From an uncultured delta proteobacterium (GTDB taxonomy: Bacteria; Desulfobacterota; Desulfomonilia; Desulfomonilales; Desulfomonilaceae), in contig CAWBKB010000001.1 of the NCBI GenBank assembly GCA_963789265.1, positions 1,600,001-1,664,000 on the forward strand: DNA of 64,000 nt, given 5' to 3'. The position numbers and the translations under genes are program-made. Shown here piece by piece: positions 1 to 64,000 of this stretch. Numbering within the stretch: the first letter of the stretch is position 1; the number at the start of each line of letters is the position of its first letter. The notes beneath the pieces were generated by a model that ran no database searches, had not been told where the DNA came from, and was given only the letters and a program-made list of their open reading frames with translations.

Positions 1-95
1 CCAGCAGTGGCACCCAAATACGCGACCGTGTTGTCGCTACGCAGTACCAATCTTATTCTTTGATTTAGCTCATTATAGCAGGGCCTTAGCCCAGG

Positions 96-1448
96 CTACG
101 CGCTCCCTTCTACCGGTTTCTTAGTTGTTACCTCACAAGAAAGTTCGCCGCGGTGCAAACGAACCTGCAATACTTCTCCGATTTGAACTTCCGCAGCGTC
201 GCCGATCACCTTGCCGGTTTCGGGCCTGAGAGTGATGGAGTAACCTCTGGCGAGCACGGACAGAGGGCTGAGATTGTCCAACCTGGCTGAAAGGTTTTCA
301 ACCGAGCTGAGGCTTGCTTTAATTTTATCTCGAATTGCCCTCAGGAGTTCCGATGACAGCGCGGAGCATTGATCCTTCCCAGCGCCCATTTCCCTGACCA
401 AATACTGGGGCCTAAGTCGTGTCGCGACCGCTTCCGTTTCTCTGCCCAGCACTTCCAACTGACGGCGGACGGTGCGGGCCAACCGAATTGTGAGATCATC
501 CAGCTTCATACGACGCTCCTCGATTTGGCGTCGGGGATCGTAAAGCCTCTTGACGAATTCGCTCAGGCTCTCTACACGCCTTTCCAAGAAGTTCCTTATG
601 CAGGTTTTCATCCTGGCCAAGAGATGCAGCACGTGTTCCTGCAAATCACGTTTGTCGGGAACGATCATTTCAGCCGCGGCCGAAGGCGTGGATGCTCGCA
701 GGTCGGCAGCGAAGTCCGTTAGCGTGACATCCGTCTCGTGTCCGACTGCGCTCACTATCGGGATGCGGCAACCAGCTACGGCTCTCACAACCGTCTCGTC
801 ATTAAAAGCCCAAAGATCTTCAATGGAGCCGCCGCCTCGGCCCACTATGATGACATCTACGTCGCCCGCATTGCACAGCCTGTCGATAGCGGCCACAATC
901 TCCCCCGGCGCTCGATCGCCTTGCACGGAAGCAGGGCTCACGAGAATGTGGGTTCCCGGAAACCGTCGTTTGCAAATACGGATCATATCGCGGACAGCCG
1001 CGCCCCTCGGGGAAGTTACCAATCCAATTCTTTTTGGCATAGGAGGAATGGGTCTCTTGTTTTCCTCGACAAAGAGACCTTCAGCCGTGAGCTTCTTCTT
1101 CAATTGTTCGAAGGCCAGCATGAGGCTCCCTAGCCCTGCCGGCTCCATCGTATCCAGAATTAGCTGATATTCTCCTCGCATATTGTAAACGGAAATCCTG
1201 CCCCAAGCGATCACGCTCAATCCGTCTTCAGGCCTGAACTTGAGAAAACGACGCTGCAACTTGAACATCACGCATCGGATCTGGGCCGTATCGTCCTTCA
1301 AGGTAAAATAAACATGCCCCGACGGAGCCGGGTGAAAGTTGGAGATTTCGCCTTGGATCCAAACCGACGGAAATTCACGTTCTAATAGCACCCTGATCCG
1401 GTCGGTCAGTTCGGAGACGGTATATATTTTGCGTTCCGGTAGTTCCAT
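96..1448 (-). CDS. xseA: Exodeoxyribonuclease VII large subunit
   Basis: N-terminal OB fold (VWIQGEISNF..SGHVYFTLKD), RGGGSIEDLWAFN, SAVGHETD, STPSAAAE and C-terminal LSPLSVLARGYSI motifs. Confidence 0.97.
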   Translation of the reverse strand: MELPERKIYTVSELTDRIRVLLEREFPSVWIQGEISNFHPAPSGHVYFTLKDDTAQIRCVMFKLQRRFLKFRPEDGLSVIAWGRISVYNMRGEYQLILDTMEPAGLGSLMLAFEQLKKKLTAEGLFVEENKRPIPPMPKRIGLVTSPRGAAVRDMIRICKRRFPGTHILVSPASVQGDRAPGEIVAAIDRLCNAGDVDVIIVGRGGGSIEDLWAFNDETVVRAVAGCRIPIVSAVGHETDVTLTDFAADLRASTPSAAAEMIVPDKRDLQEHVLHLLARMKTCIRNFLERRVESLSEFVKRLYDPRRQIEERRMKLDDLTIRLARTVRRQLEVLGRETEAVATRLRPQYLVREMGAGKDQCSALSSELLRAIRDKIKASLSSVENLSARLDNLSPLSVLARGYSITLRPETGKVIGDAAEVQIGEVLQVRLHRGELSCEVTTKKPVEGSA

Positions 1449-1669
1449 CCGCTTGTCCTAAAAGCCGGTTTACCGCACCGATCCCATCGTCGGCCTACGT
1501 GGGGCACGGTCCGTATGCAGGAGTGCATTCTATAGGGTGAAGCGATGACTTTCAATGTTGGAGACTTATATAGAAATGCACTCTTATAGCATTTGTCCAA
1601 ATAGACGTCCTCTTGTCCGTCTGGAGCATAGTCATTCGAAGACTTGGCCAGGGGCGTTTTTTTGTCGTC

Positions 1670-1689
1670 ATTCCCGCGCCCCTGGGAAT
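1670..1689. repeat. ATTCCC-N8-GGGAAT palindromic repeat (dRS3-like); variant at 30372-30391
   Basis: attccc gcgcccct gggaat here; attctc gcgtatgc gggaat at 30372; both preceded by gtc. Confidence 0.6.
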
Positions 1690-1888
1690 CCTTTGTATGA
1701 GCACGTCTCGCGGGTGCCGGCAAGCGGGCACAAATCCGCTTCGCGCTGGACTTCCCCTACATCCCCGGATCGCGGGACAGTTTTCCCGCTCTACAGTTTC
1801 GAGTTTTCTGCTGCCGGGCCTTTGCTTTGTAGAAATCGTGCTCAAAATAATGAGAAATCATGCTCAGTTCAATTACGAGGTGATCGCT

Positions 1889-2071
1889 ATGAAAGAAATT
1901 AATCTGGGACGAAGAAATAAGTCAAGAAAGCTTCGGGAGCCCCGCAAAATCAAAGCGGCGTCCGGACGCAAGCAAACAAAATTCGACTGCTATAGACACT
2001 GTATGGATGACCCGTGGGAAATGAAAGGCGAATCGGTCTGCGCTTCTGCATGTGGAGTCAAGTTTCTTTAG
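1889..2071 (+). CDS. Small basic Cys-rich hypothetical protein (60 aa)
   Basis: GAGGTG RBS at 1877-1882, ATG at 1889, CYRHC and CASAC motifs, followed by an intrinsic terminator. Confidence 0.6.
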   Translation: MKEINLGRRNKSRKLREPRKIKAASGRKQTKFDCYRHCMDDPWEMKGESVCASACGVKFL

Positions 2072-2101
2072 AAAATCGGAGCCTTTTAGTTCCAGTTGGG
2101 T

Positions 2102-2131
2102 ATGCCGGGACATCCTGCCCGGCATTTTTTT
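2102..2131 (+). terminator. Rho-independent terminator
   Basis: atgccggg-N8-cccggcat stem followed by a T run. Confidence 0.8.
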
Positions 2132-2276
2132 GTGTGACGGTTGTCACACCGCTAATTGGAGATGGCAGCAGCGGTTTTTAACCAGTTGAAGGTCAAACGA
2201 GTGGACAACTGATGAGGAAATGGGATATGAATCTGCTCTTATCAACTCGAACGCGCGAGCATTGAGGGGATGTTTG

Positions 2277-3401
2277 ATGTCTGAGGTTGAAATCCGCCGA
2301 GTAACCAAGAAGTCGGAATTAGATGAATTCATAGATTTACCCTGGAGGATCTATGCTGATGATGCCAATTGGGTCCCGCCGCTGAAGAAGGCAGTTCGTA
2401 GACTGCTTGATCCAGCTAAGCACCCGTTCTGGAAATTCTCCGAACGGGCCCTCTTTCTGGCCAAACGTGGGCCACGCACAGTCGGGCGGATTGCCGGAAT
2501 ATTGGACAACAATTTCAATTCCTTTCACGATGAAAAAATGGGCGCGTGGGGATTCTTTGAATGCGAGGACGACCCGGGTGCTGCTAAAGCTCTATTTGAC
2601 GCGGTTGAGCAATGGACGCGCAGTAAAGGTCTATCGTTCATGCGAGGACCGTTCAATCCGTCGACCAATTACGACATCGGCCTACTTATAGAAGGTTTTC
2701 AGTATCCCCCATCTATCATGATGCCTTACAACCCGTCCTATTACGCGCAGCTCATCGAGTCCCGCGGTTTCTCCAAAGAAAAAGATCTGGTGGCTGTGAT
2801 CCTTGAAAAGAACCAGACAAAAAGCGATCGAATTCAACGGTTGGCCCGGAGAATTGCACGGAACAAAAAAGTTACCGTCCGAAAAGCCGAGAAGAAGAAT
2901 TTCAGCTCGGAAATGGCTCTGATCAGAGAAATCTATAATGCGGCCTGGTCGCGAAACTGGGGCTTTGTTCCCATGACGGACGAGGAGATGCTCGACGTGG
3001 GTAAGGAGATGGTTCAGATCGCGGATACGGACCTGATACTCTTTACTTACTATGATGACGAACCGGTAGGAGTGACCATAGGCCTCCCCGATATTGGTCC
3101 TTTGCTAAAGCGCTTGAACGGTAAAATTGGACTCCTGGGTATTTTCAAAGTCCTGTTGTTCAAGCATGAAATCAGGAGCGCGAGAATTTTGGCCATGGGA
3201 TTCAAGAAATCCCATCAGGGCTTAGGCTTGCCTATCATTACATGCGATCACCTTCTAAGAGTGTGGGAAAAGAAGAACTACGACTTCGTTGAACTCGGCT
3301 GGAACCTTGAGGACAATTACGACATCGTCAATCTTGAATTAGAGTTCGGCGCCCGCATTTATAAGAGATATCGGATATTTCGGAAAGATCTCGCAATGTG
3401 A
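2277..3401 (+). CDS. GNAT-fold N-acyltransferase (YghO / bacterial ceramide synthase-like family)
   Basis: DLPWRIYADDANWVPPL, GRIAG, GFFEC, RGPFNPSTN, MMPYNPSYY, AWSRNWGFVP, WNLEDN, YKRYRIF; GAGGGG RBS before ATG 2277. Confidence 0.8.
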   Translation: MSEVEIRRVTKKSELDEFIDLPWRIYADDANWVPPLKKAVRRLLDPAKHPFWKFSERALFLAKRGPRTVGRIAGILDNNFNSFHDEKMGAWGFFECEDDPGAAKALFDAVEQWTRSKGLSFMRGPFNPSTNYDIGLLIEGFQYPPSIMMPYNPSYYAQLIESRGFSKEKDLVAVILEKNQTKSDRIQRLARRIARNKKVTVRKAEKKNFSSEMALIREIYNAAWSRNWGFVPMTDEEMLDVGKEMVQIADTDLILFTYYDDEPVGVTIGLPDIGPLLKRLNGKIGLLGIFKVLLFKHEIRSARILAMGFKKSHQGLGLPIITCDHLLRVWEKKNYDFVELGWNLEDNYDIVNLELEFGARIYKRYRIFRKDLAM

Positions 3402-3924
3402 AAAAAGGGGAGCCCGCGCTTAAACAGGGACGTGACCTTTTGTTCATTACAAAGGATGAAAATGCCTTCCCGCCTTAGGATCCTATCACGAGCATCCGGT
3501 TCTCGTCGAATTTCCCATGTGGCGCTAAAGTTGGATAAACAAAAGAATTCGCAGCCTGGCGGCGGTAAATCCCGCTGGATTCCCAAATGGTCATTCTAAA
3601 GCCACTTTTTTGCATTTCGACTCCGTGTCTTCCCACATTAGTCACCAAACCTACCGAAAATTCTGCCGATCCGATCTCGAAGAGACTGAAAAGAATAAAA
3701 TCCGGCTATCGCAAACGCTAAGGATGGGACTTGGCACCGTAACCATCTTATTTTACTGAGCCGCCACCGTGGCCACCGCTGAGGGAAAAGCGCATTTGTT
3801 TGCATCTTGCCAATGAAAACAGATGAAAGCTTTGCACCGACAAGTCAGCCCACATTAGGAGGTGGCTTGTCCATGTGGATCGTGGGATCATGCCGGTGGC
3901 TGGTGGGACACAAAGGCTTCCCAA

Positions 3925-4253
3925 GCGCATCCCCAGGTAAGAGCCTGGAGGTGATCCTCACCGGAGAAAGGATCGATGCTCAGGAAGCTTATCGGATCGG
4001 GCTTGTCAACGAGGTGGTGCCTTCTGATCAATTGCTCCCCGAAGCCACGAACCTGGCTGAACGGTTCTGCCGGAATGCGCCCCTTGCCGTACAGGCTGCC
4101 AAAGAGGCAGTTTACCGGGGGATGGGACCGTCCCCTTTCTAAGGGAATGGGGCTGGAGCAATCCTTGACAGATTCTGTTTTTCAATCTGAAGTTGCAAAG
4201 GAAGGTCCGAGGGCCTTTTCGAGAAGATGCCTCCAGTGTTCAAAGGAAAATAA
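3925..4253 (+). pseudogene. Enoyl-CoA hydratase C-terminal remnant
   Basis: ILTGERIDAQEAYRIGLVNEVVP...APLAVQAAKEAV, then frameshifts near 4125 and 4218 into ...EGPRAF and EKMPPVFKGK*; no N-terminal half. Confidence 0.75.
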
Positions 4254-4585
4254 ACCTAGCCAAAGGTATTTGAAATTCTTACTCTATCGGTTGTGCATCC
4301 GATAACCTTGTTTACCGAGCAAGTTGAATTAGCCCTCAAGGAGGCCTGTTCATGCGCGTCTTGAAGGGTGAGTGTATTCGTCAAACATATTGAATTGGCC
4401 GAGACGGGCGTTCTTCGGCTGATCAGGCCATGGAAGCAGGAAACGTAAAACCGTGGTGATAAGGCACTCGAGGAAGGGCAAGGGAATGCCTCTACCCACC
4501 CACGCTCGGGTCGCTCTCCGGCGTTGACTATCCTCCGGCTGGGCTGGTTTCTCGCAAACATTGCCCACATACGATAGCGAGAAGC

Positions 4586-6097
4586 CTACCTTCTGTGTGC
4601 CTTTTCTATGACTTTGGCATAAGTATGGTAATGCTCGCATCCAATAGAGTAATCAAAAAATCGGACCAATTGGGTCGGATTTTTCAGGAAAATTTTCAAG
4701 AGGTTCCGCCAAAAGACGAAGCGCGATGAATATAGGATTCCATGTCTTATGATCACGGCAAACAATCCTTTGATTTCGAACTTCTTAGGGAACTGAAACG
4801 ATCTGCGTCGGGCCAGAGGTTTCATCCTCAGGATGTGGGTGGCCACTCTGTCAAGATAATGTCTTCGATCGTACAGGCTATTGTACAGACTTGTAAACTC
4901 TTCCGTGATCTTCTCCATGGGTTTGGTGGGATTGAAGTTCATCGGACTCGTCTGGTTACTGAAGTTGCGGTAATCTCTTGTAAGGAGTCTGTCTTCTTTA
5001 GCCAGCCTGTTCCACAGGTCGGTCCCCGGTCCAGCTTGTAACAACGTTACAAACATTTCGGGGATACCCGTAAGACGAGCAAATTTCTGGAGCCGATCCC
5101 CGGCGTCGCTCGGTTCACCGTCAAATCCTAGAATACATCCGGCAATTATCCCAAGCCCCGCCTCATTAATTTTACGACACACTTCGACCAGGTCAACTTT
5201 CGTATTTTGTGATTTCTTTGTCCTCGTCAAAGTCTCTTCGTCAAGTGTTTCTATGCCGAGAAATACCTTGAAGAACCCAGCCTCAACCATGAGATCCAAC
5301 AGTTCATCGTCCGTGGCGAGATTCACTGAGGCTTGAGTGTAGAATCCATAGGGATTTCCGTGAACACCGAGCCATGGAATCATTTCTTCCAAGAGAGCTT
5401 TAGTCTTTCTGAAACTACCTACAAAATTGTCATCGGCAAGAAAGATGTAGTGCCGATAGCCGAGATCGTAGAGCGATTGCAATTCCGCGACAATCTGCTT
5501 GGGTGATTTCGTTCTCACCTTGTGCCCTAGCATGTGAGTAACATCGCAAAACTCGCATTCAAATGGGCATCCTCGTGAGAATTGGATAGACACGTTGAGA
5601 TATGCTGTAATATCAATCAGATCGTACCTAGGCACCGGCGATTTCTCCAGGTCAGCCATTGCCTGGGCCCGGATAATCACACCTGTTAGCCCTTGTGCAA
5701 TCGCTTCGAGGATCTCAGGCATAGTTGCTTCAGCCTCCCCGACTACGACGATGTCGGCCCCCTCCCTCAAAGCGTCTTCAGGGTAGTGGTACACCCATGC
5801 CCCGCCTATAACAACTTTTTTGCCTCGCTGATGGGCTTCACGTATAGTCTTGATAATATCTTCGTATTGTACGGTCATGCCCGTGATGAACACCAGGTCG
5901 GCTTCTGTCCATTGGGATTCTTTGACTTGTTCGAATTCGCGATCAACTACTTCGAGTTGCCATTGCGAGGGTAACAGGGCTGCCACCGTAAGCAGACCCA
6001 ATGGCGGCAGGGTAGCCTTTTTGCCGAGTAGTTTCAGTACTGGCCCAAATGACCAGAATGTTGTCGGAGTCGCTGGGTTTATGAGCAGAGCTTTCAA
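4586..6097 (-). CDS. B12-binding radical SAM protein (DUF4070 / HpnP-like family)
   Basis: PPLGLLTVAALLP, SRGCPFECEFC (CxxxCxxC), DDNF, GFYTQASVNLA. Confidence 0.88.
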   Translation of the reverse strand: MKALLINPATPTTFWSFGPVLKLLGKKATLPPLGLLTVAALLPSQWQLEVVDREFEQVKESQWTEADLVFITGMTVQYEDIIKTIREAHQRGKKVVIGGAWVYHYPEDALREGADIVVVGEAEATMPEILEAIAQGLTGVIIRAQAMADLEKSPVPRYDLIDITAYLNVSIQFSRGCPFECEFCDVTHMLGHKVRTKSPKQIVAELQSLYDLGYRHYIFLADDNFVGSFRKTKALLEEMIPWLGVHGNPYGFYTQASVNLATDDELLDLMVEAGFFKVFLGIETLDEETLTRTKKSQNTKVDLVEVCRKINEAGLGIIAGCILGFDGEPSDAGDRLQKFARLTGIPEMFVTLLQAGPGTDLWNRLAKEDRLLTRDYRNFSNQTSPMNFNPTKPMEKITEEFTSLYNSLYDRRHYLDRVATHILRMKPLARRRSFQFPKKFEIKGLFAVIIRHGILYSSRFVFWRNLLKIFLKNPTQLVRFFDYSIGCEHYHTYAKVIEKAHRR

Positions 6098-6719
6098 ACT
6101 TCGTCTTCTCCTCGAATCGCGAGTTGGTGTCGACGTTGCTGTTGACAGGAATCATGCGGCGGTCTTGCTATTTTGAGCGTTTGGGAACCGTTGAGCAGTC
6201 GAGTTACAGTTTCGAAGACCCGAAAATATGTCCGCAAGAAGTACCACAGTTCCCGATCCAGGCAAAACCGTCGTCACCTCACTGAGAAAGCCACATTTTC
6301 CCAGTTTTTGAACATACACGGTCGTCCGCGCCACTGTCAACCAAATTTCTGTCAGCTCTCACTCGAAGACAGGGCAGTAATGTCGAGCCAAGAAAAAGTG
6401 CCGACGCCACATCAACATGCCAACTCCTTGCACGATAAGATACTGTGGCTCCAGCCTTCAAGATTGGGGCAACGTTTGTCGGCCATCGATAACTGACAGA
6501 GTTCATATTCTTCCGGTGCTTCAGGTGAGTCTTATACAATTCGTTCAGAACCATTCTTTTGACTCCGCTGTTCGTCTTTCGTTGGCATAAACCAACGTGA
6601 AATGTGAGTGCCAATTTCCTGACCGAATGGTTCCTCGGCTGCCTTCGATTCATTGACGTTTTTTCCCGATTCTCAAATACGTCAAACATCAATTCCTGTT
6701 TCTCCACAATTCCAACTTA

Positions 6720-8008
6720 GGGATTGTCCACAAATAAGTCTTGCAATTTGATTTCGCGTTTTGTATAGAGCGGGGGCATGATTGATGTGTCCCATATCAT
6801 AAAGAGGTTCGAATTGCTAGAACCTTTATTGGGTGAGCGCGAAGTCAGAATGCTTGACGCGGCTGAAGCAGAGTGCATAGGCCGCGGTGGGGTAACGCTG
6901 GTCGCGGAAGCGACCGGGGTATCTCAGCGTAGGATTGCCGAGGGGATCAAGGAGTTGAGGCAGGAGGAACGCCTGGACAAAGGCCGGACCCGCAGAAAGG
7001 GAGGAGGCCGCAAGAGAATCATCGAGAAAGACGACGCTCTGGAACGGGATTTGGAACTTTTGCTGGACCCGTGCACTCGGGGCGATCCCGAATCACCGTT
7101 GAGGTGGACGAGTAAAAGCTTGCGGAAACTTGCAAGAGAGCTGACGGCCATGGAACATAAGATCGGGAAGTCAGCCCTAGCTGGAATCCTTCGGAAAATG
7201 GGATACAGCCTTCAGGCAAACCGAAGGACCCTGGAGGGTTCATCCCACGAGGACCGTGACGCGCAATTTCAGCACATCAGTTCCAGAGCCTTGGAGTTTC
7301 TCAAAGATGGGCAACCGGTTCTATCGGTAGACGCCAAGAAGAAGGAGTTGATAGGCCGATTCAAGAATGGCGGACGTGAATATCGTCCCAAAGGCAACCC
7401 CCAAGAGGTTTGTGTCTACGACTTCATGGACAAGCAATTAGGTAAGGGGGTCCCCTACGGGGTGTACGATACCGGCAAAAACGAGGCTTGGGTGAGCGTG
7501 GGCATTGACCACGACACCGCATCCTTTGCAGCGGAATCCATACGGCGGTGGTGGCGTTACATGGGAGAAGAGTCCTATCCCAATGCGAAGAAACTGCTGA
7601 TAACAGCTGATTCCGGCGGCAGCAACGGCTCCAGAATTCGACTCTGGAAAATGGAACTGCAGAATCTTGCAGACGAACACGGCATGGAGATTTCCGTGTG
7701 CCACCTGCCTCCCGGCACCAGCAAATGGAATAAGATCGAGCACCGACTCTTCGCATTCATTACCCAAAACTGGAGAGGAAAACCTCTGGTAAGCCACGAA
7801 GTCATCGTCAGTCTCATAGCGCACACAACGACCTCCACAGGACTCAAGGTCCGCTGCGAGCTTGACACCAACGCCTATCCTAAAGGGACCAAGATATCGG
7901 ATAAGGAATTCGCAACCATAAACATCTCAAAGAACAACTTTCATGGCGAATGGAACTATACCGCACCGCGGAGCCCCTAAAATGAGACAGTTAGTTATGG
8001 ACAAGCCC
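6720..8008 (+). mobile_element. ISAzo13-family insertion sequence
   Basis: Terminal IRs gggattgtccacaaataa / ttagttatggacaagccc around the transposase; flanks TTA and TAA are not direct repeats. Confidence 0.88.
6778..7980 (+). CDS. ISAzo13-family DDE transposase
   Basis: TRGDPESPLRWTSKS, SVDAKKKELIG, ADSGGSNGSR, PPGTSKWNKIEHRLF, FHGEWNYT. Confidence 0.95.
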   Translation: MIDVSHIIKRFELLEPLLGEREVRMLDAAEAECIGRGGVTLVAEATGVSQRRIAEGIKELRQEERLDKGRTRRKGGGRKRIIEKDDALERDLELLLDPCTRGDPESPLRWTSKSLRKLARELTAMEHKIGKSALAGILRKMGYSLQANRRTLEGSSHEDRDAQFQHISSRALEFLKDGQPVLSVDAKKKELIGRFKNGGREYRPKGNPQEVCVYDFMDKQLGKGVPYGVYDTGKNEAWVSVGIDHDTASFAAESIRRWWRYMGEESYPNAKKLLITADSGGSNGSRIRLWKMELQNLADEHGMEISVCHLPPGTSKWNKIEHRLFAFITQNWRGKPLVSHEVIVSLIAHTTTSTGLKVRCELDTNAYPKGTKISDKEFATINISKNNFHGEWNYTAPRSP

Positions 8009-8994
8009 TAAGCACCCGTTCTGGAAATTCTCCGAACGGGCCCTCTTTCTGGCCAAACGTGGGCCACGCACAGTCGGGCGGATTGCCGGAATATTGGACA
8101 ACAATTTCAATTCCTTTCACGATGAAAAAATGGGCGCGTGGGGATTCTTTGAATGCGAGGACGACCCGGGTGCTGCTAAAGCTCTATTTGACGCGGTTGA
8201 GCAGTGGACGCGCAGTAAAGGTCTATCGTTCATGCGAGGACCGTTCAATCCGTCGACCAATTACGACATCGGCCTACTTATAGAAGGTTTTCAGTATCCC
8301 CCGTCTATCATGATGCCTTACAACCCGTCCTATTACGCGCAGCTCATCGAGTCCTGCGGTCTTTCCAAAGAAAAAGATCTGGTGGCCGTGATCCTTGAAA
8401 AGAATCAAGCCAAAAGTGATCGAGTTCAACGGTTGGCCCGGAGAATTGCACGGAACAAAAAGGTTACCATCCGAAAAGCGGAGAAGAAGAATTTCAGCTC
8501 GGAAATGGCTCTGATCAGAGAAATCTATAATGCGGCCTGGTCGCGAAACTGGGGCTTTGTTCCCATGACAGACGAAGAAATGCTCGACGTGGGCAAGGAG
8601 ATGCTTCAGATCGCGGATACTGACTTGATACTCTTCACTTACTTTGAAGACGAGCCGGTTGGGGTGACCATAGTACTTCCCGACATCGGACCTTTGCTAA
8701 AGCGCTTGAACGGCAAGATTGGACTCCTCGGTATTTTCAAAGTCCTGTTGTTCAAGCATGAAATCAGGAGCGCGGCGAGCTTTGGCCATGGGATTCAAGA
8801 AATCCCATCAAGGCTTGGGCTTGCCTATTATTACGTTCGATCACCTGCTGAAAGTGTGGGAAAAGAAAAACTTTGATTTTATTGAAATTGGTTGGAACCT
8901 TGAAGACAATCATGACATCATCAACCTTGAATTGGAGTTCGGCTCCCGTATTTATAAGCGATATCGGATATTTCGGAAAGATATCGTGATTTGA
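8009..8994 (+). pseudogene. 5'-truncated paralog of the GNAT gene at 2277-3401
   Basis: Near-identical to 2417 onward, starting exactly at the IS right end; +1 frameshift near 8774. Confidence 0.9.
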
Positions 8995-9096
8995 AAAACG
9001 TCGAGTCTCTGTTGAAGGGCAAACTTTCCGAGTCTGTCTCAAAACTAAACCGTGAATAAAATTCGTAGCACGATGCTCCCTTTTCCCGGCAATGAA

Positions 9097-10772
9097 GAGA
9101 GTGTCTCAAAACGGTTGTAGTGGCACGATGACGACTCTCGGGGTGGTAGGGTGCGGTTAATCTCGCACCTTGGCCTCCCTTGTCTCCGACGAGCCGGGGC
9201 CGGCTATGAGTATGCCTCAGGCAGCCATGAGTCACTCTCCGTCCTGATGTCTTAGGCCGCGGTTAGCACCAGACGCCCCGTCAGCCAATGGCTGTAGAGC
9301 TTCTTGAGATTCAAGGTGGCGCACATCAAAGACCATTGAGCCCTCGCATTGGATAATCCGGACACGGTCCACCGTCTAAAGTCCAAGTGGCTCTTTATCC
9401 ATGCAAAGACCGGCTCAATGATCACCTTGCGGGCTCGGAGTAGCGTCTTGCTTTCCGGGACCTCCCGTTTCTTGCGGTGGCGCTCAACTGCGTCACGATA
9501 GATGTTAATGTCTATGAGACGGCCATTCTTGCTCTTGCTGCACTTCCACCGTTCAGGACACGTCAAGTAGTCCCGGCATCGATACCGCCGGATCTCGTTT
9601 CCGTTTTTTCCTGTGACTTTCTTCTGAAGAAAGTTCAGCGATGCGCCTTGCGGACAAATACAGACGTCTCGCTCTTGGTCGTAGACGAACTGGGAAGCGT
9701 GATAAGGGTCCCATTGAGCGCCTTTTTCCGCAGCGGACTCTCCCGACGACTTGGCGACCAAGACCTCGTACTCCTTCTCTTCGGCCAACGCGATTTGAGC
9801 CGATGCGAAGTATCCTGCGTCCGCCACGGTTTCCTCTGCGGTTGCGCCCAAATTTTCCTGAACTCGATCCAGCATGGGAACAAGCTGCCCATTGTCATTG
9901 CCTTCGTCGACCACTTCCTCAGCCACAATCATGCCGCTTTGTTGGTCTGCCACCGCTTGAGCATTGTAAGAGGGCTCAGTAGACCGCCGGTTCTTCATGT
10001 ACCGGGCATCCGGCTCGCAGGGATGGACGACCTTCTTGTCAGTCTTATCCAATTCCTGCAAGGCCTTCTGTATCCGCTCCTTGCGTTTCAACTCGTCCTG
10101 CAGGGCTTCGGGAAGACGCCATTCGCCACCCTCCTCTTGCTCGCACCTCTCTGTCTCCGTCATGACGTCGGCAACGCACTTGTCCAAATTCTCAAGCATC
10201 CGCTCCAACTGATCTTGGTTCTTGAACTTCTCCCGAGATGATCCGACAGGGATCTTGGTTCCATCCAATGCATGAACCGCCATACCTATCAACTCGGCTT
10301 TGACTGCCACTTGAACCGATTGTTTGAATATTCCCTTGAAAACCTTCTTGTTGTCCCTCCAGAATCGCCACAGGGTATTATGATCCGCTGCATTCATACC
10401 CGTCAGCCAAATCAATCCCATGTTCTCCATGCATGCCTTCTCAAGCTTGCGCGATGACCTGATTCTGCTGAAATAGCCGTAGAGCCATGCCTTCAACAAA
10501 AGATCGGTACTATAGGGAGGACGGCCCGTTTCGCCATTCGGAACTCGAAAACCCAGCACCTCCAAATCCAAGGAATCCACAAAGTCTCCTATGAAGCGCG
10601 CTGGATGATCAGGCCCTATCCAGTCATCTATAGCGGGCGGAAGCAGAAACACCTGCTTGTAGTCGGCTCTGATTTGCGGCATAATCCTTTCCCTCTCCGA
10701 TTCTCTTTTCACATCTCATTAGTAGAATCGGTTGAGAATCGCGAGCCCAAAATCGACTTTTGAGACAGTGTC
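9097..10772 (-). mobile_element. IS1182-family insertion sequence
   Basis: IRs gagagtgtctcaaaa (9097) / ttttgagacagtgtc (to 10772). Confidence 0.85.
9252..10712 (-). CDS. IS1182-family transposase (start may be ATG 10682)
   Basis: GRPPY, SSRKLEKAC, DHNTLWRF, ALDGTKI, SYNAQAVAD, ADAGY, IEPVFAWIK. Confidence 0.95.
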   Translation of the reverse strand: MKRESERERIMPQIRADYKQVFLLPPAIDDWIGPDHPARFIGDFVDSLDLEVLGFRVPNGETGRPPYSTDLLLKAWLYGYFSRIRSSRKLEKACMENMGLIWLTGMNAADHNTLWRFWRDNKKVFKGIFKQSVQVAVKAELIGMAVHALDGTKIPVGSSREKFKNQDQLERMLENLDKCVADVMTETERCEQEEGGEWRLPEALQDELKRKERIQKALQELDKTDKKVVHPCEPDARYMKNRRSTEPSYNAQAVADQQSGMIVAEEVVDEGNDNGQLVPMLDRVQENLGATAEETVADAGYFASAQIALAEEKEYEVLVAKSSGESAAEKGAQWDPYHASQFVYDQERDVCICPQGASLNFLQKKVTGKNGNEIRRYRCRDYLTCPERWKCSKSKNGRLIDINIYRDAVERHRKKREVPESKTLLRARKVIIEPVFAWIKSHLDFRRWTVSGLSNARAQWSLMCATLNLKKLYSHWLTGRLVLTAA

Positions 10773-11022
10773 TTCAGCGCCAGGCTGCCATCGTGCCACG
10801 ATTCCGAGCATCAAAATAGTTTTGAGATACTTTCTTCCAGCCTGCCTTTTTCTTCCCTTGGCTGACGACAGGCCGAAAAGCTTGCTCCGCAGGCTTAATG
10901 ACACTTTCCCGCTGAAAATTGAGTGCTTGCCGGGATCAATAAAATAACGTTTCTTTTTCGACAAAATCGGAGTTATAATAGTATCGCGTAATTCATGTTC
11001 AATTTGGTATGGGGCTAGGATA

Positions 11023-11922
11023 TTGAGTCGTCGCGCGCTCAGGGCTATAGCCGTGTTGTTCATCTTGGCGGGCGTGGCCTCGTCTGCGGGGGCCGGCCCC
11101 CTACCTTGGAACATCCGGGTGGACTCATCGTTCAGAGCCGAGTTCCTTTTCGGACATCAGGAGGTCCGCCAGCTCGACGCAAGAGTTCCAGACACTCAGC
11201 CACTTCTTGCGGGTCAGGTGCTGGATCGGTTTTCAGTCAATTTCGATCCTCGTCTCCCCGTTCTCGCAGGGACAGTTGAGATAACACCATTTCCAGTCGT
11301 GTCCGGCCGCCTCGCCGGATCAATTAGCGTCTTTGAGAAAAGTGGCGTGGCGAATCGCCGTGTAGACCCACTTTTGGTAAGGACAGACTGGGATGTGAAG
11401 CCCGAGTATAGCTCATGGGAGGCCGCCGGGCTTTATCACCTATGGCATGGGGGTGGTTATCGTTTTAGCGTTACGGCAGGCTATCGACGGGAGATATGGG
11501 ACTACCGGGGAACGCCGGCCAACGGTGGGCCCGACTCGCCTTTGCACGACTCTTTTACTGCGAGCATTCCTTTCATCGGTATGCAAACAGCAATGTTCTT
11601 TCCGTGGTGGAAGGCGCGCTTTGAGGTGTTGGGTTCCCCGTTTATGAACATGAACGTTTCTGATTCGATTCAGAAAAGCGGCTTTGCTCTTCAATTTGAC
11701 GGTAACCTTTACAGGGGCGGCCTAGTTGAGGTTCAGATGGAAGGGAACGCGAATCTCACTGCGAATGTCCTCGTGGGGCTCTACAGCCGGTATGCATATC
11801 AGGAATTGTACGGTTCGTTGTCAGGAACGGGGACCACGACCAACGTCGGATTGGCTCCCTACACTGTGTTTGTGAACCAAAGCATGGCTACAGTCGGATT
11901 AAACGTGACGGTCTTCTTCTGA
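11023..11922 (+). CDS. Hypothetical exported, probable outer-membrane beta-barrel protein
   Basis: Signal peptide, alternating amphipathic strands, C-terminal VGLNVTVFF. Confidence 0.65.
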   Translation: MSRRALRAIAVLFILAGVASSAGAGPLPWNIRVDSSFRAEFLFGHQEVRQLDARVPDTQPLLAGQVLDRFSVNFDPRLPVLAGTVEITPFPVVSGRLAGSISVFEKSGVANRRVDPLLVRTDWDVKPEYSSWEAAGLYHLWHGGGYRFSVTAGYRREIWDYRGTPANGGPDSPLHDSFTASIPFIGMQTAMFFPWWKARFEVLGSPFMNMNVSDSIQKSGFALQFDGNLYRGGLVEVQMEGNANLTANVLVGLYSRYAYQELYGSLSGTGTTTNVGLAPYTVFVNQSMATVGLNVTVFF

Positions 11923-11999
11923 GGAGGCGAACCGGGTTCCGAAAATGGAGTAATTGGCTTTCCTGAAGATGACATTAAATTAGTCTCTCGCCACTATTC

Positions 12000-13367
12000 T
12001 TATCGTACGCACCGATCCCACAGCGAGTCCATTTCCGACTTCCAAACGCGGATTGTTTCCAGAGCACGACCTGACAGTACCTCTTTCCTGAGCTTCTTGG
12101 GTGTCCCCGCGGGCGCAGGTTCCATAATGCCGAAGTTGACGTTCATCGGTTGGTAAGTTTTGACCGGCTGATCGTATGTGTGCTTCAAGAGGGCTCCCAT
12201 GGCCGTAACGGCCGGCGGTGGCCAGGGCGTAATCCCCGCTGCCGTCAGTCCGGCCATGAGCCCCACCGCGAGGCCGGAGGCTGTGGACTCTATGTACCCT
12301 TCTACTCCCGTTATTTGGCCGGCAAAAAAGACATGAGGATGTGTCTTTGACCGCGAAAATCGGTCCAGAAGCCGTGGTGTGTCCAGATAGGTGTTGCGGT
12401 GGATCGAGCCCAAGCGTTCAAAAACAGCATTTTCAAGACCCGGGATCATGCGGAAAACTCGCTCTTGCTCGGGATGAGTCATTTTCGTCTGAAAGCCCAC
12501 AAGGTTGTAAAGAGTCTTTTCACGGTTCTCGGCCCGGAGTTGGACCACTGCAAAGGGCCGCGTTCCCGTGGATGGGTCCGTAAGGCCCACCGGCTTCATC
12601 GGGCCAAACGCCAGAGTGTCCGGTCCGCGGCGAGCCAATTCTTCCACAGGGAGGCAACCCTCAAAATGAGGGATTGTCTCGAACGGAAACGGGTCAACCT
12701 TCTTTGCTGCCAGGATTTCGTTGACAAACGACCGATAGGTCTCCTCACTCATGGGGGCATTCAAATAGTCGCCGTCTCCATCGCCATATCGGGATGCACG
12801 GAAGAGCCGGCTCATGTCCAGAGAATCGGCAGTTACTATCGGAGCTATTGCATCATAGAAAGACAGTCCGTCCGACCCCAGGATGCCGGCTATGTCCGAT
12901 GCCAAAGCATCGGATGTCAAAGGCCCTGTCGCTACTATGACAATTCCTTCCTCCGGCGGTGGAATTCGAGTAATCTCCACGCGCTGGAGTCTGATCAGAG
13001 GATTTGCCTCGATTTTCTCTGTAATGAATCGGGAAAAGAGATCTCGTTGTACCGCGAGAGCTTTCCCGGCCGGGACTGCCGTGGCATCAGCAGCTCGCAT
13101 AATAAGGGAATCCAGCACACGCAACTCTTCTTTGAGCAACCCCGCGGCTGAGTGAAATGACGCGGACCTTAACGAATTGGAACAGACCAATTCCCCTAGA
13201 TCAGGAGAGTTGTGAGCTGGGGAGTAACGTGTGGGCTTCATTTCAACCAGCCGCACAGCCACTCCTCTTTCGCCGAGTTGCCATGCAGCCTCGGATCCGG
13301 CCAGACCTCCCCCCAGGATTGTGATCCTTGTTTTTAGGTCATGTGCCCTAGAGTCGCAGCGATTCAC
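12000..13367 (-). CDS. trmFO: Folate-dependent tRNA (uracil-54) methyltransferase TrmFO
   Basis: [48 protein letters not shown]. Confidence 0.97.
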
Positions 13368-13961
13368 TTATTCTACCTGTTTAGACGCCAATCGGTACCA
13401 CGAGTCTCTCAGCGCGAGGAATCTCTGTCTTCTCCTTGAGAAGAATGGGTTGGAAATGCCCCGCCTGAGAATTTTCGGCCTTCTTTCCGGTATTGCAGAC
13501 GCCAACATGGAACTCGCGGGCCCGATAACAGACACTCTCACAGGCGAAGTTCCCTGGGCCACCATGCCGATTTTCTGCGCTGCCGCAAGTGAAAGATCAA
13601 TCACCCTGTCCTTCACAAAAGGTCCTCGATCATTGATCCTCACAACCACGTTCTTATTATTCTTCAGGTTGGTGACCCTCACAAGTGTGTTCAAGGGCAA
13701 GACACTGTGGGCAGCCGTAAGGCCATGCATATTATATACTTCTCCTGACGATGTTTTTTTGCCGTCAAATCCGGGCCCGTACCATGAAGCCACACCATCC
13801 TGAAAAAAACCCGGACAAGCCTTCTGCAAAGGGTGGTAGGTGCGACCTCTTACCGCATAGGAATTTGGACAGCCCCCTTTTACCGCGACAATTCTGGAAG
13901 CGCAACCGGCCGCTATGACAGACATAAATAAAGCCATAATAGTGAGTTGGAATAATTTCAT
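13368..13961 (-). CDS. rlpA: Septal ring lytic transglycosylase RlpA-family lipoprotein
   Basis: Lipobox AAGC, GVASWYG, TAAH..LPL, VRINDRGPFV..RVIDLS. Confidence 0.92.
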   Translation of the reverse strand: MKLFQLTIMALFMSVIAAGCASRIVAVKGGCPNSYAVRGRTYHPLQKACPGFFQDGVASWYGPGFDGKKTSSGEVYNMHGLTAAHSVLPLNTLVRVTNLKNNKNVVVRINDRGPFVKDRVIDLSLAAAQKIGMVAQGTSPVRVSVIGPASSMLASAIPERRPKILRRGISNPFFSRRRQRFLALRDSWYRLASKQVE

Positions 13962-14437
13962 TACACTGAGGCTTGTGTACTAACATAAGCGCTAAATATT
14001 AATGAGATAAATATCACACAATTCCATCGGCTGTCAAGATCTCGGCGTTTGGATCTGTTCCTACTAAAGGTCGAGGGCGCATCGCCTGCGTTCCGGCTGA
14101 TGAGCCGCCATACTGGACCCGCGTCACAGACTCCTTGACCTTGAGTTGAGAAGCATAGTAATCTCAACGCCGTGAGATCGCCGCGAATCCGCGGCCCAGG
14201 ACCGTTTCCCTGCAGCAAAGAATTTGTGAAAGATATATAGGTGTGATCGACTAAGGGACGATTTCAACTCCGCGTCACGGAGCTTGCAATCATGGCCGAA
14301 GTAGGCAGTCGGAGCGCGCCTCGCGCTGGTGTCGGCGATCTGGCGTAGAAGAGAGTTCCGATGGGGTAGGCTGAACAGATTGTGGCAGTGCGGTCAAACT
14401 CCATGTGGCCACCTTCGAAGCTTTGGAGCTGGATCAA

Positions 14438-16138
14438 ATGTTTTCGAGATCTCTAAGAATGGTCTTGATTGCAGTGGGCCTCCTGATCCTAATTAGCTGC
14501 GATCCTGAGACCGTGATAAAGAGCAAGGTCCCTGAGTCCCTGCAAGAGTTGCTCACTTTTGGCCCTTCTCGGGTAAGCCTGAAGGCCAAGCAACCTGAGC
14601 TATCCACTGTGGAGATCGCGGCTCCAAGGAACGGCGGCGCTTACCCGGTGGGGAGTGATATGCTTTTCCTGGGAAAGGCGAAGTTAGTCGGTGATGCCAA
14701 GCAGCACGGGCCGGATCTGGTTTGGAAGCTGTTTCCTGAAAAGGCCCATGCCGGTGTGTCGTTGGGAAAAGGGATTTCAATCAGAAAACGGCTTGATCCT
14801 GGGAATTATCGCGTTCAGGTGACAATGACCGCGGGAGGTCGAACGGTAGCCAAGACTGTGAAGTTTCGCGTGGTACGCAGCATGTCTGGTAAAGTGATAG
14901 CGGTTGATGGCGCCGGTTTGCCCGGAACCGACCTCAATTTGACGAACCTCGAAGGAGACGAAGTTATTTTCAGTACTAAATCGGGAAGGGGCGGAGTTTT
15001 CTCAATTGAATTTCCCTCGGAGGAACCGTTTAGACTGATGCCGCGCAAAAAAGGCTTCAGCTTTTCCCCAGTCAGCCAGATAGTCAAGTTTGGCAAGAAA
15101 GGGGCGCTGCCGCCGTTCAAGGCGATCAAAGGTGAAATTTCCGATATCCGGCTGATCGAATCGGAAAAAGGGGATGAGAATGTCCGGAATATTTGTCCTC
15201 AGCAGGAATCGTGGCTAAAATTGCGCATAAAGTTCAAGCATAAGCCTGCTCGAGTGGAGCCTTTTCTGGTGCAGCAGGAAGATGACAAAGAGCGATTGAT
15301 CCCGCTGGAAGACTTGACGGATTTGACTGATGCGACAAAGGAGTACGACCCTAACGCACCCGTAGTGATGAAGGTTCGGGTGCCGGCAGGGTCGACACTT
15401 GGGATCTCAAAAGGTTCGTATCGCCTCAGAGTCAAAGTTTACGACGACGCCGGGAATCATTTTTCAGCCGAAGCGTCGGCTCCAGTACGAATGAACGTGG
15501 CGAAATGTTTCGCCACGAAATTTGCTGAAGGTCTGTCGTTGCAGGAGCAAGGAAAACTCGATGAGGCTATAAAGGCTTACTCGGTCATGGACGACTTCAA
15601 AAAGACTGTCGAAGATTCGCGGCAGTTTTCCGGAGACATGCAAAAGGCCTATTTCAACAGAGGCATTGCTCATCTGGGGATCGCCATTTCAAAGAAAGCC
15701 GCAGAAGGGCCTATCCTTGGCGAGCTTAACAGGGCTCTCATAGATTTCAATGCCGTGCTGAAGATACATAGTCGGGACACTGAAGCCCTCTTGCTCAGAG
15801 GAGCAGTCAATTACATGGCGAGGAGTTATAAAGCAGCACTGAAGGATCTCGATACCGATCTGAACATCAATCCGCAGATGGTCGTCGCACGTGAACTCAG
15901 GGCTCAGGGCCTTGTGAAGAGCGGCATCAAACGTAACCTCACACCGGCAATTGACGATTTCACCGATCTTGTCGATCTAGACACCCGGAATGACGGTCTA
16001 AGGAAGAGTCGGAGCGAAGCGTTGAAGCTCCTGGTCCGCTCTGAGAGCAAGAGTGACGATTCGAAGGTCGATATCTCGTCTATTCCTCTCAGAAAGATCG
16101 ACAAGATACTGAATTTGGCCAAGTACATCCGGAAATAG
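14438..16138 (+). CDS. Putative lipoprotein with Ig/carboxypeptidase-regulatory-like domains and C-terminal TPRs
   Basis: LLILISC lipobox-like; TPR helices AYFNRGIAH, ALLLRGAVNY. Confidence 0.7.
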   Translation: MFSRSLRMVLIAVGLLILISCDPETVIKSKVPESLQELLTFGPSRVSLKAKQPELSTVEIAAPRNGGAYPVGSDMLFLGKAKLVGDAKQHGPDLVWKLFPEKAHAGVSLGKGISIRKRLDPGNYRVQVTMTAGGRTVAKTVKFRVVRSMSGKVIAVDGAGLPGTDLNLTNLEGDEVIFSTKSGRGGVFSIEFPSEEPFRLMPRKKGFSFSPVSQIVKFGKKGALPPFKAIKGEISDIRLIESEKGDENVRNICPQQESWLKLRIKFKHKPARVEPFLVQQEDDKERLIPLEDLTDLTDATKEYDPNAPVVMKVRVPAGSTLGISKGSYRLRVKVYDDAGNHFSAEASAPVRMNVAKCFATKFAEGLSLQEQGKLDEAIKAYSVMDDFKKTVEDSRQFSGDMQKAYFNRGIAHLGIAISKKAAEGPILGELNRALIDFNAVLKIHSRDTEALLLRGAVNYMARSYKAALKDLDTDLNINPQMVVARELRAQGLVKSGIKRNLTPAIDDFTDLVDLDTRNDGLRKSRSEALKLLVRSESKSDDSKVDISSIPLRKIDKILNLAKYIRK

Positions 16139-16227
16139 ATCATGTAGAGTATGTCGCAGGCCAGGGTCCCACCAGGCGTCCACCTGTGGCAGTGCTTTGG
16201 ATGCAGACCGGTACGAGCTGAAAGCCG

Positions 16228-16842
16228 ATGCTTGAATGTCCCCTGTTGACCCGTTTCCATCCCACCGCGATCATTTGGCTCTTGGTCCCGGTCCTTCTTA
16301 CAGGTTGCTTCGCTGCACGGGGCATAGTAAAGGTTGGGTCGCAACCATATCCTCTAATTTACCAGGACGATTCCACTGAGAAATTCTCGGATTCCGAAGA
16401 TGCTGCATTTGTTGAGGTCCGCCGAAAGAAAGTTTCTCGCCCGCTGGAAAATTTGGCAATCCATTATGCGGCACTATTTCCCGGGGGGGAGGTTGTCAGG
16501 CCCGGAGACACAGAAGAGTACGTCAAGATAGACGGCAGGAACGCGTACAAAGTCATATTCAGACCGAATTATATCAGGAGAAGGAAGCGAATTGACCCCA
16601 AGAAGAAACTCGATCCCGGTAAGATCCCGCTGGGATGGAAAGTCGCGAATATTGAAGACCCCACGACCGGCAAGCTAACCCCGGTGCTTTACGGGCCGGT
16701 CATTCCGAGACAGAAGATTCTATATCTTGTTGAAGGCGGCCCTTTCATATACTATATTTTCTTCAGGGCCGACGGAGACGCTATAGAACCGGCTCGAAAA
16801 AAATTTGAGGAGTTCGTTCGCAAGGGCATTAAGTACGAGTAA
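16228..16842 (+). CDS. Hypothetical lipoprotein
   Basis: VLLTGC lipobox; 204-aa ORF in a co-directional cluster. Confidence 0.65.
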   Translation: MLECPLLTRFHPTAIIWLLVPVLLTGCFAARGIVKVGSQPYPLIYQDDSTEKFSDSEDAAFVEVRRKKVSRPLENLAIHYAALFPGGEVVRPGDTEEYVKIDGRNAYKVIFRPNYIRRRKRIDPKKKLDPGKIPLGWKVANIEDPTTGKLTPVLYGPVIPRQKILYLVEGGPFIYYIFFRADGDAIEPARKKFEEFVRKGIKYE

Positions 16843-16843
16843 T

Positions 16844-16962
16844 ACCATTTCACGTTCATACAACTAATATGGCGGGCACGGAGGCCCGCCGCTACCAAAT
16901 TGGTAGAGCCGGCGTCCCTGCCGGCCAAGATAAGTTGATTAGTTTCTTGAAAGCGGAATGGT
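16844..16962. repeat. MITE/REP doublet; related copies near 35495-35518 and 38183-38263
   Basis: Outer IR accatttcacgttcatacaactaat / attagtttcttgaaagcggaatggt enclosing ggcgggcacggaggcccgccgctac and gtagagccggcgtccctgccggcc hairpins. Confidence 0.65.
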
Positions 16963-17026
16963 CTAAGAAGCCGTTGGAAGCAGCCACTACTCGGTCTGCC
17001 TGATTTGCGGACAAGGGGAAAACACA

Positions 17027-17899
17027 GTGAGATACATAGGATCTGTTTACCGGCCTCCAAGCGAGGCCCATAGTCTGATAATTCAGGCAACGCTGGGTTG
17101 CAATCACAACAAGTGCACTTTTTGCGGAAGCTACCGTGATAAACGTTTCACGATCAGGTCGATCAAGGATATTCGAGAGGACCTAAAGGAAGCCCGCGAT
17201 ATGGGGCCGATTCCACGTGTCTTTCTCGCTGACGGCGATGCCCTGTGTATGCCACAGAAGCGCCTGGTGGAGGTCCTTCAGGCAGTCGAGGAATTTATTC
17301 CCTCTGTGGAAAGGGTCGGCATTTATGCTAACGCCAGGAACATCCTGCGCAAGTCACTCGAAGACCTCCAAGCGCTCGCATCATTGAAGCTGGGCATAAT
17401 CTACATGGGGGTCGAGACCGGAGATAGTGTCCTGCTCGAAAATATTTGCAAAGGATCCACTTACGAACAGTTGGTAGAGGCAGGCAAGAAAGTGAAACAA
17501 GCCGGAATAACTCTTTCTGTAACGGTGCTCTTGGGGATCGGGGGGATTGAAGGCAGCGAGCGGCATGCCCGCGCGACTGCGAGAGTGTTGACTGACATGG
17601 ATCCGGACTATGTGGGGGCACTGAGCGTCATTCTCGTACCGGGAACACCGCTTCACAAGGAATTTGTCGAAGGCCGATTCCGGCTTCCCGATCCCTTCGG
17701 CCTTATCAACGAATTGAGAATTATGATAGCTGAATCGTCCTTTAGCCATTGCGTGTTCCGATCCAACCACGCTTCAAACTATTTGCCGGTGAAGGCTACA
17801 CTTCCGGAGGATAAGAAAAGGATCCTGGAGGCTATCGACACCGTGCTTGAATCGCGTGACGAGAGGAGACTCAGGCCGGAATTCCTTCGCGCCCTGTAA
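17027..17899 (+). CDS. Radical SAM protein
   Basis: YRPPSEAHS, GCNHNKCTFC, FLADGDAL, FRSNHASNYL. Confidence 0.9.
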   Translation: MRYIGSVYRPPSEAHSLIIQATLGCNHNKCTFCGSYRDKRFTIRSIKDIREDLKEARDMGPIPRVFLADGDALCMPQKRLVEVLQAVEEFIPSVERVGIYANARNILRKSLEDLQALASLKLGIIYMGVETGDSVLLENICKGSTYEQLVEAGKKVKQAGITLSVTVLLGIGGIEGSERHARATARVLTDMDPDYVGALSVILVPGTPLHKEFVEGRFRLPDPFGLINELRIMIAESSFSHCVFRSNHASNYLPVKATLPEDKKRILEAIDTVLESRDERRLRPEFLRAL

Positions 17900-17943
17900 T
17901 AGCCGGCTCTGGATTCACCTAAACTTGGCGGGGGGCTTGCAAA

Positions 17944-20900
17944 TTGCTATGGGGAGGAGTTGTCGTGTCTGTGCATAGGTACCTTGGCATAGATTGCGGG
18001 TCGGTTAGTCTGAATTTGGCTCTGCTTACCGATGGAACTAATGAACCCATCTCAGTGTATCTGCGAACCCGAGGGCGCCCTCTGCAAACGTTGGTAGAGG
18101 CCGCAGACGAGCTGATCACGATCTGTGGCACAGACGTGTCCATTACCTCAGCCCTGGTAACCGGGAGCGCTCGGGAACTACTAGCCAAGGCATTGAATAT
18201 CCCGGCGGTAAATGAGATCAGCGCCCACGCTGCAGGAATCCAGCACGTGAATCCCAGCGTGAAGACTGTCATTGAAATCGGAGGCCAGGATTCAAAATTC
18301 ATCAGGATACAACCCCTCCTGAATAGTGGCAAATCCCGCATTCACAGCTTCCGGATGAATGAGATCTGTGCTGCGGGAACCGGAGCGTTCCTGGACGAGC
18401 AGGCAGAAAGACTTGGGATCGGAATAGAATCATTCGGTTCGTTGGCGCTTCAGAGCGACAAGCCCGCTCCGATTGCCGGGCGCTGTGCGGTATTCGCTAA
18501 GACCGACATGATTCACCGGGCCCAAGAGGGAACGCCCCTTCCGGACATTTTGCTTGGACTTGCCTTTGCTCTTGTTCGTAATTATATCGCCACCTTGATA
18601 AGGGGAGACTCGCTGGTTCCTGTGGTTGCGCTCCAAGGTGGCGTGATGAGCAATCAGGCTGTTGTTCACGCGTTCCGGAAATTGCTCGATCTGGAAGAAG
18701 AACAGGTTCTGATTCCACCCCATTATAAGGTCATCGGCGCCTTAGGGTGCGCTGTGCTCACCGCCGGTTCCAAGTCCTTGCACGGACTCTCCCTCGGAAC
18801 TATCAAAGCCGCGGCTGACAAAGCTTCGCGAAATCCCTTTTCGCATTCGTTCTTCAATCCACTCAATCCGGCATTGAATTCGAAACCGCCGACCATAGAG
18901 ATCGCCGGCAACGGGGCCTTGTCGACAAGTCGCCTTGTCATGGGACTCGATGTTGGTTCGGTTTCCGTGAAAGGGGTGATCCTGGATGGTAAAGGCCGCG
19001 TTGTCAGAGAAGATTACCGCCTTTCCAGATCTCTTCCCCTGGAAGCGTTAGCACAGGTGGTAGGCTCCTTGACCGATGATGATATCAGCATCGCAGCGAT
19101 TGCGGTAACCGGTAGCGGCCGCCATCTTGCAGGCGGGCTCTTAGGTGCCGACCTGATCGTCAATGAAATTACCGCGCAGGCGTGCGCCGCACTCAGTTAC
19201 GACTCCGGTGCCGACACTGTCGTCGAAATTGGGGGACAGGATTCCAAGTGGATTTCTCTTGAAGACGGGCAAGTCGGGGACTTCGAGATGAATCGAGTTT
19301 GTGCCGCAGGCACTGGCAGTTTCTTGATGGCGCAAGCTCAACGTCTGGAGCTCCCCATGGGCGATACCTTTTCAGAGGCTGCTTTCGCATCATACAGACC
19401 CGCGGACCTGGGAAATCGGTGCACGGTCTTCATGGAATCGGACCTGATTCACCACCAGAATAACGGGGCGTCGTCCGAGGATTTGGCCGCGGGTGTCTGT
19501 ATCAGCATAGTTCACAACTATCTCGAACGAGTTGCGAATCACAAGCCTCTTGGAGAAAAAGTCCTCTTCATGGGCGGGGTAGCGGCTACTCCGGCAGTGA
19601 AAGCAGCGTTTGAGCAGCAAACTGGGCGCCGGTTCGAGACCCCGCCGTTCTTTCGAGTGTCCGGTGCCGTCGGGGCCGCATTGAAGGCATTGGAAGGACT
19701 TGAGGCCGAAACTATTGTTCCCGGACAACGTAAACCGATCCATTGGGATCCCGAACAAATCCGAAAGGAGCAATTTACCTGCAAAGGTTGCTCGAACCAG
19801 TGCAGTGTCAACAAATATAAATCCGGGGAAAGACAAGTCTTCCACGGAGGCTTATGTGACCGATGGGAGATGGATGACGGACCGCGGGGGCGCGGTGATG
19901 AGCCCGATCTCTTCTCATTCAGGGCCCGCCTTCTCAAGGAATTGTCCAGCACAAGTCTCAATGCGGACATATCCTGGGCGATGGTTCAGTCACCGCAATT
20001 CTACGAGTGGTTTCCGTTTTGGAAGGTCTTCTGCGAGGACTTGGGTATTTCGCTGCTGGTCTCCTCTCCGCCAACCCGGAAACAATTCGAGAGCGGCTCG
20101 CGGTTCCTGCGTGTTGAGACATGCCTCCCCATGAAGGCCATGGCAGGGCAGATCGAAGACCTGGTAAACCGAGGAGCAAAGATGCTGTTTCACCCGGCGA
20201 TTCTGAGCGAATCGCCTTCGGTCCGGGGAAACAAACCGTTGGACCATTGCCCGTTTATTCAGGCTTCCTCTCAGTTCTTTCGGGAAACCTTTGACGTCGA
20301 ATGGAAAGAGCCGGTGGTGAATTGCGAGATTGATGCGGATGCTCTCCGTAGGGAGTGTGTTTCGTTTGCTCGCGGTCTCGGGTTTTCACACTATAAAGCA
20401 ATGTCCGCGTTCGGAAAGGGGCAACAGCATCTCGAGCAATTTCAAGCTCGCCTTCGAAGAGAAGGGGAAGAATTCGTGAGCTCACTGGGCCCAACCGAGC
20501 CGGCAATTGTCGTGCTCGGCAAGCCATATCACACTTCCGATCCTTTTCTTAACATGAACCTGGGCAGCCTCCTTCATAGACTGGGGATTCGTGGTCTCCC
20601 CGGCGACCTGTATCCGCTGAGAAGTTCGGCTGCCGAGAAGCCGGTTTCTTGGAAATATCAAGGAAATATGATCCAGGTCGCCCGCGAAATAGCAGAAGAT
20701 CCAAGGCTCTTCCCGGTCCTTATCACTTTCTTCGGTTGTGGTCCCGATCCGTTTACTCTGCGCCATATTAAGGAAAGTATCGCAGACAAGCCCATGCTCA
20801 TCTTGGAAATGGACGAGCACTGCTCAAGGGCGGGGATTATTACCAGATTGGAAGCATTTCTTGACCGTATCACCCTGAGCAGGAACGGATGCAAGACGGG

Positions 20901-22308
20901 ATTACATTCACGTTCCGCGTCAAAGCCCGTTGACACTCCCGGAGAGAGCAGCGCGGAAGTTGCGGCTCAGCCGGCAATAGTCTCGGCCCACGGACCCTCG
21001 GCCTCCGAGACTAACGAGCAGCACCACTTTTCCATGAAGCATGGAGCACTTCAACCTGCCGGCAAGCACAAAGGGCACGGATCGAGAGCCGAAGTTCTCT
21101 ATATACCTTTTATAGGTGACCATGCTTTCGGATTTGCAGCAGCCGCCCGGTCGGTAGGAGTTGATGCCCGTGTACTTCCTCCTCCGGATGAAGAATCAGA
21201 GCGCCTGGGACGCCCGCACATGGTTGGTGGTGAGTGCCATCCGTACGCTCTGGTCCTGGGAGACTACCTCAAGGTTGCTCGGGTGCTGTCAACCGAAGAC
21301 GCGCGACGATCCCTATTTTACATACTAGGCCCTGACGCATGTCGGCTGGGACAATTCCCGACGTACATTGAGAAGGTTCGCCGCGAGCTCGGGCTCGGCG
21401 TCCATGTGATTCGGGACATAGATGAAGGGATCAATGCTTTCGCAGTTTCCGCGCGGAGCAGGCAGCAGGTGTTGCTAAGGGCCTGGGAGGGATTGAACGC
21501 GTATGACGTGCTGCTCCGGCTGTTTCTTCAAGTTCGCCCCAGGGCGCAAGATCGGGTGCTCCTCGAGCATGTTTACATTCGATGTCGAGACAAGCTCTAC
21601 AAAGCCCTTTCAGAGGGCAGGGTCAGAGCTGGGATGGACGAAGTCCTTCATGACCTTGATGCAGTGGCGCTGTACGACTCGGATCCTGTACCGGTTGTCG
21701 CTGTTACCGGTGACTATTACACTCGGATAGTGCCGTACGCCAATAATGACGTGTACAGTGAAATAGAGGCTCTCGGCGGCATGCTCTGGTCACCGCCGAC
21801 ATTCTCGGATAGTTACAAACTGGCGACGTTAAGGGATTTCTTGTGGAGCGTCATGACCGGCCGAACACGGGCTGCTGCTGAACACGGAATCTTTTATACT
21901 TTGATGACGATATCCGAATTTAAGGTCAAGGCACTACCGAGAGCTCGAAGGGCTCTAAACCGATCCATCGACCTGACCGGGTTGAATATGTGGAGAAAGG
22001 CTTCCGAGCATTCCCACAGCCGGCTTCCTCCGGGAATCAACGCCCCGCTTGCGACCGCGCTTAATTATCTGGATCAGGGTGCAGACGGCCTGCTCAACCT
22101 TATAACCCTGAACTGCTCTTATGGCACCGTGGTTACAGCAGCGCTGCTGCGAGCATTAAAGAAAAGACCCGGTATCCCGCTGCTAACGCTGGTCTTTGAC
22201 GGACTCAAGAAGACCAACGAAAAGACTCGCCTGGAAGCGTTCATGGAGCAGGTTAGAGACCGCTTTCATACCAGGTTGCAGCACCACGGGAAGCGATCCG
22301 CCGGCTGA
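17944..22308 (+). CDS. Fused 2-hydroxyacyl-CoA dehydratase activase (two BcrAD/BadFG domains plus DUF2229/HGD-D-like regions)
   Basis: Two copies of G.D.GSVS, EIGGQDSK, MN..CAAGTG.FL; ETCLPMK, FGCGPDPF, ECHPY, CRLGQF. Confidence 0.92.
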   Translation: MLWGGVVVSVHRYLGIDCGSVSLNLALLTDGTNEPISVYLRTRGRPLQTLVEAADELITICGTDVSITSALVTGSARELLAKALNIPAVNEISAHAAGIQHVNPSVKTVIEIGGQDSKFIRIQPLLNSGKSRIHSFRMNEICAAGTGAFLDEQAERLGIGIESFGSLALQSDKPAPIAGRCAVFAKTDMIHRAQEGTPLPDILLGLAFALVRNYIATLIRGDSLVPVVALQGGVMSNQAVVHAFRKLLDLEEEQVLIPPHYKVIGALGCAVLTAGSKSLHGLSLGTIKAAADKASRNPFSHSFFNPLNPALNSKPPTIEIAGNGALSTSRLVMGLDVGSVSVKGVILDGKGRVVREDYRLSRSLPLEALAQVVGSLTDDDISIAAIAVTGSGRHLAGGLLGADLIVNEITAQACAALSYDSGADTVVEIGGQDSKWISLEDGQVGDFEMNRVCAAGTGSFLMAQAQRLELPMGDTFSEAAFASYRPADLGNRCTVFMESDLIHHQNNGASSEDLAAGVCISIVHNYLERVANHKPLGEKVLFMGGVAATPAVKAAFEQQTGRRFETPPFFRVSGAVGAALKALEGLEAETIVPGQRKPIHWDPEQIRKEQFTCKGCSNQCSVNKYKSGERQVFHGGLCDRWEMDDGPRGRGDEPDLFSFRARLLKELSSTSLNADISWAMVQSPQFYEWFPFWKVFCEDLGISLLVSSPPTRKQFESGSRFLRVETCLPMKAMAGQIEDLVNRGAKMLFHPAILSESPSVRGNKPLDHCPFIQASSQFFRETFDVEWKEPVVNCEIDADALRRECVSFARGLGFSHYKAMSAFGKGQQHLEQFQARLRREGEEFVSSLGPTEPAIVVLGKPYHTSDPFLNMNLGSLLHRLGIRGLPGDLYPLRSSAAEKPVSWKYQGNMIQVAREIAEDPRLFPVLITFFGCGPDPFTLRHIKESIADKPMLILEMDEHCSRAGIITRLEAFLDRITLSRNGCKTGLHSRSASKPVDTPGESSAEVAAQPAIVSAHGPSASETNEQHHFSMKHGALQPAGKHKGHGSRAEVLYIPFIGDHAFGFAAAARSVGVDARVLPPPDEESERLGRPHMVGGECHPYALVLGDYLKVARVLSTEDARRSLFYILGPDACRLGQFPTYIEKVRRELGLGVHVIRDIDEGINAFAVSARSRQQVLLRAWEGLNAYDVLLRLFLQVRPRAQDRVLLEHVYIRCRDKLYKALSEGRVRAGMDEVLHDLDAVALYDSDPVPVVAVTGDYYTRIVPYANNDVYSEIEALGGMLWSPPTFSDSYKLATLRDFLWSVMTGRTRAAAEHGIFYTLMTISEFKVKALPRARRALNRSIDLTGLNMWRKASEHSHSRLPPGINAPLATALNYLDQGADGLLNLITLNCSYGTVVTAALLRALKKRPGIPLLTLVFDGLKKTNEKTRLEAFMEQVRDRFHTRLQHHGKRSAG

Positions 22309-22478
22309 ACGACGTCAGTTAGTACTCGATTTCCCGAACACGCGACCCTATTTCCGCGATGCAGTAATTGGGCAGTTTATGGTCCCCCTCGGGGAATGGG
22401 AGAAAAGCCCTCGCTTTCAGGCGAAGACCTCAGTACGTACAACCGTGTAATGGCGTGGCACAAAATGCAGAGATGCCG

Positions 22479-22588
22479 GTAGGATGCTGGTGAGTTCCGC
22501 GATACGCGGAACGAACCGCATCGTTCGCGGTTTTATCTCGATTGATGCGGTTCTCCCGCGCAGAACGCGGGCTCACCAGCGTCCTACG
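22479..22588. repeat. GTAG-type REP doublet (REPIN-like); related copy at about 46714-46896
   Basis: gtaggatgctggtgag...ctcaccagcgtcctac with internal gaaccgcatc/gatgcggttc arms. Confidence 0.7.
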
Positions 22589-22970
22589 CTGATAGTGACT
22601 CCGATCCTCTGGCGGTAGCGACCGCCGGATTCATCCGGGAGAGCTAAAATGCCGCCGAAGTCACCACCTTCAGGCAGTGGAGCCCCCATTTTGCGATGTT
22701 TCAAGCTCCTCGCAAAGTTCGACCGCTCGCTTCAGGCGACTTCACTACACCTCAAGTTCATGGTAAATTGTAATTGCCTGCATAGGAACAACCACTTACA
22801 ATCTGCTAGGGTCCTTGTACGGCGTGGATAAGTGTGGGCGTCCGAAGGCTTGATCGAATACAAACCAGGGCGGTCGTAGGTCTGCCCTTGCCCCTCTCTG
22901 TGACACCTTTGTATGCTGACAGTATAACAGTGTTACACCTTCGGTTCATTCGGGAAAGGAGTACCAGTCG

Positions 22971-23219
22971 ATGCGAGTGATCACCGTCTGCGTGGGGAGC
23001 GCCTGCCATCTCAAAGGTTCCCACGAGATAATAAACTATTTCAAGACAGCAATAGCAGAAGCCGGAGTCGAAAAGGAAGTAGAACTTAAAGGAACTTTTT
23101 GCATGGATCAGTGTACTGATGGAGCCAATCTTCTTATCGACGAACAAATTTTCCATGCCAATTCAGTCGACGATGCCAGGCAAATTTTTCAAACGGAGAT
23201 ACTCCAGAAGCTAAAGTAA
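22971..23219 (+). CDS. Thioredoxin-like [2Fe-2S] ferredoxin (HfsA/NuoE-like)
   Basis: CVGSACHLKG...GTFCMDQC; AAGGAG RBS. Confidence 0.9.
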   Translation: MRVITVCVGSACHLKGSHEIINYFKTAIAEAGVEKEVELKGTFCMDQCTDGANLLIDEQIFHANSVDDARQIFQTEILQKLK

Positions 23220-23233
23220 AAGGTGACGGCATC

Positions 23234-25540
23234 ATGGACTCAGCTAGACCTAAAAGAGTACCTTGGAAGAGTTGGAGTGACTTCACAGCATGGGCTCAGG
23301 ATTTCTCTCTGCGGCAAAAGGTGCTGGGGGGATTCCTGGGTGTGGTCGTGCTTGTGGGATTGGCCACGATCCTGATCGGCACCCGGCTTGCCAGGGAAAC
23401 GATTATCGATCGGGCCAGGATCCGGCTCTTCAGCGATCTTGCTACCGCTGGATTTATTTTGAAGAACTCCCAGGAAGGTTTGGAACTCAAGGTCCGCATG
23501 GCTGCGGATTCAGAGAAGTTCAAAGATCTTCTGGCCAAAGGAGAAATCCACGAAATTCGTAACAGTCTGGCAAAACTGGCAGTTGAAAACGATTTGGATT
23601 TCCTTTCTCTCACCGACGATAAGGGCCGAGTCCTGGCCAGGGCTTTTACTCCGGAAATCAAGAACAAGGACGTCTCTGCCGATCCTCTGGTCGCGGCTGC
23701 ACTGAAAGGACAGGATTCGTCCGGCGTGAGGCTGGTTTCCGTGGAAAGGCTTTCAGACGAGAACCCGACACTCCTTCGTCGCATAGGAGAACGCCCTGAC
23801 AAGAAAGGCATGATACTGGAAGCAGCGCACCACGTTGTCACGGGCTCGACGGTGACGGCTACGTTTTACGGTGGAATACTTCTCAATGGCAACAATATCA
23901 TTGTGGATACGATCTCACGTAGGCTCTTCAGAGGAGAAGTCTTCGATAAACGGGACGTCGGGTATGTGGCTATATTTCAGGGAGACCAGGCAGTCAGCAC
24001 CACTTTGAGGGGGCGAGATGGTCTGCCTGTCCTGGGTTTCACGGCGGGCGGGGAGATTCGCGACAAGGTTCTCGACATGGGGCAGACCGAAATCACCTGG
24101 GAATCTCAGCTAGGGGCCAGGTATCTTTCCGCGACCGATCCAATTCGCGACCCTGGGGGGAAGATCATAGGCGCTCTTCAGGTGGGCACCCTGGAAAAAC
24201 CCATTACCTCAGTCATCCACAGACTCGTGGGAACCTTTATGGTGGTCGCATTTTTCGGGGTTCTGCTGATGGCCGCGATTTCTTATTTCCTTGTCAAATG
24301 GATTAATCGGCCGCTCGAACAGATGCTCCACGCGGCGAGAAGAGCCGCTGACGGTGACTTGAGCCATGAAGTCCCTGTCATGGCCAGGGATGAAGTCGGC
24401 GAGTTGGCTGCGACATTCAACCTGATGATCCGCAATTTAGCCGAATCGCGTAAGAAACTGGAAGCGTGGGGCGAACAACTGGCGTCCAAGGTGGCAGCTC
24501 AAACCGGCGAATTGGATCAAGCTCGAGAACAGGTCGCGTGGGTCAGGAAACTCGCATCGCTTGAAAAAATGGCCGACGGGATGAGCCACATAATGGCGCA
24601 CATCTCGGACCCAATGGTCGGATTTGCCGCACCCGGGGACGGCAGCGGGACCACAAGTAGAATACTTATCCTGGATACAGACGAGAAAGTCCTCGAAATC
24701 TGCGAGCGTATCCTGGAGAGCGAAGGGTTCGAGGTGAAACTGGCCCGTACGGTCGACGAAGCCCTGGCGGATCTTGAGAAACAATTCTTCGATGTAGTCG
24801 TAGCGGACATCGACATGCCGGAAATGAGCGGCCAGGATCTTCTCAAGGAGATGAAGTACCGACAACCTGAAGTTCTCGTAATATTGACAGCGCCGTTCAA
24901 AGCGACCGAAGAAGCGGTCGAGGTGGTGAAAATGGGCGCTTACGATTATATACCCAAGCCTTTTGGTCCACATCAGATCCTGCTAATGGTCTATACAGCG
25001 CTCCAGACAAAAGAGATGCTCCAAAAGACACGGCGACAACATGCCGAACAGAGGGCCGAGGCGATCTTCCAGCGCCTGCCCGTGGCGATAGCTCTGGCCG
25101 ATAAAGCTCACCGCGTGGTCTACCACAACAGAGCTCTCACTGAACTTGCCGCGCAGGACGGGGAGGACACTGTTCGGGGCAAGACCTTCGGAGAACTATT
25201 CGGGGTCGATCCCCTGGATGAGGGCATGGGTGAAGAAGAATCCGGTGGCTCAAGATGGTTGCAACTCGACAAAGTCGGCCGCACCGCAAAACTTTACAAT
25301 TTCGAGCTGCCCGATGAGGACCTCAGGGTCTTGATGCTTCTGGACATTACCGACACCGTTATGAAGGACCAACAGGCCGACGTTTTCAAAACCGAGACAA
25401 TTACGAAAGCTCAGCAGGTCATACACCAGCAGATGCGTGTGGCCCAGGAGATAGCCGGATTGCTTGGAGAGACCACCGTGGAGACCAAAGCGGCCCTTTT
25501 TGAGTTGATCAAGCTGGCAGGTGAGGGAGAGTCACGATGA
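23234..25540 (+). CDS. Membrane sensor: Cache-like, HAMP, degenerate HisKA, receiver, PAS, HfsB/HydS-type C-terminal helix
   Basis: Two TM helices; DEVGELAATFNLM HAMP; KLASLEKMADGMSH; VVADIDMPEMSG..YIPKPF; QMRVAQEIAGLLGETTVETK tail. Confidence 0.85.
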   Translation: MDSARPKRVPWKSWSDFTAWAQDFSLRQKVLGGFLGVVVLVGLATILIGTRLARETIIDRARIRLFSDLATAGFILKNSQEGLELKVRMAADSEKFKDLLAKGEIHEIRNSLAKLAVENDLDFLSLTDDKGRVLARAFTPEIKNKDVSADPLVAAALKGQDSSGVRLVSVERLSDENPTLLRRIGERPDKKGMILEAAHHVVTGSTVTATFYGGILLNGNNIIVDTISRRLFRGEVFDKRDVGYVAIFQGDQAVSTTLRGRDGLPVLGFTAGGEIRDKVLDMGQTEITWESQLGARYLSATDPIRDPGGKIIGALQVGTLEKPITSVIHRLVGTFMVVAFFGVLLMAAISYFLVKWINRPLEQMLHAARRAADGDLSHEVPVMARDEVGELAATFNLMIRNLAESRKKLEAWGEQLASKVAAQTGELDQAREQVAWVRKLASLEKMADGMSHIMAHISDPMVGFAAPGDGSGTTSRILILDTDEKVLEICERILESEGFEVKLARTVDEALADLEKQFFDVVVADIDMPEMSGQDLLKEMKYRQPEVLVILTAPFKATEEAVEVVKMGAYDYIPKPFGPHQILLMVYTALQTKEMLQKTRRQHAEQRAEAIFQRLPVAIALADKAHRVVYHNRALTELAAQDGEDTVRGKTFGELFGVDPLDEGMGEEESGGSRWLQLDKVGRTAKLYNFELPDEDLRVLMLLDITDTVMKDQQADVFKTETITKAQQVIHQQMRVAQEIAGLLGETTVETKAALFELIKLAGEGESR

Positions 25541-26695
25541 ACGATGCGTTGTTCATCGAAGCCGGCGGAGCTAACATCTGCAGGTACGGGGAAATACTTT
25601 GCGGAGACTCATTATCTGTTGCTCCGATGGGTGGTGGCAAGCTCATGGTCCTCTCCGACGGCCTTGGCAGTGGAGTCAAAGCAAACATCCTGGCTACCTT
25701 AACGACCAAGATAGCCATGCGGTTGATGGAACGGGGCCTTCCCCTCGAAGAAGTTGTAGCGACACTAACCGACACGCTTCCCGAGTGCAAAGTTAGGAAG
25801 ATTGCGTACAGCACCTTCACTTTGCTGAAGGTGTTGGAAGACGGGCGGGCATATCTTGCGGAGTTCGACAACCCGCCAACGTTCTTTCTCAAGCGAGGCT
25901 ATGTCAGCCAGTTGAGGTACAAGGATCGAGTTATCGGCGCGAGAAAAATCCGCGAGGCTCACGTCCACCTGAATGCCGGTGACTGGTTGATAACAGTCAG
26001 TGACGGTGAGATTCATGCCGGAATTGGCGGGCTGCTGAATCTCGGCTGGGATTGGGAAAAGATCGCCAAGTTCCTTGAGACCCAGGTCTATGAAGATATT
26101 TCCGCCCAAAAGGTTGCTCAGATACTGGTGGACCAGGCTCGCCAGCTCTATGAAGGGAAGCCGGGTGACGACACGACGGTTGGGGTATTGAAGATACGGC
26201 CCAAGCGCATCAGTGCGTTCATGATCGGTCCACCGGTGAGACGTGAAGATGACGACATCGTAGTGAAGCGATTCCTGGAGACACCCGGCCGCAAAATAGT
26301 CAGTGGTGGAACGACAGCGGGCATCCTTGGCAAAATGCTGGGAAAAGACGTGATAGTTGACCTCTCGACCATGACCAGCAAGATTCCGCCCACCGGAAAG
26401 TTGGACGGGATCGACCTCGTGACCGAAGGAGTCCACACAGTAAACCATGCACTGGAAATACTGGAAAAGGTGAAAGATATCGAACAGCTCGTTGCCAAGC
26501 GCGATGGTGCAAGCCGCCTCGCTTGGGAGTTCCTCTATGCGGACAGTATCAATATCTTGCTGGGCCAGGCCATCAACCCCGCGCGACCTGAATCCTAACT
26601 TGCCTCAGGAAATGGGGTTCAAGAGCCGTAGCGTGCAAGCCATTGCGAACCTTCTCAGAGATAGCGGCAAAGAGGTTAATCTTGAAATTCACTAA
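25537..26695 (+). CDS. SpoIIE/PP2C-type phosphatase (HfsC-like); +1 frameshift at about 26585, probably an artefact
   Basis: LCGD, LSDGLGSGVKANILATLT, SDG, GDDTTV, SGGTT, LVTEG; removing one G gives AINPAHLNP. Confidence 0.88.
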
Positions 26696-26752
26696 TTTCA
26701 GCTTCGCTATCCGACTGAAACCCCGTGGAACCGACATTGAAATTAGAAACGT

Positions 26753-27637
26753 ATGAGGATTATTGCACCAATGAGTTTAGCTTGTCCGGTCTGCCTAAGC
26801 GAAAATCGGGAAATGGACGGATTTGACCTGATTTCAGTCTTGGGCCTTATGAAAGAATACAATTGGCAAGAGATTTGGAAGCGATACCGCCCCCAGAGTT
26901 CTCGAAATGACACCATAAGCATGTACGTGCCCGCCGACCTCTATTTCATAGAAATGCACGTCCAAAAGATGCAGCGGATAATCCTTTCGGAAAAGTTCAA
27001 CACGAACCCCTTCTTCATGCAACAGGTCATCCAAAGGATAATCGCATCCCACGACCATGACCTCATTATGGGGAAGATACGACAGCAAGGGATTGACACT
27101 GGAGATAATCCCATCTCTTTGTCATGTTCAATGGGGGACACGATAATAGATTTGATCGTGAACAGAGAAGAACACCGCTCAAAAAGAGCTTCCGCTCGCC
27201 ACGAAAATACCCATATCGAGATGGTGGAGAACCGGCCGCTGGATATCTACGACCTCTCCTCCACGTTGTACCTCTGTCAGCAAAACCTCTCCGGTGCGAT
27301 CTTTAAGCGGTACGAGGACCCGGAAAGTCAGCCAGATAAAGACCCGTCGGATCGTCGGGTCACGATCCGAACTCAAGTGGGCGATTACTCTGTATGTTTG
27401 GACTTCAGACAGGTTTCCACCCGAACGGAAAGAATAATCCCTCCCCCCGGCAACGCATCGGTTTTCACAATGCATCAGGTTCTCCAGAGAATGAATTTCA
27501 GGCATGCACCGACGCTTATTCTGAAGGAACTCAACGACGTGGGGCTTTCAGTCACACCGGAGCAGCTAGACAATCAGTTCACGTTGCAGCGATACATAAA
27601 TGACACTGTCTTGCACCTGGACTTCAAACGCGCCTAA
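26753..27637 (+). CDS. Hypothetical protein with N-terminal CxxC and an internal two-fold repeat
   Basis: 294-aa ORF directly after the phosphatase; CPVC; duplicated motifs. Confidence 0.75.
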   Translation: MRIIAPMSLACPVCLSENREMDGFDLISVLGLMKEYNWQEIWKRYRPQSSRNDTISMYVPADLYFIEMHVQKMQRIILSEKFNTNPFFMQQVIQRIIASHDHDLIMGKIRQQGIDTGDNPISLSCSMGDTIIDLIVNREEHRSKRASARHENTHIEMVENRPLDIYDLSSTLYLCQQNLSGAIFKRYEDPESQPDKDPSDRRVTIRTQVGDYSVCLDFRQVSTRTERIIPPPGNASVFTMHQVLQRMNFRHAPTLILKELNDVGLSVTPEQLDNQFTLQRYINDTVLHLDFKRA

Positions 27638-27676
27638 GGCAGTTGCCATAAATGAGGTCTTTTTATTAGCGAGACG

Positions 27677-27737
27677 TTGTAGGGGCGAATGGCATTCGCC
27701 CAGGGCGGTCCCGCGTCCCGCGGGATCGCCCCTACAA
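27677..27737. repeat. GTAGGGGC-type REP doublet; related copy 30461-30518
   Basis: ttgtaggggcga...tcgcccctacaa. Confidence 0.7.
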
Positions 27738-27813
27738 TCCCCGGATTTTATCCTCCGAATCGGACAAAACTTTTGGCAATGGGTATAATTTCCAGAATCT
27801 CTACGAGTGCCGC

Positions 27814-29946
27814 TTATCTCCCCATTTTTCCCAATGCCTTTCGACACGCGGCGGTCTCTTTGTATGGACCGCTCCTTTGCCACACAGGGTCATCGTAACG
27901 ATCGTGGCAAGGGAGGCATGGAGCAATGCTAACTATTCTTCGGATCTCTTCCTTATTGAATCCTCTCGACAGCTTGTGGGATGTGCTTTGCTGGACGCTC
28001 CCGGAACTATCGACTATTGCATCGACCGGGAAGCGTATTCGTAAACCCGAGCTCTTCGAATCGTAAATAGACAGCAATTCCATGGATTTGGTTTTAGAGT
28101 TCCAGGTCAGGATACCATCTCCCAGCCCCAGCGCTTTGGGGTCCGAGTGGCAGTCAACACAACGGGGCACCTCTTTTCGAACCGTATGAGGATGTGTGGG
28201 GCCCATTGCTATGGATGATAGACCGTTCTTGAGCTTCATGATTTTGGAATCGTACGGAGGAACGACTTTGCCTCCGGCATCGATGACCGTATTCCACACC
28301 TGGCATCCGGGAACGAGAATTCCCACCTTGCCTCTGGAGTTAATTCCGTAGATGTTCCGTTCAAATCGGAAGAAGCCCCGTCCCTCTGCCCATCGGCCTT
28401 TAGTCATATTTCCGGATATGTGATCCAAGCCCTTTGAACCAAGATCCAGGACTTGATGGCACCCGTAGCACTGCGGGCTCCAGGCGCTGTGGCAGGTATC
28501 GCACTCAAGCCGCTTGTGGCCGTAAATTGTGTGTCCGTTTTTCCTTCCTGTTATTATACTTACCGAATGTCCTTTGCCTGTAAGTTTGTCCGTGAGTCTC
28601 CATCCTTTTTCAGTGAGCCGGACATGAGGCATCGGCCTCTCTTTCGAGGTCTGAAGTATAACGTCGCCGTCGGCAAGCTTCAAAAGCGGGGAGGCCCTTA
28701 TCAAAGTACGCACCAGAGGATTGTTGTTGTCCACGGTCATGGTCCTGGGAGGGGTTGAGTAAGAGCCGTGGCAATCTTCGCACCGAATCTCTACCTGATC
28801 CTCTATATGAGCATAGATTTTGCCGTCCCCCATGGTGTCCTGACCTGCGTGGCAATCTATGCATGCCATTCCTTTTTCATGATGAATGTCGGGAACGAGA
28901 TTCCAGATGAATCTATTGTCGCTCAGCGTTTCGTCGTTGAGACCGCCGTGGACAAAGGGGGTCCCATACTGTGTGCTTTCCATTTGCCCGTGATAGCTCA
29001 AGCCGACCCTTGCGCTGCGATTGTGGCATGCCCGGCAGCGGTCGTCCGGGATCTTGTTGGTTATGGTATGGGTAGCCGGATGGCCGACTTCATCCCGTTT
29101 GACGGTAGGATCGCAGCCCACGTAATGGCCCTCTTTGCCATAAGGCGCATGGCATGCAGGGCAGCCTTCCATACGTCCCATCTTTTTTCTGTACCGGGAA
29201 TTCCACAGATGGCATGCTGCACAGAATTTTTGGAACTGGCTTGATGCAAGGTCGAGATCGCCTCTCCGGTTGATTTCCGGTGGGACTGCCGCGAGGCTGG
29301 TCTTGCCATCAGATACAGATCGGATGGCGAACCTGGGGTTGTTGTCCTTCTCCAGCCCCCATTGGAAGCGCAATATGCTGATTATCCCCGCGTTGGTGGC
29401 CATCAAAGACTTGGGAACATTTTCAACACGATTAAGCAGCGGATTCACCCTTCCGGAATGACAGGTTCCTGCACCGGGAGCAGAGCTGCCGCAGCCCACG
29501 GGTGCCAGATCGAGCCTGGCGGGATTGCGTCCACCTCTTAAGCCGAGATGTGCGCCTCGGACTGTAAGATCCGCGGCATTACCGCCGTGGCAGGTGACGC
29601 AACCGAAAACAGAGTTGGGATGGGATTCGGACACGTCTTCAATTCCGAAATGGCAGGACATACAGCGTTCCGGAGGCAACTTGCCGCCAAAGGGGCTGAT
29701 CTCAATCACCTTCGGCGGTTTGTTCCTCAAGATTTCTATCTGCGCGAGAATTTGTCGCTTTTGGGCCAGCCGCGGTTCATCTGCCAAATTCTTTTCCAGG
29801 TGCGCTATTGTTAGAGCTATCCCCTTTCTTTGATAGCTTTGCCATTCAGGATTGCGGCCACGATATTCGACGTAAGCGAACGCAGCCAACAGAGCCATGC
29901 CTGCCGCCACAGTTGCGAGCCGGAACCCGGAGCCTGATGTCTTCAT
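27814..29946 (-). CDS. Multiheme c-type cytochrome (ExtM-like)
   Basis: 11 CxxCH motifs plus one CX9CH; N-terminal membrane anchor. Confidence 0.88.
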   Translation of the reverse strand: MKTSGSGFRLATVAAGMALLAAFAYVEYRGRNPEWQSYQRKGIALTIAHLEKNLADEPRLAQKRQILAQIEILRNKPPKVIEISPFGGKLPPERCMSCHFGIEDVSESHPNSVFGCVTCHGGNAADLTVRGAHLGLRGGRNPARLDLAPVGCGSSAPGAGTCHSGRVNPLLNRVENVPKSLMATNAGIISILRFQWGLEKDNNPRFAIRSVSDGKTSLAAVPPEINRRGDLDLASSQFQKFCAACHLWNSRYRKKMGRMEGCPACHAPYGKEGHYVGCDPTVKRDEVGHPATHTITNKIPDDRCRACHNRSARVGLSYHGQMESTQYGTPFVHGGLNDETLSDNRFIWNLVPDIHHEKGMACIDCHAGQDTMGDGKIYAHIEDQVEIRCEDCHGSYSTPPRTMTVDNNNPLVRTLIRASPLLKLADGDVILQTSKERPMPHVRLTEKGWRLTDKLTGKGHSVSIITGRKNGHTIYGHKRLECDTCHSAWSPQCYGCHQVLDLGSKGLDHISGNMTKGRWAEGRGFFRFERNIYGINSRGKVGILVPGCQVWNTVIDAGGKVVPPYDSKIMKLKNGLSSIAMGPTHPHTVRKEVPRCVDCHSDPKALGLGDGILTWNSKTKSMELLSIYDSKSSGLRIRFPVDAIVDSSGSVQQSTSHKLSRGFNKEEIRRIVSIAPCLPCHDRYDDPVWQRSGPYKETAACRKALGKMGR

Positions 29947-30332
29947 GCAAGGTAGCCCCAGACGGTCAAGAAAATCACAGCTCCGCCAATCACAAAGAAT
30001 AGAGTACGTATAAGAGTTCGTTTGTCACAGGCGTAGGGTACCAGGGCTAAGGCGAGGAGCACAACCAGGGGAATAATGATTCCCGCGATGATAGGAGGGA
30101 AGTAACGCAGCATTTGCTGGATTCCCACGAAGATCCAAGGGGCCTTGACGTGTTCGGCAGCGAGGCCCGCAGCATCTGCTGGTGCCTTTATTGGAGCGTC
30201 TACCAGAGACGAGAGCAACGCGGCCGCGGCCAAAGTAATCAAGGCTGCAAGTCCTTCCTTGCGAAGAAGATCGGGAACGCTTCGTATTCTGGGATTTTGC
30301 CGCGCGGTCTCTTTTTGCACTGAACACTCCAT
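29943..30332 (-). CDS. Cytochrome b C-terminal / subunit IV-like membrane protein (ExtQ-like)
   Basis: Three TM helices; KAPWIFVGIQQMLRY (PEWY-equivalent). Confidence 0.75.
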   Translation of the reverse strand: MECSVQKETARQNPRIRSVPDLLRKEGLAALITLAAAALLSSLVDAPIKAPADAAGLAAEHVKAPWIFVGIQQMLRYFPPIIAGIIIPLVVLLALALVPYACDKRTLIRTLFFVIGGAVIFLTVWGYLA

Positions 30333-30556
30333 TTCCCAAATGTGGTCTCGCGTTCCGGTACAATAGCTGTCATTCTCGCGTATGCGGGAATCCAGACATT
30401 GGCGGACAAGATGCCCACCCTACTATCGCAGGTCGTCGTTACCATGTTCGCGGGAATACATTGTAGGGGCACCTCTAGTGGGTGCCCGCGAGGGGGCAGG
30501 CGCAAGGTCGGCCCCTACGAACCCTTGAAACGCGAGTGTGCTACGACTGAATAAAT

Positions 30557-31631
30557 TTACTCTTTTATAATACGGAATCCTACCGTGCGATAGTAACCTC
30601 GGGGAGATGCCTTGTGGCGGTTCCGAATCCTCTTTGAGGCTTGTACAGAGGCCCACGAGCCTCCTCTTATGTTCTTTTCCTCGCCCAATGCAGGCCCCAC
30701 GGGGTTGCTCGAGGGGCTCTCGTGGTAGTAGTCATGCGAATACCAGTCCAGGCACCATTGCCATACGCTACCTGTTATCCCGGTCACTCCTTTGGCCCCG
30801 TGCACGGCCATGGTCACAGGGACGCTGCATTCCTTCGACAGGATGGCCATAGAGTTACCGGCAGTGTCGGGAGTGCAGAGCAGAGCGGCCTTTTCCCATT
30901 CCGCGGAAGTAGGAAGGCGACCTCCCGCCCACTCGGCATACTCGGCAGCCCCGTACCAGGACACACAAACCATGGGCTTGTCCGCACAGCCTTCTTTGGG
31001 CGTGAAAACTTTGCCGATCTTAACTATAGGACAATCGGGGCTGGTCAGCTTGATCCTTGGGAATCCATCCTTGGAATTCTCTCCCCGCGCGTTGAGAAAA
31101 TCGCAGTATTGCTTTGCTGTGACCTCGTACTTGGCAATGTAGAAATCCTCTATGAAGACCTTGTGAGCCGGACGTTCGTCGGGCCTTCCTTCGCCTTCGG
31201 GGCTCCCCATGTCAAAAGGGCCGGCAGGGATGAGAACCATACCTCTGTACTTTCCAACACCCTCAACTAGATTATTCGCGTCAACCGACGGCGTAGGAGC
31301 GCTGGGTTTGGGAACCGGCTTCAGCTTGGGAGGGAGAGGAACAGATGGACCGCCGGGACAACCGGGCAGCAAGGGGCAGTTGGATATGTTCGGCTCAGAT
31401 TGATCAGCAGACCGGCTCACCAGGCAGAAAGGCGACGAATTCTCGTTCAAGCGGCTCGAATTGTCGCCTGCGGCCCGGCCACCGGTCCAAAGAGGCAGTA
31501 CCGACCGCGATACCCAAACACAGCGCCCAGGTCTTCAGATTCCATTCGGGCGCCGCCAGGTCCACGCAGGCAACTCCATCATTGAGTTGTGGAACCTCAA
31601 ATCGACTTTCGGGGTGGCTCAAATTCCTCAC
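30557..31631 (-). CDS. Formylglycine-generating enzyme family (SUMF1) protein; +1 frameshift near 31501 separates the signal peptide
   Basis: MVLIPAGPFDMGS, YEVT, VSWY.A..YAEWAGGRLPTSAEWEKAA, RGGSW, GFR. Confidence 0.82.
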
Positions 31632-31745
31632 CGGCTCTCTAAGAAGTCCTTTCTATAATGCGAGTCATGAGGGAGCCGCGTCAAGGGCCATTTGTAGTTG
31701 AATCTGTCAGGCGGGGAATCGGACCGAGAAGTAATGCCGAATTGG

Positions 31746-32009
31746 TCAATCCTCGCGCCATCTCCATTCATTCGGGGTGGTGAGTTCAACCTGAATGATC
31801 TCTTCCCAGGAAATGTCGTGCTTTTTAAAGATTTTCTCCAGAACATCTCTGCTCGGAGAGTCCCACCAGCAAAATCGCCTGCCGGACTCCAAGTTGAACC
31901 ACGTCTTCACCCACAGTCCGCTCCGTTCCCGTGCCAGCTCAATCCACTTGGATTCGAGTTTGTCTTTGGGGACGTCAGGCTCACGATGTGTGGACAAATA
32001 GTGAGGCAT
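31746..32009 (-). CDS. DUF4242 (SCO4226-like putative nickel-binding) protein
   Basis: MPHYLSTH, WVKTW, FCWWDSPS..L...F..H; GGAG RBS. Confidence 0.7.
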   Translation of the reverse strand: MPHYLSTHREPDVPKDKLESKWIELARERSGLWVKTWFNLESGRRFCWWDSPSRDVLEKIFKKHDISWEEIIQVELTTPNEWRWRED

Positions 32010-32051
32010 CTTTCTACTCCATTCCTTCGGAGGCCCACTCCGAGAAAATCG

Positions 32052-32594
32052 TTACGGCTCAAAACGATCGCCTTCTTCTGCTTTGACCTTTCTGAAAAAT
32101 TCACACATCGCACAGTCCCTCATCTTTTCTGCAAAGGACTCTTGAGGTTTGTTCTCACAAAAAGTTCCAAGTATTTTCCAACAGTACCTGCCGGCGTGAA
32201 GGCCCCTGTTTTTGCCCCAGTGGCGCCCTTCCAATGCTGCCGGGCAAACTTTCTTGTCTCCTGTGGCCCAGCCTCCCGGGGCTCGGCCGCAATTAGTTGC
32301 TTCCCAGCAATTTAGCATACGCTTGCCGGATTCCAGCGCCCACATCCGCCATTGTGATGCGGAAGTGACATCCACTTCCAATATTTCGGACCATTTGATC
32401 CCAAGCTCTCGAAATATTGCTTCGATCACCTCAGCGTGTGAAGCATCCCATTCGCAATACCGGCGGCCGAGCTCCAGGTTGTACAGCGTCATTTGCCAAT
32501 CGGCCCGGGGATCTTGTGAAATCTCTGTCCATCTCGATTCCAGGAGCACTCTGTCCAGGTTGGTTTCGTTGTGTATGGTGAGATATTTGGGCAT
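32052..32594 (-). CDS. DUF4242-like domain fused to a Cys-rich two-CW domain
   Basis: N-half paralogous to 31746-32009; C-half NCWEATNC..CPA..GRYCW..GTFC..CAMCEFF; AGGAG RBS. Confidence 0.72.
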   Translation of the reverse strand: MPKYLTIHNETNLDRVLLESRWTEISQDPRADWQMTLYNLELGRRYCEWDASHAEVIEAIFRELGIKWSEILEVDVTSASQWRMWALESGKRMLNCWEATNCGRAPGGWATGDKKVCPAALEGRHWGKNRGLHAGRYCWKILGTFCENKPQESFAEKMRDCAMCEFFRKVKAEEGDRFEP

Positions 32595-32817
32595 GGCGGT
32601 CTCCTCTCTTCGGAGTTTAATGATGATGTTGTTGCGGGAAAGATCTATCCTTGGAGATGAAGTCCACTCAAGGGTTGCAGGTTTGCTCCGGCTTGGTAAA
32701 CTGCCACACTATTCAGCATAACCGCCCCTGTGATTCGTTGCAAGGGTTTTTGATGAAATTGCTCAAGATGTCAACGGATCATAGCCGGTGGCTGATTAAG
32801 GAGCTTCGTTAAGCCAA

Positions 32818-35151
32818 ATGACTGATTCACGCACAGGAGCAGCCCGGGTCAGGCAGGTCCTTCAAGAATTCATGCCTCGCGTGGTGCGGGAACTTCTTGA
32901 GACCGAGGTCCATCTCGGTACAGATCGACTGTATAGACATGCAGTCGGTTTAGTGGTTGAAACGCTCCTCCCACAGACTCGGCCAGGCAAGAATCCACGG
33001 TTCGCCGCGAGTCCCACCGGGGTACTAGCCGTACTAGAAGAAATTTCCAAAAGAATTGGGACGTTGGACCCGGAAGAAATAGGCGCGGCTTATGAACATC
33101 TGAGCGGCTTCAAAATCGAAACAACAGCCGCTAATTCGTCCCGGCTGGTGCCGAGTGTCCGGAATAGGAGGAACCAGGGGCTTTTTTATACGCCTAAAGC
33201 GATAGTCAGGTACATTGTGGATCAGACGATAGACGCACTGGGCATCAAGGAACCGTCTCATTTTCTCGACCTGAAGATTCTGGATCCGGCGGTGGGTACC
33301 GGCGTATTCCTGGCTGAAGTTCTGGACCAACTCACAGTGCGCATCCTTGCGGCGATGGACAGCGGAGACAAGCTTCTTGACTATAGGGTCAAAGACATAA
33401 GTAAACGATTGCGCGCGAAAGCGAAGGAGCACGGCATCGGGATTGTGCACGACGAGGAGGCGGCGATCAAAATTCACATTGTCAGCGAATGTCTGTACGG
33501 CGTGGATCTTGATCCAATTGCTGTAAGCATTGCCCAAGCGGTTCTGTTGACGCGAGCATTCGGACGGAAACATGTCATGCTCGGAATCGAGCCGCGTGTC
33601 CGAGTGGGAAACGCCCTCATAGGAGAGGTGACCGGTTGTCTACCTTTTTCCTCAAAGGATGCCTGGGAACAGAGCCATGCTGCGGCCTATTACGGGAATG
33701 AGCAGGTCGGTAGCGAGCGTGCACGTGCATGGTCCGAAGAGAAGAGAGTATTTCACTGGTTCGTTGAATTCCCGGAGGTTTTCGATGAGCCACGGGGTGG
33801 TTTCCACGCAGTGGTTGGCAATCCGCCGTACGAGATTCTGTCGGCAAGAGAGTCCGGCTTAGACGAAAGACGCAAAGACCAAGCTTATATCAGGAAAACG
33901 TTTCGCACATGCCAAGGAAAAATCAACACCTACCGTCTCATGCTCGAGCGCGGTCTAACGCTTCTCAGAAAAAAAGGGGCTTTGGGCTTCATTATCCCTG
34001 CAACTCTGCTGGCAGACTCTACCGCAGACAAACTCAGGCGCATGATCGTGGACAATACCACTGTGCTCAGAACCGTGATTGTCCCTGAGAGAGCGCGAGC
34101 CTTCGGAGGAGTCACGCAGGCACTCCTCATCCTCGTCACCCGTAACGGTGGCGGGACTCGCTGGATTGAGCCCATTTTCTGGGAGGGGAGGGGGCCGATT
34201 CCAACGAGGGGCCGAATAGAGGTCACAAGGGACCTGATCGAGCAAACAGGATTCAGGATTCCATCCATAAAGAGTCATGAAGAGTTGTCGTTCCTCAAGG
34301 CACTATTACGACACCCCCCGTTTGGAGGAAACATGGACGTTCCTCCTGTGGGGCGAGTGCATCAGGGCGAAATCAACCTCACTATCCATCGCGAATTTAT
34401 AACCGCCGCCCGGACAGAGCATCCGTTAATACGAGGAGAACACATCGTGCCGTTACGCGTGAATCATCCATGCCCCGGCGGCCGCAGACTCGATTGGGTC
34501 TCCCCTGATTTTCTCGAGTGGTACGCAGGTCGAAAGAGGTCTTCCGAGGGCGGCCAGTCCTCAAGCATGACGATACGATCTTGCCGATTCAGAGGGACCC
34601 CATGGGAGCAAGACCGGATCGCAATCGGCCGTGTCGTAAATATGGACACGGATCGACGGCTCAAGGCTGCCATTGCACCTGCCGGCGTGTTTCTTGGAGA
34701 CATGACGAATTTTATTTCAGAGATGTCCGTGCCTATTCGCTATTTGCTGGGCCTCCTCAATTCGAGGGTTTTGAACCGGCGCATTAAGCTTACAAGCACC
34801 AATAACTATCTGTCAGCAGCGGAAATCGAGGCATTGCCGATACCGCGAGTTCCTGGCGAGGTTTCTTCGGCTATCGCAAAATACTCTGAAGAAAAGTTCA
34901 CGCAGTTGCTGATCGATCCGGCTGATTCCATACCGGATTGGCTGGTAAGACTGGAGCGACTGTCCGATCCACCGGGAGCGAATGAAGGCTGTCTCTATGT
35001 TTCCAGAATGATCGAATTAGTTGTGCAGGCCATAGAAGCACTTGCCTCGAATCCGGCCGAGGGACAAGATCAAACGGGGTCATTATGGCACCTGCTCGAC
35101 GCCTTGGTCCTGAGACTTTACGGGGTTGAATCTCACGTCGAGATTATGTGA
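32818..35151 (+). CDS. N6-adenine DNA methyltransferase (TaqI/Eco57I-like)
   Basis: GLFYTP, ILDPAVGTGVFL, LYGVDLD, FHWFVEFPEVF, VVGNPPY, YLLGLLNS. Confidence 0.9.
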   Translation: MTDSRTGAARVRQVLQEFMPRVVRELLETEVHLGTDRLYRHAVGLVVETLLPQTRPGKNPRFAASPTGVLAVLEEISKRIGTLDPEEIGAAYEHLSGFKIETTAANSSRLVPSVRNRRNQGLFYTPKAIVRYIVDQTIDALGIKEPSHFLDLKILDPAVGTGVFLAEVLDQLTVRILAAMDSGDKLLDYRVKDISKRLRAKAKEHGIGIVHDEEAAIKIHIVSECLYGVDLDPIAVSIAQAVLLTRAFGRKHVMLGIEPRVRVGNALIGEVTGCLPFSSKDAWEQSHAAAYYGNEQVGSERARAWSEEKRVFHWFVEFPEVFDEPRGGFHAVVGNPPYEILSARESGLDERRKDQAYIRKTFRTCQGKINTYRLMLERGLTLLRKKGALGFIIPATLLADSTADKLRRMIVDNTTVLRTVIVPERARAFGGVTQALLILVTRNGGGTRWIEPIFWEGRGPIPTRGRIEVTRDLIEQTGFRIPSIKSHEELSFLKALLRHPPFGGNMDVPPVGRVHQGEINLTIHREFITAARTEHPLIRGEHIVPLRVNHPCPGGRRLDWVSPDFLEWYAGRKRSSEGGQSSSMTIRSCRFRGTPWEQDRIAIGRVVNMDTDRRLKAAIAPAGVFLGDMTNFISEMSVPIRYLLGLLNSRVLNRRIKLTSTNNYLSAAEIEALPIPRVPGEVSSAIAKYSEEKFTQLLIDPADSIPDWLVRLERLSDPPGANEGCLYVSRMIELVVQAIEALASNPAEGQDQTGSLWHLLDALVLRLYGVESHVEIM

Positions 35152-35225
35152 ACTGCTGAGCCGAACACCAATTCGTTTTCAAACAAGTGACACCGAGTTT
35201 CTGTAAGGACAGTCCCGCACACGCA

Positions 35226-35412
35226 CATTCGCGTTAAGTTAAGGCAATTTCGTTCCTTTTCGGGAGGTCCATGCAGGCCGAGGGCGATCAAAGTCCCCCT
35301 TTTCTAAAGGGGGATTGAGGGGGATTTTCAAGTAGTTATCCTAAAATCCCCCCTGGCCCCCTTTACGAAAGGGGGGAACCCCGCGTCTCGCAGGGTTAAA
35401 TTAACACCTATG
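35226..35412. repeat. About 185-bp MITE; second copy (inverted) split by IS1595 at 41746-41849 and 44727-44808
   Basis: Colinear match including gcgttaa(g/c)ttaaggcaatttcgttcctttt, ccccc/ggggg hairpins and ttaac(a/g)cctatg ends. Confidence 0.85.
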
Positions 35413-35671
35413 CGCCCAGCGGGATTGCCGGTCGTTGTGACCGCGTACGCGGGCATCCAGTAGGACCGGCCTCTGTGCCGGTTGTTCGCGAATCGCCGGC
35501 AGGGACGCCGGCGCTACCCGGGTCGGCGTCCGGGGTGACCCCGCGGAACGCTCCACCATATCCTGTCTTGGATTGTTACTTGTTTGACGGCGCATTGGAA
35601 TCGGCCCTCAGGGGAATTGGCAGTTCATTGCTATCCGCGACAATTTTTTTGAAGTTCCGCTGTCTTTAGTC

Positions 35672-35700
35672 TTGCATTCTGTAACAATTATGAACAAAAT
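35672..35700 (+). promoter_or_regulatory. Putative sigma70 promoter of rpsB-tsf
   Basis: TTGCAT-N17-CAAAAT immediately upstream of the leader. Confidence 0.5.
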
Positions 35701-35711
35701 AAGCGGTTAAC

Positions 35712-35790
35712 TCACACATCCCGTCTAGTCGGGTCGTCCCCGAAAGGGTGACGTCACCAGGGATGGAGGATAAACCCGAAAAGGAGACGT
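35712..35790 (+). promoter_or_regulatory. rpsB (S2) 5' leader, t44-like autoregulatory RNA
   Basis: cacacatccc...gggatggaggataaaccc pairing directly upstream of rpsB. Confidence 0.7.
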
Positions 35791-35793
35791 CAA

Positions 35794-36693
35794 TTGTCGC
35801 TCATCACCATGAAGCAATTGCTGGAAGCGGGGGTGCACTTCGGCCATCAGACGCGGCGCTGGAACCCCAAAATGAAACCCTACATTTTTGGAGCGCGCAA
35901 CGGAATCTATATCATAGATCTACAGAAAACCGTCAGGCTCTTCAAAAGAGCCTACACATTTGTGCAGGACACTGTGGCAGCAGGCGGAGGAGTTCTCTTT
36001 GTGGGGACCAAGAAACAAGCTCAAGACGCGGTCTATGAAGAAGCGGCCCGCTGCGACCAGTATTACGTCAACCAACGGTGGCTTGGCGGCATGCTCACAA
36101 ATTTCAGCACGATAAAACAGAGCATCGAAAGGCTCAATCAGATCGGTGCCATACTCGATAAACCGGAAGAAACCAATTTCACGAAGAAGGAACTGGTCAA
36201 CCTGAGCCGTCAGTACGACAAGCTCAACAAGAACCTGTCCGGAATCAGAGACATGAAAAAACCCCCCTCAACCCTCTTCATCGTGGACCCCAAGAAAGAG
36301 AATATAGCGGTTAAGGAAGCCAAGAAACTGGGCATACCCATTGTGGCCATAGTCGACTCCAATTGCGATCCCGACGAAATCGATTACGTGATCCCGGGTA
36401 ATGATGACGCCATCCGGGCCATTCGGTTGTTCGCAGCGAAGATAGCCGACGCCTGTCTCGAAGGAAAATCCATGTTCGAAGCCTCGCTCAAAGAAGATCT
36501 GGGAGAAGCCGAAGTTGCAGCCTGGAAGAAAGCCGAGCCGGGAGAGGGAGTTGAAGAAGAGATCGCGGCGGGTGAGCCCACTGAAGACCACGCGGTCGAA
36601 ACTGCCGGTACGGCTCCTCAGGAACAAAGTGCGGAGAGCGGAGAGTCAGTGGAGGAAGGTTCGGAACAAGATCGCGCCGAACTTCCGGCATAA
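35794..36693 (+). CDS. rpsB: 30S ribosomal protein S2
   Basis: [39 protein letters not shown]; acidic C-terminal tail. Confidence 0.99.
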
Positions 36694-36845
36694 GAATGCC
36701 CGTGGTGTTGTTCCCGGCTCTTAGGTCGGTACAATGCTGCCGACATCTCGCCCCACGGAAGTTCAAATCTAACGTGACACCCACACCCACCCTGGTGGGG
36801 ACAAGTTTCAGCATGAATCAGTGAATGGATCGAGGAGATAACCTT

Positions 36846-37439
36846 ATGGAAATAAGCGCGAAAATGGTGAAAGATCTCAGAGAGAAGACCGGCCTTGGCA
36901 TGATGGACTGTAAGAAAGCCCTGGTAGAATCACAGGGAGACCCGGACAAGGCAGTAGAATATCTCCGCAAGAAGGGGACCTTGAAGGCTGCCACGAGAGA
37001 AGGCCGTGCCACTTCCGAGGGGCGTATAGGCTCTTACATTCACATGAATGGAAAAATCGGCGTGCTTGTGGAGCTGAATTGCGAGAGTGACTTCGTGGCG
37101 AAGACAGACCAATTCGGCGAGTTGGTGAAAGATTTGTGCATGCATGTGGCGGCCAGCGCTCCGCGCTGGATTTCGTCCGACGACGTCCCGGAAGAAGTGA
37201 TCGCGAAAGAGAAGGAAATCTATATGAGCCAGGCCAAAGAAGCCGGCAAGCCGGACAAGATGATCGAGAAAATCGCGGACGGAAAGCTGAAGAAATTCTA
37301 TTCAGAGGTTTGTTTGCTGGAACAGAGTTTCGTCAAGGACACCGACAAGTCCGTGGCAGACCTGATTAAGGAAAAGGTTGCGCAACTGGGAGAAAACATC
37401 ACTGTCGGCCGTTTCTGCCGTTTTGAGTTAGGCCGGTAA
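36846..37439 (+). CDS. tsf: Elongation factor Ts (short form)
   Basis: VKDLREKTGLGMMDCKKAL, ELNCESDFVA. Confidence 0.99.
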   Translation: MEISAKMVKDLREKTGLGMMDCKKALVESQGDPDKAVEYLRKKGTLKAATREGRATSEGRIGSYIHMNGKIGVLVELNCESDFVAKTDQFGELVKDLCMHVAASAPRWISSDDVPEEVIAKEKEIYMSQAKEAGKPDKMIEKIADGKLKKFYSEVCLLEQSFVKDTDKSVADLIKEKVAQLGENITVGRFCRFELGR

Positions 37440-37443
37440 TTGC

Positions 37444-38160
37444 ATGGGGGCCTCAAAAGCATACGGCCGAGCGTTGCTAAAGATATCGGGCGAAGCTCTC
37501 GGTGGCGAGCGCGGCCACGGTCTTGATTCTACGAAGGTATCCTGGATCGCGGTTCAGATTGCTCAAGCCCGTCAGCACGGACACGAACTGGGAGTGGTAG
37601 TCGGGGGCGGAAATTTTCTCCGGGGTTCCGATGCCGCTTCTATAGGGGTTCCGTCACTGGTAGGCGATCAAATGGGAATGGTCGCAACATGCCTGAACGC
37701 TATTGCACTTCGCTGGGCGCTTGAGACCACAGGCGTACGCTCCAGGACCATGTCAGCCTTCCCGGTGGGATCCTTCATTGAACCCTTTCAGCAAGAGCGG
37801 GCCACCGAATATATTCAGCGTGGAGAGGTTGTGATTTTTGCCGGCGGCACCGGCAACCCGTGCTTTACGACCGATTCGGCCGCGGCCCTCCGGGCCGTGG
37901 AAATAGACGCCAAAGTGTTGATCAAGGCGACGCAGGTTCGAGGGGTTTTCGACAAGGACCCCAAGAAGCATCCTGATGCAGCCTTTCTTGAATCCATAAC
38001 TCCTCAGGAGGTTCTGGACAGAAGGTTATCGGTAATCGATGCAGCCTGCATTGAAATCCTGGCCAGGAGAGGCATTCCTGCAATCGTCCTGAACTTGCAT
38101 GAGGAAGGGAACATACTTAAGGCCCTCTCCGGCGAAAAAGTCGGAACCATCATAGTCTGA
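37444..38160 (+). CDS. pyrH: UMP kinase
   Basis: LLKISGEAL, VGGGNFLRG, GTGNPCFTTDSAAALRA. Confidence 0.98.
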   Translation: MGASKAYGRALLKISGEALGGERGHGLDSTKVSWIAVQIAQARQHGHELGVVVGGGNFLRGSDAASIGVPSLVGDQMGMVATCLNAIALRWALETTGVRSRTMSAFPVGSFIEPFQQERATEYIQRGEVVIFAGGTGNPCFTTDSAAALRAVEIDAKVLIKATQVRGVFDKDPKKHPDAAFLESITPQEVLDRRLSVIDAACIEILARRGIPAIVLNLHEEGNILKALSGEKVGTIIV

Positions 38161-38285
38161 GATGAAAGACGCAGGGATTCAGATCATTTCGCTTTCATAC
38201 ACTAATGTGGCCGGCACAGAGGCCCGCCTGTGCGACCTGGTAGCGCCGCGTCCAGGCCGGCCAATATGGCTTGCGAGAGGAAACC

Positions 38286-38843
38286 ATGATCGACGATCTG
38301 CACTCTGAAACCAAAGCCGCCATGGAAAAGTCGATAGAGGCCCTTCAGAGGGATCTCAGGCGGATTCGTACAGGACGGGCATCACTGGCCCTGCTGGACG
38401 GCATTATGGTGAATTACTACGGAAGCCCCACTCCGATAGATCAATTAGCCACCTTGTCCATCCCCGAGGCACGACAGATAGTGATACAGCCGTGGGATTC
38501 TAATGCCGTTCCCGACATCGAGAAAGCCATCCTTAAATCCGAACTCGGCCTGACGCCCATGAACGACGGCAAGGTTGTTCGCATTGTGTTGCCCCCTCTC
38601 ACTGCGGAGAGACGCAAGGGTTTGGTCAAGATCGTCAAGAAAATGGGAGAGGAATTCAAGGTACAGGTTCGCAATCATCGACGTGACGCTAACGAAATGC
38701 TCAAAGAGATGAAGAAGGGGAAAGATATTTCGGAGGACGATCTCCACAAAGCCCAGGAACGCGTGCAGAAGACCACGGACGACGCCATAGCAAAGCTTGA
38801 TGTTATAGTATCGGAAAAAGAAAGCGAGATCATGGAGATTTAG
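38286..38843 (+). CDS. frr: Ribosome recycling factor
   Basis: IRTGRAS, LGLTPMNDG, RNHRRDAN. Confidence 0.98.
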   Translation: MIDDLHSETKAAMEKSIEALQRDLRRIRTGRASLALLDGIMVNYYGSPTPIDQLATLSIPEARQIVIQPWDSNAVPDIEKAILKSELGLTPMNDGKVVRIVLPPLTAERRKGLVKIVKKMGEEFKVQVRNHRRDANEMLKEMKKGKDISEDDLHKAQERVQKTTDDAIAKLDVIVSEKESEIMEI

Positions 38844-38873
38844 CCCATTTGGCCCTAGCCCCTTGCACCGGTT

Positions 38874-39701
38874 TTGGCCGCAACCGAAAATCTTCATCCG
38901 GCGCATCCGACGGATCCGAGCTTGCGTTCTTCTCAGGAGAACTTCTTGACCCCACCTGTAGATCCAGTCTCCAACTTTCCCCGCCACGTTGCAATTGTCA
39001 TGGACGGCAACGGCAGATGGGCCCGACGCCGTTTGTTGCCGCGCCTGGAAGGTCACCGGCAGGGGGCCAAGTCTGTCAGGCGAGTGGTCGAATTCTGTCG
39101 GCGGAACGGTATACAGTATCTCACGCTCTATGCGTTCTCTACTGAGAACTGGCAGCGGCCCAGGACCGAGGTCTCCGGCCTAATGAGGCTCCTTTCACAG
39201 TTCGTGGATTCCGAACTGGAAGAAATCCTCGCCAACGATATTCAATTTAAGACCATAGGCCAACTGAACCGCCTCCCCGCTTCCTTGGTCGCGAAAATCG
39301 AAGCGGCCAAGACAAAGACAATCAACAATAAGTCCATGGTTCTCACCATAGCGCTTTCTTACGGCGGCAGGCAGGATATACTGAACGCGGCCCTCAAGGT
39401 CGCACGTGCGATTCGGTCCGGAAGCCTGCAGGAAGCAGACGTAACCGAGCAGGAATTCGCACGACATCTGGATACGGCAAATATCCCCGATCCGGATCTC
39501 CTCATAAGGACCGGAGGCGAGGTCCGCATTAGTAACTTTCTCCTGTGGCAAGCGGCTTACGCGGAATTATACTTTACACCTGTGCTTTGGCCGGATTTTG
39601 ACGATCAAGCTTTCATGCAAGCCGTAGATGCCTTCCGATCGAGGCAACGGAGATTCGGGATGATCTCCGAACAAATCGAGACGGCCCAAGAGGTCTCCTG
39701 A
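38874..39701 (+). CDS. uppS: Undecaprenyl diphosphate synthase
   Basis: HVAIVMDGNGRWA, YAFSTENW, DLLIRTGGEVRISNFLLWQ. Confidence 0.97.
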   Translation: MAATENLHPAHPTDPSLRSSQENFLTPPVDPVSNFPRHVAIVMDGNGRWARRRLLPRLEGHRQGAKSVRRVVEFCRRNGIQYLTLYAFSTENWQRPRTEVSGLMRLLSQFVDSELEEILANDIQFKTIGQLNRLPASLVAKIEAAKTKTINNKSMVLTIALSYGGRQDILNAALKVARAIRSGSLQEADVTEQEFARHLDTANIPDPDLLIRTGGEVRISNFLLWQAAYAELYFTPVLWPDFDDQAFMQAVDAFRSRQRRFGMISEQIETAQEVS

Positions 39702-40513
39702 TGCTGCTGACGCGCATCGTAACGGCCGCAGTGGCAATTGCTGTTCTTGTGCCTGTTCTGATATGGGGTAGGGTGGAAGGCGTTGCCGTGCTCGTCGCTT
39801 TGTTTTCCGGCGTCGCAGTGTGGGAGCTTGCGCGTAACTTTCCCGGCATAAAGGGATTCCCGCGGCAACAACTGACCTTGGTGCTGGGGCTTGCGATTGT
39901 GGCGGCCTTCTACTTTTTGCCTTACAAAGGAGTGCCCGCGGTCCTCGCCTGGTTCCCGCTCGTTGTGATCGTGCTGCACTTGCTCTTATACAATGTGATT
40001 GAAAATACCGTGGAGTCCACAGGCCAGATGATTTTCGCTCCGGCGTATGCCGCGATTCCTCTGGGTCATGCCATTCTCTTGGCTCGTTTGGAGACGGGCA
40101 TCTCGTGGGTATTCTTCGTTCTCGTGGTAATTTGTCTCGGGGATGCAGGAGCATATTTCACGGGCAAGCATTTGGGAAAACACCGTTTCTCGGCCAAGGT
40201 GAGCCCCTCCAAGACCATCGAGGGACTCGTAGGCGGCGTTGCGGGAAACTTCGTCGGCATGCTCTTGATGAAGCTTATTAATCCCGACTTACAGTCCTTT
40301 CGGGTCCTGATCGAATTAACCGTGCTGTTGGCTATTGCCGGCCCCCTCGGAGACCTCTGCGCTTCCGCAATCAAGAGGCGGCTGGCTATCAAGGATTTCG
40401 GGGCACTGCTGCCGGGACACGGCGGGGTGATGGACCGGGCGGACAGCCTCATTTTTGCGTTTCCCACGGCTTTTTACTTTCTCATTCTTTCCGGTCTTGC
40501 AATACTCCGATGA
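39701..40513 (+). CDS. cdsA: Phosphatidate cytidylyltransferase
   Basis: SPSKTIEG, GDLCASAIKR..IKDFG.LLPGHGGVMDRAD. Confidence 0.96.
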   Translation: MLLTRIVTAAVAIAVLVPVLIWGRVEGVAVLVALFSGVAVWELARNFPGIKGFPRQQLTLVLGLAIVAAFYFLPYKGVPAVLAWFPLVVIVLHLLLYNVIENTVESTGQMIFAPAYAAIPLGHAILLARLETGISWVFFVLVVICLGDAGAYFTGKHLGKHRFSAKVSPSKTIEGLVGGVAGNFVGMLLMKLINPDLQSFRVLIELTVLLAIAGPLGDLCASAIKRRLAIKDFGALLPGHGGVMDRADSLIFAFPTAFYFLILSGLAILR

Positions 40514-41673
40514 AAGGCTTATCCGTCCTCGGTTCCACCGGTTCCATTGGAATTCAAACCCTTGAAGTAGTGCGTCGCCACCCTGAATTGTTCAAGATTT
40601 CCGCGCTTGCCGGTGGGGGCAACGTCGATCTCTTGCAACAGCAGGTGAGGGAGTTTCGCCCATCTATCGTGGCATGTGGAACCGAGTCCGCGGCCCGAGA
40701 ATTAAGGCAACTGTTGAACGATTACTCCTATTCGCTCTGGATCGGACATTCTCTCGGCGGCCTTGAGAAAGCAGCCACAGCGACGGATGCCGATCTCGTA
40801 GTTGGCGGACTTCCCGGCAGCATTGGTTTGAAGCCCACATTTGCCGCAGTCGACGCGGGCAAAGACGTGGCTCTCGCGACCAAGGAAGTGCTCGTAATGG
40901 CGGGCAGGCTTTTCATGGACACGGTTCGCAAGCGCGGAGTGAATCTTCTGCCGGTGGATTCGGAGCAATCGGCCATATATCAGTGCCTCAGAGGAAATGC
41001 CGGTGCAGAGATCAAAAGGATTATTCTAACCGCGTCCGGAGGCCCGTTTCGGGATTTACCCGCGTCGGATATGGACAGAGTCACGAGAGAACAGGCGCTT
41101 CGTCACCCACGCTGGAAGATGGGGCCCAAGGTCACTATCGATTCAGCGACCCTTATGAATAAAGGGTTGGAAGTGATAGAAGCCCGGTGGCTCTTTGATG
41201 TGCCCGCGTCTAAGATAGAAGTGGTAATCCATCCGCAAAGCATTGTGCATTCCATGTTGGAGTTTGCGGACGGCTCGATCCTGGCTCAACTGGGCGCCAC
41301 GAACATGAGGATCCCCATAAGTTATGCTCTTGCCTTTCCGGAGCGCATTTCTTCCGGTACGCAGCCTGTGAGCTTCCCCAGACTCGGCTCGCTGACATTC
41401 CAGGAACCGGACATGGACAAGTTTCCGCTCCTGAGGGCTGCCTATCAAGCGTTGGAAGATGGTGGAGCAAGTGCGCCGATAATCCTCAACGCCGCGGATG
41501 AGGTCGCAGTCGAACTATTTCTGGCAGATAAAATCTCGTTCACCCACATATCCAGGATAGTACTCGAGTCGCTGGATACTATACCGTCGCAGAACGTAGA
41601 AACGCTCGAGGAGATCATGCAATTCCACCAGGAGGTGGTCGGTCGGGTCCGCAGCCGATGGGAATCGCACTAA
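40510..41673 (+). CDS. dxr: 1-deoxy-D-xylulose 5-phosphate reductoisomerase
   Basis: LGSTGSIG, LPVDSE, TASGGPF, WKMGPKVTIDSATLMNKGLE. Confidence 0.98.
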   Translation: MKGLSVLGSTGSIGIQTLEVVRRHPELFKISALAGGGNVDLLQQQVREFRPSIVACGTESAARELRQLLNDYSYSLWIGHSLGGLEKAATATDADLVVGGLPGSIGLKPTFAAVDAGKDVALATKEVLVMAGRLFMDTVRKRGVNLLPVDSEQSAIYQCLRGNAGAEIKRIILTASGGPFRDLPASDMDRVTREQALRHPRWKMGPKVTIDSATLMNKGLEVIEARWLFDVPASKIEVVIHPQSIVHSMLEFADGSILAQLGATNMRIPISYALAFPERISSGTQPVSFPRLGSLTFQEPDMDKFPLLRAAYQALEDGGASAPIILNAADEVAVELFLADKISFTHISRIVLESLDTIPSQNVETLEEIMQFHQEVVGRVRSRWESH

Positions 41674-41862
41674 CACCAGTTCGCAATCAAGCAATGAAAA
41701 TCAGATGAATGCGGCACAAACCTGACGAGCTGCCAGCGAGGCGCTCATAGGCGTTAAGTTAACGATTTATTCCCCTCTTTCGTAAAGGGGGGCCAGGGGG
41801 GATTATGGGATATCTCATTGAAAATCCCCCTAAATCCCCCTTTAGAAAAGGCGATATTATAC

Positions 41863-41891
41863 TTGCCAAACCCAGAAAGGGGGAGTAAGAT
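41863..41891 (+). promoter_or_regulatory. Sigma70-like promoter overlapping the left IR, driving the first cargo gene
   Basis: TTGCCA-N17-TAAGAT. Confidence 0.6.
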
Positions 41892-41943
41892 GATACTAGC
41901 TTTTCAACCTTGCTTCTGCAACTCCCCTTTTTCTGGAGGCCCC

Positions 41944-42816
41944 ATGCAACGCATCACCTGTGTGCCGCTTGTCTTAATGGGCAATAACCTCGCGGCTTTA
42001 ATGACGCAACTTTTCCGTGAAGGCATCTATACATATAACGATCTGGCCCGGGATGCACATTGGTTAATTCAGAGCCTTGAACAGTGGGGTGCTGATACTA
42101 TTTTTTCGGGTATATCAAGCAAAGCCGAGGCAATTGGTTTGGCGGCGACACTAAAGGAAAAAACCGGTTCCGATTTTCTCAAAGAAAACGGAACGAAGGA
42201 ATTGGATCAAAAAGAAGGATTGATTTTGACAATTCAACACTTCACAAATTCTCTCTTTTTTGACCTGAATTTGGCCGAATCGTACATGATTACTCAAAAA
42301 CGAGACCGTAACATGAGTATTTTGATATATTCAGCGGAACAAGCTTTAAGTAGGCGAACTATCGAACAACTATCTGAATCCTGTCTTAAAGATATAAAGG
42401 AAGCTGGTAGATGTTTGGCGTTTGACCTTCCCACTGCTTGCGGGTTCCACATATTCCGAGCGTTAGAAACGGTCGTTCTGATGTACTTTCCTGTTTTGTA
42501 CATCCCTTATCCAGATGAAAAGAGACGGAATTTAGGGACTTACATTTTGCTACTTAGAGGCGCAAACCAGTATGGGAACAAAGATGCACAGAAAAATTTA
42601 ATATGCAGGGAAGGCGCCCTGAAAGTTAATAACAAAATTACTGGGATGCTAACCCATTTGAAAGATGTTTACCGGAATCCTTTGATTCATCCAGAAGTGA
42701 CACTTACGGATGATGAGGCTGTGAGCACATTTCAGTTCGCTATCAGCGCTATCGACGTAATGGTCCACGATATTATAGAGTGGAAGGCCGTACTCGCTGC
42801 AAACGTGTGTCAATGA
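41944..42816 (+). CDS. Cargo protein with HEPN (DUF4145-like) motif
   Basis: GGAGG RBS; EAGRCLA..TACGFHIFRALE helix and RNPLIH (RxxxxH) motif. Confidence 0.7.
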   Translation: MQRITCVPLVLMGNNLAALMTQLFREGIYTYNDLARDAHWLIQSLEQWGADTIFSGISSKAEAIGLAATLKEKTGSDFLKENGTKELDQKEGLILTIQHFTNSLFFDLNLAESYMITQKRDRNMSILIYSAEQALSRRTIEQLSESCLKDIKEAGRCLAFDLPTACGFHIFRALETVVLMYFPVLYIPYPDEKRRNLGTYILLLRGANQYGNKDAQKNLICREGALKVNNKITGMLTHLKDVYRNPLIHPEVTLTDDEAVSTFQFAISAIDVMVHDIIEWKAVLAANVCQ

Positions 42817-42832
42817 CGAAAGGACGTTACTT

Positions 42833-43807
42833 ATGAACCGGCCAATCATTTCCAAGCCACATTTCCAAAATGAAGACGCTGCTTACGCGTATATCGAAGC
42901 CCGGATATGGCCTAATGGTCCAGTATGTCCTCATTGCGGCGCTACTGAGCGTATAAGCAAAATGAGGGGCAGCGCAACTCGGATCGGAGTCTACAAGTGC
43001 TACGTGTGCCGGAAACAGTTCACCGTGAAGATCGGAACCGTTTTCGAGTCAAGCCATATTCCGCTTCGCCTATGGCTTCAGGCCATTTCCTTCATTGCCG
43101 TATCCAAGAAAGGCATAAGTTCTAATCAGCTTCACAGGATGTTAGGCATTACTCTGAAAAGTGCGTGGTTCATGAGTCATCGTATCCGGGAAGCTATGAG
43201 GAGCGGTGACTTTGCTCCTTTCGGCGCGAACGGCGGCGCAGTCGAATCAGACGAGACTTTCTTGTGGAACGAGCCCGGCAAAGAGGTGAGAAAGGGGTAC
43301 GCACACAAACGCAAAATTCTGTCTCTTATTGATCGCGAATCCGGTCGGTCACGCAGTATGGTTGTGGATAGTGTTGATGCAAAGACTATCGTTCCAATCC
43401 TCCAAGAAAACATCAACCGGGAAGCGCGGGTCATGACCGACGATGCAGGTCAATACTGCCACATTGATGAAAACTTTGCAGAGCATGGCATGGTTCAGCA
43501 CAGCAGCGGTGAGTATGTCTCAAAAATGGACCGCACCATCCACGTCAACTGCGCCGAGGGCTTCTTTTCGATCTTCAGGCGTGGAATGAAGGGCATTTAT
43601 CAGCACTGCAAGAAACGGCATCTTCACCGTTACCTAGCCGAGTTTGACTTCCGATACACCAACCGTTGTAGCAGACCCGAAACTAAGAAGAGGGCTGCTC
43701 GGGACGGTTTTGACGACGCTGAGAGAGCCGATATATTGCTAAAAGGTGTGGTAGGCAAGCGGCTTACCTATCAAACAATTGATCGGCAGATCGGAATCAT
43801 GCAGTAA
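42833..43807 (+). CDS. IS1595-family transposase
   Basis: Zn ribbon CPHC..CYVC, KKGISS, VESDET, MTDD, HVNCAEGFFS, YLAEFDFR. Confidence 0.95.
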   Translation: MNRPIISKPHFQNEDAAYAYIEARIWPNGPVCPHCGATERISKMRGSATRIGVYKCYVCRKQFTVKIGTVFESSHIPLRLWLQAISFIAVSKKGISSNQLHRMLGITLKSAWFMSHRIREAMRSGDFAPFGANGGAVESDETFLWNEPGKEVRKGYAHKRKILSLIDRESGRSRSMVVDSVDAKTIVPILQENINREARVMTDDAGQYCHIDENFAEHGMVQHSSGEYVSKMDRTIHVNCAEGFFSIFRRGMKGIYQHCKKRHLHRYLAEFDFRYTNRCSRPETKKRAARDGFDDAERADILLKGVVGKRLTYQTIDRQIGIMQ

Positions 43808-43956
43808 TGAGAAAAAAGAAGAAGCCGATACCGGACGATCCAGAGCAGTATCCGCGGTTCGTAGAAGCAGCCGAAGATCAATTCAACGAAGACGCAGAAG
43901 AAAAGTTTGAAGAGGCAATCAAGAAAATACTTCGACCAAAACAACCAGAACCCTAA
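43807..43956 (+). CDS. Small protein coupled to the transposase (49 aa)
   Basis: TAATG stop-start overlap; MRKKKKPIPDDPEQYPRFVEAAEDQFNEDAEEKFEEAIKKILRPKQPEP. Confidence 0.6.
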   Translation: MRKKKKPIPDDPEQYPRFVEAAEDQFNEDAEEKFEEAIKKILRPKQPEP

Positions 43957-44049
43957 GCAAGGTTCAGATCCTTAGTTGTGAAAATTCGCGCGGGAAGCGG
44001 AGTTCCTGTTGACTTTTTTGTTTACTCCTGGCATACATCCCTCTTTAGA

Positions 44050-44250
44050 ACTACAAATCGGCTAAGAAGGCTGCCAGGCTCACACTTAGCCGATGAGCAA
44101 TGTTCTTCTCGCCGCTCTTTTGCGGCCAGGTATCAAGGGGAAACAAGGAGTCTATAATGTCGCCTACCGCGCTAGGATGAACCCCTAGCTACGTTCAAAC
44201 GTAGGATGGGGAAACATTCATCCAATGTCATGCCCCACCCGCTGTCTAGC
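44050..44250. ncRNA. Candidate structured non-coding RNA inside the IS1595 element
   Basis: Five adjacent stem-loops between convergent promoter-like sequences; strand unresolved. Confidence 0.35.
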
Positions 44251-44314
44251 TTCTTCTTAGAACATGGCAGGATTCCTGTCAAGTTTTTCGGGAGAAGTGC
44301 GCGAGGAATGAAAG

Positions 44315-44653
44315 ATGAACAATACAGTTGAATGGTCGGGATATCTATTCCATGTCTGTGATTACGAAGGATTATGGAAGAACGTTGGAGGCATTTATCT
44401 TTTTACTGGTCTTAGTCTGTGGAGCTGGAAGTATCCTCTGTATATTGGGAAAGCGAAGAATTTTCATGAGCGCATGTCGGGTCATGAAAAATGGGCCTTG
44501 GCGGTGGCGCTGGGGGCCACCCACGTCCATGCGCTAGTGGTTGACTCGGAGTTCCAGCGCATGCTGATCGAGCATCATTTGATTCAGGCTTATGATCCGC
44601 CACTAAACAAACAGTTACCAGCAAATCCTTTTGCATGGGCAACTCCATACTAA
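44315..44653 (+). CDS. Stand-alone GIY-YIG nuclease-family protein
   Basis: GGIYLF...LYIGKAKNFHERM..H...E..LI..YDPPLN. Confidence 0.85.
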   Translation: MNNTVEWSGYLFHVCDYEGLWKNVGGIYLFTGLSLWSWKYPLYIGKAKNFHERMSGHEKWALAVALGATHVHALVVDSEFQRMLIEHHLIQAYDPPLNKQLPANPFAWATPY

Positions 44654-44837
44654 CTTAGTTTCAGACGGGGGGGATGGTAACATAATTCCATCCCCTTGTC
44701 GCGGGTTTGTAAACTATAATATCGCCTTAGAAAAGGGGGACTTCGATCTCTCTCGGCCTGCATTCACCTCTTGAAAAGGAACGAAATTGCCTTAAGTTAA
44801 CGCCTATGAGCGAGGCACAGGACGGCTCCCCGCATTA

Positions 44838-45617
44838 CTAAGTTGTTCTAGGCAAGACCTGTCCAAGCCAATCCTTGACATATCCTGCAACATCTTGCCA
44901 GCCGGGCTCCCCAAGGACCCAGTGAGCGTGATTCTCGAATTCTTTGTAAACTGAGACCGCTTGGTATTTCTTGGCTACTTGCCGAACAACAGAAGCAGGC
45001 GTAATCCTGTCTTCGGCTCCCGCAACGACCAAAACCGGGCAAGTCACCTTTGATTCGTCGACTCTGCACGCCTTTTTGCCATCGAAGAGCCAGTATCCGA
45101 TTTCACTCGCTGCCCGCCCCGACTCATAAACGAACTTTGCGTAGGCTTCTTTCTGCTCGCTGGGTGACAGCAAATGCATCATTGAATAAGCTGCCTCATT
45201 GAAGGTCTGACGCATCGGCTTTCTCCAGAATCCCCATGTGGTCTGCATGCTCCAGAAGCTTTTTATCACGGACGGCTTCAGAGCTAGAATCCCGGCAGGC
45301 GATGCAGGCGTCAGCAGAACCAGGGCTTTGGCCAACCCTCGGCTGCCCAAGATCTGGGCCAGCAGTCCCCCCATGGAGTGCCCCAGGATAATGGGCTTAA
45401 CACCGAGTTGCTGGATTTCCTTTTCCAGATCTTCGGCATAATCCAAGATACTGGTCGTCCCAAGCCGAGGATCGGGAGCAGCCTTGGGATCCATATCGTG
45501 GTACCGCAAAGTAGTCGTGACACACTGGTAGCCTTCTTTTTCCAGGATGCTCTTGTAGTTTTCCCAATGCCATGCCCCACCCCACATGCCGTGAATCATA
45601 AAGATGGTCTCAGTCAT
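44838..45617 (-). CDS. Alpha/beta hydrolase
   Basis: IHGMWGG, GHSMGG, D and H triad positions. Confidence 0.92.
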   Translation of the reverse strand: MTETIFMIHGMWGGAWHWENYKSILEKEGYQCVTTTLRYHDMDPKAAPDPRLGTTSILDYAEDLEKEIQQLGVKPIILGHSMGGLLAQILGSRGLAKALVLLTPASPAGILALKPSVIKSFWSMQTTWGFWRKPMRQTFNEAAYSMMHLLSPSEQKEAYAKFVYESGRAASEIGYWLFDGKKACRVDESKVTCPVLVVAGAEDRITPASVVRQVAKKYQAVSVYKEFENHAHWVLGEPGWQDVAGYVKDWLGQVLPRTT

Positions 45618-46152
45618 GCTTCCCTCCCTGCCGGTTCAGCCCCACTTTGGGGCTCGATCCAACTTATGTTTGGATGGTTTCCAGATCAGCCTATTGCTGG
45701 ATCTTGCTTCCAGACAACACTCTCTTTAGGATTTGGTGTTTACCTTTTCCTACCAGCGGTTTACAGAGTGAATGAAATCTCGAGGTGACGATAAATCCTA
45801 TTTCCCATTGTGTTTAGACGTACAACACCGTCGTGAACCGGTCAAGAACAAACAGCATGGTAAGGGGAGAATACGCGGCAATGTTCCACGAAGAATGCCC
45901 GATTTCTCATACCAGTTCGAAATCGGTGAATGCAGCACGGATCTGACAAAGCCCTGATCCGTGGCACCCAAACACCCAGGACCTGATATTGACCGGACGC
46001 TGGGTGCCACTGACCTGAGCGCCTCCCCGGCGGCAGGTCAGTGCCCTATTGTTGAAAGTGACTTCGACAAAGCCCTTGATTTTTGCTCGCCCGCCTACTA
46101 TTGATTCTCGAACAATTGTGCCCCACGCATGGAATCCACCGGAGGAAAGGAG

Positions 46153-46593
46153 ATGAACCCAGGGAAGTCAAGCAAAGCGATCTTGCTGTTGGCCGCTGCA
46201 CTGGTGCTATCGACTTCTACGCGTGCCTTGCCGCAAGGTGAAATACTGGAATTCCACTGCCGTTCGTGCAGCTATTCCGAGCGCTTTGTCCAAGGATCGA
46301 ACGCGGAAGAAGAGTCACGAAACGTAGAAAACATAATTGTCGTCTGCGAGCGCACACATCAAATACGCAGCGTCAAAATAGCGGTGAACTCCAACGTGCC
46401 TGTCAAAGGGGAACCCCTTTTGGCCAGACAGTTCGGCGAATGCAAGTCCGACCTTCTCGATGCGAAGCTCCCGATGTTCCTGGTGCCCGGGAATACCTGC
46501 CCCCTGTTTCCTGTGACAGCCTATCTTGAGCGCAATATTTGTCCGATTGACGGAAGAGTGGGTTTTGATTTCTCCATAGTGGGCCGTTTTTGA
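46153..46593 (+). CDS. Exported Cys-rich hypothetical protein
   Basis: AAGGAG RBS, signal peptide, CRSC plus four further Cys. Confidence 0.65.
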   Translation: MNPGKSSKAILLLAAALVLSTSTRALPQGEILEFHCRSCSYSERFVQGSNAEEESRNVENIIVVCERTHQIRSVKIAVNSNVPVKGEPLLARQFGECKSDLLDAKLPMFLVPGNTCPLFPVTAYLERNICPIDGRVGFDFSIVGRF

Positions 46594-46713
46594 ATTTGGG
46601 GTAGACCTCAGGTTGGCTCACTGAACGTCGTTCTCCGCGTACGCAGTCTCGCGTTTCGCGGGACAGACTGGACCCCGGATCGGAGTCCGGGGTGACGGCA
46701 TGGAGGCATATCT

Positions 46714-46896
46714 AGCGGATGTGGTGATCCCCGAGGAACGCGGGAGAACCGCATCGCGAGACAAGTGGGACAGGCATCCTGCCTGTCAACTAGACAGGCA
46801 AGATGCCTGCCTCACCATTCCTCGTCCGGCCATATTCATGCCAGGGGTCGAATGATGCGGTTCATCCCGCGAGATGCTAGATTCACCACATCCTAC
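46714..46896. repeat. Nested REP cluster
   Basis: ggatgtggtga...tcaccacatcctac outer pair enclosing gacaggcatcctgcctgtc and gacaggcaagatgcctgcctc hairpins. Confidence 0.65.
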
Positions 46897-47009
46897 CGCT
46901 TCTCGCAATAGCAGATGTTTGATACTCCGTCTGCGTTTGAATGACTGCTGACACAAGTACTCTGCGGAATTGCACCGGACGACACGGATGACGGTCTTCT
47001 CGGACTTTT

Positions 47010-47667
47010 CTACTTTTTGGGTAAACCCACCGTCTGGGCCCCTATGATCTTTTGGTCGGGCTTCAACTTCAGTGCTTCTCGCAGTTTTGGTTTGTCGATG
47101 CTGAGTCGAAACACCGTAGCCAATCCCGCAGAAGCAGAATACAGATAGACATTTTGCCCGATGAAGCCCGTTTCCAGTGCTGCTGTGAACATCTTGGCAT
47201 CTTCAGGGCCGCTTCCGGCTTTCGCGAGATCCGTGACATACACAAGGTTGATGGCAGCATTCTTTACATAGGACTGCGTGCCCGTCAGTGCGCGGATATC
47301 CCCCGAAGCCACCGGAACCAAAGTGTTTCCCTTCGCATCATAGCGATACACTCCCTGGTCGGTCGTCACATAGACGTCAATGTCCTGGCGATTGTACGCG
47401 GATGGCGCGGTTCGTTTGCCTGAATCGGGCCGGTTTATTCCCCATGCGGCCCAGAGAAGGTTTGAAAGAATTTGAGGCGAGAGATTCCCACTGCCGTACC
47501 TCCCGCGTGGTCTTCCTCTCCTTTAATACTTGTATCAATGGCTTGCTATGATCGAGTTTCGGCGCAGGCAACTGGATCGGTTTCAATTCATCTCCGAAGG
47601 TTGGCAGCATAAAGCCGACGCAGAAAATCAAAGATGCGAAGATCGAGATAAGTGTCCTTGTTTTCAT
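47010..47667 (-). CDS. Nitroreductase / SagB-type oxidoreductase with signal peptide; +1 frameshift near 47499
   Basis: Repaired frame reads ERKTTREYGSG..LSNLLWAAWGINR..RTAPSA..GFIGQNVYL. Confidence 0.85.
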
Positions 47668-47973
47668 TTTTTCCTCCTGTACAAATTAGCATGTCAGTAC
47701 CCTTATACATTAGCGAAGGTGTATGTCAATTTCATGCCCGGATTCTCCTGAATCGTGCTCACAGCTTCTCGAATGTCCAATGATATTCCGGTGCTTAAGT
47801 GCCTTGCTGAAACTTTCCAAAGGATTCATGCATCTCAGCTTGTAGATGCGAGCCCCGAGAGACGACCGGGGTATGAGGTATTTTCCATGCCCATCTGTGA
47901 CTTCAGTGATAGAACATGCCTCCCGAGCCGGGACAATGAAGCCTGGCAGAAGCGAAAAGAGTAGGGGAGATCA

Positions 47974-49047
47974 TTGTCCAATGAGACCTTCCACTCGTGG
48001 GTGTGCAACGTGGTTCCGCGAGCAATTTCGTCCCGATTATGGTTAAAATGCGCCCCTCACGAGGCCCATCAGGGGAAAATGCATCATTCGAACGGTCGGT
48101 TCAAGAATGTTAATGATTGCAAGGGAGCAAGTTTCATAGACTTTCTCAGATGGCGGTTTAGCCGGCTTGGCAAGAGTCCATCGAGGAAAGGAGTCAGCGA
48201 TTTCCCCATGGCCCGCAACGATCCGACGTTTCTGAAATCTAATCAAAGCGAGATCACACTGACCTGGATCGGCCATGCGACTTTGCTTCTGCAGATCAAC
48301 GGAAAAAACATACTCACGGACCCGCACTTTTCCCAACGTGCTTCGCCTGTCCAATGGGCAGGCCCACGCAGGGTCGTTCCGCCGGGGTTGGCGCTCGGCG
48401 ATCTCCCGGCAATAGACATGGTGGTCATTTCTCACAATCATTATGACTCGCTGGATACCGGCAGCATAACCAGGCTCTATGAACGTGACCACGGCCCAAG
48501 CACAACATTCTTTGTGCCGCTGGGCCTTGGCCGGTGGTTCAGAAATCTCGGAATCAGCCGAGTGATCGAACTGGATTGGTGGGACCGGTATGAAGCCGGA
48601 GGCTTGGAAATAATAGCCGTGCCCGTTCAGCACTGGAGCAAGAGACTACTGGAATCGGCCAACACGACGCTGTGGGCAGGTTGGATAATCAGATCAAACA
48701 GTTTTCGTTTCTTTTTCGCGGGTGATTCCGGATATGCATCTCATTTCAAAGAGATAGGGCGCAAGTTTGGACCTTTCGACCTTTGCGCCACTCCGATTGG
48801 GGCGTACGAGCCACGCTGGTTCATGCGTGCCCATCACATGAATCCCGCAGAAGCTGTTCAGGTTCACCTGGATGTGGGGTCCAAGAAATCGGTTGGAATA
48901 CACTGGGGAACTTTTAAGCTCACGGACGAACCTCTTGACGAACCCCCCGAGAAACTTGCTAAGGCCAGAAGAGAAAAAAACATTCCCGAAGATGAGTTCC
49001 TGGTTCTCAAACACGGACAAACCATCGTGCTGCCGAACTCCGGCTGA
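47974..49047 (+). CDS. MBL-fold metallohydrolase (NAPE-PLD/RomA-like); start uncertain
   Basis: WIGHAT, TDPHF, ISHNHYDSLD, QHWSKR, AGDSGY, PIGAYEP, IHWGTF. Confidence 0.92.
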   Translation: MSNETFHSWVCNVVPRAISSRLWLKCAPHEAHQGKMHHSNGRFKNVNDCKGASFIDFLRWRFSRLGKSPSRKGVSDFPMARNDPTFLKSNQSEITLTWIGHATLLLQINGKNILTDPHFSQRASPVQWAGPRRVVPPGLALGDLPAIDMVVISHNHYDSLDTGSITRLYERDHGPSTTFFVPLGLGRWFRNLGISRVIELDWWDRYEAGGLEIIAVPVQHWSKRLLESANTTLWAGWIIRSNSFRFFFAGDSGYASHFKEIGRKFGPFDLCATPIGAYEPRWFMRAHHMNPAEAVQVHLDVGSKKSVGIHWGTFKLTDEPLDEPPEKLAKARREKNIPEDEFLVLKHGQTIVLPNSG

Positions 49048-49134
49048 CGGCTTTACGACCAGTCTGCTGTATCAACTCCCCCCCTTTGAACGGGAGTTTG
49101 AGCCCCATTTCAGGTCAAAGGCGGCTCAGACCTG

Positions 49135-49350
49135 TTATTTTCTGCAGCGCCCAAAAGTCGCGCATCGGGCGTTTTCTATGCCAACGTGATCGGGGGTGAA
49201 GACTACCGGCCGAGCCCTGGTTTCCGCGAGGGCAATGTGCAAACGATGTTCCTCTGCACACGCACACTCCGGCAAATTGGCTACGGCTTCAACATAGCCT
49301 CGTTCCCCAAACTCTTCGGCTCCGGATCCTATTTTCTCGCCTGCGTTCAT
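49135..49350 (-). CDS. Small hypothetical protein (71 aa)
   Basis: GGAGG 5 nt before ATG; ECAC..H and CATFGRC motifs. Confidence 0.5.
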   Translation of the reverse strand: MNAGEKIGSGAEEFGERGYVEAVANLPECACAEEHRLHIALAETRARPVVFTPDHVGIENARCATFGRCRK

Positions 49351-49572
49351 TTCAGCCTCCAATTCAGTTCAATTGTCCATTATCTCATTTACCTATTTCT
49401 CATTTATAGTCTTGCAATAATCCTAAGCATTGAACATCCCACTGGCAAGGAAGTCGAGGTATCGCGGCAAACAAATTGGGCACGAGAACGGGATTTCACC
49501 GGAAAGCTTGCTTGTAGGCATGCGCTCCCTGTGGTATCCTAATTACCAATTACGAATAGAGGGGGAATTATT

Positions 49573-50385
49573 ATGAAGAAAATTGCGTTTTTCGCAGTGT
49601 GTTTTGTTTTCACAACGATCGGAGTTTCCGGCGCCGCACAATCGGACAAATCGGAAATCAAATTGCTGGTGCCGAACGTTACTCTGATTCCGAGCCAAGA
49701 CGTTAAGTCCGGAGAGACAATGTTTGGCTTGTACAACACCGATCTTGGTTATGTGCTGCTCCCTTCAAAGATCGTCGTCGAATCCGGCGTAGACGACCGG
49801 TGCCGGAAAAATATGAAAGTCCGAGTTGAGGGCGAGAAGCAGCCTGTCCTTCTTGTCTCGGGATTGTCCTCGCTGAAGAGCGGCAAAGTTAAGACCGTGT
49901 TTTCAGGACGCAGATTCTTGTTCCCCGGTGAGTCTTTCGTCTTAAAGAATGACGAGCAGGAAGGAGGATGCCCTCCTCCTCTGAGCGACCGTTACGTTCT
50001 GACGGCTTTGGGCCGAGCAGTAAATCATGCCGACAGAGACCTGATTTACGATTACGCTGTGAAAATGTCTCGCCGCGGCCAAAGCCAGACGCTGGAATAT
50101 TACAAGGCCGCGGAGAACGCACAGCCGGATCGACCGACTCAATACGGCATTCTGGACGTGACGAACCTTCCTGGGAGATGCCACCCTGAGGATGTTAAGC
50201 GGGTTCCTGTGCTGACATGGGCCGGAGATCTGGACAGAGACGGAAAGCCGGATCTATTTATGTGGTGGCCGTGCCCCGGCAAAGATGCGGGTGTGCAAGA
50301 GCTCTTTCTCTCATCTAAGGCCAAGGGTACTGATTTTGTAGAGAAAATTCCCTCGGTCGTCCTAACTCCACCATTATGCAAGTGA
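49573..50385 (+). CDS. Exported hypothetical protein with an FG-GAP-like Ca-binding motif
   Basis: Signal peptide; WAGDLDRDGKPDL. Confidence 0.7.
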   Translation: MKKIAFFAVCFVFTTIGVSGAAQSDKSEIKLLVPNVTLIPSQDVKSGETMFGLYNTDLGYVLLPSKIVVESGVDDRCRKNMKVRVEGEKQPVLLVSGLSSLKSGKVKTVFSGRRFLFPGESFVLKNDEQEGGCPPPLSDRYVLTALGRAVNHADRDLIYDYAVKMSRRGQSQTLEYYKAAENAQPDRPTQYGILDVTNLPGRCHPEDVKRVPVLTWAGDLDRDGKPDLFMWWPCPGKDAGVQELFLSSKAKGTDFVEKIPSVVLTPPLCK

Positions 50386-50491
50386 CTGTTTGGGGAATTT
50401 CCGGTTGTGTTGGGTGGCCTTTGGCTGCTTGCATGATCCAGTTTCTATGACGGCCCCTGTCAAGACGTGGCAATACTCCCTTGAAAGGGCG

Positions 50492-51460
50492 TTAGTGTTG
50501 ATTGTTGAGAAAGGCAACCGCCCTCGACTCCGACCAATACTCTCCTAATCGGTTAAATGCAATGAATCCCACATGACCGCCGAATTCGGGAAGCTCGAGA
50601 AAGAAGGACTTGCTCTCTCGTGCTTCTTGCACCGGATAGGCAGCTTCGGCCAAAAATGGATCGTCTGCGGAATTGACCAGCAGGGTGGGGATGGAGATTC
50701 TGGGTATAAATGGTCTGCAAGAGCTCTTTTCATAGTAATCCAGAGCGTCTTTGAAGCCGTGAAGAGGGGCCGTGTAATGATCGTCGAACTCCTTGAGTGT
50801 TAAGATTTTATTGTAATCTTTGTCATTAATCAGATCCGGCATGATCCGTTTCTTCATCTTAATCTTCTCATGCAAAAGTCGAAGAAATCGTTTGAGATAG
50901 ATTCCACCTCCCGATTTCGTGATTTTTTCTTCGCACGCCGTCAAATCGCATGGCACGGAAAACGTAACCGCTTTCTTGATGGAGGGGTGAAGGCTCGTGG
51001 CCTGCTCTCCCAAGTATTTCAGCACGACATTGCCTCCCAAGCTGAACCCGATGAGAGCCAGATTCGAGTACCTATTTGCGGCAATAATGTGCAAAATCAC
51101 GGTGTGCAGGTCCTGTGTGTCGCCGCTGTGATAAAAGCGCGGCTTTTTATTGCACTGGCCGCTGCATCCTCTGAAATTCATTGCCACCGCGTCCCAGCCG
51201 GCATGGTTGACTGCCTTAACCATCCCCTGAACGTAGGAACGGCTTGAATCACCTTCCATCCCGTGCAGAACGACGGCCAGTCGATCTGTGCCGCGTGTTG
51301 ACCAGTCAAGATCCAGGAAGTCGTTGTCCGGCGTGTCGATTCGTTCCCGCCGGTAATTTACATTCGCGACTTTCCGCAGGAGGCTGGGCATTATTGTCTG
51401 GACGTGAGCATTAGAACAGAGCATTGGAGGTGAATAAGCGGATGGATTGATTACAGGCAT
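50492..51460 (-). CDS. YheT-family alpha/beta hydrolase
   Basis: DFLDLDW, LHGMEG, FYHSG, GFSLGG, DDPF, GGHVGF. Confidence 0.92.
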   Translation of the reverse strand: MPVINPSAYSPPMLCSNAHVQTIMPSLLRKVANVNYRRERIDTPDNDFLDLDWSTRGTDRLAVVLHGMEGDSSRSYVQGMVKAVNHAGWDAVAMNFRGCSGQCNKKPRFYHSGDTQDLHTVILHIIAANRYSNLALIGFSLGGNVVLKYLGEQATSLHPSIKKAVTFSVPCDLTACEEKITKSGGGIYLKRFLRLLHEKIKMKKRIMPDLINDKDYNKILTLKEFDDHYTAPLHGFKDALDYYEKSSCRPFIPRISIPTLLVNSADDPFLAEAAYPVQEARESKSFFLELPEFGGHVGFIAFNRLGEYWSESRAVAFLNNQH

Positions 51461-51531
51461 GCTATTAACTCCCGAGGACCTCGGCCCAGTGACCTGGAGT
51501 CGAATTGAATCCCGCCGTGCGAAGGACTTGA

Positions 51532-51765
51532 CTAATGCCGGAAAAACCAGAGTAGAGCATTCAGCAGTAAGGTAATGACAATACTGATGATGATACTCGT
51601 CGCCAACGGAAAACGGAACGAGAACCCCGGTCGTTCCACTCTTATGTCACCGGGAAGGCTGCCGAAGGGAATGCCTATTTTTCCTGCCAGCCAAACCAAG
51701 AGCCCGACTGCGATAAGCCCCAACCCGAGCAAAATAATCCATTTGCCTAAAGCTGAGAAATCCAT
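51532..51765 (-). CDS. DUF2905 membrane protein
   Basis: GSLPGDI..FRFPLATSIIIS. Confidence 0.85.
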   Translation of the reverse strand: MDFSALGKWIILLGLGLIAVGLLVWLAGKIGIPFGSLPGDIRVERPGFSFRFPLATSIIISIVITLLLNALLWFFRH

Positions 51766-51981
51766 AATACAAAGTTACACTCTCTTGCACCCTTGTGCCA
51801 ATGTGCTGCGACGGGTAACCAAATTCGCTATTTATTTGACACAGGGGCCTGGAGTGGGCTGCATCCAAACCTCGCATAGCACCCGGTACGCTACGCGATA
51901 CCTTTACAGGACATGCTGCGCCCGCCCAATTGGAAAGAGAGTTCAAGTCTTGATACACCCTACTCTGAAGGCACCAAATCC

Positions 51982-54474
51982 TTATTCGGAGTCGTCGTCA
52001 CTGCCGTCGCCGCCTCCTTTGACTGCCTCCTCGGCAGCCACCTCGAATTCTTTTATTCCTCGCGCCAGCTCGTCCAGGCGCTGATCCACCAGATAATTGA
52101 TCGTCTCCTCGGGATAATTGCCTTCTGAATCCCTCGCACCAGCAGGAACACCGGTGAGTATCTCGATACCCTCATCAATGTTATCCACCGCCCAAATATG
52201 GAATTGTCCGTTTTTCACCGCTTCCAGGACGTCAGTATGGAGCACTAGATCTCCCGTGTTCAGTCGAGGAATCATGACCCCCTGGGTTCCGGTGAGGCCC
52301 TGGGCGCGACATACCTTGAAGAAGCCTTCTATTTTTTGATTGACCCCCCCTATGGGCTGCACTTCTCCGTGCTGGTTCACACTGCCGGTGACCGCTATTC
52401 CCTGGTCAATCGGCTTTTGAGAGAGTTCGCTCAAGAGGCCGTATAGTTCCGTGGAAGAGGCGGAATCACCATCAACTCCACTGTAAGATTGCTCGAATGT
52501 TATGCTCGCCGTCAGGTTCAGAGGTTTGTCCTGGGCGAAGCGAGCCCGCAGAAAGCCCGACAGTATGAGGACTCCCTTGTTATAGCTCTGCCCTGACAAC
52601 TCGGCTTCTCTCTCGATATTTATGATTCCCAATTTACCCATACTAGTCTTTACCGTGATTCTAGACGGGCGCCCAAATGAAAATTCAGGAAAGCTGTACA
52701 CGCTCAACCCGTTAATCTGCCCCACGCGTTCTCCCTTAGTGTCAATCATTAGGGTGCCGTCTTCTATATACTCCTGAATCTTGTCTTCCATCATATTGAG
52801 GCGCTCGATGCGATCCGCGTTGGCTACTTCCACATGGGAGGCTGCGATTACTGATGAATCAGCTTCACGCGCTCTAAAGTCCGCTTCGCGGAATAGATCC
52901 GCGATGAGCTCAAACCTGGCTGTGAGCTTCTTCTTTCTCCCAGCCCAACGAGTAGCTAGCCTGGCAATTTCTTCCACTCCCGAAGGATCGCACGCCAGCA
53001 GTTCCTCCTCCGAGCAGATACGTGCAACGAATCCGACCAGTTTGGCTATATTTGTCTCGTTGTTTGGCATGGTCAGGTCGAAGTCCGCTTTGATCTTGAA
53101 GGTCTTGCGAAAATCTTCGTCGTACCAATGTAGTAGCTCATAGATTTCCGGATCGCCGACCACAATCACTCTCACCTTGATCGGAATCTTTTCAGGTTTC
53201 AACGCCGTGGTGAAAAGAAAACTGAACGGATCGGTCTGCATCTCAAGCACCTGGTCGCGAAGGCTCCTCTTGAGAGTCGGCCACACTCCCACTTCTATGA
53301 GGAAGTCTCGGGCATTGAGCACGAGGTACCCGCCATTTGCCTTCAAGAAACTTCCTGCCTTGATTTGACGGTAGTCGGATAACCACATCCCGCTGCGATC
53401 CATGACTCGCTCAATCGTGCCGAAAAGATTGCGAAAAGTCGGGGTGTTTTCAATCACTACGCGTGGCTTGGCAGTCTCCGAATTGTCCACGAGAAGATTG
53501 ACCTCATAATCAGCGAACTGGGTAGGGTTGGGAGGAACGATCATGGGCGGGCCGGGGGTTTCCCCTCCGGTTGGGGTTGGAACTATTCGCGGTCGAAACC
53601 TCTCAAGATGATTCATGATGTCAGCTTCTATCTCTTCGAGGTATGTTTTTACGGACTCCTCCGGATGCTTTTCATGTATCGGCGCCATCAAGTCCTTTAG
53701 CATAGGTTGAATCCAATGCTTGGCGAGTTCTTCCAGGTCTTCTTGAATTGTCTTGTCTATGTCTCTGGCTGTTTTGAAAATCTTTTCCATCTCTTGGGAC
53801 AATTCTTTGTATTTTGCCTTGATTCTTTCGAGTTCCTCAGCAGAAAACTTACCTTCTTCCACCAAAGCCTCGAGCTGTTCGATCTTCATTGGATTGCCGA
53901 CGATTACCGGAGCCAGATCGGGACGAGTAAACGGCCCTACCTGCACCTGGACCATCATGAAATTCTCAGCGGAGACCTTATTCTCGAAGTTCTTGAAAAG
54001 GGCCTTTTGAGATCCCATGTGGCGGTTAATGATTTCATTTCGAGCTGATTGAAACTCTTCACTTTCGAATATAGCGGGGACCTTCTTCTTGAGTGAGCCG
54101 ATAAGATCGCTCATCTGCTGTTTGAGAACTATCCCTCGCCCTGCATCCAAAGCCAAAAGTCTCGGCTGGTCCGGATTCTTAAAATTGTTTACGTAGCAGA
54201 GATCCGGTGGTATTGGTCCTCCGACATTGAATTCGTCCAGGAGCTTGAGAACCGTGGCAGTTCGTCCGGTGCCGTTGCTTCCGGCTACAAAAATGTTGTA
54301 GCCGCTACCTTTCATTGCAAGACCGCGCCGAATTGCCTTCACAGCTCGGTCCTGGCCAACGATCTCCTCGTGAGGCTCTACGTCGGCGGTCGTATTCTTT
54401 ATGATCCCCTCCGCCGGCCCACTCCAACTCAACTCCTCCAACGACAACTCCAGCCTGTCTCGCAAACCTGTCAT
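51982..54474 (-). CDS. Lon-family protease (LonC/AAA_32 type)
   Basis: GQDRA, LKANGGYL, GQINGL, FEQSY.GVDGDSAS, PIGGVNQKIEGF. Confidence 0.93.
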   Translation of the reverse strand: MTGLRDRLELSLEELSWSGPAEGIIKNTTADVEPHEEIVGQDRAVKAIRRGLAMKGSGYNIFVAGSNGTGRTATVLKLLDEFNVGGPIPPDLCYVNNFKNPDQPRLLALDAGRGIVLKQQMSDLIGSLKKKVPAIFESEEFQSARNEIINRHMGSQKALFKNFENKVSAENFMMVQVQVGPFTRPDLAPVIVGNPMKIEQLEALVEEGKFSAEELERIKAKYKELSQEMEKIFKTARDIDKTIQEDLEELAKHWIQPMLKDLMAPIHEKHPEESVKTYLEEIEADIMNHLERFRPRIVPTPTGGETPGPPMIVPPNPTQFADYEVNLLVDNSETAKPRVVIENTPTFRNLFGTIERVMDRSGMWLSDYRQIKAGSFLKANGGYLVLNARDFLIEVGVWPTLKRSLRDQVLEMQTDPFSFLFTTALKPEKIPIKVRVIVVGDPEIYELLHWYDEDFRKTFKIKADFDLTMPNNETNIAKLVGFVARICSEEELLACDPSGVEEIARLATRWAGRKKKLTARFELIADLFREADFRAREADSSVIAASHVEVANADRIERLNMMEDKIQEYIEDGTLMIDTKGERVGQINGLSVYSFPEFSFGRPSRITVKTSMGKLGIINIEREAELSGQSYNKGVLILSGFLRARFAQDKPLNLTASITFEQSYSGVDGDSASSTELYGLLSELSQKPIDQGIAVTGSVNQHGEVQPIGGVNQKIEGFFKVCRAQGLTGTQGVMIPRLNTGDLVLHTDVLEAVKNGQFHIWAVDNIDEGIEILTGVPAGARDSEGNYPEETINYLVDQRLDELARGIKEFEVAAEEAVKGGGDGSDDDSE

Positions 54475-54663
54475 GATATAACTTCTCCTACAATTTGATC
54501 AACTCTTTGATTTCATTCTTCGTCCATGGGAAAAGAGGGTCTTTTGCCTCCCACAATATGTCTAGTATTTCCTGTTCCGCCAACACGCCCTTATTCTTCA
54601 GGAGCTTCATCGTTTCTACCAGGACCTGTTCCAGATTGAAGCCACGACTGTCTTCTTTCATTT

Positions 54664-55143
54664 CTATTCTCCGCGGCGACGCTGCGAACTCCGCCGAGCA
54701 AGGGCCTGTGTTTGCTGCAAGAAATCACGCAATACCGTAAGCGCCTCGACCTGAATGTCCACGAAACCGACACCCACAGAGAAAGCGTGGCCTGTCACGG
54801 TTGAGCGTCTCTCGTACCATTCCACTTGACCGAGCATCTCTATCGGGCTGAACCTTCTTCCCAGATCCAAAACAATCTCGAGAAAATTGCGAGCGAAAGT
54901 CCCCCCCGAGAAAGACAAGTGGAATCCATCGGCCTCCATCTTCTGCGTCTCAAATATAAGGCCACTTAGGCTTAATGACCGTGTCAATGCCTTGTATTGC
55001 GGCGATCGCCGTGTCGGGTTCTCTCCATGAATAACCGTGTATTTGAACCTAACCTGGATTTCCGCTGCAATCGTTGAATGAATTAGGATGTTGGTTTTGT
55101 CAACCATGTATTTCTCTGCTTTTCCGAGGGGCTCCGAGTCCAT
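54664..55143 (-). CDS. PilZ-like protein (degenerate motifs)
   Basis: SLSLSGL, GQVEW, VGVGFVDI pattern; no RxxxR. Confidence 0.6.
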   Translation of the reverse strand: MDSEPLGKAEKYMVDKTNILIHSTIAAEIQVRFKYTVIHGENPTRRSPQYKALTRSLSLSGLIFETQKMEADGFHLSFSGGTFARNFLEIVLDLGRRFSPIEMLGQVEWYERRSTVTGHAFSVGVGFVDIQVEALTVLRDFLQQTQALARRSSQRRRGE

Positions 55144-55359
55144 TGGCCTGTCTGAAATTGGTCGATGGCGAGTTCTCACGGACACTTGAACGTCGAATGC
55201 GTCGTACCAGTGCGAATTCAAGCGAGCAGGGCCTCAGCAAATCTGGGCATGCTGCTACAGGCGGACCTCCTTCACTGCAAGCGCCAACGACGGATATGGT
55301 TCCGCGCAACTTTCCCAGTTGGCTGCCGGCTACGTCAATTGCTACGCGACGCACCCGAA

Positions 55360-55965
55360 TCATCCCCCTTTTCCAGTTCCGAAAAGTATGCGGTCCACGA
55401 CTTCTACGATGGCGTGTCCGATGGTTATGTGAACCTCCTGAATGCGCGGTGTGGCTGCGCCCTCCACATGAAGATAGTAACGGCAGAACTCTTTCATAGG
55501 GCTATCCGCCGGTCCGCCAATGCCTATAGTAATGAGTCCCAGTTGCTCGGCTGCCTTGAGACCTCTGAGCACATTGGGAGATTTACCGGAGGTGCTGATT
55601 CCCATCGCCGCGTCCCCCTTCTTGCCCAGTGCCTTTATCTGTTTTTCAAAGATCTCTCTGTAGTCAAAGTCGTTCGAGATTGCCGTCAAGACGGAGCTAT
55701 CCGTCGTCAGGGCAACGGCCGGGAGTGGGGGCCTGTCCATTATATACCGGTTCACGAACTCGGCTGCGATGTGCTGTGCGTCCGCGGCAGATCCCCCATT
55801 GCCGAAAAGCAGGATCTTGTTTCCTTGGCCCAGCACGCTTGCCAGTATCCGCGTCACGGCTTCAAGGGTCTCCATGTTTGTCTGCAGGAAGCTTTCCTTA
55901 AGTCTTACACTCTCTTCGAAAATCTCCAGGATGCGATTTCTCAAGATCTTGTCCAACCCTATCAA
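55360..55965 (-). CDS. gmhA: D-sedoheptulose 7-phosphate isomerase
   Basis: GNGGSAADAQH, TAISND, STSGKS, RIQEVH. Confidence 0.97.
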   Translation of the reverse strand: MIGLDKILRNRILEIFEESVRLKESFLQTNMETLEAVTRILASVLGQGNKILLFGNGGSAADAQHIAAEFVNRYIMDRPPLPAVALTTDSSVLTAISNDFDYREIFEKQIKALGKKGDAAMGISTSGKSPNVLRGLKAAEQLGLITIGIGGPADSPMKEFCRYYLHVEGAATPRIQEVHITIGHAIVEVVDRILFGTGKGG

Positions 55966-56198
55966 GATTTCGGTGCGCCGCTGACCACGTGTCCCAGTTT
56001 TACATTATCATTAAGCCCCGGACAATGAATTTTCTATTGCAACATGTCAAATATATTCTTTTATTATTTCATTGGACATGTCGATAAAGGCGTTTGAAGG
56101 CTCGACGAGACAAAAAAATATTAGCCTTAAACCCGTTGCCTTTGTTAAATTACTATTATCGAGAAGCTTCCACAGGGTATAGAGTAATTGGCTTGGGT

Positions 56199-58198
56199 AT
56201 GACCTTTTCGAAACACGATATCGTAGATTACTATGACAGTCGCAGGATTTCATGCGGGTTAGTCATAGAGGTAGATGATCGGCGGCTTCGTATCCTCAAC
56301 GACCAGGGCAAAGAAACGAAGATATCGTTCAGCCGCGCCCTAATCGCTGGAAAGGACCCATCTTTCCCGTTCGAGGGAAGCCGGGACGAACAGGTAAACA
56401 GGCTCAAGGAGATTAACTCTCGGAGGGAGGAAATCAAGACGCGTATAGACCTTCGGGAACTCTGGGATGTCGTCGGCCTAGAAACGGGTGAAATCGATAT
56501 TGAAGATCTGACCGAGCTCTTTTTCGGTAGCGCACACGATCCTAACTATGCGCCTTCGCTTCTTAGGGCAATTTTCGAGGACAGGCTCTACTTTAAGATC
56601 CGCCCCGACAAAATTGAAGTGCCCAGACCGGAGCATGTCCAGCAAGCCCTGATCCAAAGAGAGAAGGAAAGGGATCGAACAGCCTTTATAGCTCGTTGCT
56701 CCGAATTCTTGGCCCGGTTTAAGGAGACCGAGAGAATAGATGTTCAGGAGGCCCCGGAAGGACTCATACCTCTGTTGGAGGAGGCAGCGCAATATGGTCG
56801 GGATTGGCCTACGCTCAAGGCCGTAAAAGACATTTTTGCGCAAGCGGGCTTGTCTCAGAAACCTGGATCCTTTCCGAGTGCTTGTCAAACTGAGTGTCTG
56901 GCCGGAGGATGAGAACGTAAGCCTGCGGGCCGAAAAGATTCCTGTGGAATTTTCTCCCGAAGCGGAGGCAGAGGCACGCGAGGTTGCAAATAGACCTGTG
57001 CCCGATTCGGTCGAAGATCTTACCGGCGAGGATCTCATAACCATCGACTCTGTCTTTACTCGAGACGTGGATGATGCACTGTCCCTTCGTTTGGAGGGCG
57101 ATGGAGCGGTTATCGGCATTCACATCACCGATGTTGCTTATTTGGTGGATCATGATTCCATGCTCGACCGGGAAATCCGCGAGCGAGGAACCTCCATATA
57201 TCTCCCGGATATTACAATCCCCATGATCCCGCGGGTTCTTTCCGAGGGAGCGGCGAGCCTAGTGGTGGGAGAGGTCCGGCCGGCCATAAGCCTTATGGTC
57301 AGGCTGAGCACCGATTTGAAGCCCGAGGATTTTACAATCCTCCCTTCTAAGATCTGCGTGAAAGAGCGCCTCTCTTACGAAGAGGCGGATAAGAGAATAT
57401 CAATTCGAGGTTCCAGGGAAGCGAAAATCTTCGCAATCGCTAATTCTCTTAGGGAGGATAGAATTGCCTCAGGAGCTCTCATCTTCAAGGATCCTGAACT
57501 ATCCGTGCGTGTGGATCGCGACAAAAAAATCGAGGTGGCTTGCAGAGACAGGGAGAGTCCGTCGCAAATCCTTGTATCCGAAATGATGATCCTCGCGAAC
57601 AGTCTCTTTGCCCGTTTCATGAAGGAACGTAACCTTCCCGGCCTGTTTAGGAGCCAGCCTCCTCCTCTGGAGAAGATAGACCTCGGGCCCGACTACGACC
57701 CCGTCTTGTCCTATCGAAGCAAGAAGGTTTCTGGCCCGCGGGGACCTTGGCACTGAACCGGCGCCCCATTCCACTTTGGGCCTGACCATTTATACAACCG
57801 CTACCTCGCCCCTACGTCGGTACCCGGACCTTTTGGTCCAGAGACAGCTCAAAACGGCCTTACAGGACCGGCCTTCGCTCCTGGGCCGAGACGAGTTGGA
57901 GAGCATCCTCGCCCAAATAGGCTATTCACTCGAACGTGCCACCCTCCTGGAGCGGGAACGCACGCGGTATTTCCTCCTGAAGTACCTGGAGCAGAGGAGG
58001 CACGAAGAATTCGAGGCTGTGGTGCTGCAACGTTTCCCGAGGTTCTATCTCGTTCAAATAACTCAGTACGGTTTTAATGCTGCTTTGATCACCTCGAGCA
58101 ACGTTTCGCTAAATTCTTATGATCGGGTTATAATACGCGTTGAGAAAATCAACCCCAGGGACGACAAACTTACCTTGTCCCTGGTAAAACTATTGTGA
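56199..58198 (+). CDS. RNase II/R-family exoribonuclease; +1 frameshifts near 56860 and 57729
   Basis: TIDSVFTRDVDDALS, IHITDV, VSEMMILAN, TSPLRRYPDL across three frames. Confidence 0.88.
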
Positions 58199-58202
58199 AG
58201 TA

Positions 58203-61200
58203 ATGGCGGACGAAAAAGTAATAATAAAGATCACCCCTACTCCTGCGGTCCAAGATATCTCCCGGATGGATTTACTCAGACTGTCGCGAATGACCGGACT
58301 GGCCCCGGAAAAGGTCAACCAGCGGATCTCGACCGGCAAGGGGATCGCCATCATTACGCGCATGCACCCGAAGGTGGAAGAGGTAGCCCAACTCCTCAGG
58401 CGGATCGGCTTTTCCGTTACCACCGGACCCGTAGAAAACCACAAAGACCTACTCACTTCTCCGCGCGCGTCTTCGCCTGCGCAGGTGCATGAAGAGAGCG
58501 AATGGAAGGTTGGTGAGGTCATCGAAAACCTCTATGAAGTCCGGGACATCAAATACGGAGGAATGGGGGCTGTCTATCTGGTTCGCCACCGCCGATGGGA
58601 CATCATGATGGCCGTCAAGTCGCTGCTTAGCCGCTTACGTGAAATTGAAGAGGATCGAGCTCTGTTCCTAAAAGAGGCGGAGACATGGATAGACATAGGA
58701 TTTCATCCCAATATTGCTTCCTGCTACTACGTGAGGAACATCCAGGACAGTCCTAGAATCTTCATTGAGTACGTTGACGGAGGTGCCCTGAATGAATGGT
58801 TGGCTCGGCATAGCCCGGTGGGGTGGGACCTAATTCTCGATCTGATGGTCCAGTTCAGCGACGGCCTGGAACATGCTCATTCCAAAGGGCTGGTTCATCG
58901 AGACGTAAAGCCGGGCAATTGCATGTTGACCAAAGACGGCGTCTTGAAGGTCACCGACTTCGGCCTGACCAAGAGACGCGGTCAGTCACAGGGGAGCGAT
59001 CAAACATTTGACCCATCCATTTCGGGAGCGACGATGACGCTGGAGAGGGAATCGGTAACCGCGGCCGGAATGGGCACGCCCAGCTACATGGCTCCTGAAA
59101 TGTGGATTCCCCATTCCGAGGTAGGGCCGCCGGCGGACGTCTATGCCTTCGGAGTGATGTTCTTTGAGATTTGCTGCGGGCGAAAGCCATTTGTCATCCA
59201 GGCCGGGGACAAACGAGCGAAGCTGGGGTTAGCTCATGTGAAGCAAGCGCCGCCGCGTCCTTCCACATTCCGCAGCAATATTCCCCCCGCGATCGAGGAG
59301 ATGATTCTCAAGTGTCTCAGAAAGGACCCTTTAGAGCGCTATGGCTCGTTTCGACAGATAAGACAAGAACTGGCCGGCATATATGAGGATATTTGCAAGA
59401 CACGATTTCCTCGCGAATCTCCCGACGAAGTCAAGTTGTTCTCAGACGCGTTGAACAATCGCGCAGTTTCCCTCATGGACTTGAATCATGAGGAGGAGGC
59501 GGAGAGGGCTTTCATGAGGGCCGTGGAATCCGATCCGCATCACCCCGAAGCTGTGTATAATCTCGGGCTCTTGGAATGGCAGCGCACAAAAAATCCTGAT
59601 AGGGAATTGGTCGTTCGCATGGAAGAAGTCGTGAAAACTCCCGAGTATGTGGGGCGAGGTGCAAATCTGTTGGGCCGGTGCCTGCTCGCTCTGGGAGATG
59701 CGCGAAAGGCTCTTACCGCCTGCGAGCTCTCACTTTCCTCGGAAGATGCGACTGAAGCATGGCTTAAGCATTACGCGATAGCGTTGATCGGCGTGGGCAA
59801 AGAAATTGATGCAATTAAGCATCTTGAGACCTATTTAATCAGTTTTCCAGAGGACGAAGAGGCGGTGGGCTGGCTGATCGGCGCTATGGTACGAAGCGGA
59901 CGCGAGAAAGAAGCTCGCGATAAAATCGGATCTCTGCCGGACCCTTCCGAGATTCGTCACACGGAACTTCAAGAGATCTCGCGGCGATTTTTCTTTTCAG
60001 GCTTGACCGAGACCTTGGTCCTCCGAGGCCACGGCGGTTGGGTAACCTGCCTTGTGCAATCACCGAAATCGAATCTTTTGATAACAGGGGCCCGGGACAG
60101 AACGATCAAGATATGGGATGCCGTTACGGGAGAGGAGTTAAGGACACTTAGCGTTGTCGGCGAGCCGCCCGCGGCCCTGTGGATTTCGCCTGACGAGCAG
60201 CTTTTGGCTATCGCAGCCTCGCTGGGGGACATTCCCGTAAAGATATTGGATCTGCAATCCGGGCGATTCGTGGGACACCTGATTGCTCACGGCGGAGTCG
60301 TCACCGCAGGAGGCTTCTCACCTGACGGCAAACATATAGTGACGGTAGAACAGACAGGCGTGATGCGTTCGTGGGAAGTGGAACACGTCAAGGCCGTAGC
60401 CACCTTCAAGATTCCCGCACACACCTCCGCAGCCATTACCTTCGATGGAAATTCCAAACCGGTTGTGTTCATATCGGGTTTGGACCGAACGGTCAAGAGA
60501 ATACTCCCACTGGATGCCGGAACAAGGGCCTTCGAGCGGGTGCATCGCGAACTGGTCACGGCCCTGAAGGTGGACCGGTTCGGCGAGCATGTCTTGACCT
60601 GTGGGAAGGACAAACAGACGATAACCTGGGATGCTCGTACGGGCAAGGTGATTACCGTTTTCCAGGCCCATCAGGACCCGGTCACGGCATTGGCGCTGTC
60701 TCCGACAGGTGACTTGTCTGCGAGTTACGATCCGAAAGGCGGGATCAAAGTTTGGGACTCCCAAAGCGGTATCGTACACAGGAATTTCCATGCAGGTGAT
60801 GGCGAGGTGAACTGTCTCGAATTTTCATCGGATGGGGAACGACTTTTTGCGGGCGGCAAAGACATGAGCTTGCGAATTTGGGATGTTCGTGGGCGTCCAA
60901 TTTTTCCTAACATGGCTCTGGCGAAGATCCGACCTATTAGGAAGCAGATGAAATCCGACCGCAAATTCAAGGCTATGGTAGACGCGGCCAAAAAAGCCAT
61001 GAAAAGAGGAGCGTTTTCGACCGCCTACTCGATGCTCCGCGAAGCACAGATTCTGCCCGGGTACGAACGCTCGGACGTGACTCTGGACCTGATCGTCCGC
61101 ATGAAGGAGCATGGAACGCGACTCGGCCTTCGCGGCGGATGGATGCGAAGAACATGTGAGACCTCATGCAGCGTGATGGACATTTCATTTTCTCCGTCAG

Positions 61201-62069
61201 CAATCAATTTCCTGACGGCCCAGGCGGATCACACCATACGGCTGTGGAATACCAAGACTGGTGACCGCATCAAGACCTTGCACGGCCATACTAATCTGGT
61301 AGCCGCACTTTGTTTTTCGCCGAACGGTCGCGAAGTCGCTTCAGGAGGAGACGACCGCTCCGTTCGACTCTGGGACCTGCATACAGGCAAGGAGTCCCTG
61401 GTGTTGAAAGGCCACACGGAAAGCGTCAGTTCTGTGGCATATTCTTACGACGGCACGGCGCTGGCTTCAGGATCCTGGGACGGGACCGTCAAACTGTGGC
61501 GCCTACCGGACGGCGGGCTCATCAGGACCCTTAAGGGCCATGACGACAAAATAACGTCCGTGGCTTTTATCCGTGATGGTGAGCAGATAGCCTCAGCAGG
61601 ATTCGAAGGCACAGTCAAGATCTGGGAGGTCCCTTCAGGTAGAGTGTTGCGGGAACTCAAGGGGCATAAACAGCGAATAATGTGTCTGAGCGTATCGCCC
61701 AAGAGCAATTTCTTGGCCAGCGGCTCAATGGACGGCACTGTCGGACTTTGGGACATCCGCCGAGGATCATTGATAAGGACACTGGAAGTCGATAAGAGCG
61801 GCGTTAGAGCGGTCGCATTTTCACCGGACGAAAACTTCCTGGCCACCGGGGGTAACGACACTGTTTTGAGGATATGGAATGTGCGGACTGGCGAATGTCG
61901 GAGAGAATTTCAGGGGCACACACGCGAAATTACCACTCTGGACTTCTCGTCTAACGGGCGTTTCGTAATCAGCTCGTCAATGGACGGCAGTGTCATGATT
62001 TGGGAGCTGGACTGGGAATGGCGGTTCGATGACAAGAAGGAAATGAAGACGTCGGAACCCTCTTCTTGA
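58203..62069 (+). CDS. Ser/Thr protein kinase with TPRs and two WD40 blocks
   Basis: GGMGAVY, AVK, HRDVKPGN, DFG, GTPSYMAPE; TPR; many GH..WD repeats. Confidence 0.95.
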   Translation: MADEKVIIKITPTPAVQDISRMDLLRLSRMTGLAPEKVNQRISTGKGIAIITRMHPKVEEVAQLLRRIGFSVTTGPVENHKDLLTSPRASSPAQVHEESEWKVGEVIENLYEVRDIKYGGMGAVYLVRHRRWDIMMAVKSLLSRLREIEEDRALFLKEAETWIDIGFHPNIASCYYVRNIQDSPRIFIEYVDGGALNEWLARHSPVGWDLILDLMVQFSDGLEHAHSKGLVHRDVKPGNCMLTKDGVLKVTDFGLTKRRGQSQGSDQTFDPSISGATMTLERESVTAAGMGTPSYMAPEMWIPHSEVGPPADVYAFGVMFFEICCGRKPFVIQAGDKRAKLGLAHVKQAPPRPSTFRSNIPPAIEEMILKCLRKDPLERYGSFRQIRQELAGIYEDICKTRFPRESPDEVKLFSDALNNRAVSLMDLNHEEEAERAFMRAVESDPHHPEAVYNLGLLEWQRTKNPDRELVVRMEEVVKTPEYVGRGANLLGRCLLALGDARKALTACELSLSSEDATEAWLKHYAIALIGVGKEIDAIKHLETYLISFPEDEEAVGWLIGAMVRSGREKEARDKIGSLPDPSEIRHTELQEISRRFFFSGLTETLVLRGHGGWVTCLVQSPKSNLLITGARDRTIKIWDAVTGEELRTLSVVGEPPAALWISPDEQLLAIAASLGDIPVKILDLQSGRFVGHLIAHGGVVTAGGFSPDGKHIVTVEQTGVMRSWEVEHVKAVATFKIPAHTSAAITFDGNSKPVVFISGLDRTVKRILPLDAGTRAFERVHRELVTALKVDRFGEHVLTCGKDKQTITWDARTGKVITVFQAHQDPVTALALSPTGDLSASYDPKGGIKVWDSQSGIVHRNFHAGDGEVNCLEFSSDGERLFAGGKDMSLRIWDVRGRPIFPNMALAKIRPIRKQMKSDRKFKAMVDAAKKAMKRGAFSTAYSMLREAQILPGYERSDVTLDLIVRMKEHGTRLGLRGGWMRRTCETSCSVMDISFSPSAINFLTAQADHTIRLWNTKTGDRIKTLHGHTNLVAALCFSPNGREVASGGDDRSVRLWDLHTGKESLVLKGHTESVSSVAYSYDGTALASGSWDGTVKLWRLPDGGLIRTLKGHDDKITSVAFIRDGEQIASAGFEGTVKIWEVPSGRVLRELKGHKQRIMCLSVSPKSNFLASGSMDGTVGLWDIRRGSLIRTLEVDKSGVRAVAFSPDENFLATGGNDTVLRIWNVRTGECRREFQGHTREITTLDFSSNGRFVISSSMDGSVMIWELDWEWRFDDKKEMKTSEPSS

Positions 62070-62151
62070 CCATATATTCTCGGAAATCCGCGCTGAAGAA
62101 CCGGCCCAGGATTCGTTTTTCCCGAAAAACACCGATGGATTGACAGGCACT

Positions 62152-62796
62152 ATGGAAATGACCGACGAAAAAGATCCGTTATGGACTCTACCCTGTTTTG
62201 AGGTGGAGCTGACTAAAATGCTAAAGTCCCGCAAGAAGAGGACACTTCCTCCTGACGGGATGATCACCGCCGCTGTCCTCGTTCCACTATTTACCAAGAA
62301 CGGTCAACCGCACATTCTTTTGACTCAACGTTCCGACTTTGTTGAACACCACAAGGGAGAGATTTCGTTCCCTGGCGGAAAGCTGGATCCCGCAGATCCG
62401 GATTTCCTTGCGTGCGCTCTTCGTGAGACCGCAGAGGAGGTGGGGGTTGATCCTGAGGATGTACGGATCGTAGGGGAACTGGACGATTTCTACACAGTAG
62501 CAACCGGTTTCCTCGTTGTCCCCTTTGTGGGCTTGATTCCGTATCCGTATGAGTTCCGGCCAAGCGCCCGGGAGATTGCCGGGCTCCTGGACGTTCCCCT
62601 GGAAGTATTCTTCGACCCCACTCGGAGGAGGGAGGAGACGTGGATAATGAAAGGACAACCTAACCAGGTGATTTTCTATGATTGGCATGGACATAACATC
62701 TGGGGCGCCACAGCACGGATTCTCAGACACTTCACCGAACTGGTGGAGGAGTGGCAGTCCAATCGCCACCTTGGAGACAACTGCTGCCCCGAGTAG
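62152..62796 (+). CDS. Nudix CoA pyrophosphatase
   Basis: LLTQRS..HKGEISFPGG..ALRETAEEVG, IWGATA. Confidence 0.93.
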   Translation: MEMTDEKDPLWTLPCFEVELTKMLKSRKKRTLPPDGMITAAVLVPLFTKNGQPHILLTQRSDFVEHHKGEISFPGGKLDPADPDFLACALRETAEEVGVDPEDVRIVGELDDFYTVATGFLVVPFVGLIPYPYEFRPSAREIAGLLDVPLEVFFDPTRRREETWIMKGQPNQVIFYDWHGHNIWGATARILRHFTELVEEWQSNRHLGDNCCPE

Positions 62797-62913
62797 GTTA
62801 TTCCTTCAAACTGTTTGTACCGGTGCGCGATCAAACGGTGAACAATCAAAGAAATACAGCCCGGAATTTGCCTCTCGCGCGTAGGGCTTCATGAATGATT
62901 GAGGGTACCGGAC

Positions 62914-63537
62914 ATGAATACACTTGATGATTTGCCCGACGACTTTCGTGAGTCCGTGCGGTTCCACGGGCATCTTTGCCCCGGGCTTGCCATAGGATAC
63001 GTCGCGGCCAAGGTCGGTTCTCAATTACTTGGCATCGGCACCGCCGAAGATGAAGAAGTCGTGGCTGTAGTGGAGAACAATTCCTGCGCTGTCGATGCGA
63101 TTCAAGTGCTGTTGGGATGCACTTTTGGCAAGGGAAATCTCATCTTCAGGGATTGGGGAAAACAAGTGTTCACTTTCATAGACCGCAAATCGGGCCGCGC
63201 TGTCCGTGTAGCGTTCACTGGGCCCCTGCCCGAACGGGACGAACGCCGTGCCCTGAAGGCCCACATCGATTCCGGCAGTGCCACCGATGCTGATATGGCA
63301 AGGTGGCAGGAGTTGCGCCATCGCGCGGTGAGAAAGCTCATATCGGCAGACCCGCACGACTTCTTCGAGATTCGGGAAGTGCGGGCTGAAGCCCCGCCAA
63401 AAGCAGAAGTGGTGGCCACACAGCCGTGCGGACTCTGCGGCGAGGCAACCGTGATCGCCCGCATGTTGGAAATGGACGGCCGTCTTGTGTGCCGCGACTG
63501 TGCAGACGCCTCCTATGCAGCGTGGGGTATCCTTTAG
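62914..63537 (+). CDS. FmdE-family protein with C-terminal zinc finger
   Basis: FHGHLCPGLAIG, CAVDAIQ..GCTFGKGNL, CGLC..CRDC. Confidence 0.92.
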   Translation: MNTLDDLPDDFRESVRFHGHLCPGLAIGYVAAKVGSQLLGIGTAEDEEVVAVVENNSCAVDAIQVLLGCTFGKGNLIFRDWGKQVFTFIDRKSGRAVRVAFTGPLPERDERRALKAHIDSGSATDADMARWQELRHRAVRKLISADPHDFFEIREVRAEAPPKAEVVATQPCGLCGEATVIARMLEMDGRLVCRDCADASYAAWGIL

Positions 63538-63578
63538 AAGATCGTTCATAATTCAATTCCAATGAAAGTCCGGCACCG

Positions 63579-64000
63579 ATGAAAATTGCAGAACACCTTT
63601 ACGTGCACCTTTGGGCGGATCCTCGTGAAAATAACTGCAACAGCATATTCATAGACGGGAAGGTCCCTCTTCTGATTGATCCGGGACATCGGCATCGAAT
63701 TGAGAGCCTTGTGGACCGTATTCGGGGAGACGGCGTGGATCCCGCGCGCCTCAAATTGATCATTTGCACCCACGCGCATCCGGACCACTTCGAGGGCGCA
63801 GAGGCTCTCAGAGATAAGTCGGTGAAAGTGGCCATGTCCCGGCAAGAGGAAGACTATGTCGAGGAGATCGGGCGCATCACGTACACTCAACAAGGACTTG
63901 CAATGCCTGACTACCACGTTGACTTTCATCTGAAGGATGGAGACCTGGTTCTGGGAAGACATCAGTTTCAAATACTTCTGACTCCGGGGCACAGTCCAGG
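63579..64000 (+). CDS. MBL-fold metallohydrolase (partial, runs off the window)
   Basis: Own translation: MKIAEHLYV..NCNS..LIDPG..THAHPDH..TPGHSP. Confidence 0.85.
   Translation, partial: MKIAEHLYVHLWADPRENNCNSIFIDGKVPLLIDPGHRHRIESLVDRIRGDGVDPARLKLIICTHAHPDHFEGAEALRDKSVKVAMSRQEEDYVEEIGRITYTQQGLAMPDYHVDFHLKDGDLVLGRHQFQILLTPGHSP

Follow-up and report, generated by a model that had tools for sequence, protein, structure and literature searches.

A probable Hfs/HydS-type three-gene signalling cassette with an exchanged sensor input in Desulfomonilaceae

What input does a HydS-type phosphatase cassette serve when the sensor encoded in front of the phosphatase is not a hydrogenase? This question is raised by three neighbouring, co-oriented genes, A, B and C, which were identified by ORF calling at 22971-26695 of the window, i.e. 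the whole 64,000-nucleotide stretch of Desulfomonilaceae DNA that was analysed (Table 1). The system used for comparison was hfsABCD/hydS, the "phosphatase-linked" [FeFe] group C3 of Thermoanaerobacterium, Ruminococcus albus and Thermotoga maritima, in which the phosphatase is regarded as the signalling partner of HydS, according to a table in PMC5037454 and passages in PMC6776011. All three parts of the window locus have homologues in HydS loci, their order and coupling are conserved, and the domains in front of the PAS domain and tail of the sensor have been swapped: the PAS-tail ends a sensory [FeFe] hydrogenase in most bacteria, and a Cache-HAMP-REC membrane protein in Desulfomonilaceae. 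On balance we consider it fairly probable that the locus is a Hfs/HydS-type three-gene signalling cassette with its sensor input exchanged, for which we infer both the contact between tail and phosphatase and the direction of the signal. A full-text literature search found no published description of a Cache-HAMP-REC-PAS-tail/phosphatase cassette, in line with the earlier note on this DNA, which had supposed the arrangement to be undescribed.

Table 1. Cassette genes, domains of the gene B product and neighbouring features in window coordinates; residue numbers are those of B.
Feature	Coordinates	Strand	Description
Gene A	22971-23219	+	82-aa thioredoxin-like [2Fe-2S] ferredoxin, HfsA-like small subunit
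Gene B	23234-25540	+	768-aa membrane sensor: TM-periplasmic Cache-TM-HAMP-helical linker-REC-PAS-tail
Periplasmic sensor domain, Cache-type, residues ~52-330	23387-24223	+	Between two hydrophobic segments
HAMP domain, residues 352-403	24287-24442	+	PF00672, E 2.1e-15
Linker motif KLASLEKMADGMSHIMAHISDP, residues 439-460	24548-24613	+	Conserved among B relatives
REC domain, residues 477-586	24662-24991	+	PF00072 (Response_reg), E 9.4e-25
PAS domain, residues ~602-723	25037-25402	+	Weak Pfam matches and profile matches to solved PAS
Conserved C-terminal tail, residues ~724-768, core QMRVAQEIAGLLGETTVETK	25403-25537	+	Common to HydS/HfsB
Gene C	25537-26695	+	HfsC-like PP2C (SpoIIE-family) phosphatase with C-terminal alpha/beta domain; +1 frameshift inside
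Extra base	26581-26585	+	GCGCG in window, GCGC in the orthologue of locus L001 (DNA alignment)
Gene D	26753-27637	+	294 aa; possible fourth gene of the unit, membership uncertain

The link to the hydrogenase systems is carried by the end of B. Residues 596-768 matched HydS-type proteins over the whole length of the segment with 30-39% identity and E-values down to 3e-18, and the last 173 residues of B retrieved 509 representatives at E≤1e-3; among the listed matches of 400-1,000 aa, 61 of 62 contained the H-cluster domain (Fe_hyd_lg_C) together with the FeS and PAS domains of HydS. Judged from these matches, the last 173 residues share ancestry with the PAS and tail at the C-terminus of HydS/HfsB sensory [FeFe] hydrogenases. 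The direct Pfam matches to PAS, at B 609-660, were weak and below the cut-off (E 6e-4 to 3e-3), and positions 7-128 of a profile built from 80 homologues matched the solved PAS domains of WalK (4mn5, E 1.1e-7) and of a YtvA/FixL chimera (4gcz, 2.2e-7). As in Hfs/HydS sensors, PAS is followed by the conserved tail (KQMRVAQEIAGLLGETTAETK), whose core motif at ~25430-25490 occurs once in the window. Ten tail residues (Q138, M139, E144, I145, A146, L149, G150, E151, T152 and T153) were invariant in 80/80 homologues, and the tail of B returned no Pfam family and no PDB sequence match. The tail-coding end of B runs into the start of C through an ATGA stop/start overlap at 25537-25540, as the earlier note had described.

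Upstream of the PAS domain the two sensors differ in domain content. Unlike HydS, B has no Pfam match to the H-cluster domain (PF02906) or to Fer4 clusters, the PF04060 "FeS" [4Fe-4S] domain that precedes PAS in HydS is absent with REC standing in its place, and the protein has a single cysteine (C490). B instead contains two hydrophobic segments (residues 26-54 and 324-358) enclosing a predicted extracytoplasmic Cache sensor (sCache_3_3, PF17202, residues 217-329, E 2.2e-14), for which relatives of B also have precomputed Cache_3-Cache_2, dCache or LuxQ-periplasm matches, followed by HAMP and REC. Pfam matches and hydrophobicity thus bear out the earlier reading of B as a membrane protein without Fe-S or H-cluster domain.

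Between HAMP and REC lies a linker with no Pfam match at E≤5, in which the motif KLASLEKMADGMSHIMAHISDP was invariant in an alignment of 10 sequences; its histidines are kept in 112/120 (H452) and 115/120 (H456) relatives. To our own eye, and not as the output of a tool, the motif looks like a histidine kinase H-box. The N-terminal two thirds of B (TM-Cache-TM-HAMP, H-box-like helix, REC) are laid out like Cache-HAMP hybrid histidine kinases, from which B differs in that no HisKA or HATPase_c match was obtained with Pfam (for the linker even at E≤5), that the ATP-binding domain is absent, with no kinase domain after the linker, and that the PAS-tail follows the receiver. The window copy has the acidic pocket D481/D483, the acceptor D525 and K575, and this receiver is probably able to accept phosphate. 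K575 is kept in 120/120 relatives; position 525 is D in just 98 of the 120 (E in 11, A in 7, N in 2 and Q in 2), so the family as a whole cannot require phosphorylation.

The flanking genes correspond to the other two parts of the HydS locus. Gene A, preceded by a RBS-like GGAAAGGAG, encodes a match to PF01257 (thioredoxin-like [2Fe-2S]; Pfam E 2.4e-7), and its four cysteines (Cys7, Cys12, Cys44 and Cys48) are kept in 66/66 aligned homologues. Its homologue in HydS loci is the small [2Fe-2S] protein encoded ahead of HydS, so that B, too, has an HfsA-type protein directly upstream; since this protein is retained, a redox input to the cassette may persist. Gene C is homologous over the whole gene to the phosphatase following HydS (E 1e-55 to 1e-112, 35-49% identity). 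Its product matches SpoIIE (PF07228, residues 36-220, E 3e-17) and contains the catalytic motifs CGD, SDGLG, SDG and GDD; the residues of the metal-binding Asp motifs (D24, D41, D156, D211 and D212) were invariant in 61/61 sequences. The model of the L001 orthologue (pLDDT 89.7) placed the PP2C half with SpoIIE 5mqh at E 5e-16, the Foldseek matches of this half being SpoIIE and 3pu9 (E 5e-16 to 1e-15), and fold matches to 3ke6 and 3zt9 were also obtained. The C-terminal domain was modelled with pLDDT 92.3, yet returned 0 PDB matches at E≤0.001 and no Pfam match at E≤5, and its atlas matches were unnamed proteins of ~151-156 aa. The best PDB match for this domain, a methylglyoxal-synthase-like fold, reached a TM of ~0.4.

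The arrangement recurs well beyond the window. A TM-Cache-HAMP-REC-PAS-tail protein was found in at least 120 clusters with 75-100% identity in the tail part, and A-B-C with a Cache-type B in nine species-level genomes (L001-L009), where the three genes stay together while their flanks vary; the phosphatases of the Cache type form one clade in the tree (8/8, SH-aLRT 100). The wider coupling was counted in the best 80 of at least 594 genomic matches, so the counts describe the top-ranked relatives and not all. These loci come from at least eight phyla, and in 80/80 of them the next gene after the tail-bearing one, on the same strand, is a C homologue; the gap between the two ORFs is -41 to +39 in 74/80 and the exact 4-nt overlap of the window occurs in 31/80, and an A homologue lies ≤400 nt upstream of the tail-bearing gene in 71/80. 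Fusions of B with C were not found; in each of the three long matches C stands N-terminally and is followed by unrelated or downstream sequence.

The survey of tail proteins without a hydrogenase domain, which the earlier note had proposed, brought several of them to light. The input attached to the PAS-tail was a hydrogenase in 64 loci and Cache-HAMP-REC in nine; in six loci, from cyanobacteria, Planctomycetota and Chloroflexota, no input domain was present, the cyanobacterial minimal forms being ~170 aa long and adjoining hypA. REC alone (REC-PAS-tail, 265-297 aa) was found in 31 clusters, and a cNMP-binding domain precedes the PAS-tail in P0232. The stand-alone REC-PAS-tail proteins of the P0126 family (~297 aa, metagenomic) resemble the C-terminal part of B: whole P0126 aligned with B 476-766 at 37% identity (E 7e-57) and with an identical tail motif, although these proteins are soluble and lack Cache, HAMP and linker. 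The Cache-HAMP-REC cassette is therefore one among several hydrogenase-free variants, and the PAS-tail is the sole part of B common to all five input types. As several such inputs exist, PAS-tail, PP2C and [2Fe-2S] protein form an output core that stays constant while the sensors are exchanged.

When set against hfs/hydS as a whole, the window locus has the same succession of [2Fe-2S] protein, PAS-tail sensor and PP2C with the same C-terminal domain, and stop/start overlaps are common in both, which agrees with the hfs-type gene order claimed before. The hosts differ, hfs/hydS being found in fermenters and the Cache type in Desulfomonilaceae, as do the genes that follow. Of the 40 downstream genes scanned in HydS loci, 10 were of the hfsD/HydA2-type hydrogenase, in agreement with the description of hfsD as a HydA2-like hydrogenase in a passage of PMC11837493, and 3 were of hydABC; neither follows the Cache-type cassette, and no hydrogenase gene was present among the 51 window ORFs scanned or beside the nine Cache-type loci. 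Gene D is possibly a fourth member of the unit: its homologue follows C in four of the nine Cache-type loci (L001, L003, L004 and L005), and its product belongs to no known family, with no Pfam, NCBIfam or atlas match. Around the A-B-C unit, Rfam gave 0 matches at E≤1, and neither promoter-like nor terminator-like sites exceeded the level of shuffled sequence.

By its fold C belongs to the SpoIIE/RsbU branch of PP2C enzymes, for which control by a PAS or receiver input has precedents, as the abstracts of PMC3183031, PMC5468089 and PMC12143880 indicate. In contrast to RsbP (PAS-coiled coil-PP2C), RsbU/RsbT, SpoIIE and RssB, sensor and phosphatase are separate polypeptides in the window cassette, and C lacks a regulatory domain at its N-terminus, having instead an alpha/beta domain without solved relative at its C-terminal end. 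It also differs from RsbU-RsbV-RsbW partner switching, as no STAS or anti-sigma partner gene lies near C: the scanned window ORFs and the flanks of L001-L008 contained no STAS antagonist or anti-sigma kinase gene, and neither the window ORFs nor the flanks of the Cache-type loci held a conserved kinase, STAS or sigma-factor gene nearby. The window does encode a Pkinase-WD40 protein (58203-62069), 32 kb from the cassette, and three transposase genes.

Two alternatives concern the integrity of the locus. That B is an assembly chimera, with a membrane sensor joined to the 3′-end of hydS, has a negligible probability: nothing was found in its favour, and the full-length architecture occurs at ≥700 aa in 106 of the 120 listed clusters, in nine independent assemblies and in the finished genome of Desulfomonile tiedjei, where AFM23216.1 has the same architecture as B. 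The assembly chimera that the earlier note had named as a possible refutation is thus rejected. The phosphatase gene with the limits given in that note, in turn, did not hold as one open frame up to 26695. Orthologues of C are 384-385 aa long, whereas frame 1 of the window copy stops at 26598 (ORF 25537-26598, 353 aa) behind the extra base, and the rest reads in the out-of-frame ORF 26492-26695; the family near-invariant residues H350, K362 and K378 fall in the frame lost, which may leave the window cassette inactive. A decaying pseudogene locus, with a real frameshift and the pathway switched off, would fit this one-base insertion, which removes the last 40 residues, and the transposase genes of the window. 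We nevertheless hold it unlikely, since A and B remain intact, as does the PP2C half of C, with 78-95% similarity to their orthologues, the extra base lies in a GC run and could be an assembly error, and all complete orthologues of C (8/8) are in frame.

The other two alternatives accept the genes and redraw the connection between them. The tail might be the substrate of C, the Thr-Thr of LLGETT receiving phosphate from an unlinked Ser/Thr kinase and having it removed by C, which would reset B. The invariance of T152 and T153 (80/80), the phospho-Ser/Thr specificity of PP2C enzymes, the lack of any other substrate gene conserved in the neighbourhood and the Pkinase-WD40 protein, distant as it is, speak for such a role, which we nonetheless find rather improbable: none of the 80 loci examined has a linked kinase, and G-E-T-T followed by A-E-T-K can, in our own reading, be taken as the two caps (C-cap, then N-cap) within a helical hairpin, so that the invariant threonines would have a structural explanation. 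Alternatively, B and C might be inherited together and act apart, B in a phosphorelay via its receiver and C on an unlinked partner-switching module, with the PAS-tail serving for dimerisation only. All phosphotransfer residues are indeed present in the window REC, and the usual targets of SpoIIE/RsbU-type phosphatases, to which the 3ke6 and 3zt9 fold matches point, are STAS proteins whose genes lie close by or at another site. Against separate action, however, stands the adjacency of tail gene and phosphatase gene in 80/80 loci of many phyla, with frequent stop/start overlap and across five input types that have the PAS-tail alone in common, and this alternative too appears improbable.

Under the preferred reading, a cassette with an exchanged input, B would control C via the tail, and both Cache and REC would feed the phosphatase. 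A periplasmic ligand would alter the Cache/HAMP state of B, and the change would travel through linker and receiver to the PAS-tail; the receiver of the window copy would probably also be phosphorylatable by a kinase. The PAS-tail, complexed with the phosphatase from the overlapping downstream gene, would then switch PP2C activity on a phospho-Ser/Thr substrate, and the [2Fe-2S] protein A may serve as redox input or as structural subunit. The comparison isolates the parts that stay constant without a hydrogenase, i.e. PAS-tail, phosphatase and [2Fe-2S] protein, and thereby indicates the tail as the coupling element. A wider view, to which we give somewhat less than even credence, would make the "HydS pathway" an input-agnostic core of PAS-tail, HfsC-type PP2C and HfsA-type [2Fe-2S] protein with the hydrogenase as one of at least five plug-ins; in Desulfomonilaceae this core would integrate a periplasmic cue, receiver phosphorylation and, via the [2Fe-2S] protein, a redox signal to set a Ser/Thr phospho-switch, the 45-residue tail talking to the phosphatase.

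For structural work, two unannotated domains are flagged, the tail and the C-terminal domain of HfsC. The family also offers simpler experimental systems than the oxygen-sensitive H-cluster protein, namely the ligand-driven membrane sensor of the cultured D. tiedjei, the 297-aa response-regulator form and the ~170-aa minimal forms of cyanobacteria, and the Cache-type cassette gives a new handle on signal transmission in the poorly understood hydS pathway.

The three genes are tightly packed on the plus strand and encode a [2Fe-2S] protein (A), a membrane sensor (B) and a SpoIIE/PP2C phosphatase (C), with 14 nt between A and B, and the B stop overlapping the C start in ATGA at 25537-25540. All elements listed in the earlier note were recovered, where it had placed them, by ORF, Pfam and hydrophobicity analysis. 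B contains a single cysteine and two hydrophobic segments (residues 26-54 and 324-358), which would leave ~280 residues outside the membrane.

Features of the cassette and its possible fourth gene, D
Feature	Position in window	Strand	Residues of B	Description
Gene A	22971-23219	+		82 aa; thioredoxin-like [2Fe-2S] ferredoxin, PF01257, E 2.4e-7 (Pfam)
Gene B	23234-25540	+		768 aa (ORF, Pfam)
sCache_3_3			217-329	Pfam
HAMP			352-403	Pfam
Linker helix	24548-24613	+	439-460	between HAMP and REC; invariant, H-box-like (KLASLEKMADGMSHIMAHISDP)
Response_reg			477-586	Pfam
PAS			609-660	weak Pfam matches
Gene C	start 25537	+		SpoIIE at residues 36-220 of C, E 3e-17 (Pfam)
Gene D	26753-27637			294 aa; N-terminal CPVC motif; no family in Pfam, NCBIfam or atlas

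The HAMP plus receiver (REC) architecture of B recurs in at least 120 clusters among the matches listed, with tail-region identities of 75-100%, and 106 of the 120 listed are at least 700 aa long. The finished D. tiedjei genome encodes the same architecture (AFM23216.1/WP_014808375.1, annotated merely as 'response regulator'). An artefact or assembly chimera not seen in relatives, the danger raised in the earlier note, is thereby ruled out.

The PAS domain and the tail, i.e. the conserved C-terminal helix following it, had been claimed to be of HydS type, and this kinship was borne out. B residues 596-768, searched against 1.84 billion cluster representatives, gave 509 matches at E ≤1e-3, headed by five of B's own family and thereafter mostly by proteins of ~550-630 aa, which align with 30-39% identity across their C-terminal 165 residues. 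Fe_hyd_lg_C, Fer4, PF04060 'FeS' and PAS, the HydS/HfsB architecture, were present in 61 of the 62 listed matches of 400-1,000 aa scanned for domains (two >1,700 aa were left out); the exception was a PAS-GGDEF protein aligning with the start of the PAS only. Invariant tail residues in the module alignment from 80 genomes are Q138, M139, E144, I145, A146, L149, G150, E151, T152 and T153. The module profile matches solved PAS domains over positions 7-128; its tail portion matched no solved structure, and the tail has no Pfam family.

When the module alignment was scanned against one genome per species, at least 594 of 600 stretches were confirmed, and the best 80 were kept. In all 80 of these, the tail gene is followed on its own strand by a C homologue, with an ORF gap of -41 to +39 in 74 and an exact 4-nt overlap in 31. 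An A homologue is found ≤400 nt upstream of the tail gene in 71; in several of the other nine, the contig breaks off or the A-like domain belongs to a larger upstream protein. The four cluster-binding Cys of A (66/66 homologues) and the PP2C metal-binding Asp motifs of C (61/61) are conserved throughout. [quoted passage not shown]

Among the same 80 loci (best of at least 594), the tail gene is HydS-type in 64, Cache-HAMP-REC type in nine (L001-L009, all Desulfomonilaceae or related Thermodesulfobacteriota), a stand-alone PAS-tail protein of 166-190 aa in six (three cyanobacteria plus Geitlerinema, a planctomycete and a Chloroflexota MAG) and an apparently split HydS in one (L074). Compared with the HydS family, the window locus is without the defining H-cluster domain and has the output machinery in common. 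Domain scans of 46 shorter PAS-tail representatives returned 22 FeS- or hydrogenase-bearing pieces, 13 with PAS only, five without any family, two pieces of B's own family, and one each of REC-PAS-tail (P0126), cNMP-binding-PAS-tail (P0232), amidohydrolase-PAS and Complex1_51K-tail, the last two of which may be artefacts. Tail proteins without a hydrogenase domain, whose survey the earlier note had proposed, thus include Cache-HAMP-REC, stand-alone PAS-tail, REC-PAS-tail and cNMP-PAS-tail forms: the sensory input is exchangeable. Over its full length P0126 aligns to B 476-766 (37% identity, E 7e-57), and its family (31 clusters, 265-297 aa) has the receiver at the start and the tail motif at the end; by this alignment and layout, B looks like a fusion of a Cache-HAMP membrane sensor with a REC-PAS-tail unit. 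In the phosphatase tree (n = 61), eight Cache-type sequences form a single clade (SH-aLRT 100), and three cyanobacterial sequences form another, nested among HydS-type rows. With this tree unrooted, the hydrogenase is more likely, short of proof, to have been the part that was replaced.

The HAMP-REC linker motif KLASLEKMADGM(S/A)HIMAHISDP is invariant across ten diverse members, and H452 and H456 are conserved in 112 and 115 of 120 listed relatives. Visually it is similar to the H-box of histidine kinases; Pfam matched neither HisKA nor HATPase in B or the linker, and the helix could be left over from a hybrid histidine kinase or serve in phosphotransfer. The receiver of B carries D481/D483 together with acceptor D525 and K575, making phosphorylation plausible in the window copy. 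Since the acceptor position in the 120 listed relatives is D in 98, E in 11, A in seven, N in two and Q in two, phosphorylation cannot, from these residues, be essential to the Cache-type family. The modelled L001 phosphatase (pLDDT 89.7) matches SpoIIE, 3pu9 and RsbU-like structures over its first 225 residues; the final 160 adopt an alpha/beta fold (pLDDT 92.3) for which the PDB gave nothing at E ≤0.001, and they resemble unnamed stand-alone proteins only.

Gene C, held earlier to extend to 26695, does encode a SpoIIE protein starting within B, but not in a single open frame. GCGCG at 26581-26585 has one base more than in eight in-frame orthologues (384-385 aa), so that frame 1 stops at 26598 (353 aa) and the last 40 residues, including the near-invariant H350, K362 and K378, are encoded only in ORF 26492-26695. 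The extra base could stem from faulty assembly or be a genuine mutation. With its end out of frame the window copy might be a pseudogene; we regard such decay as unlikely.

The phosphatase gene is the one constant neighbour of PAS-tail, often translationally coupled by arrangement; that B and C function separately seems rather improbable. It is similarly doubtful that the Thr-Thr of the tail, invariant as it is, serves as substrate of the phosphatase.

Flanking genes vary among the nine Cache-type loci; a gene D homologue (family 288-306 aa) follows C in four (L001, L003, L004, L005). Upstream in the window, at 17027-22308, a radical SAM gene (290 aa) is followed by a gene for a 1454-aa activase-like fusion, in which two BcrAD/BadFG ATPase domains are joined to DUF2229 and an HGD-D-like end, and the 1454-aa protein also precedes the cassette in L001, L002 and L009. 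Downstream, the minus strand at 27814-31450 carries three clustered genes, for a 710-aa Cytochrom_c3_2 protein rich in CxxCH haem motifs, a hydrophobic protein of 129 aa and an FGE-sulfatase-like protein; L001 has a comparable set at 10692-13642. The window further contains, at 32818-35151, a restriction-modification methylase of Eco57I type (777 aa, with Eco57I and N6_Mtase domains). Transposase genes lie at 6778-7980, 9252-10712 and 42833-43807, each from another family (ISAzo13-type DDE, DDE_Tnp_1 and IS1595). No linked kinase, STAS, sigma-factor or hydrogenase gene was found among the window ORFs scanned and the Cache-type flanks. A single Ser/Thr kinase was seen in the window, at 58203-62069, 32 kb from the phosphatase; it is 1288 aa long and has a Hanks-type domain ahead of many WD40 repeats.

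Among 40 genes scanned downstream of C in HydS loci, the next gene was a catalytic [FeFe] hydrogenase (~480 aa) in ten, a NuoE-like bifurcating-enzyme subunit in three, adhE in one (L053) and a sigma-54 activator in one (L040). The L053 gene (8729-11080; Bacillota MAG) encodes an AdhE-type aldehyde/alcohol dehydrogenase directly 3' of the hfsC-like phosphatase, which fits the hfsB-adhE regulatory link reported in PMC5707799. In two cyanobacterial minimal loci, the order is [2Fe-2S] protein, ~167-aa PAS-tail protein, phosphatase, an unknown 149-167-aa gene and hypA ([NiFe]-hydrogenase maturation; L070 8962-9300, L071 8936-9274). Canonical cassettes thus adjoin what they are thought to regulate, whereas the Desulfomonilaceae neighbourhoods offer no such clue to the target.

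In Kiritimatiellia, according to a 2026 preprint, hydS occurs together with genes for a PP2C phosphatase and an alcohol dehydrogenase. The papers on HydS, hfs and the phosphatase neighbour that were searched in full text, from a collection with few subscription journals, yielded no description of a hydrogenase-free cassette, in line with the earlier 'apparently undescribed'; the word means here not found, and no more.

Of B, PAS-tail alone is shared by every cassette type, and the phosphatase is its constant neighbour, so the simplest and most likely reading is that PAS-tail would bind the phosphatase and switch its activity, the N-terminal part being the sensor; no natural B-C fusion protein was found. 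In B, a periplasmic ligand would act through Cache/HAMP, and the receiver would modulate that signal. Retention of the [2Fe-2S] protein suggests that a redox input, or a structural role for this protein, persists without the hydrogenase.
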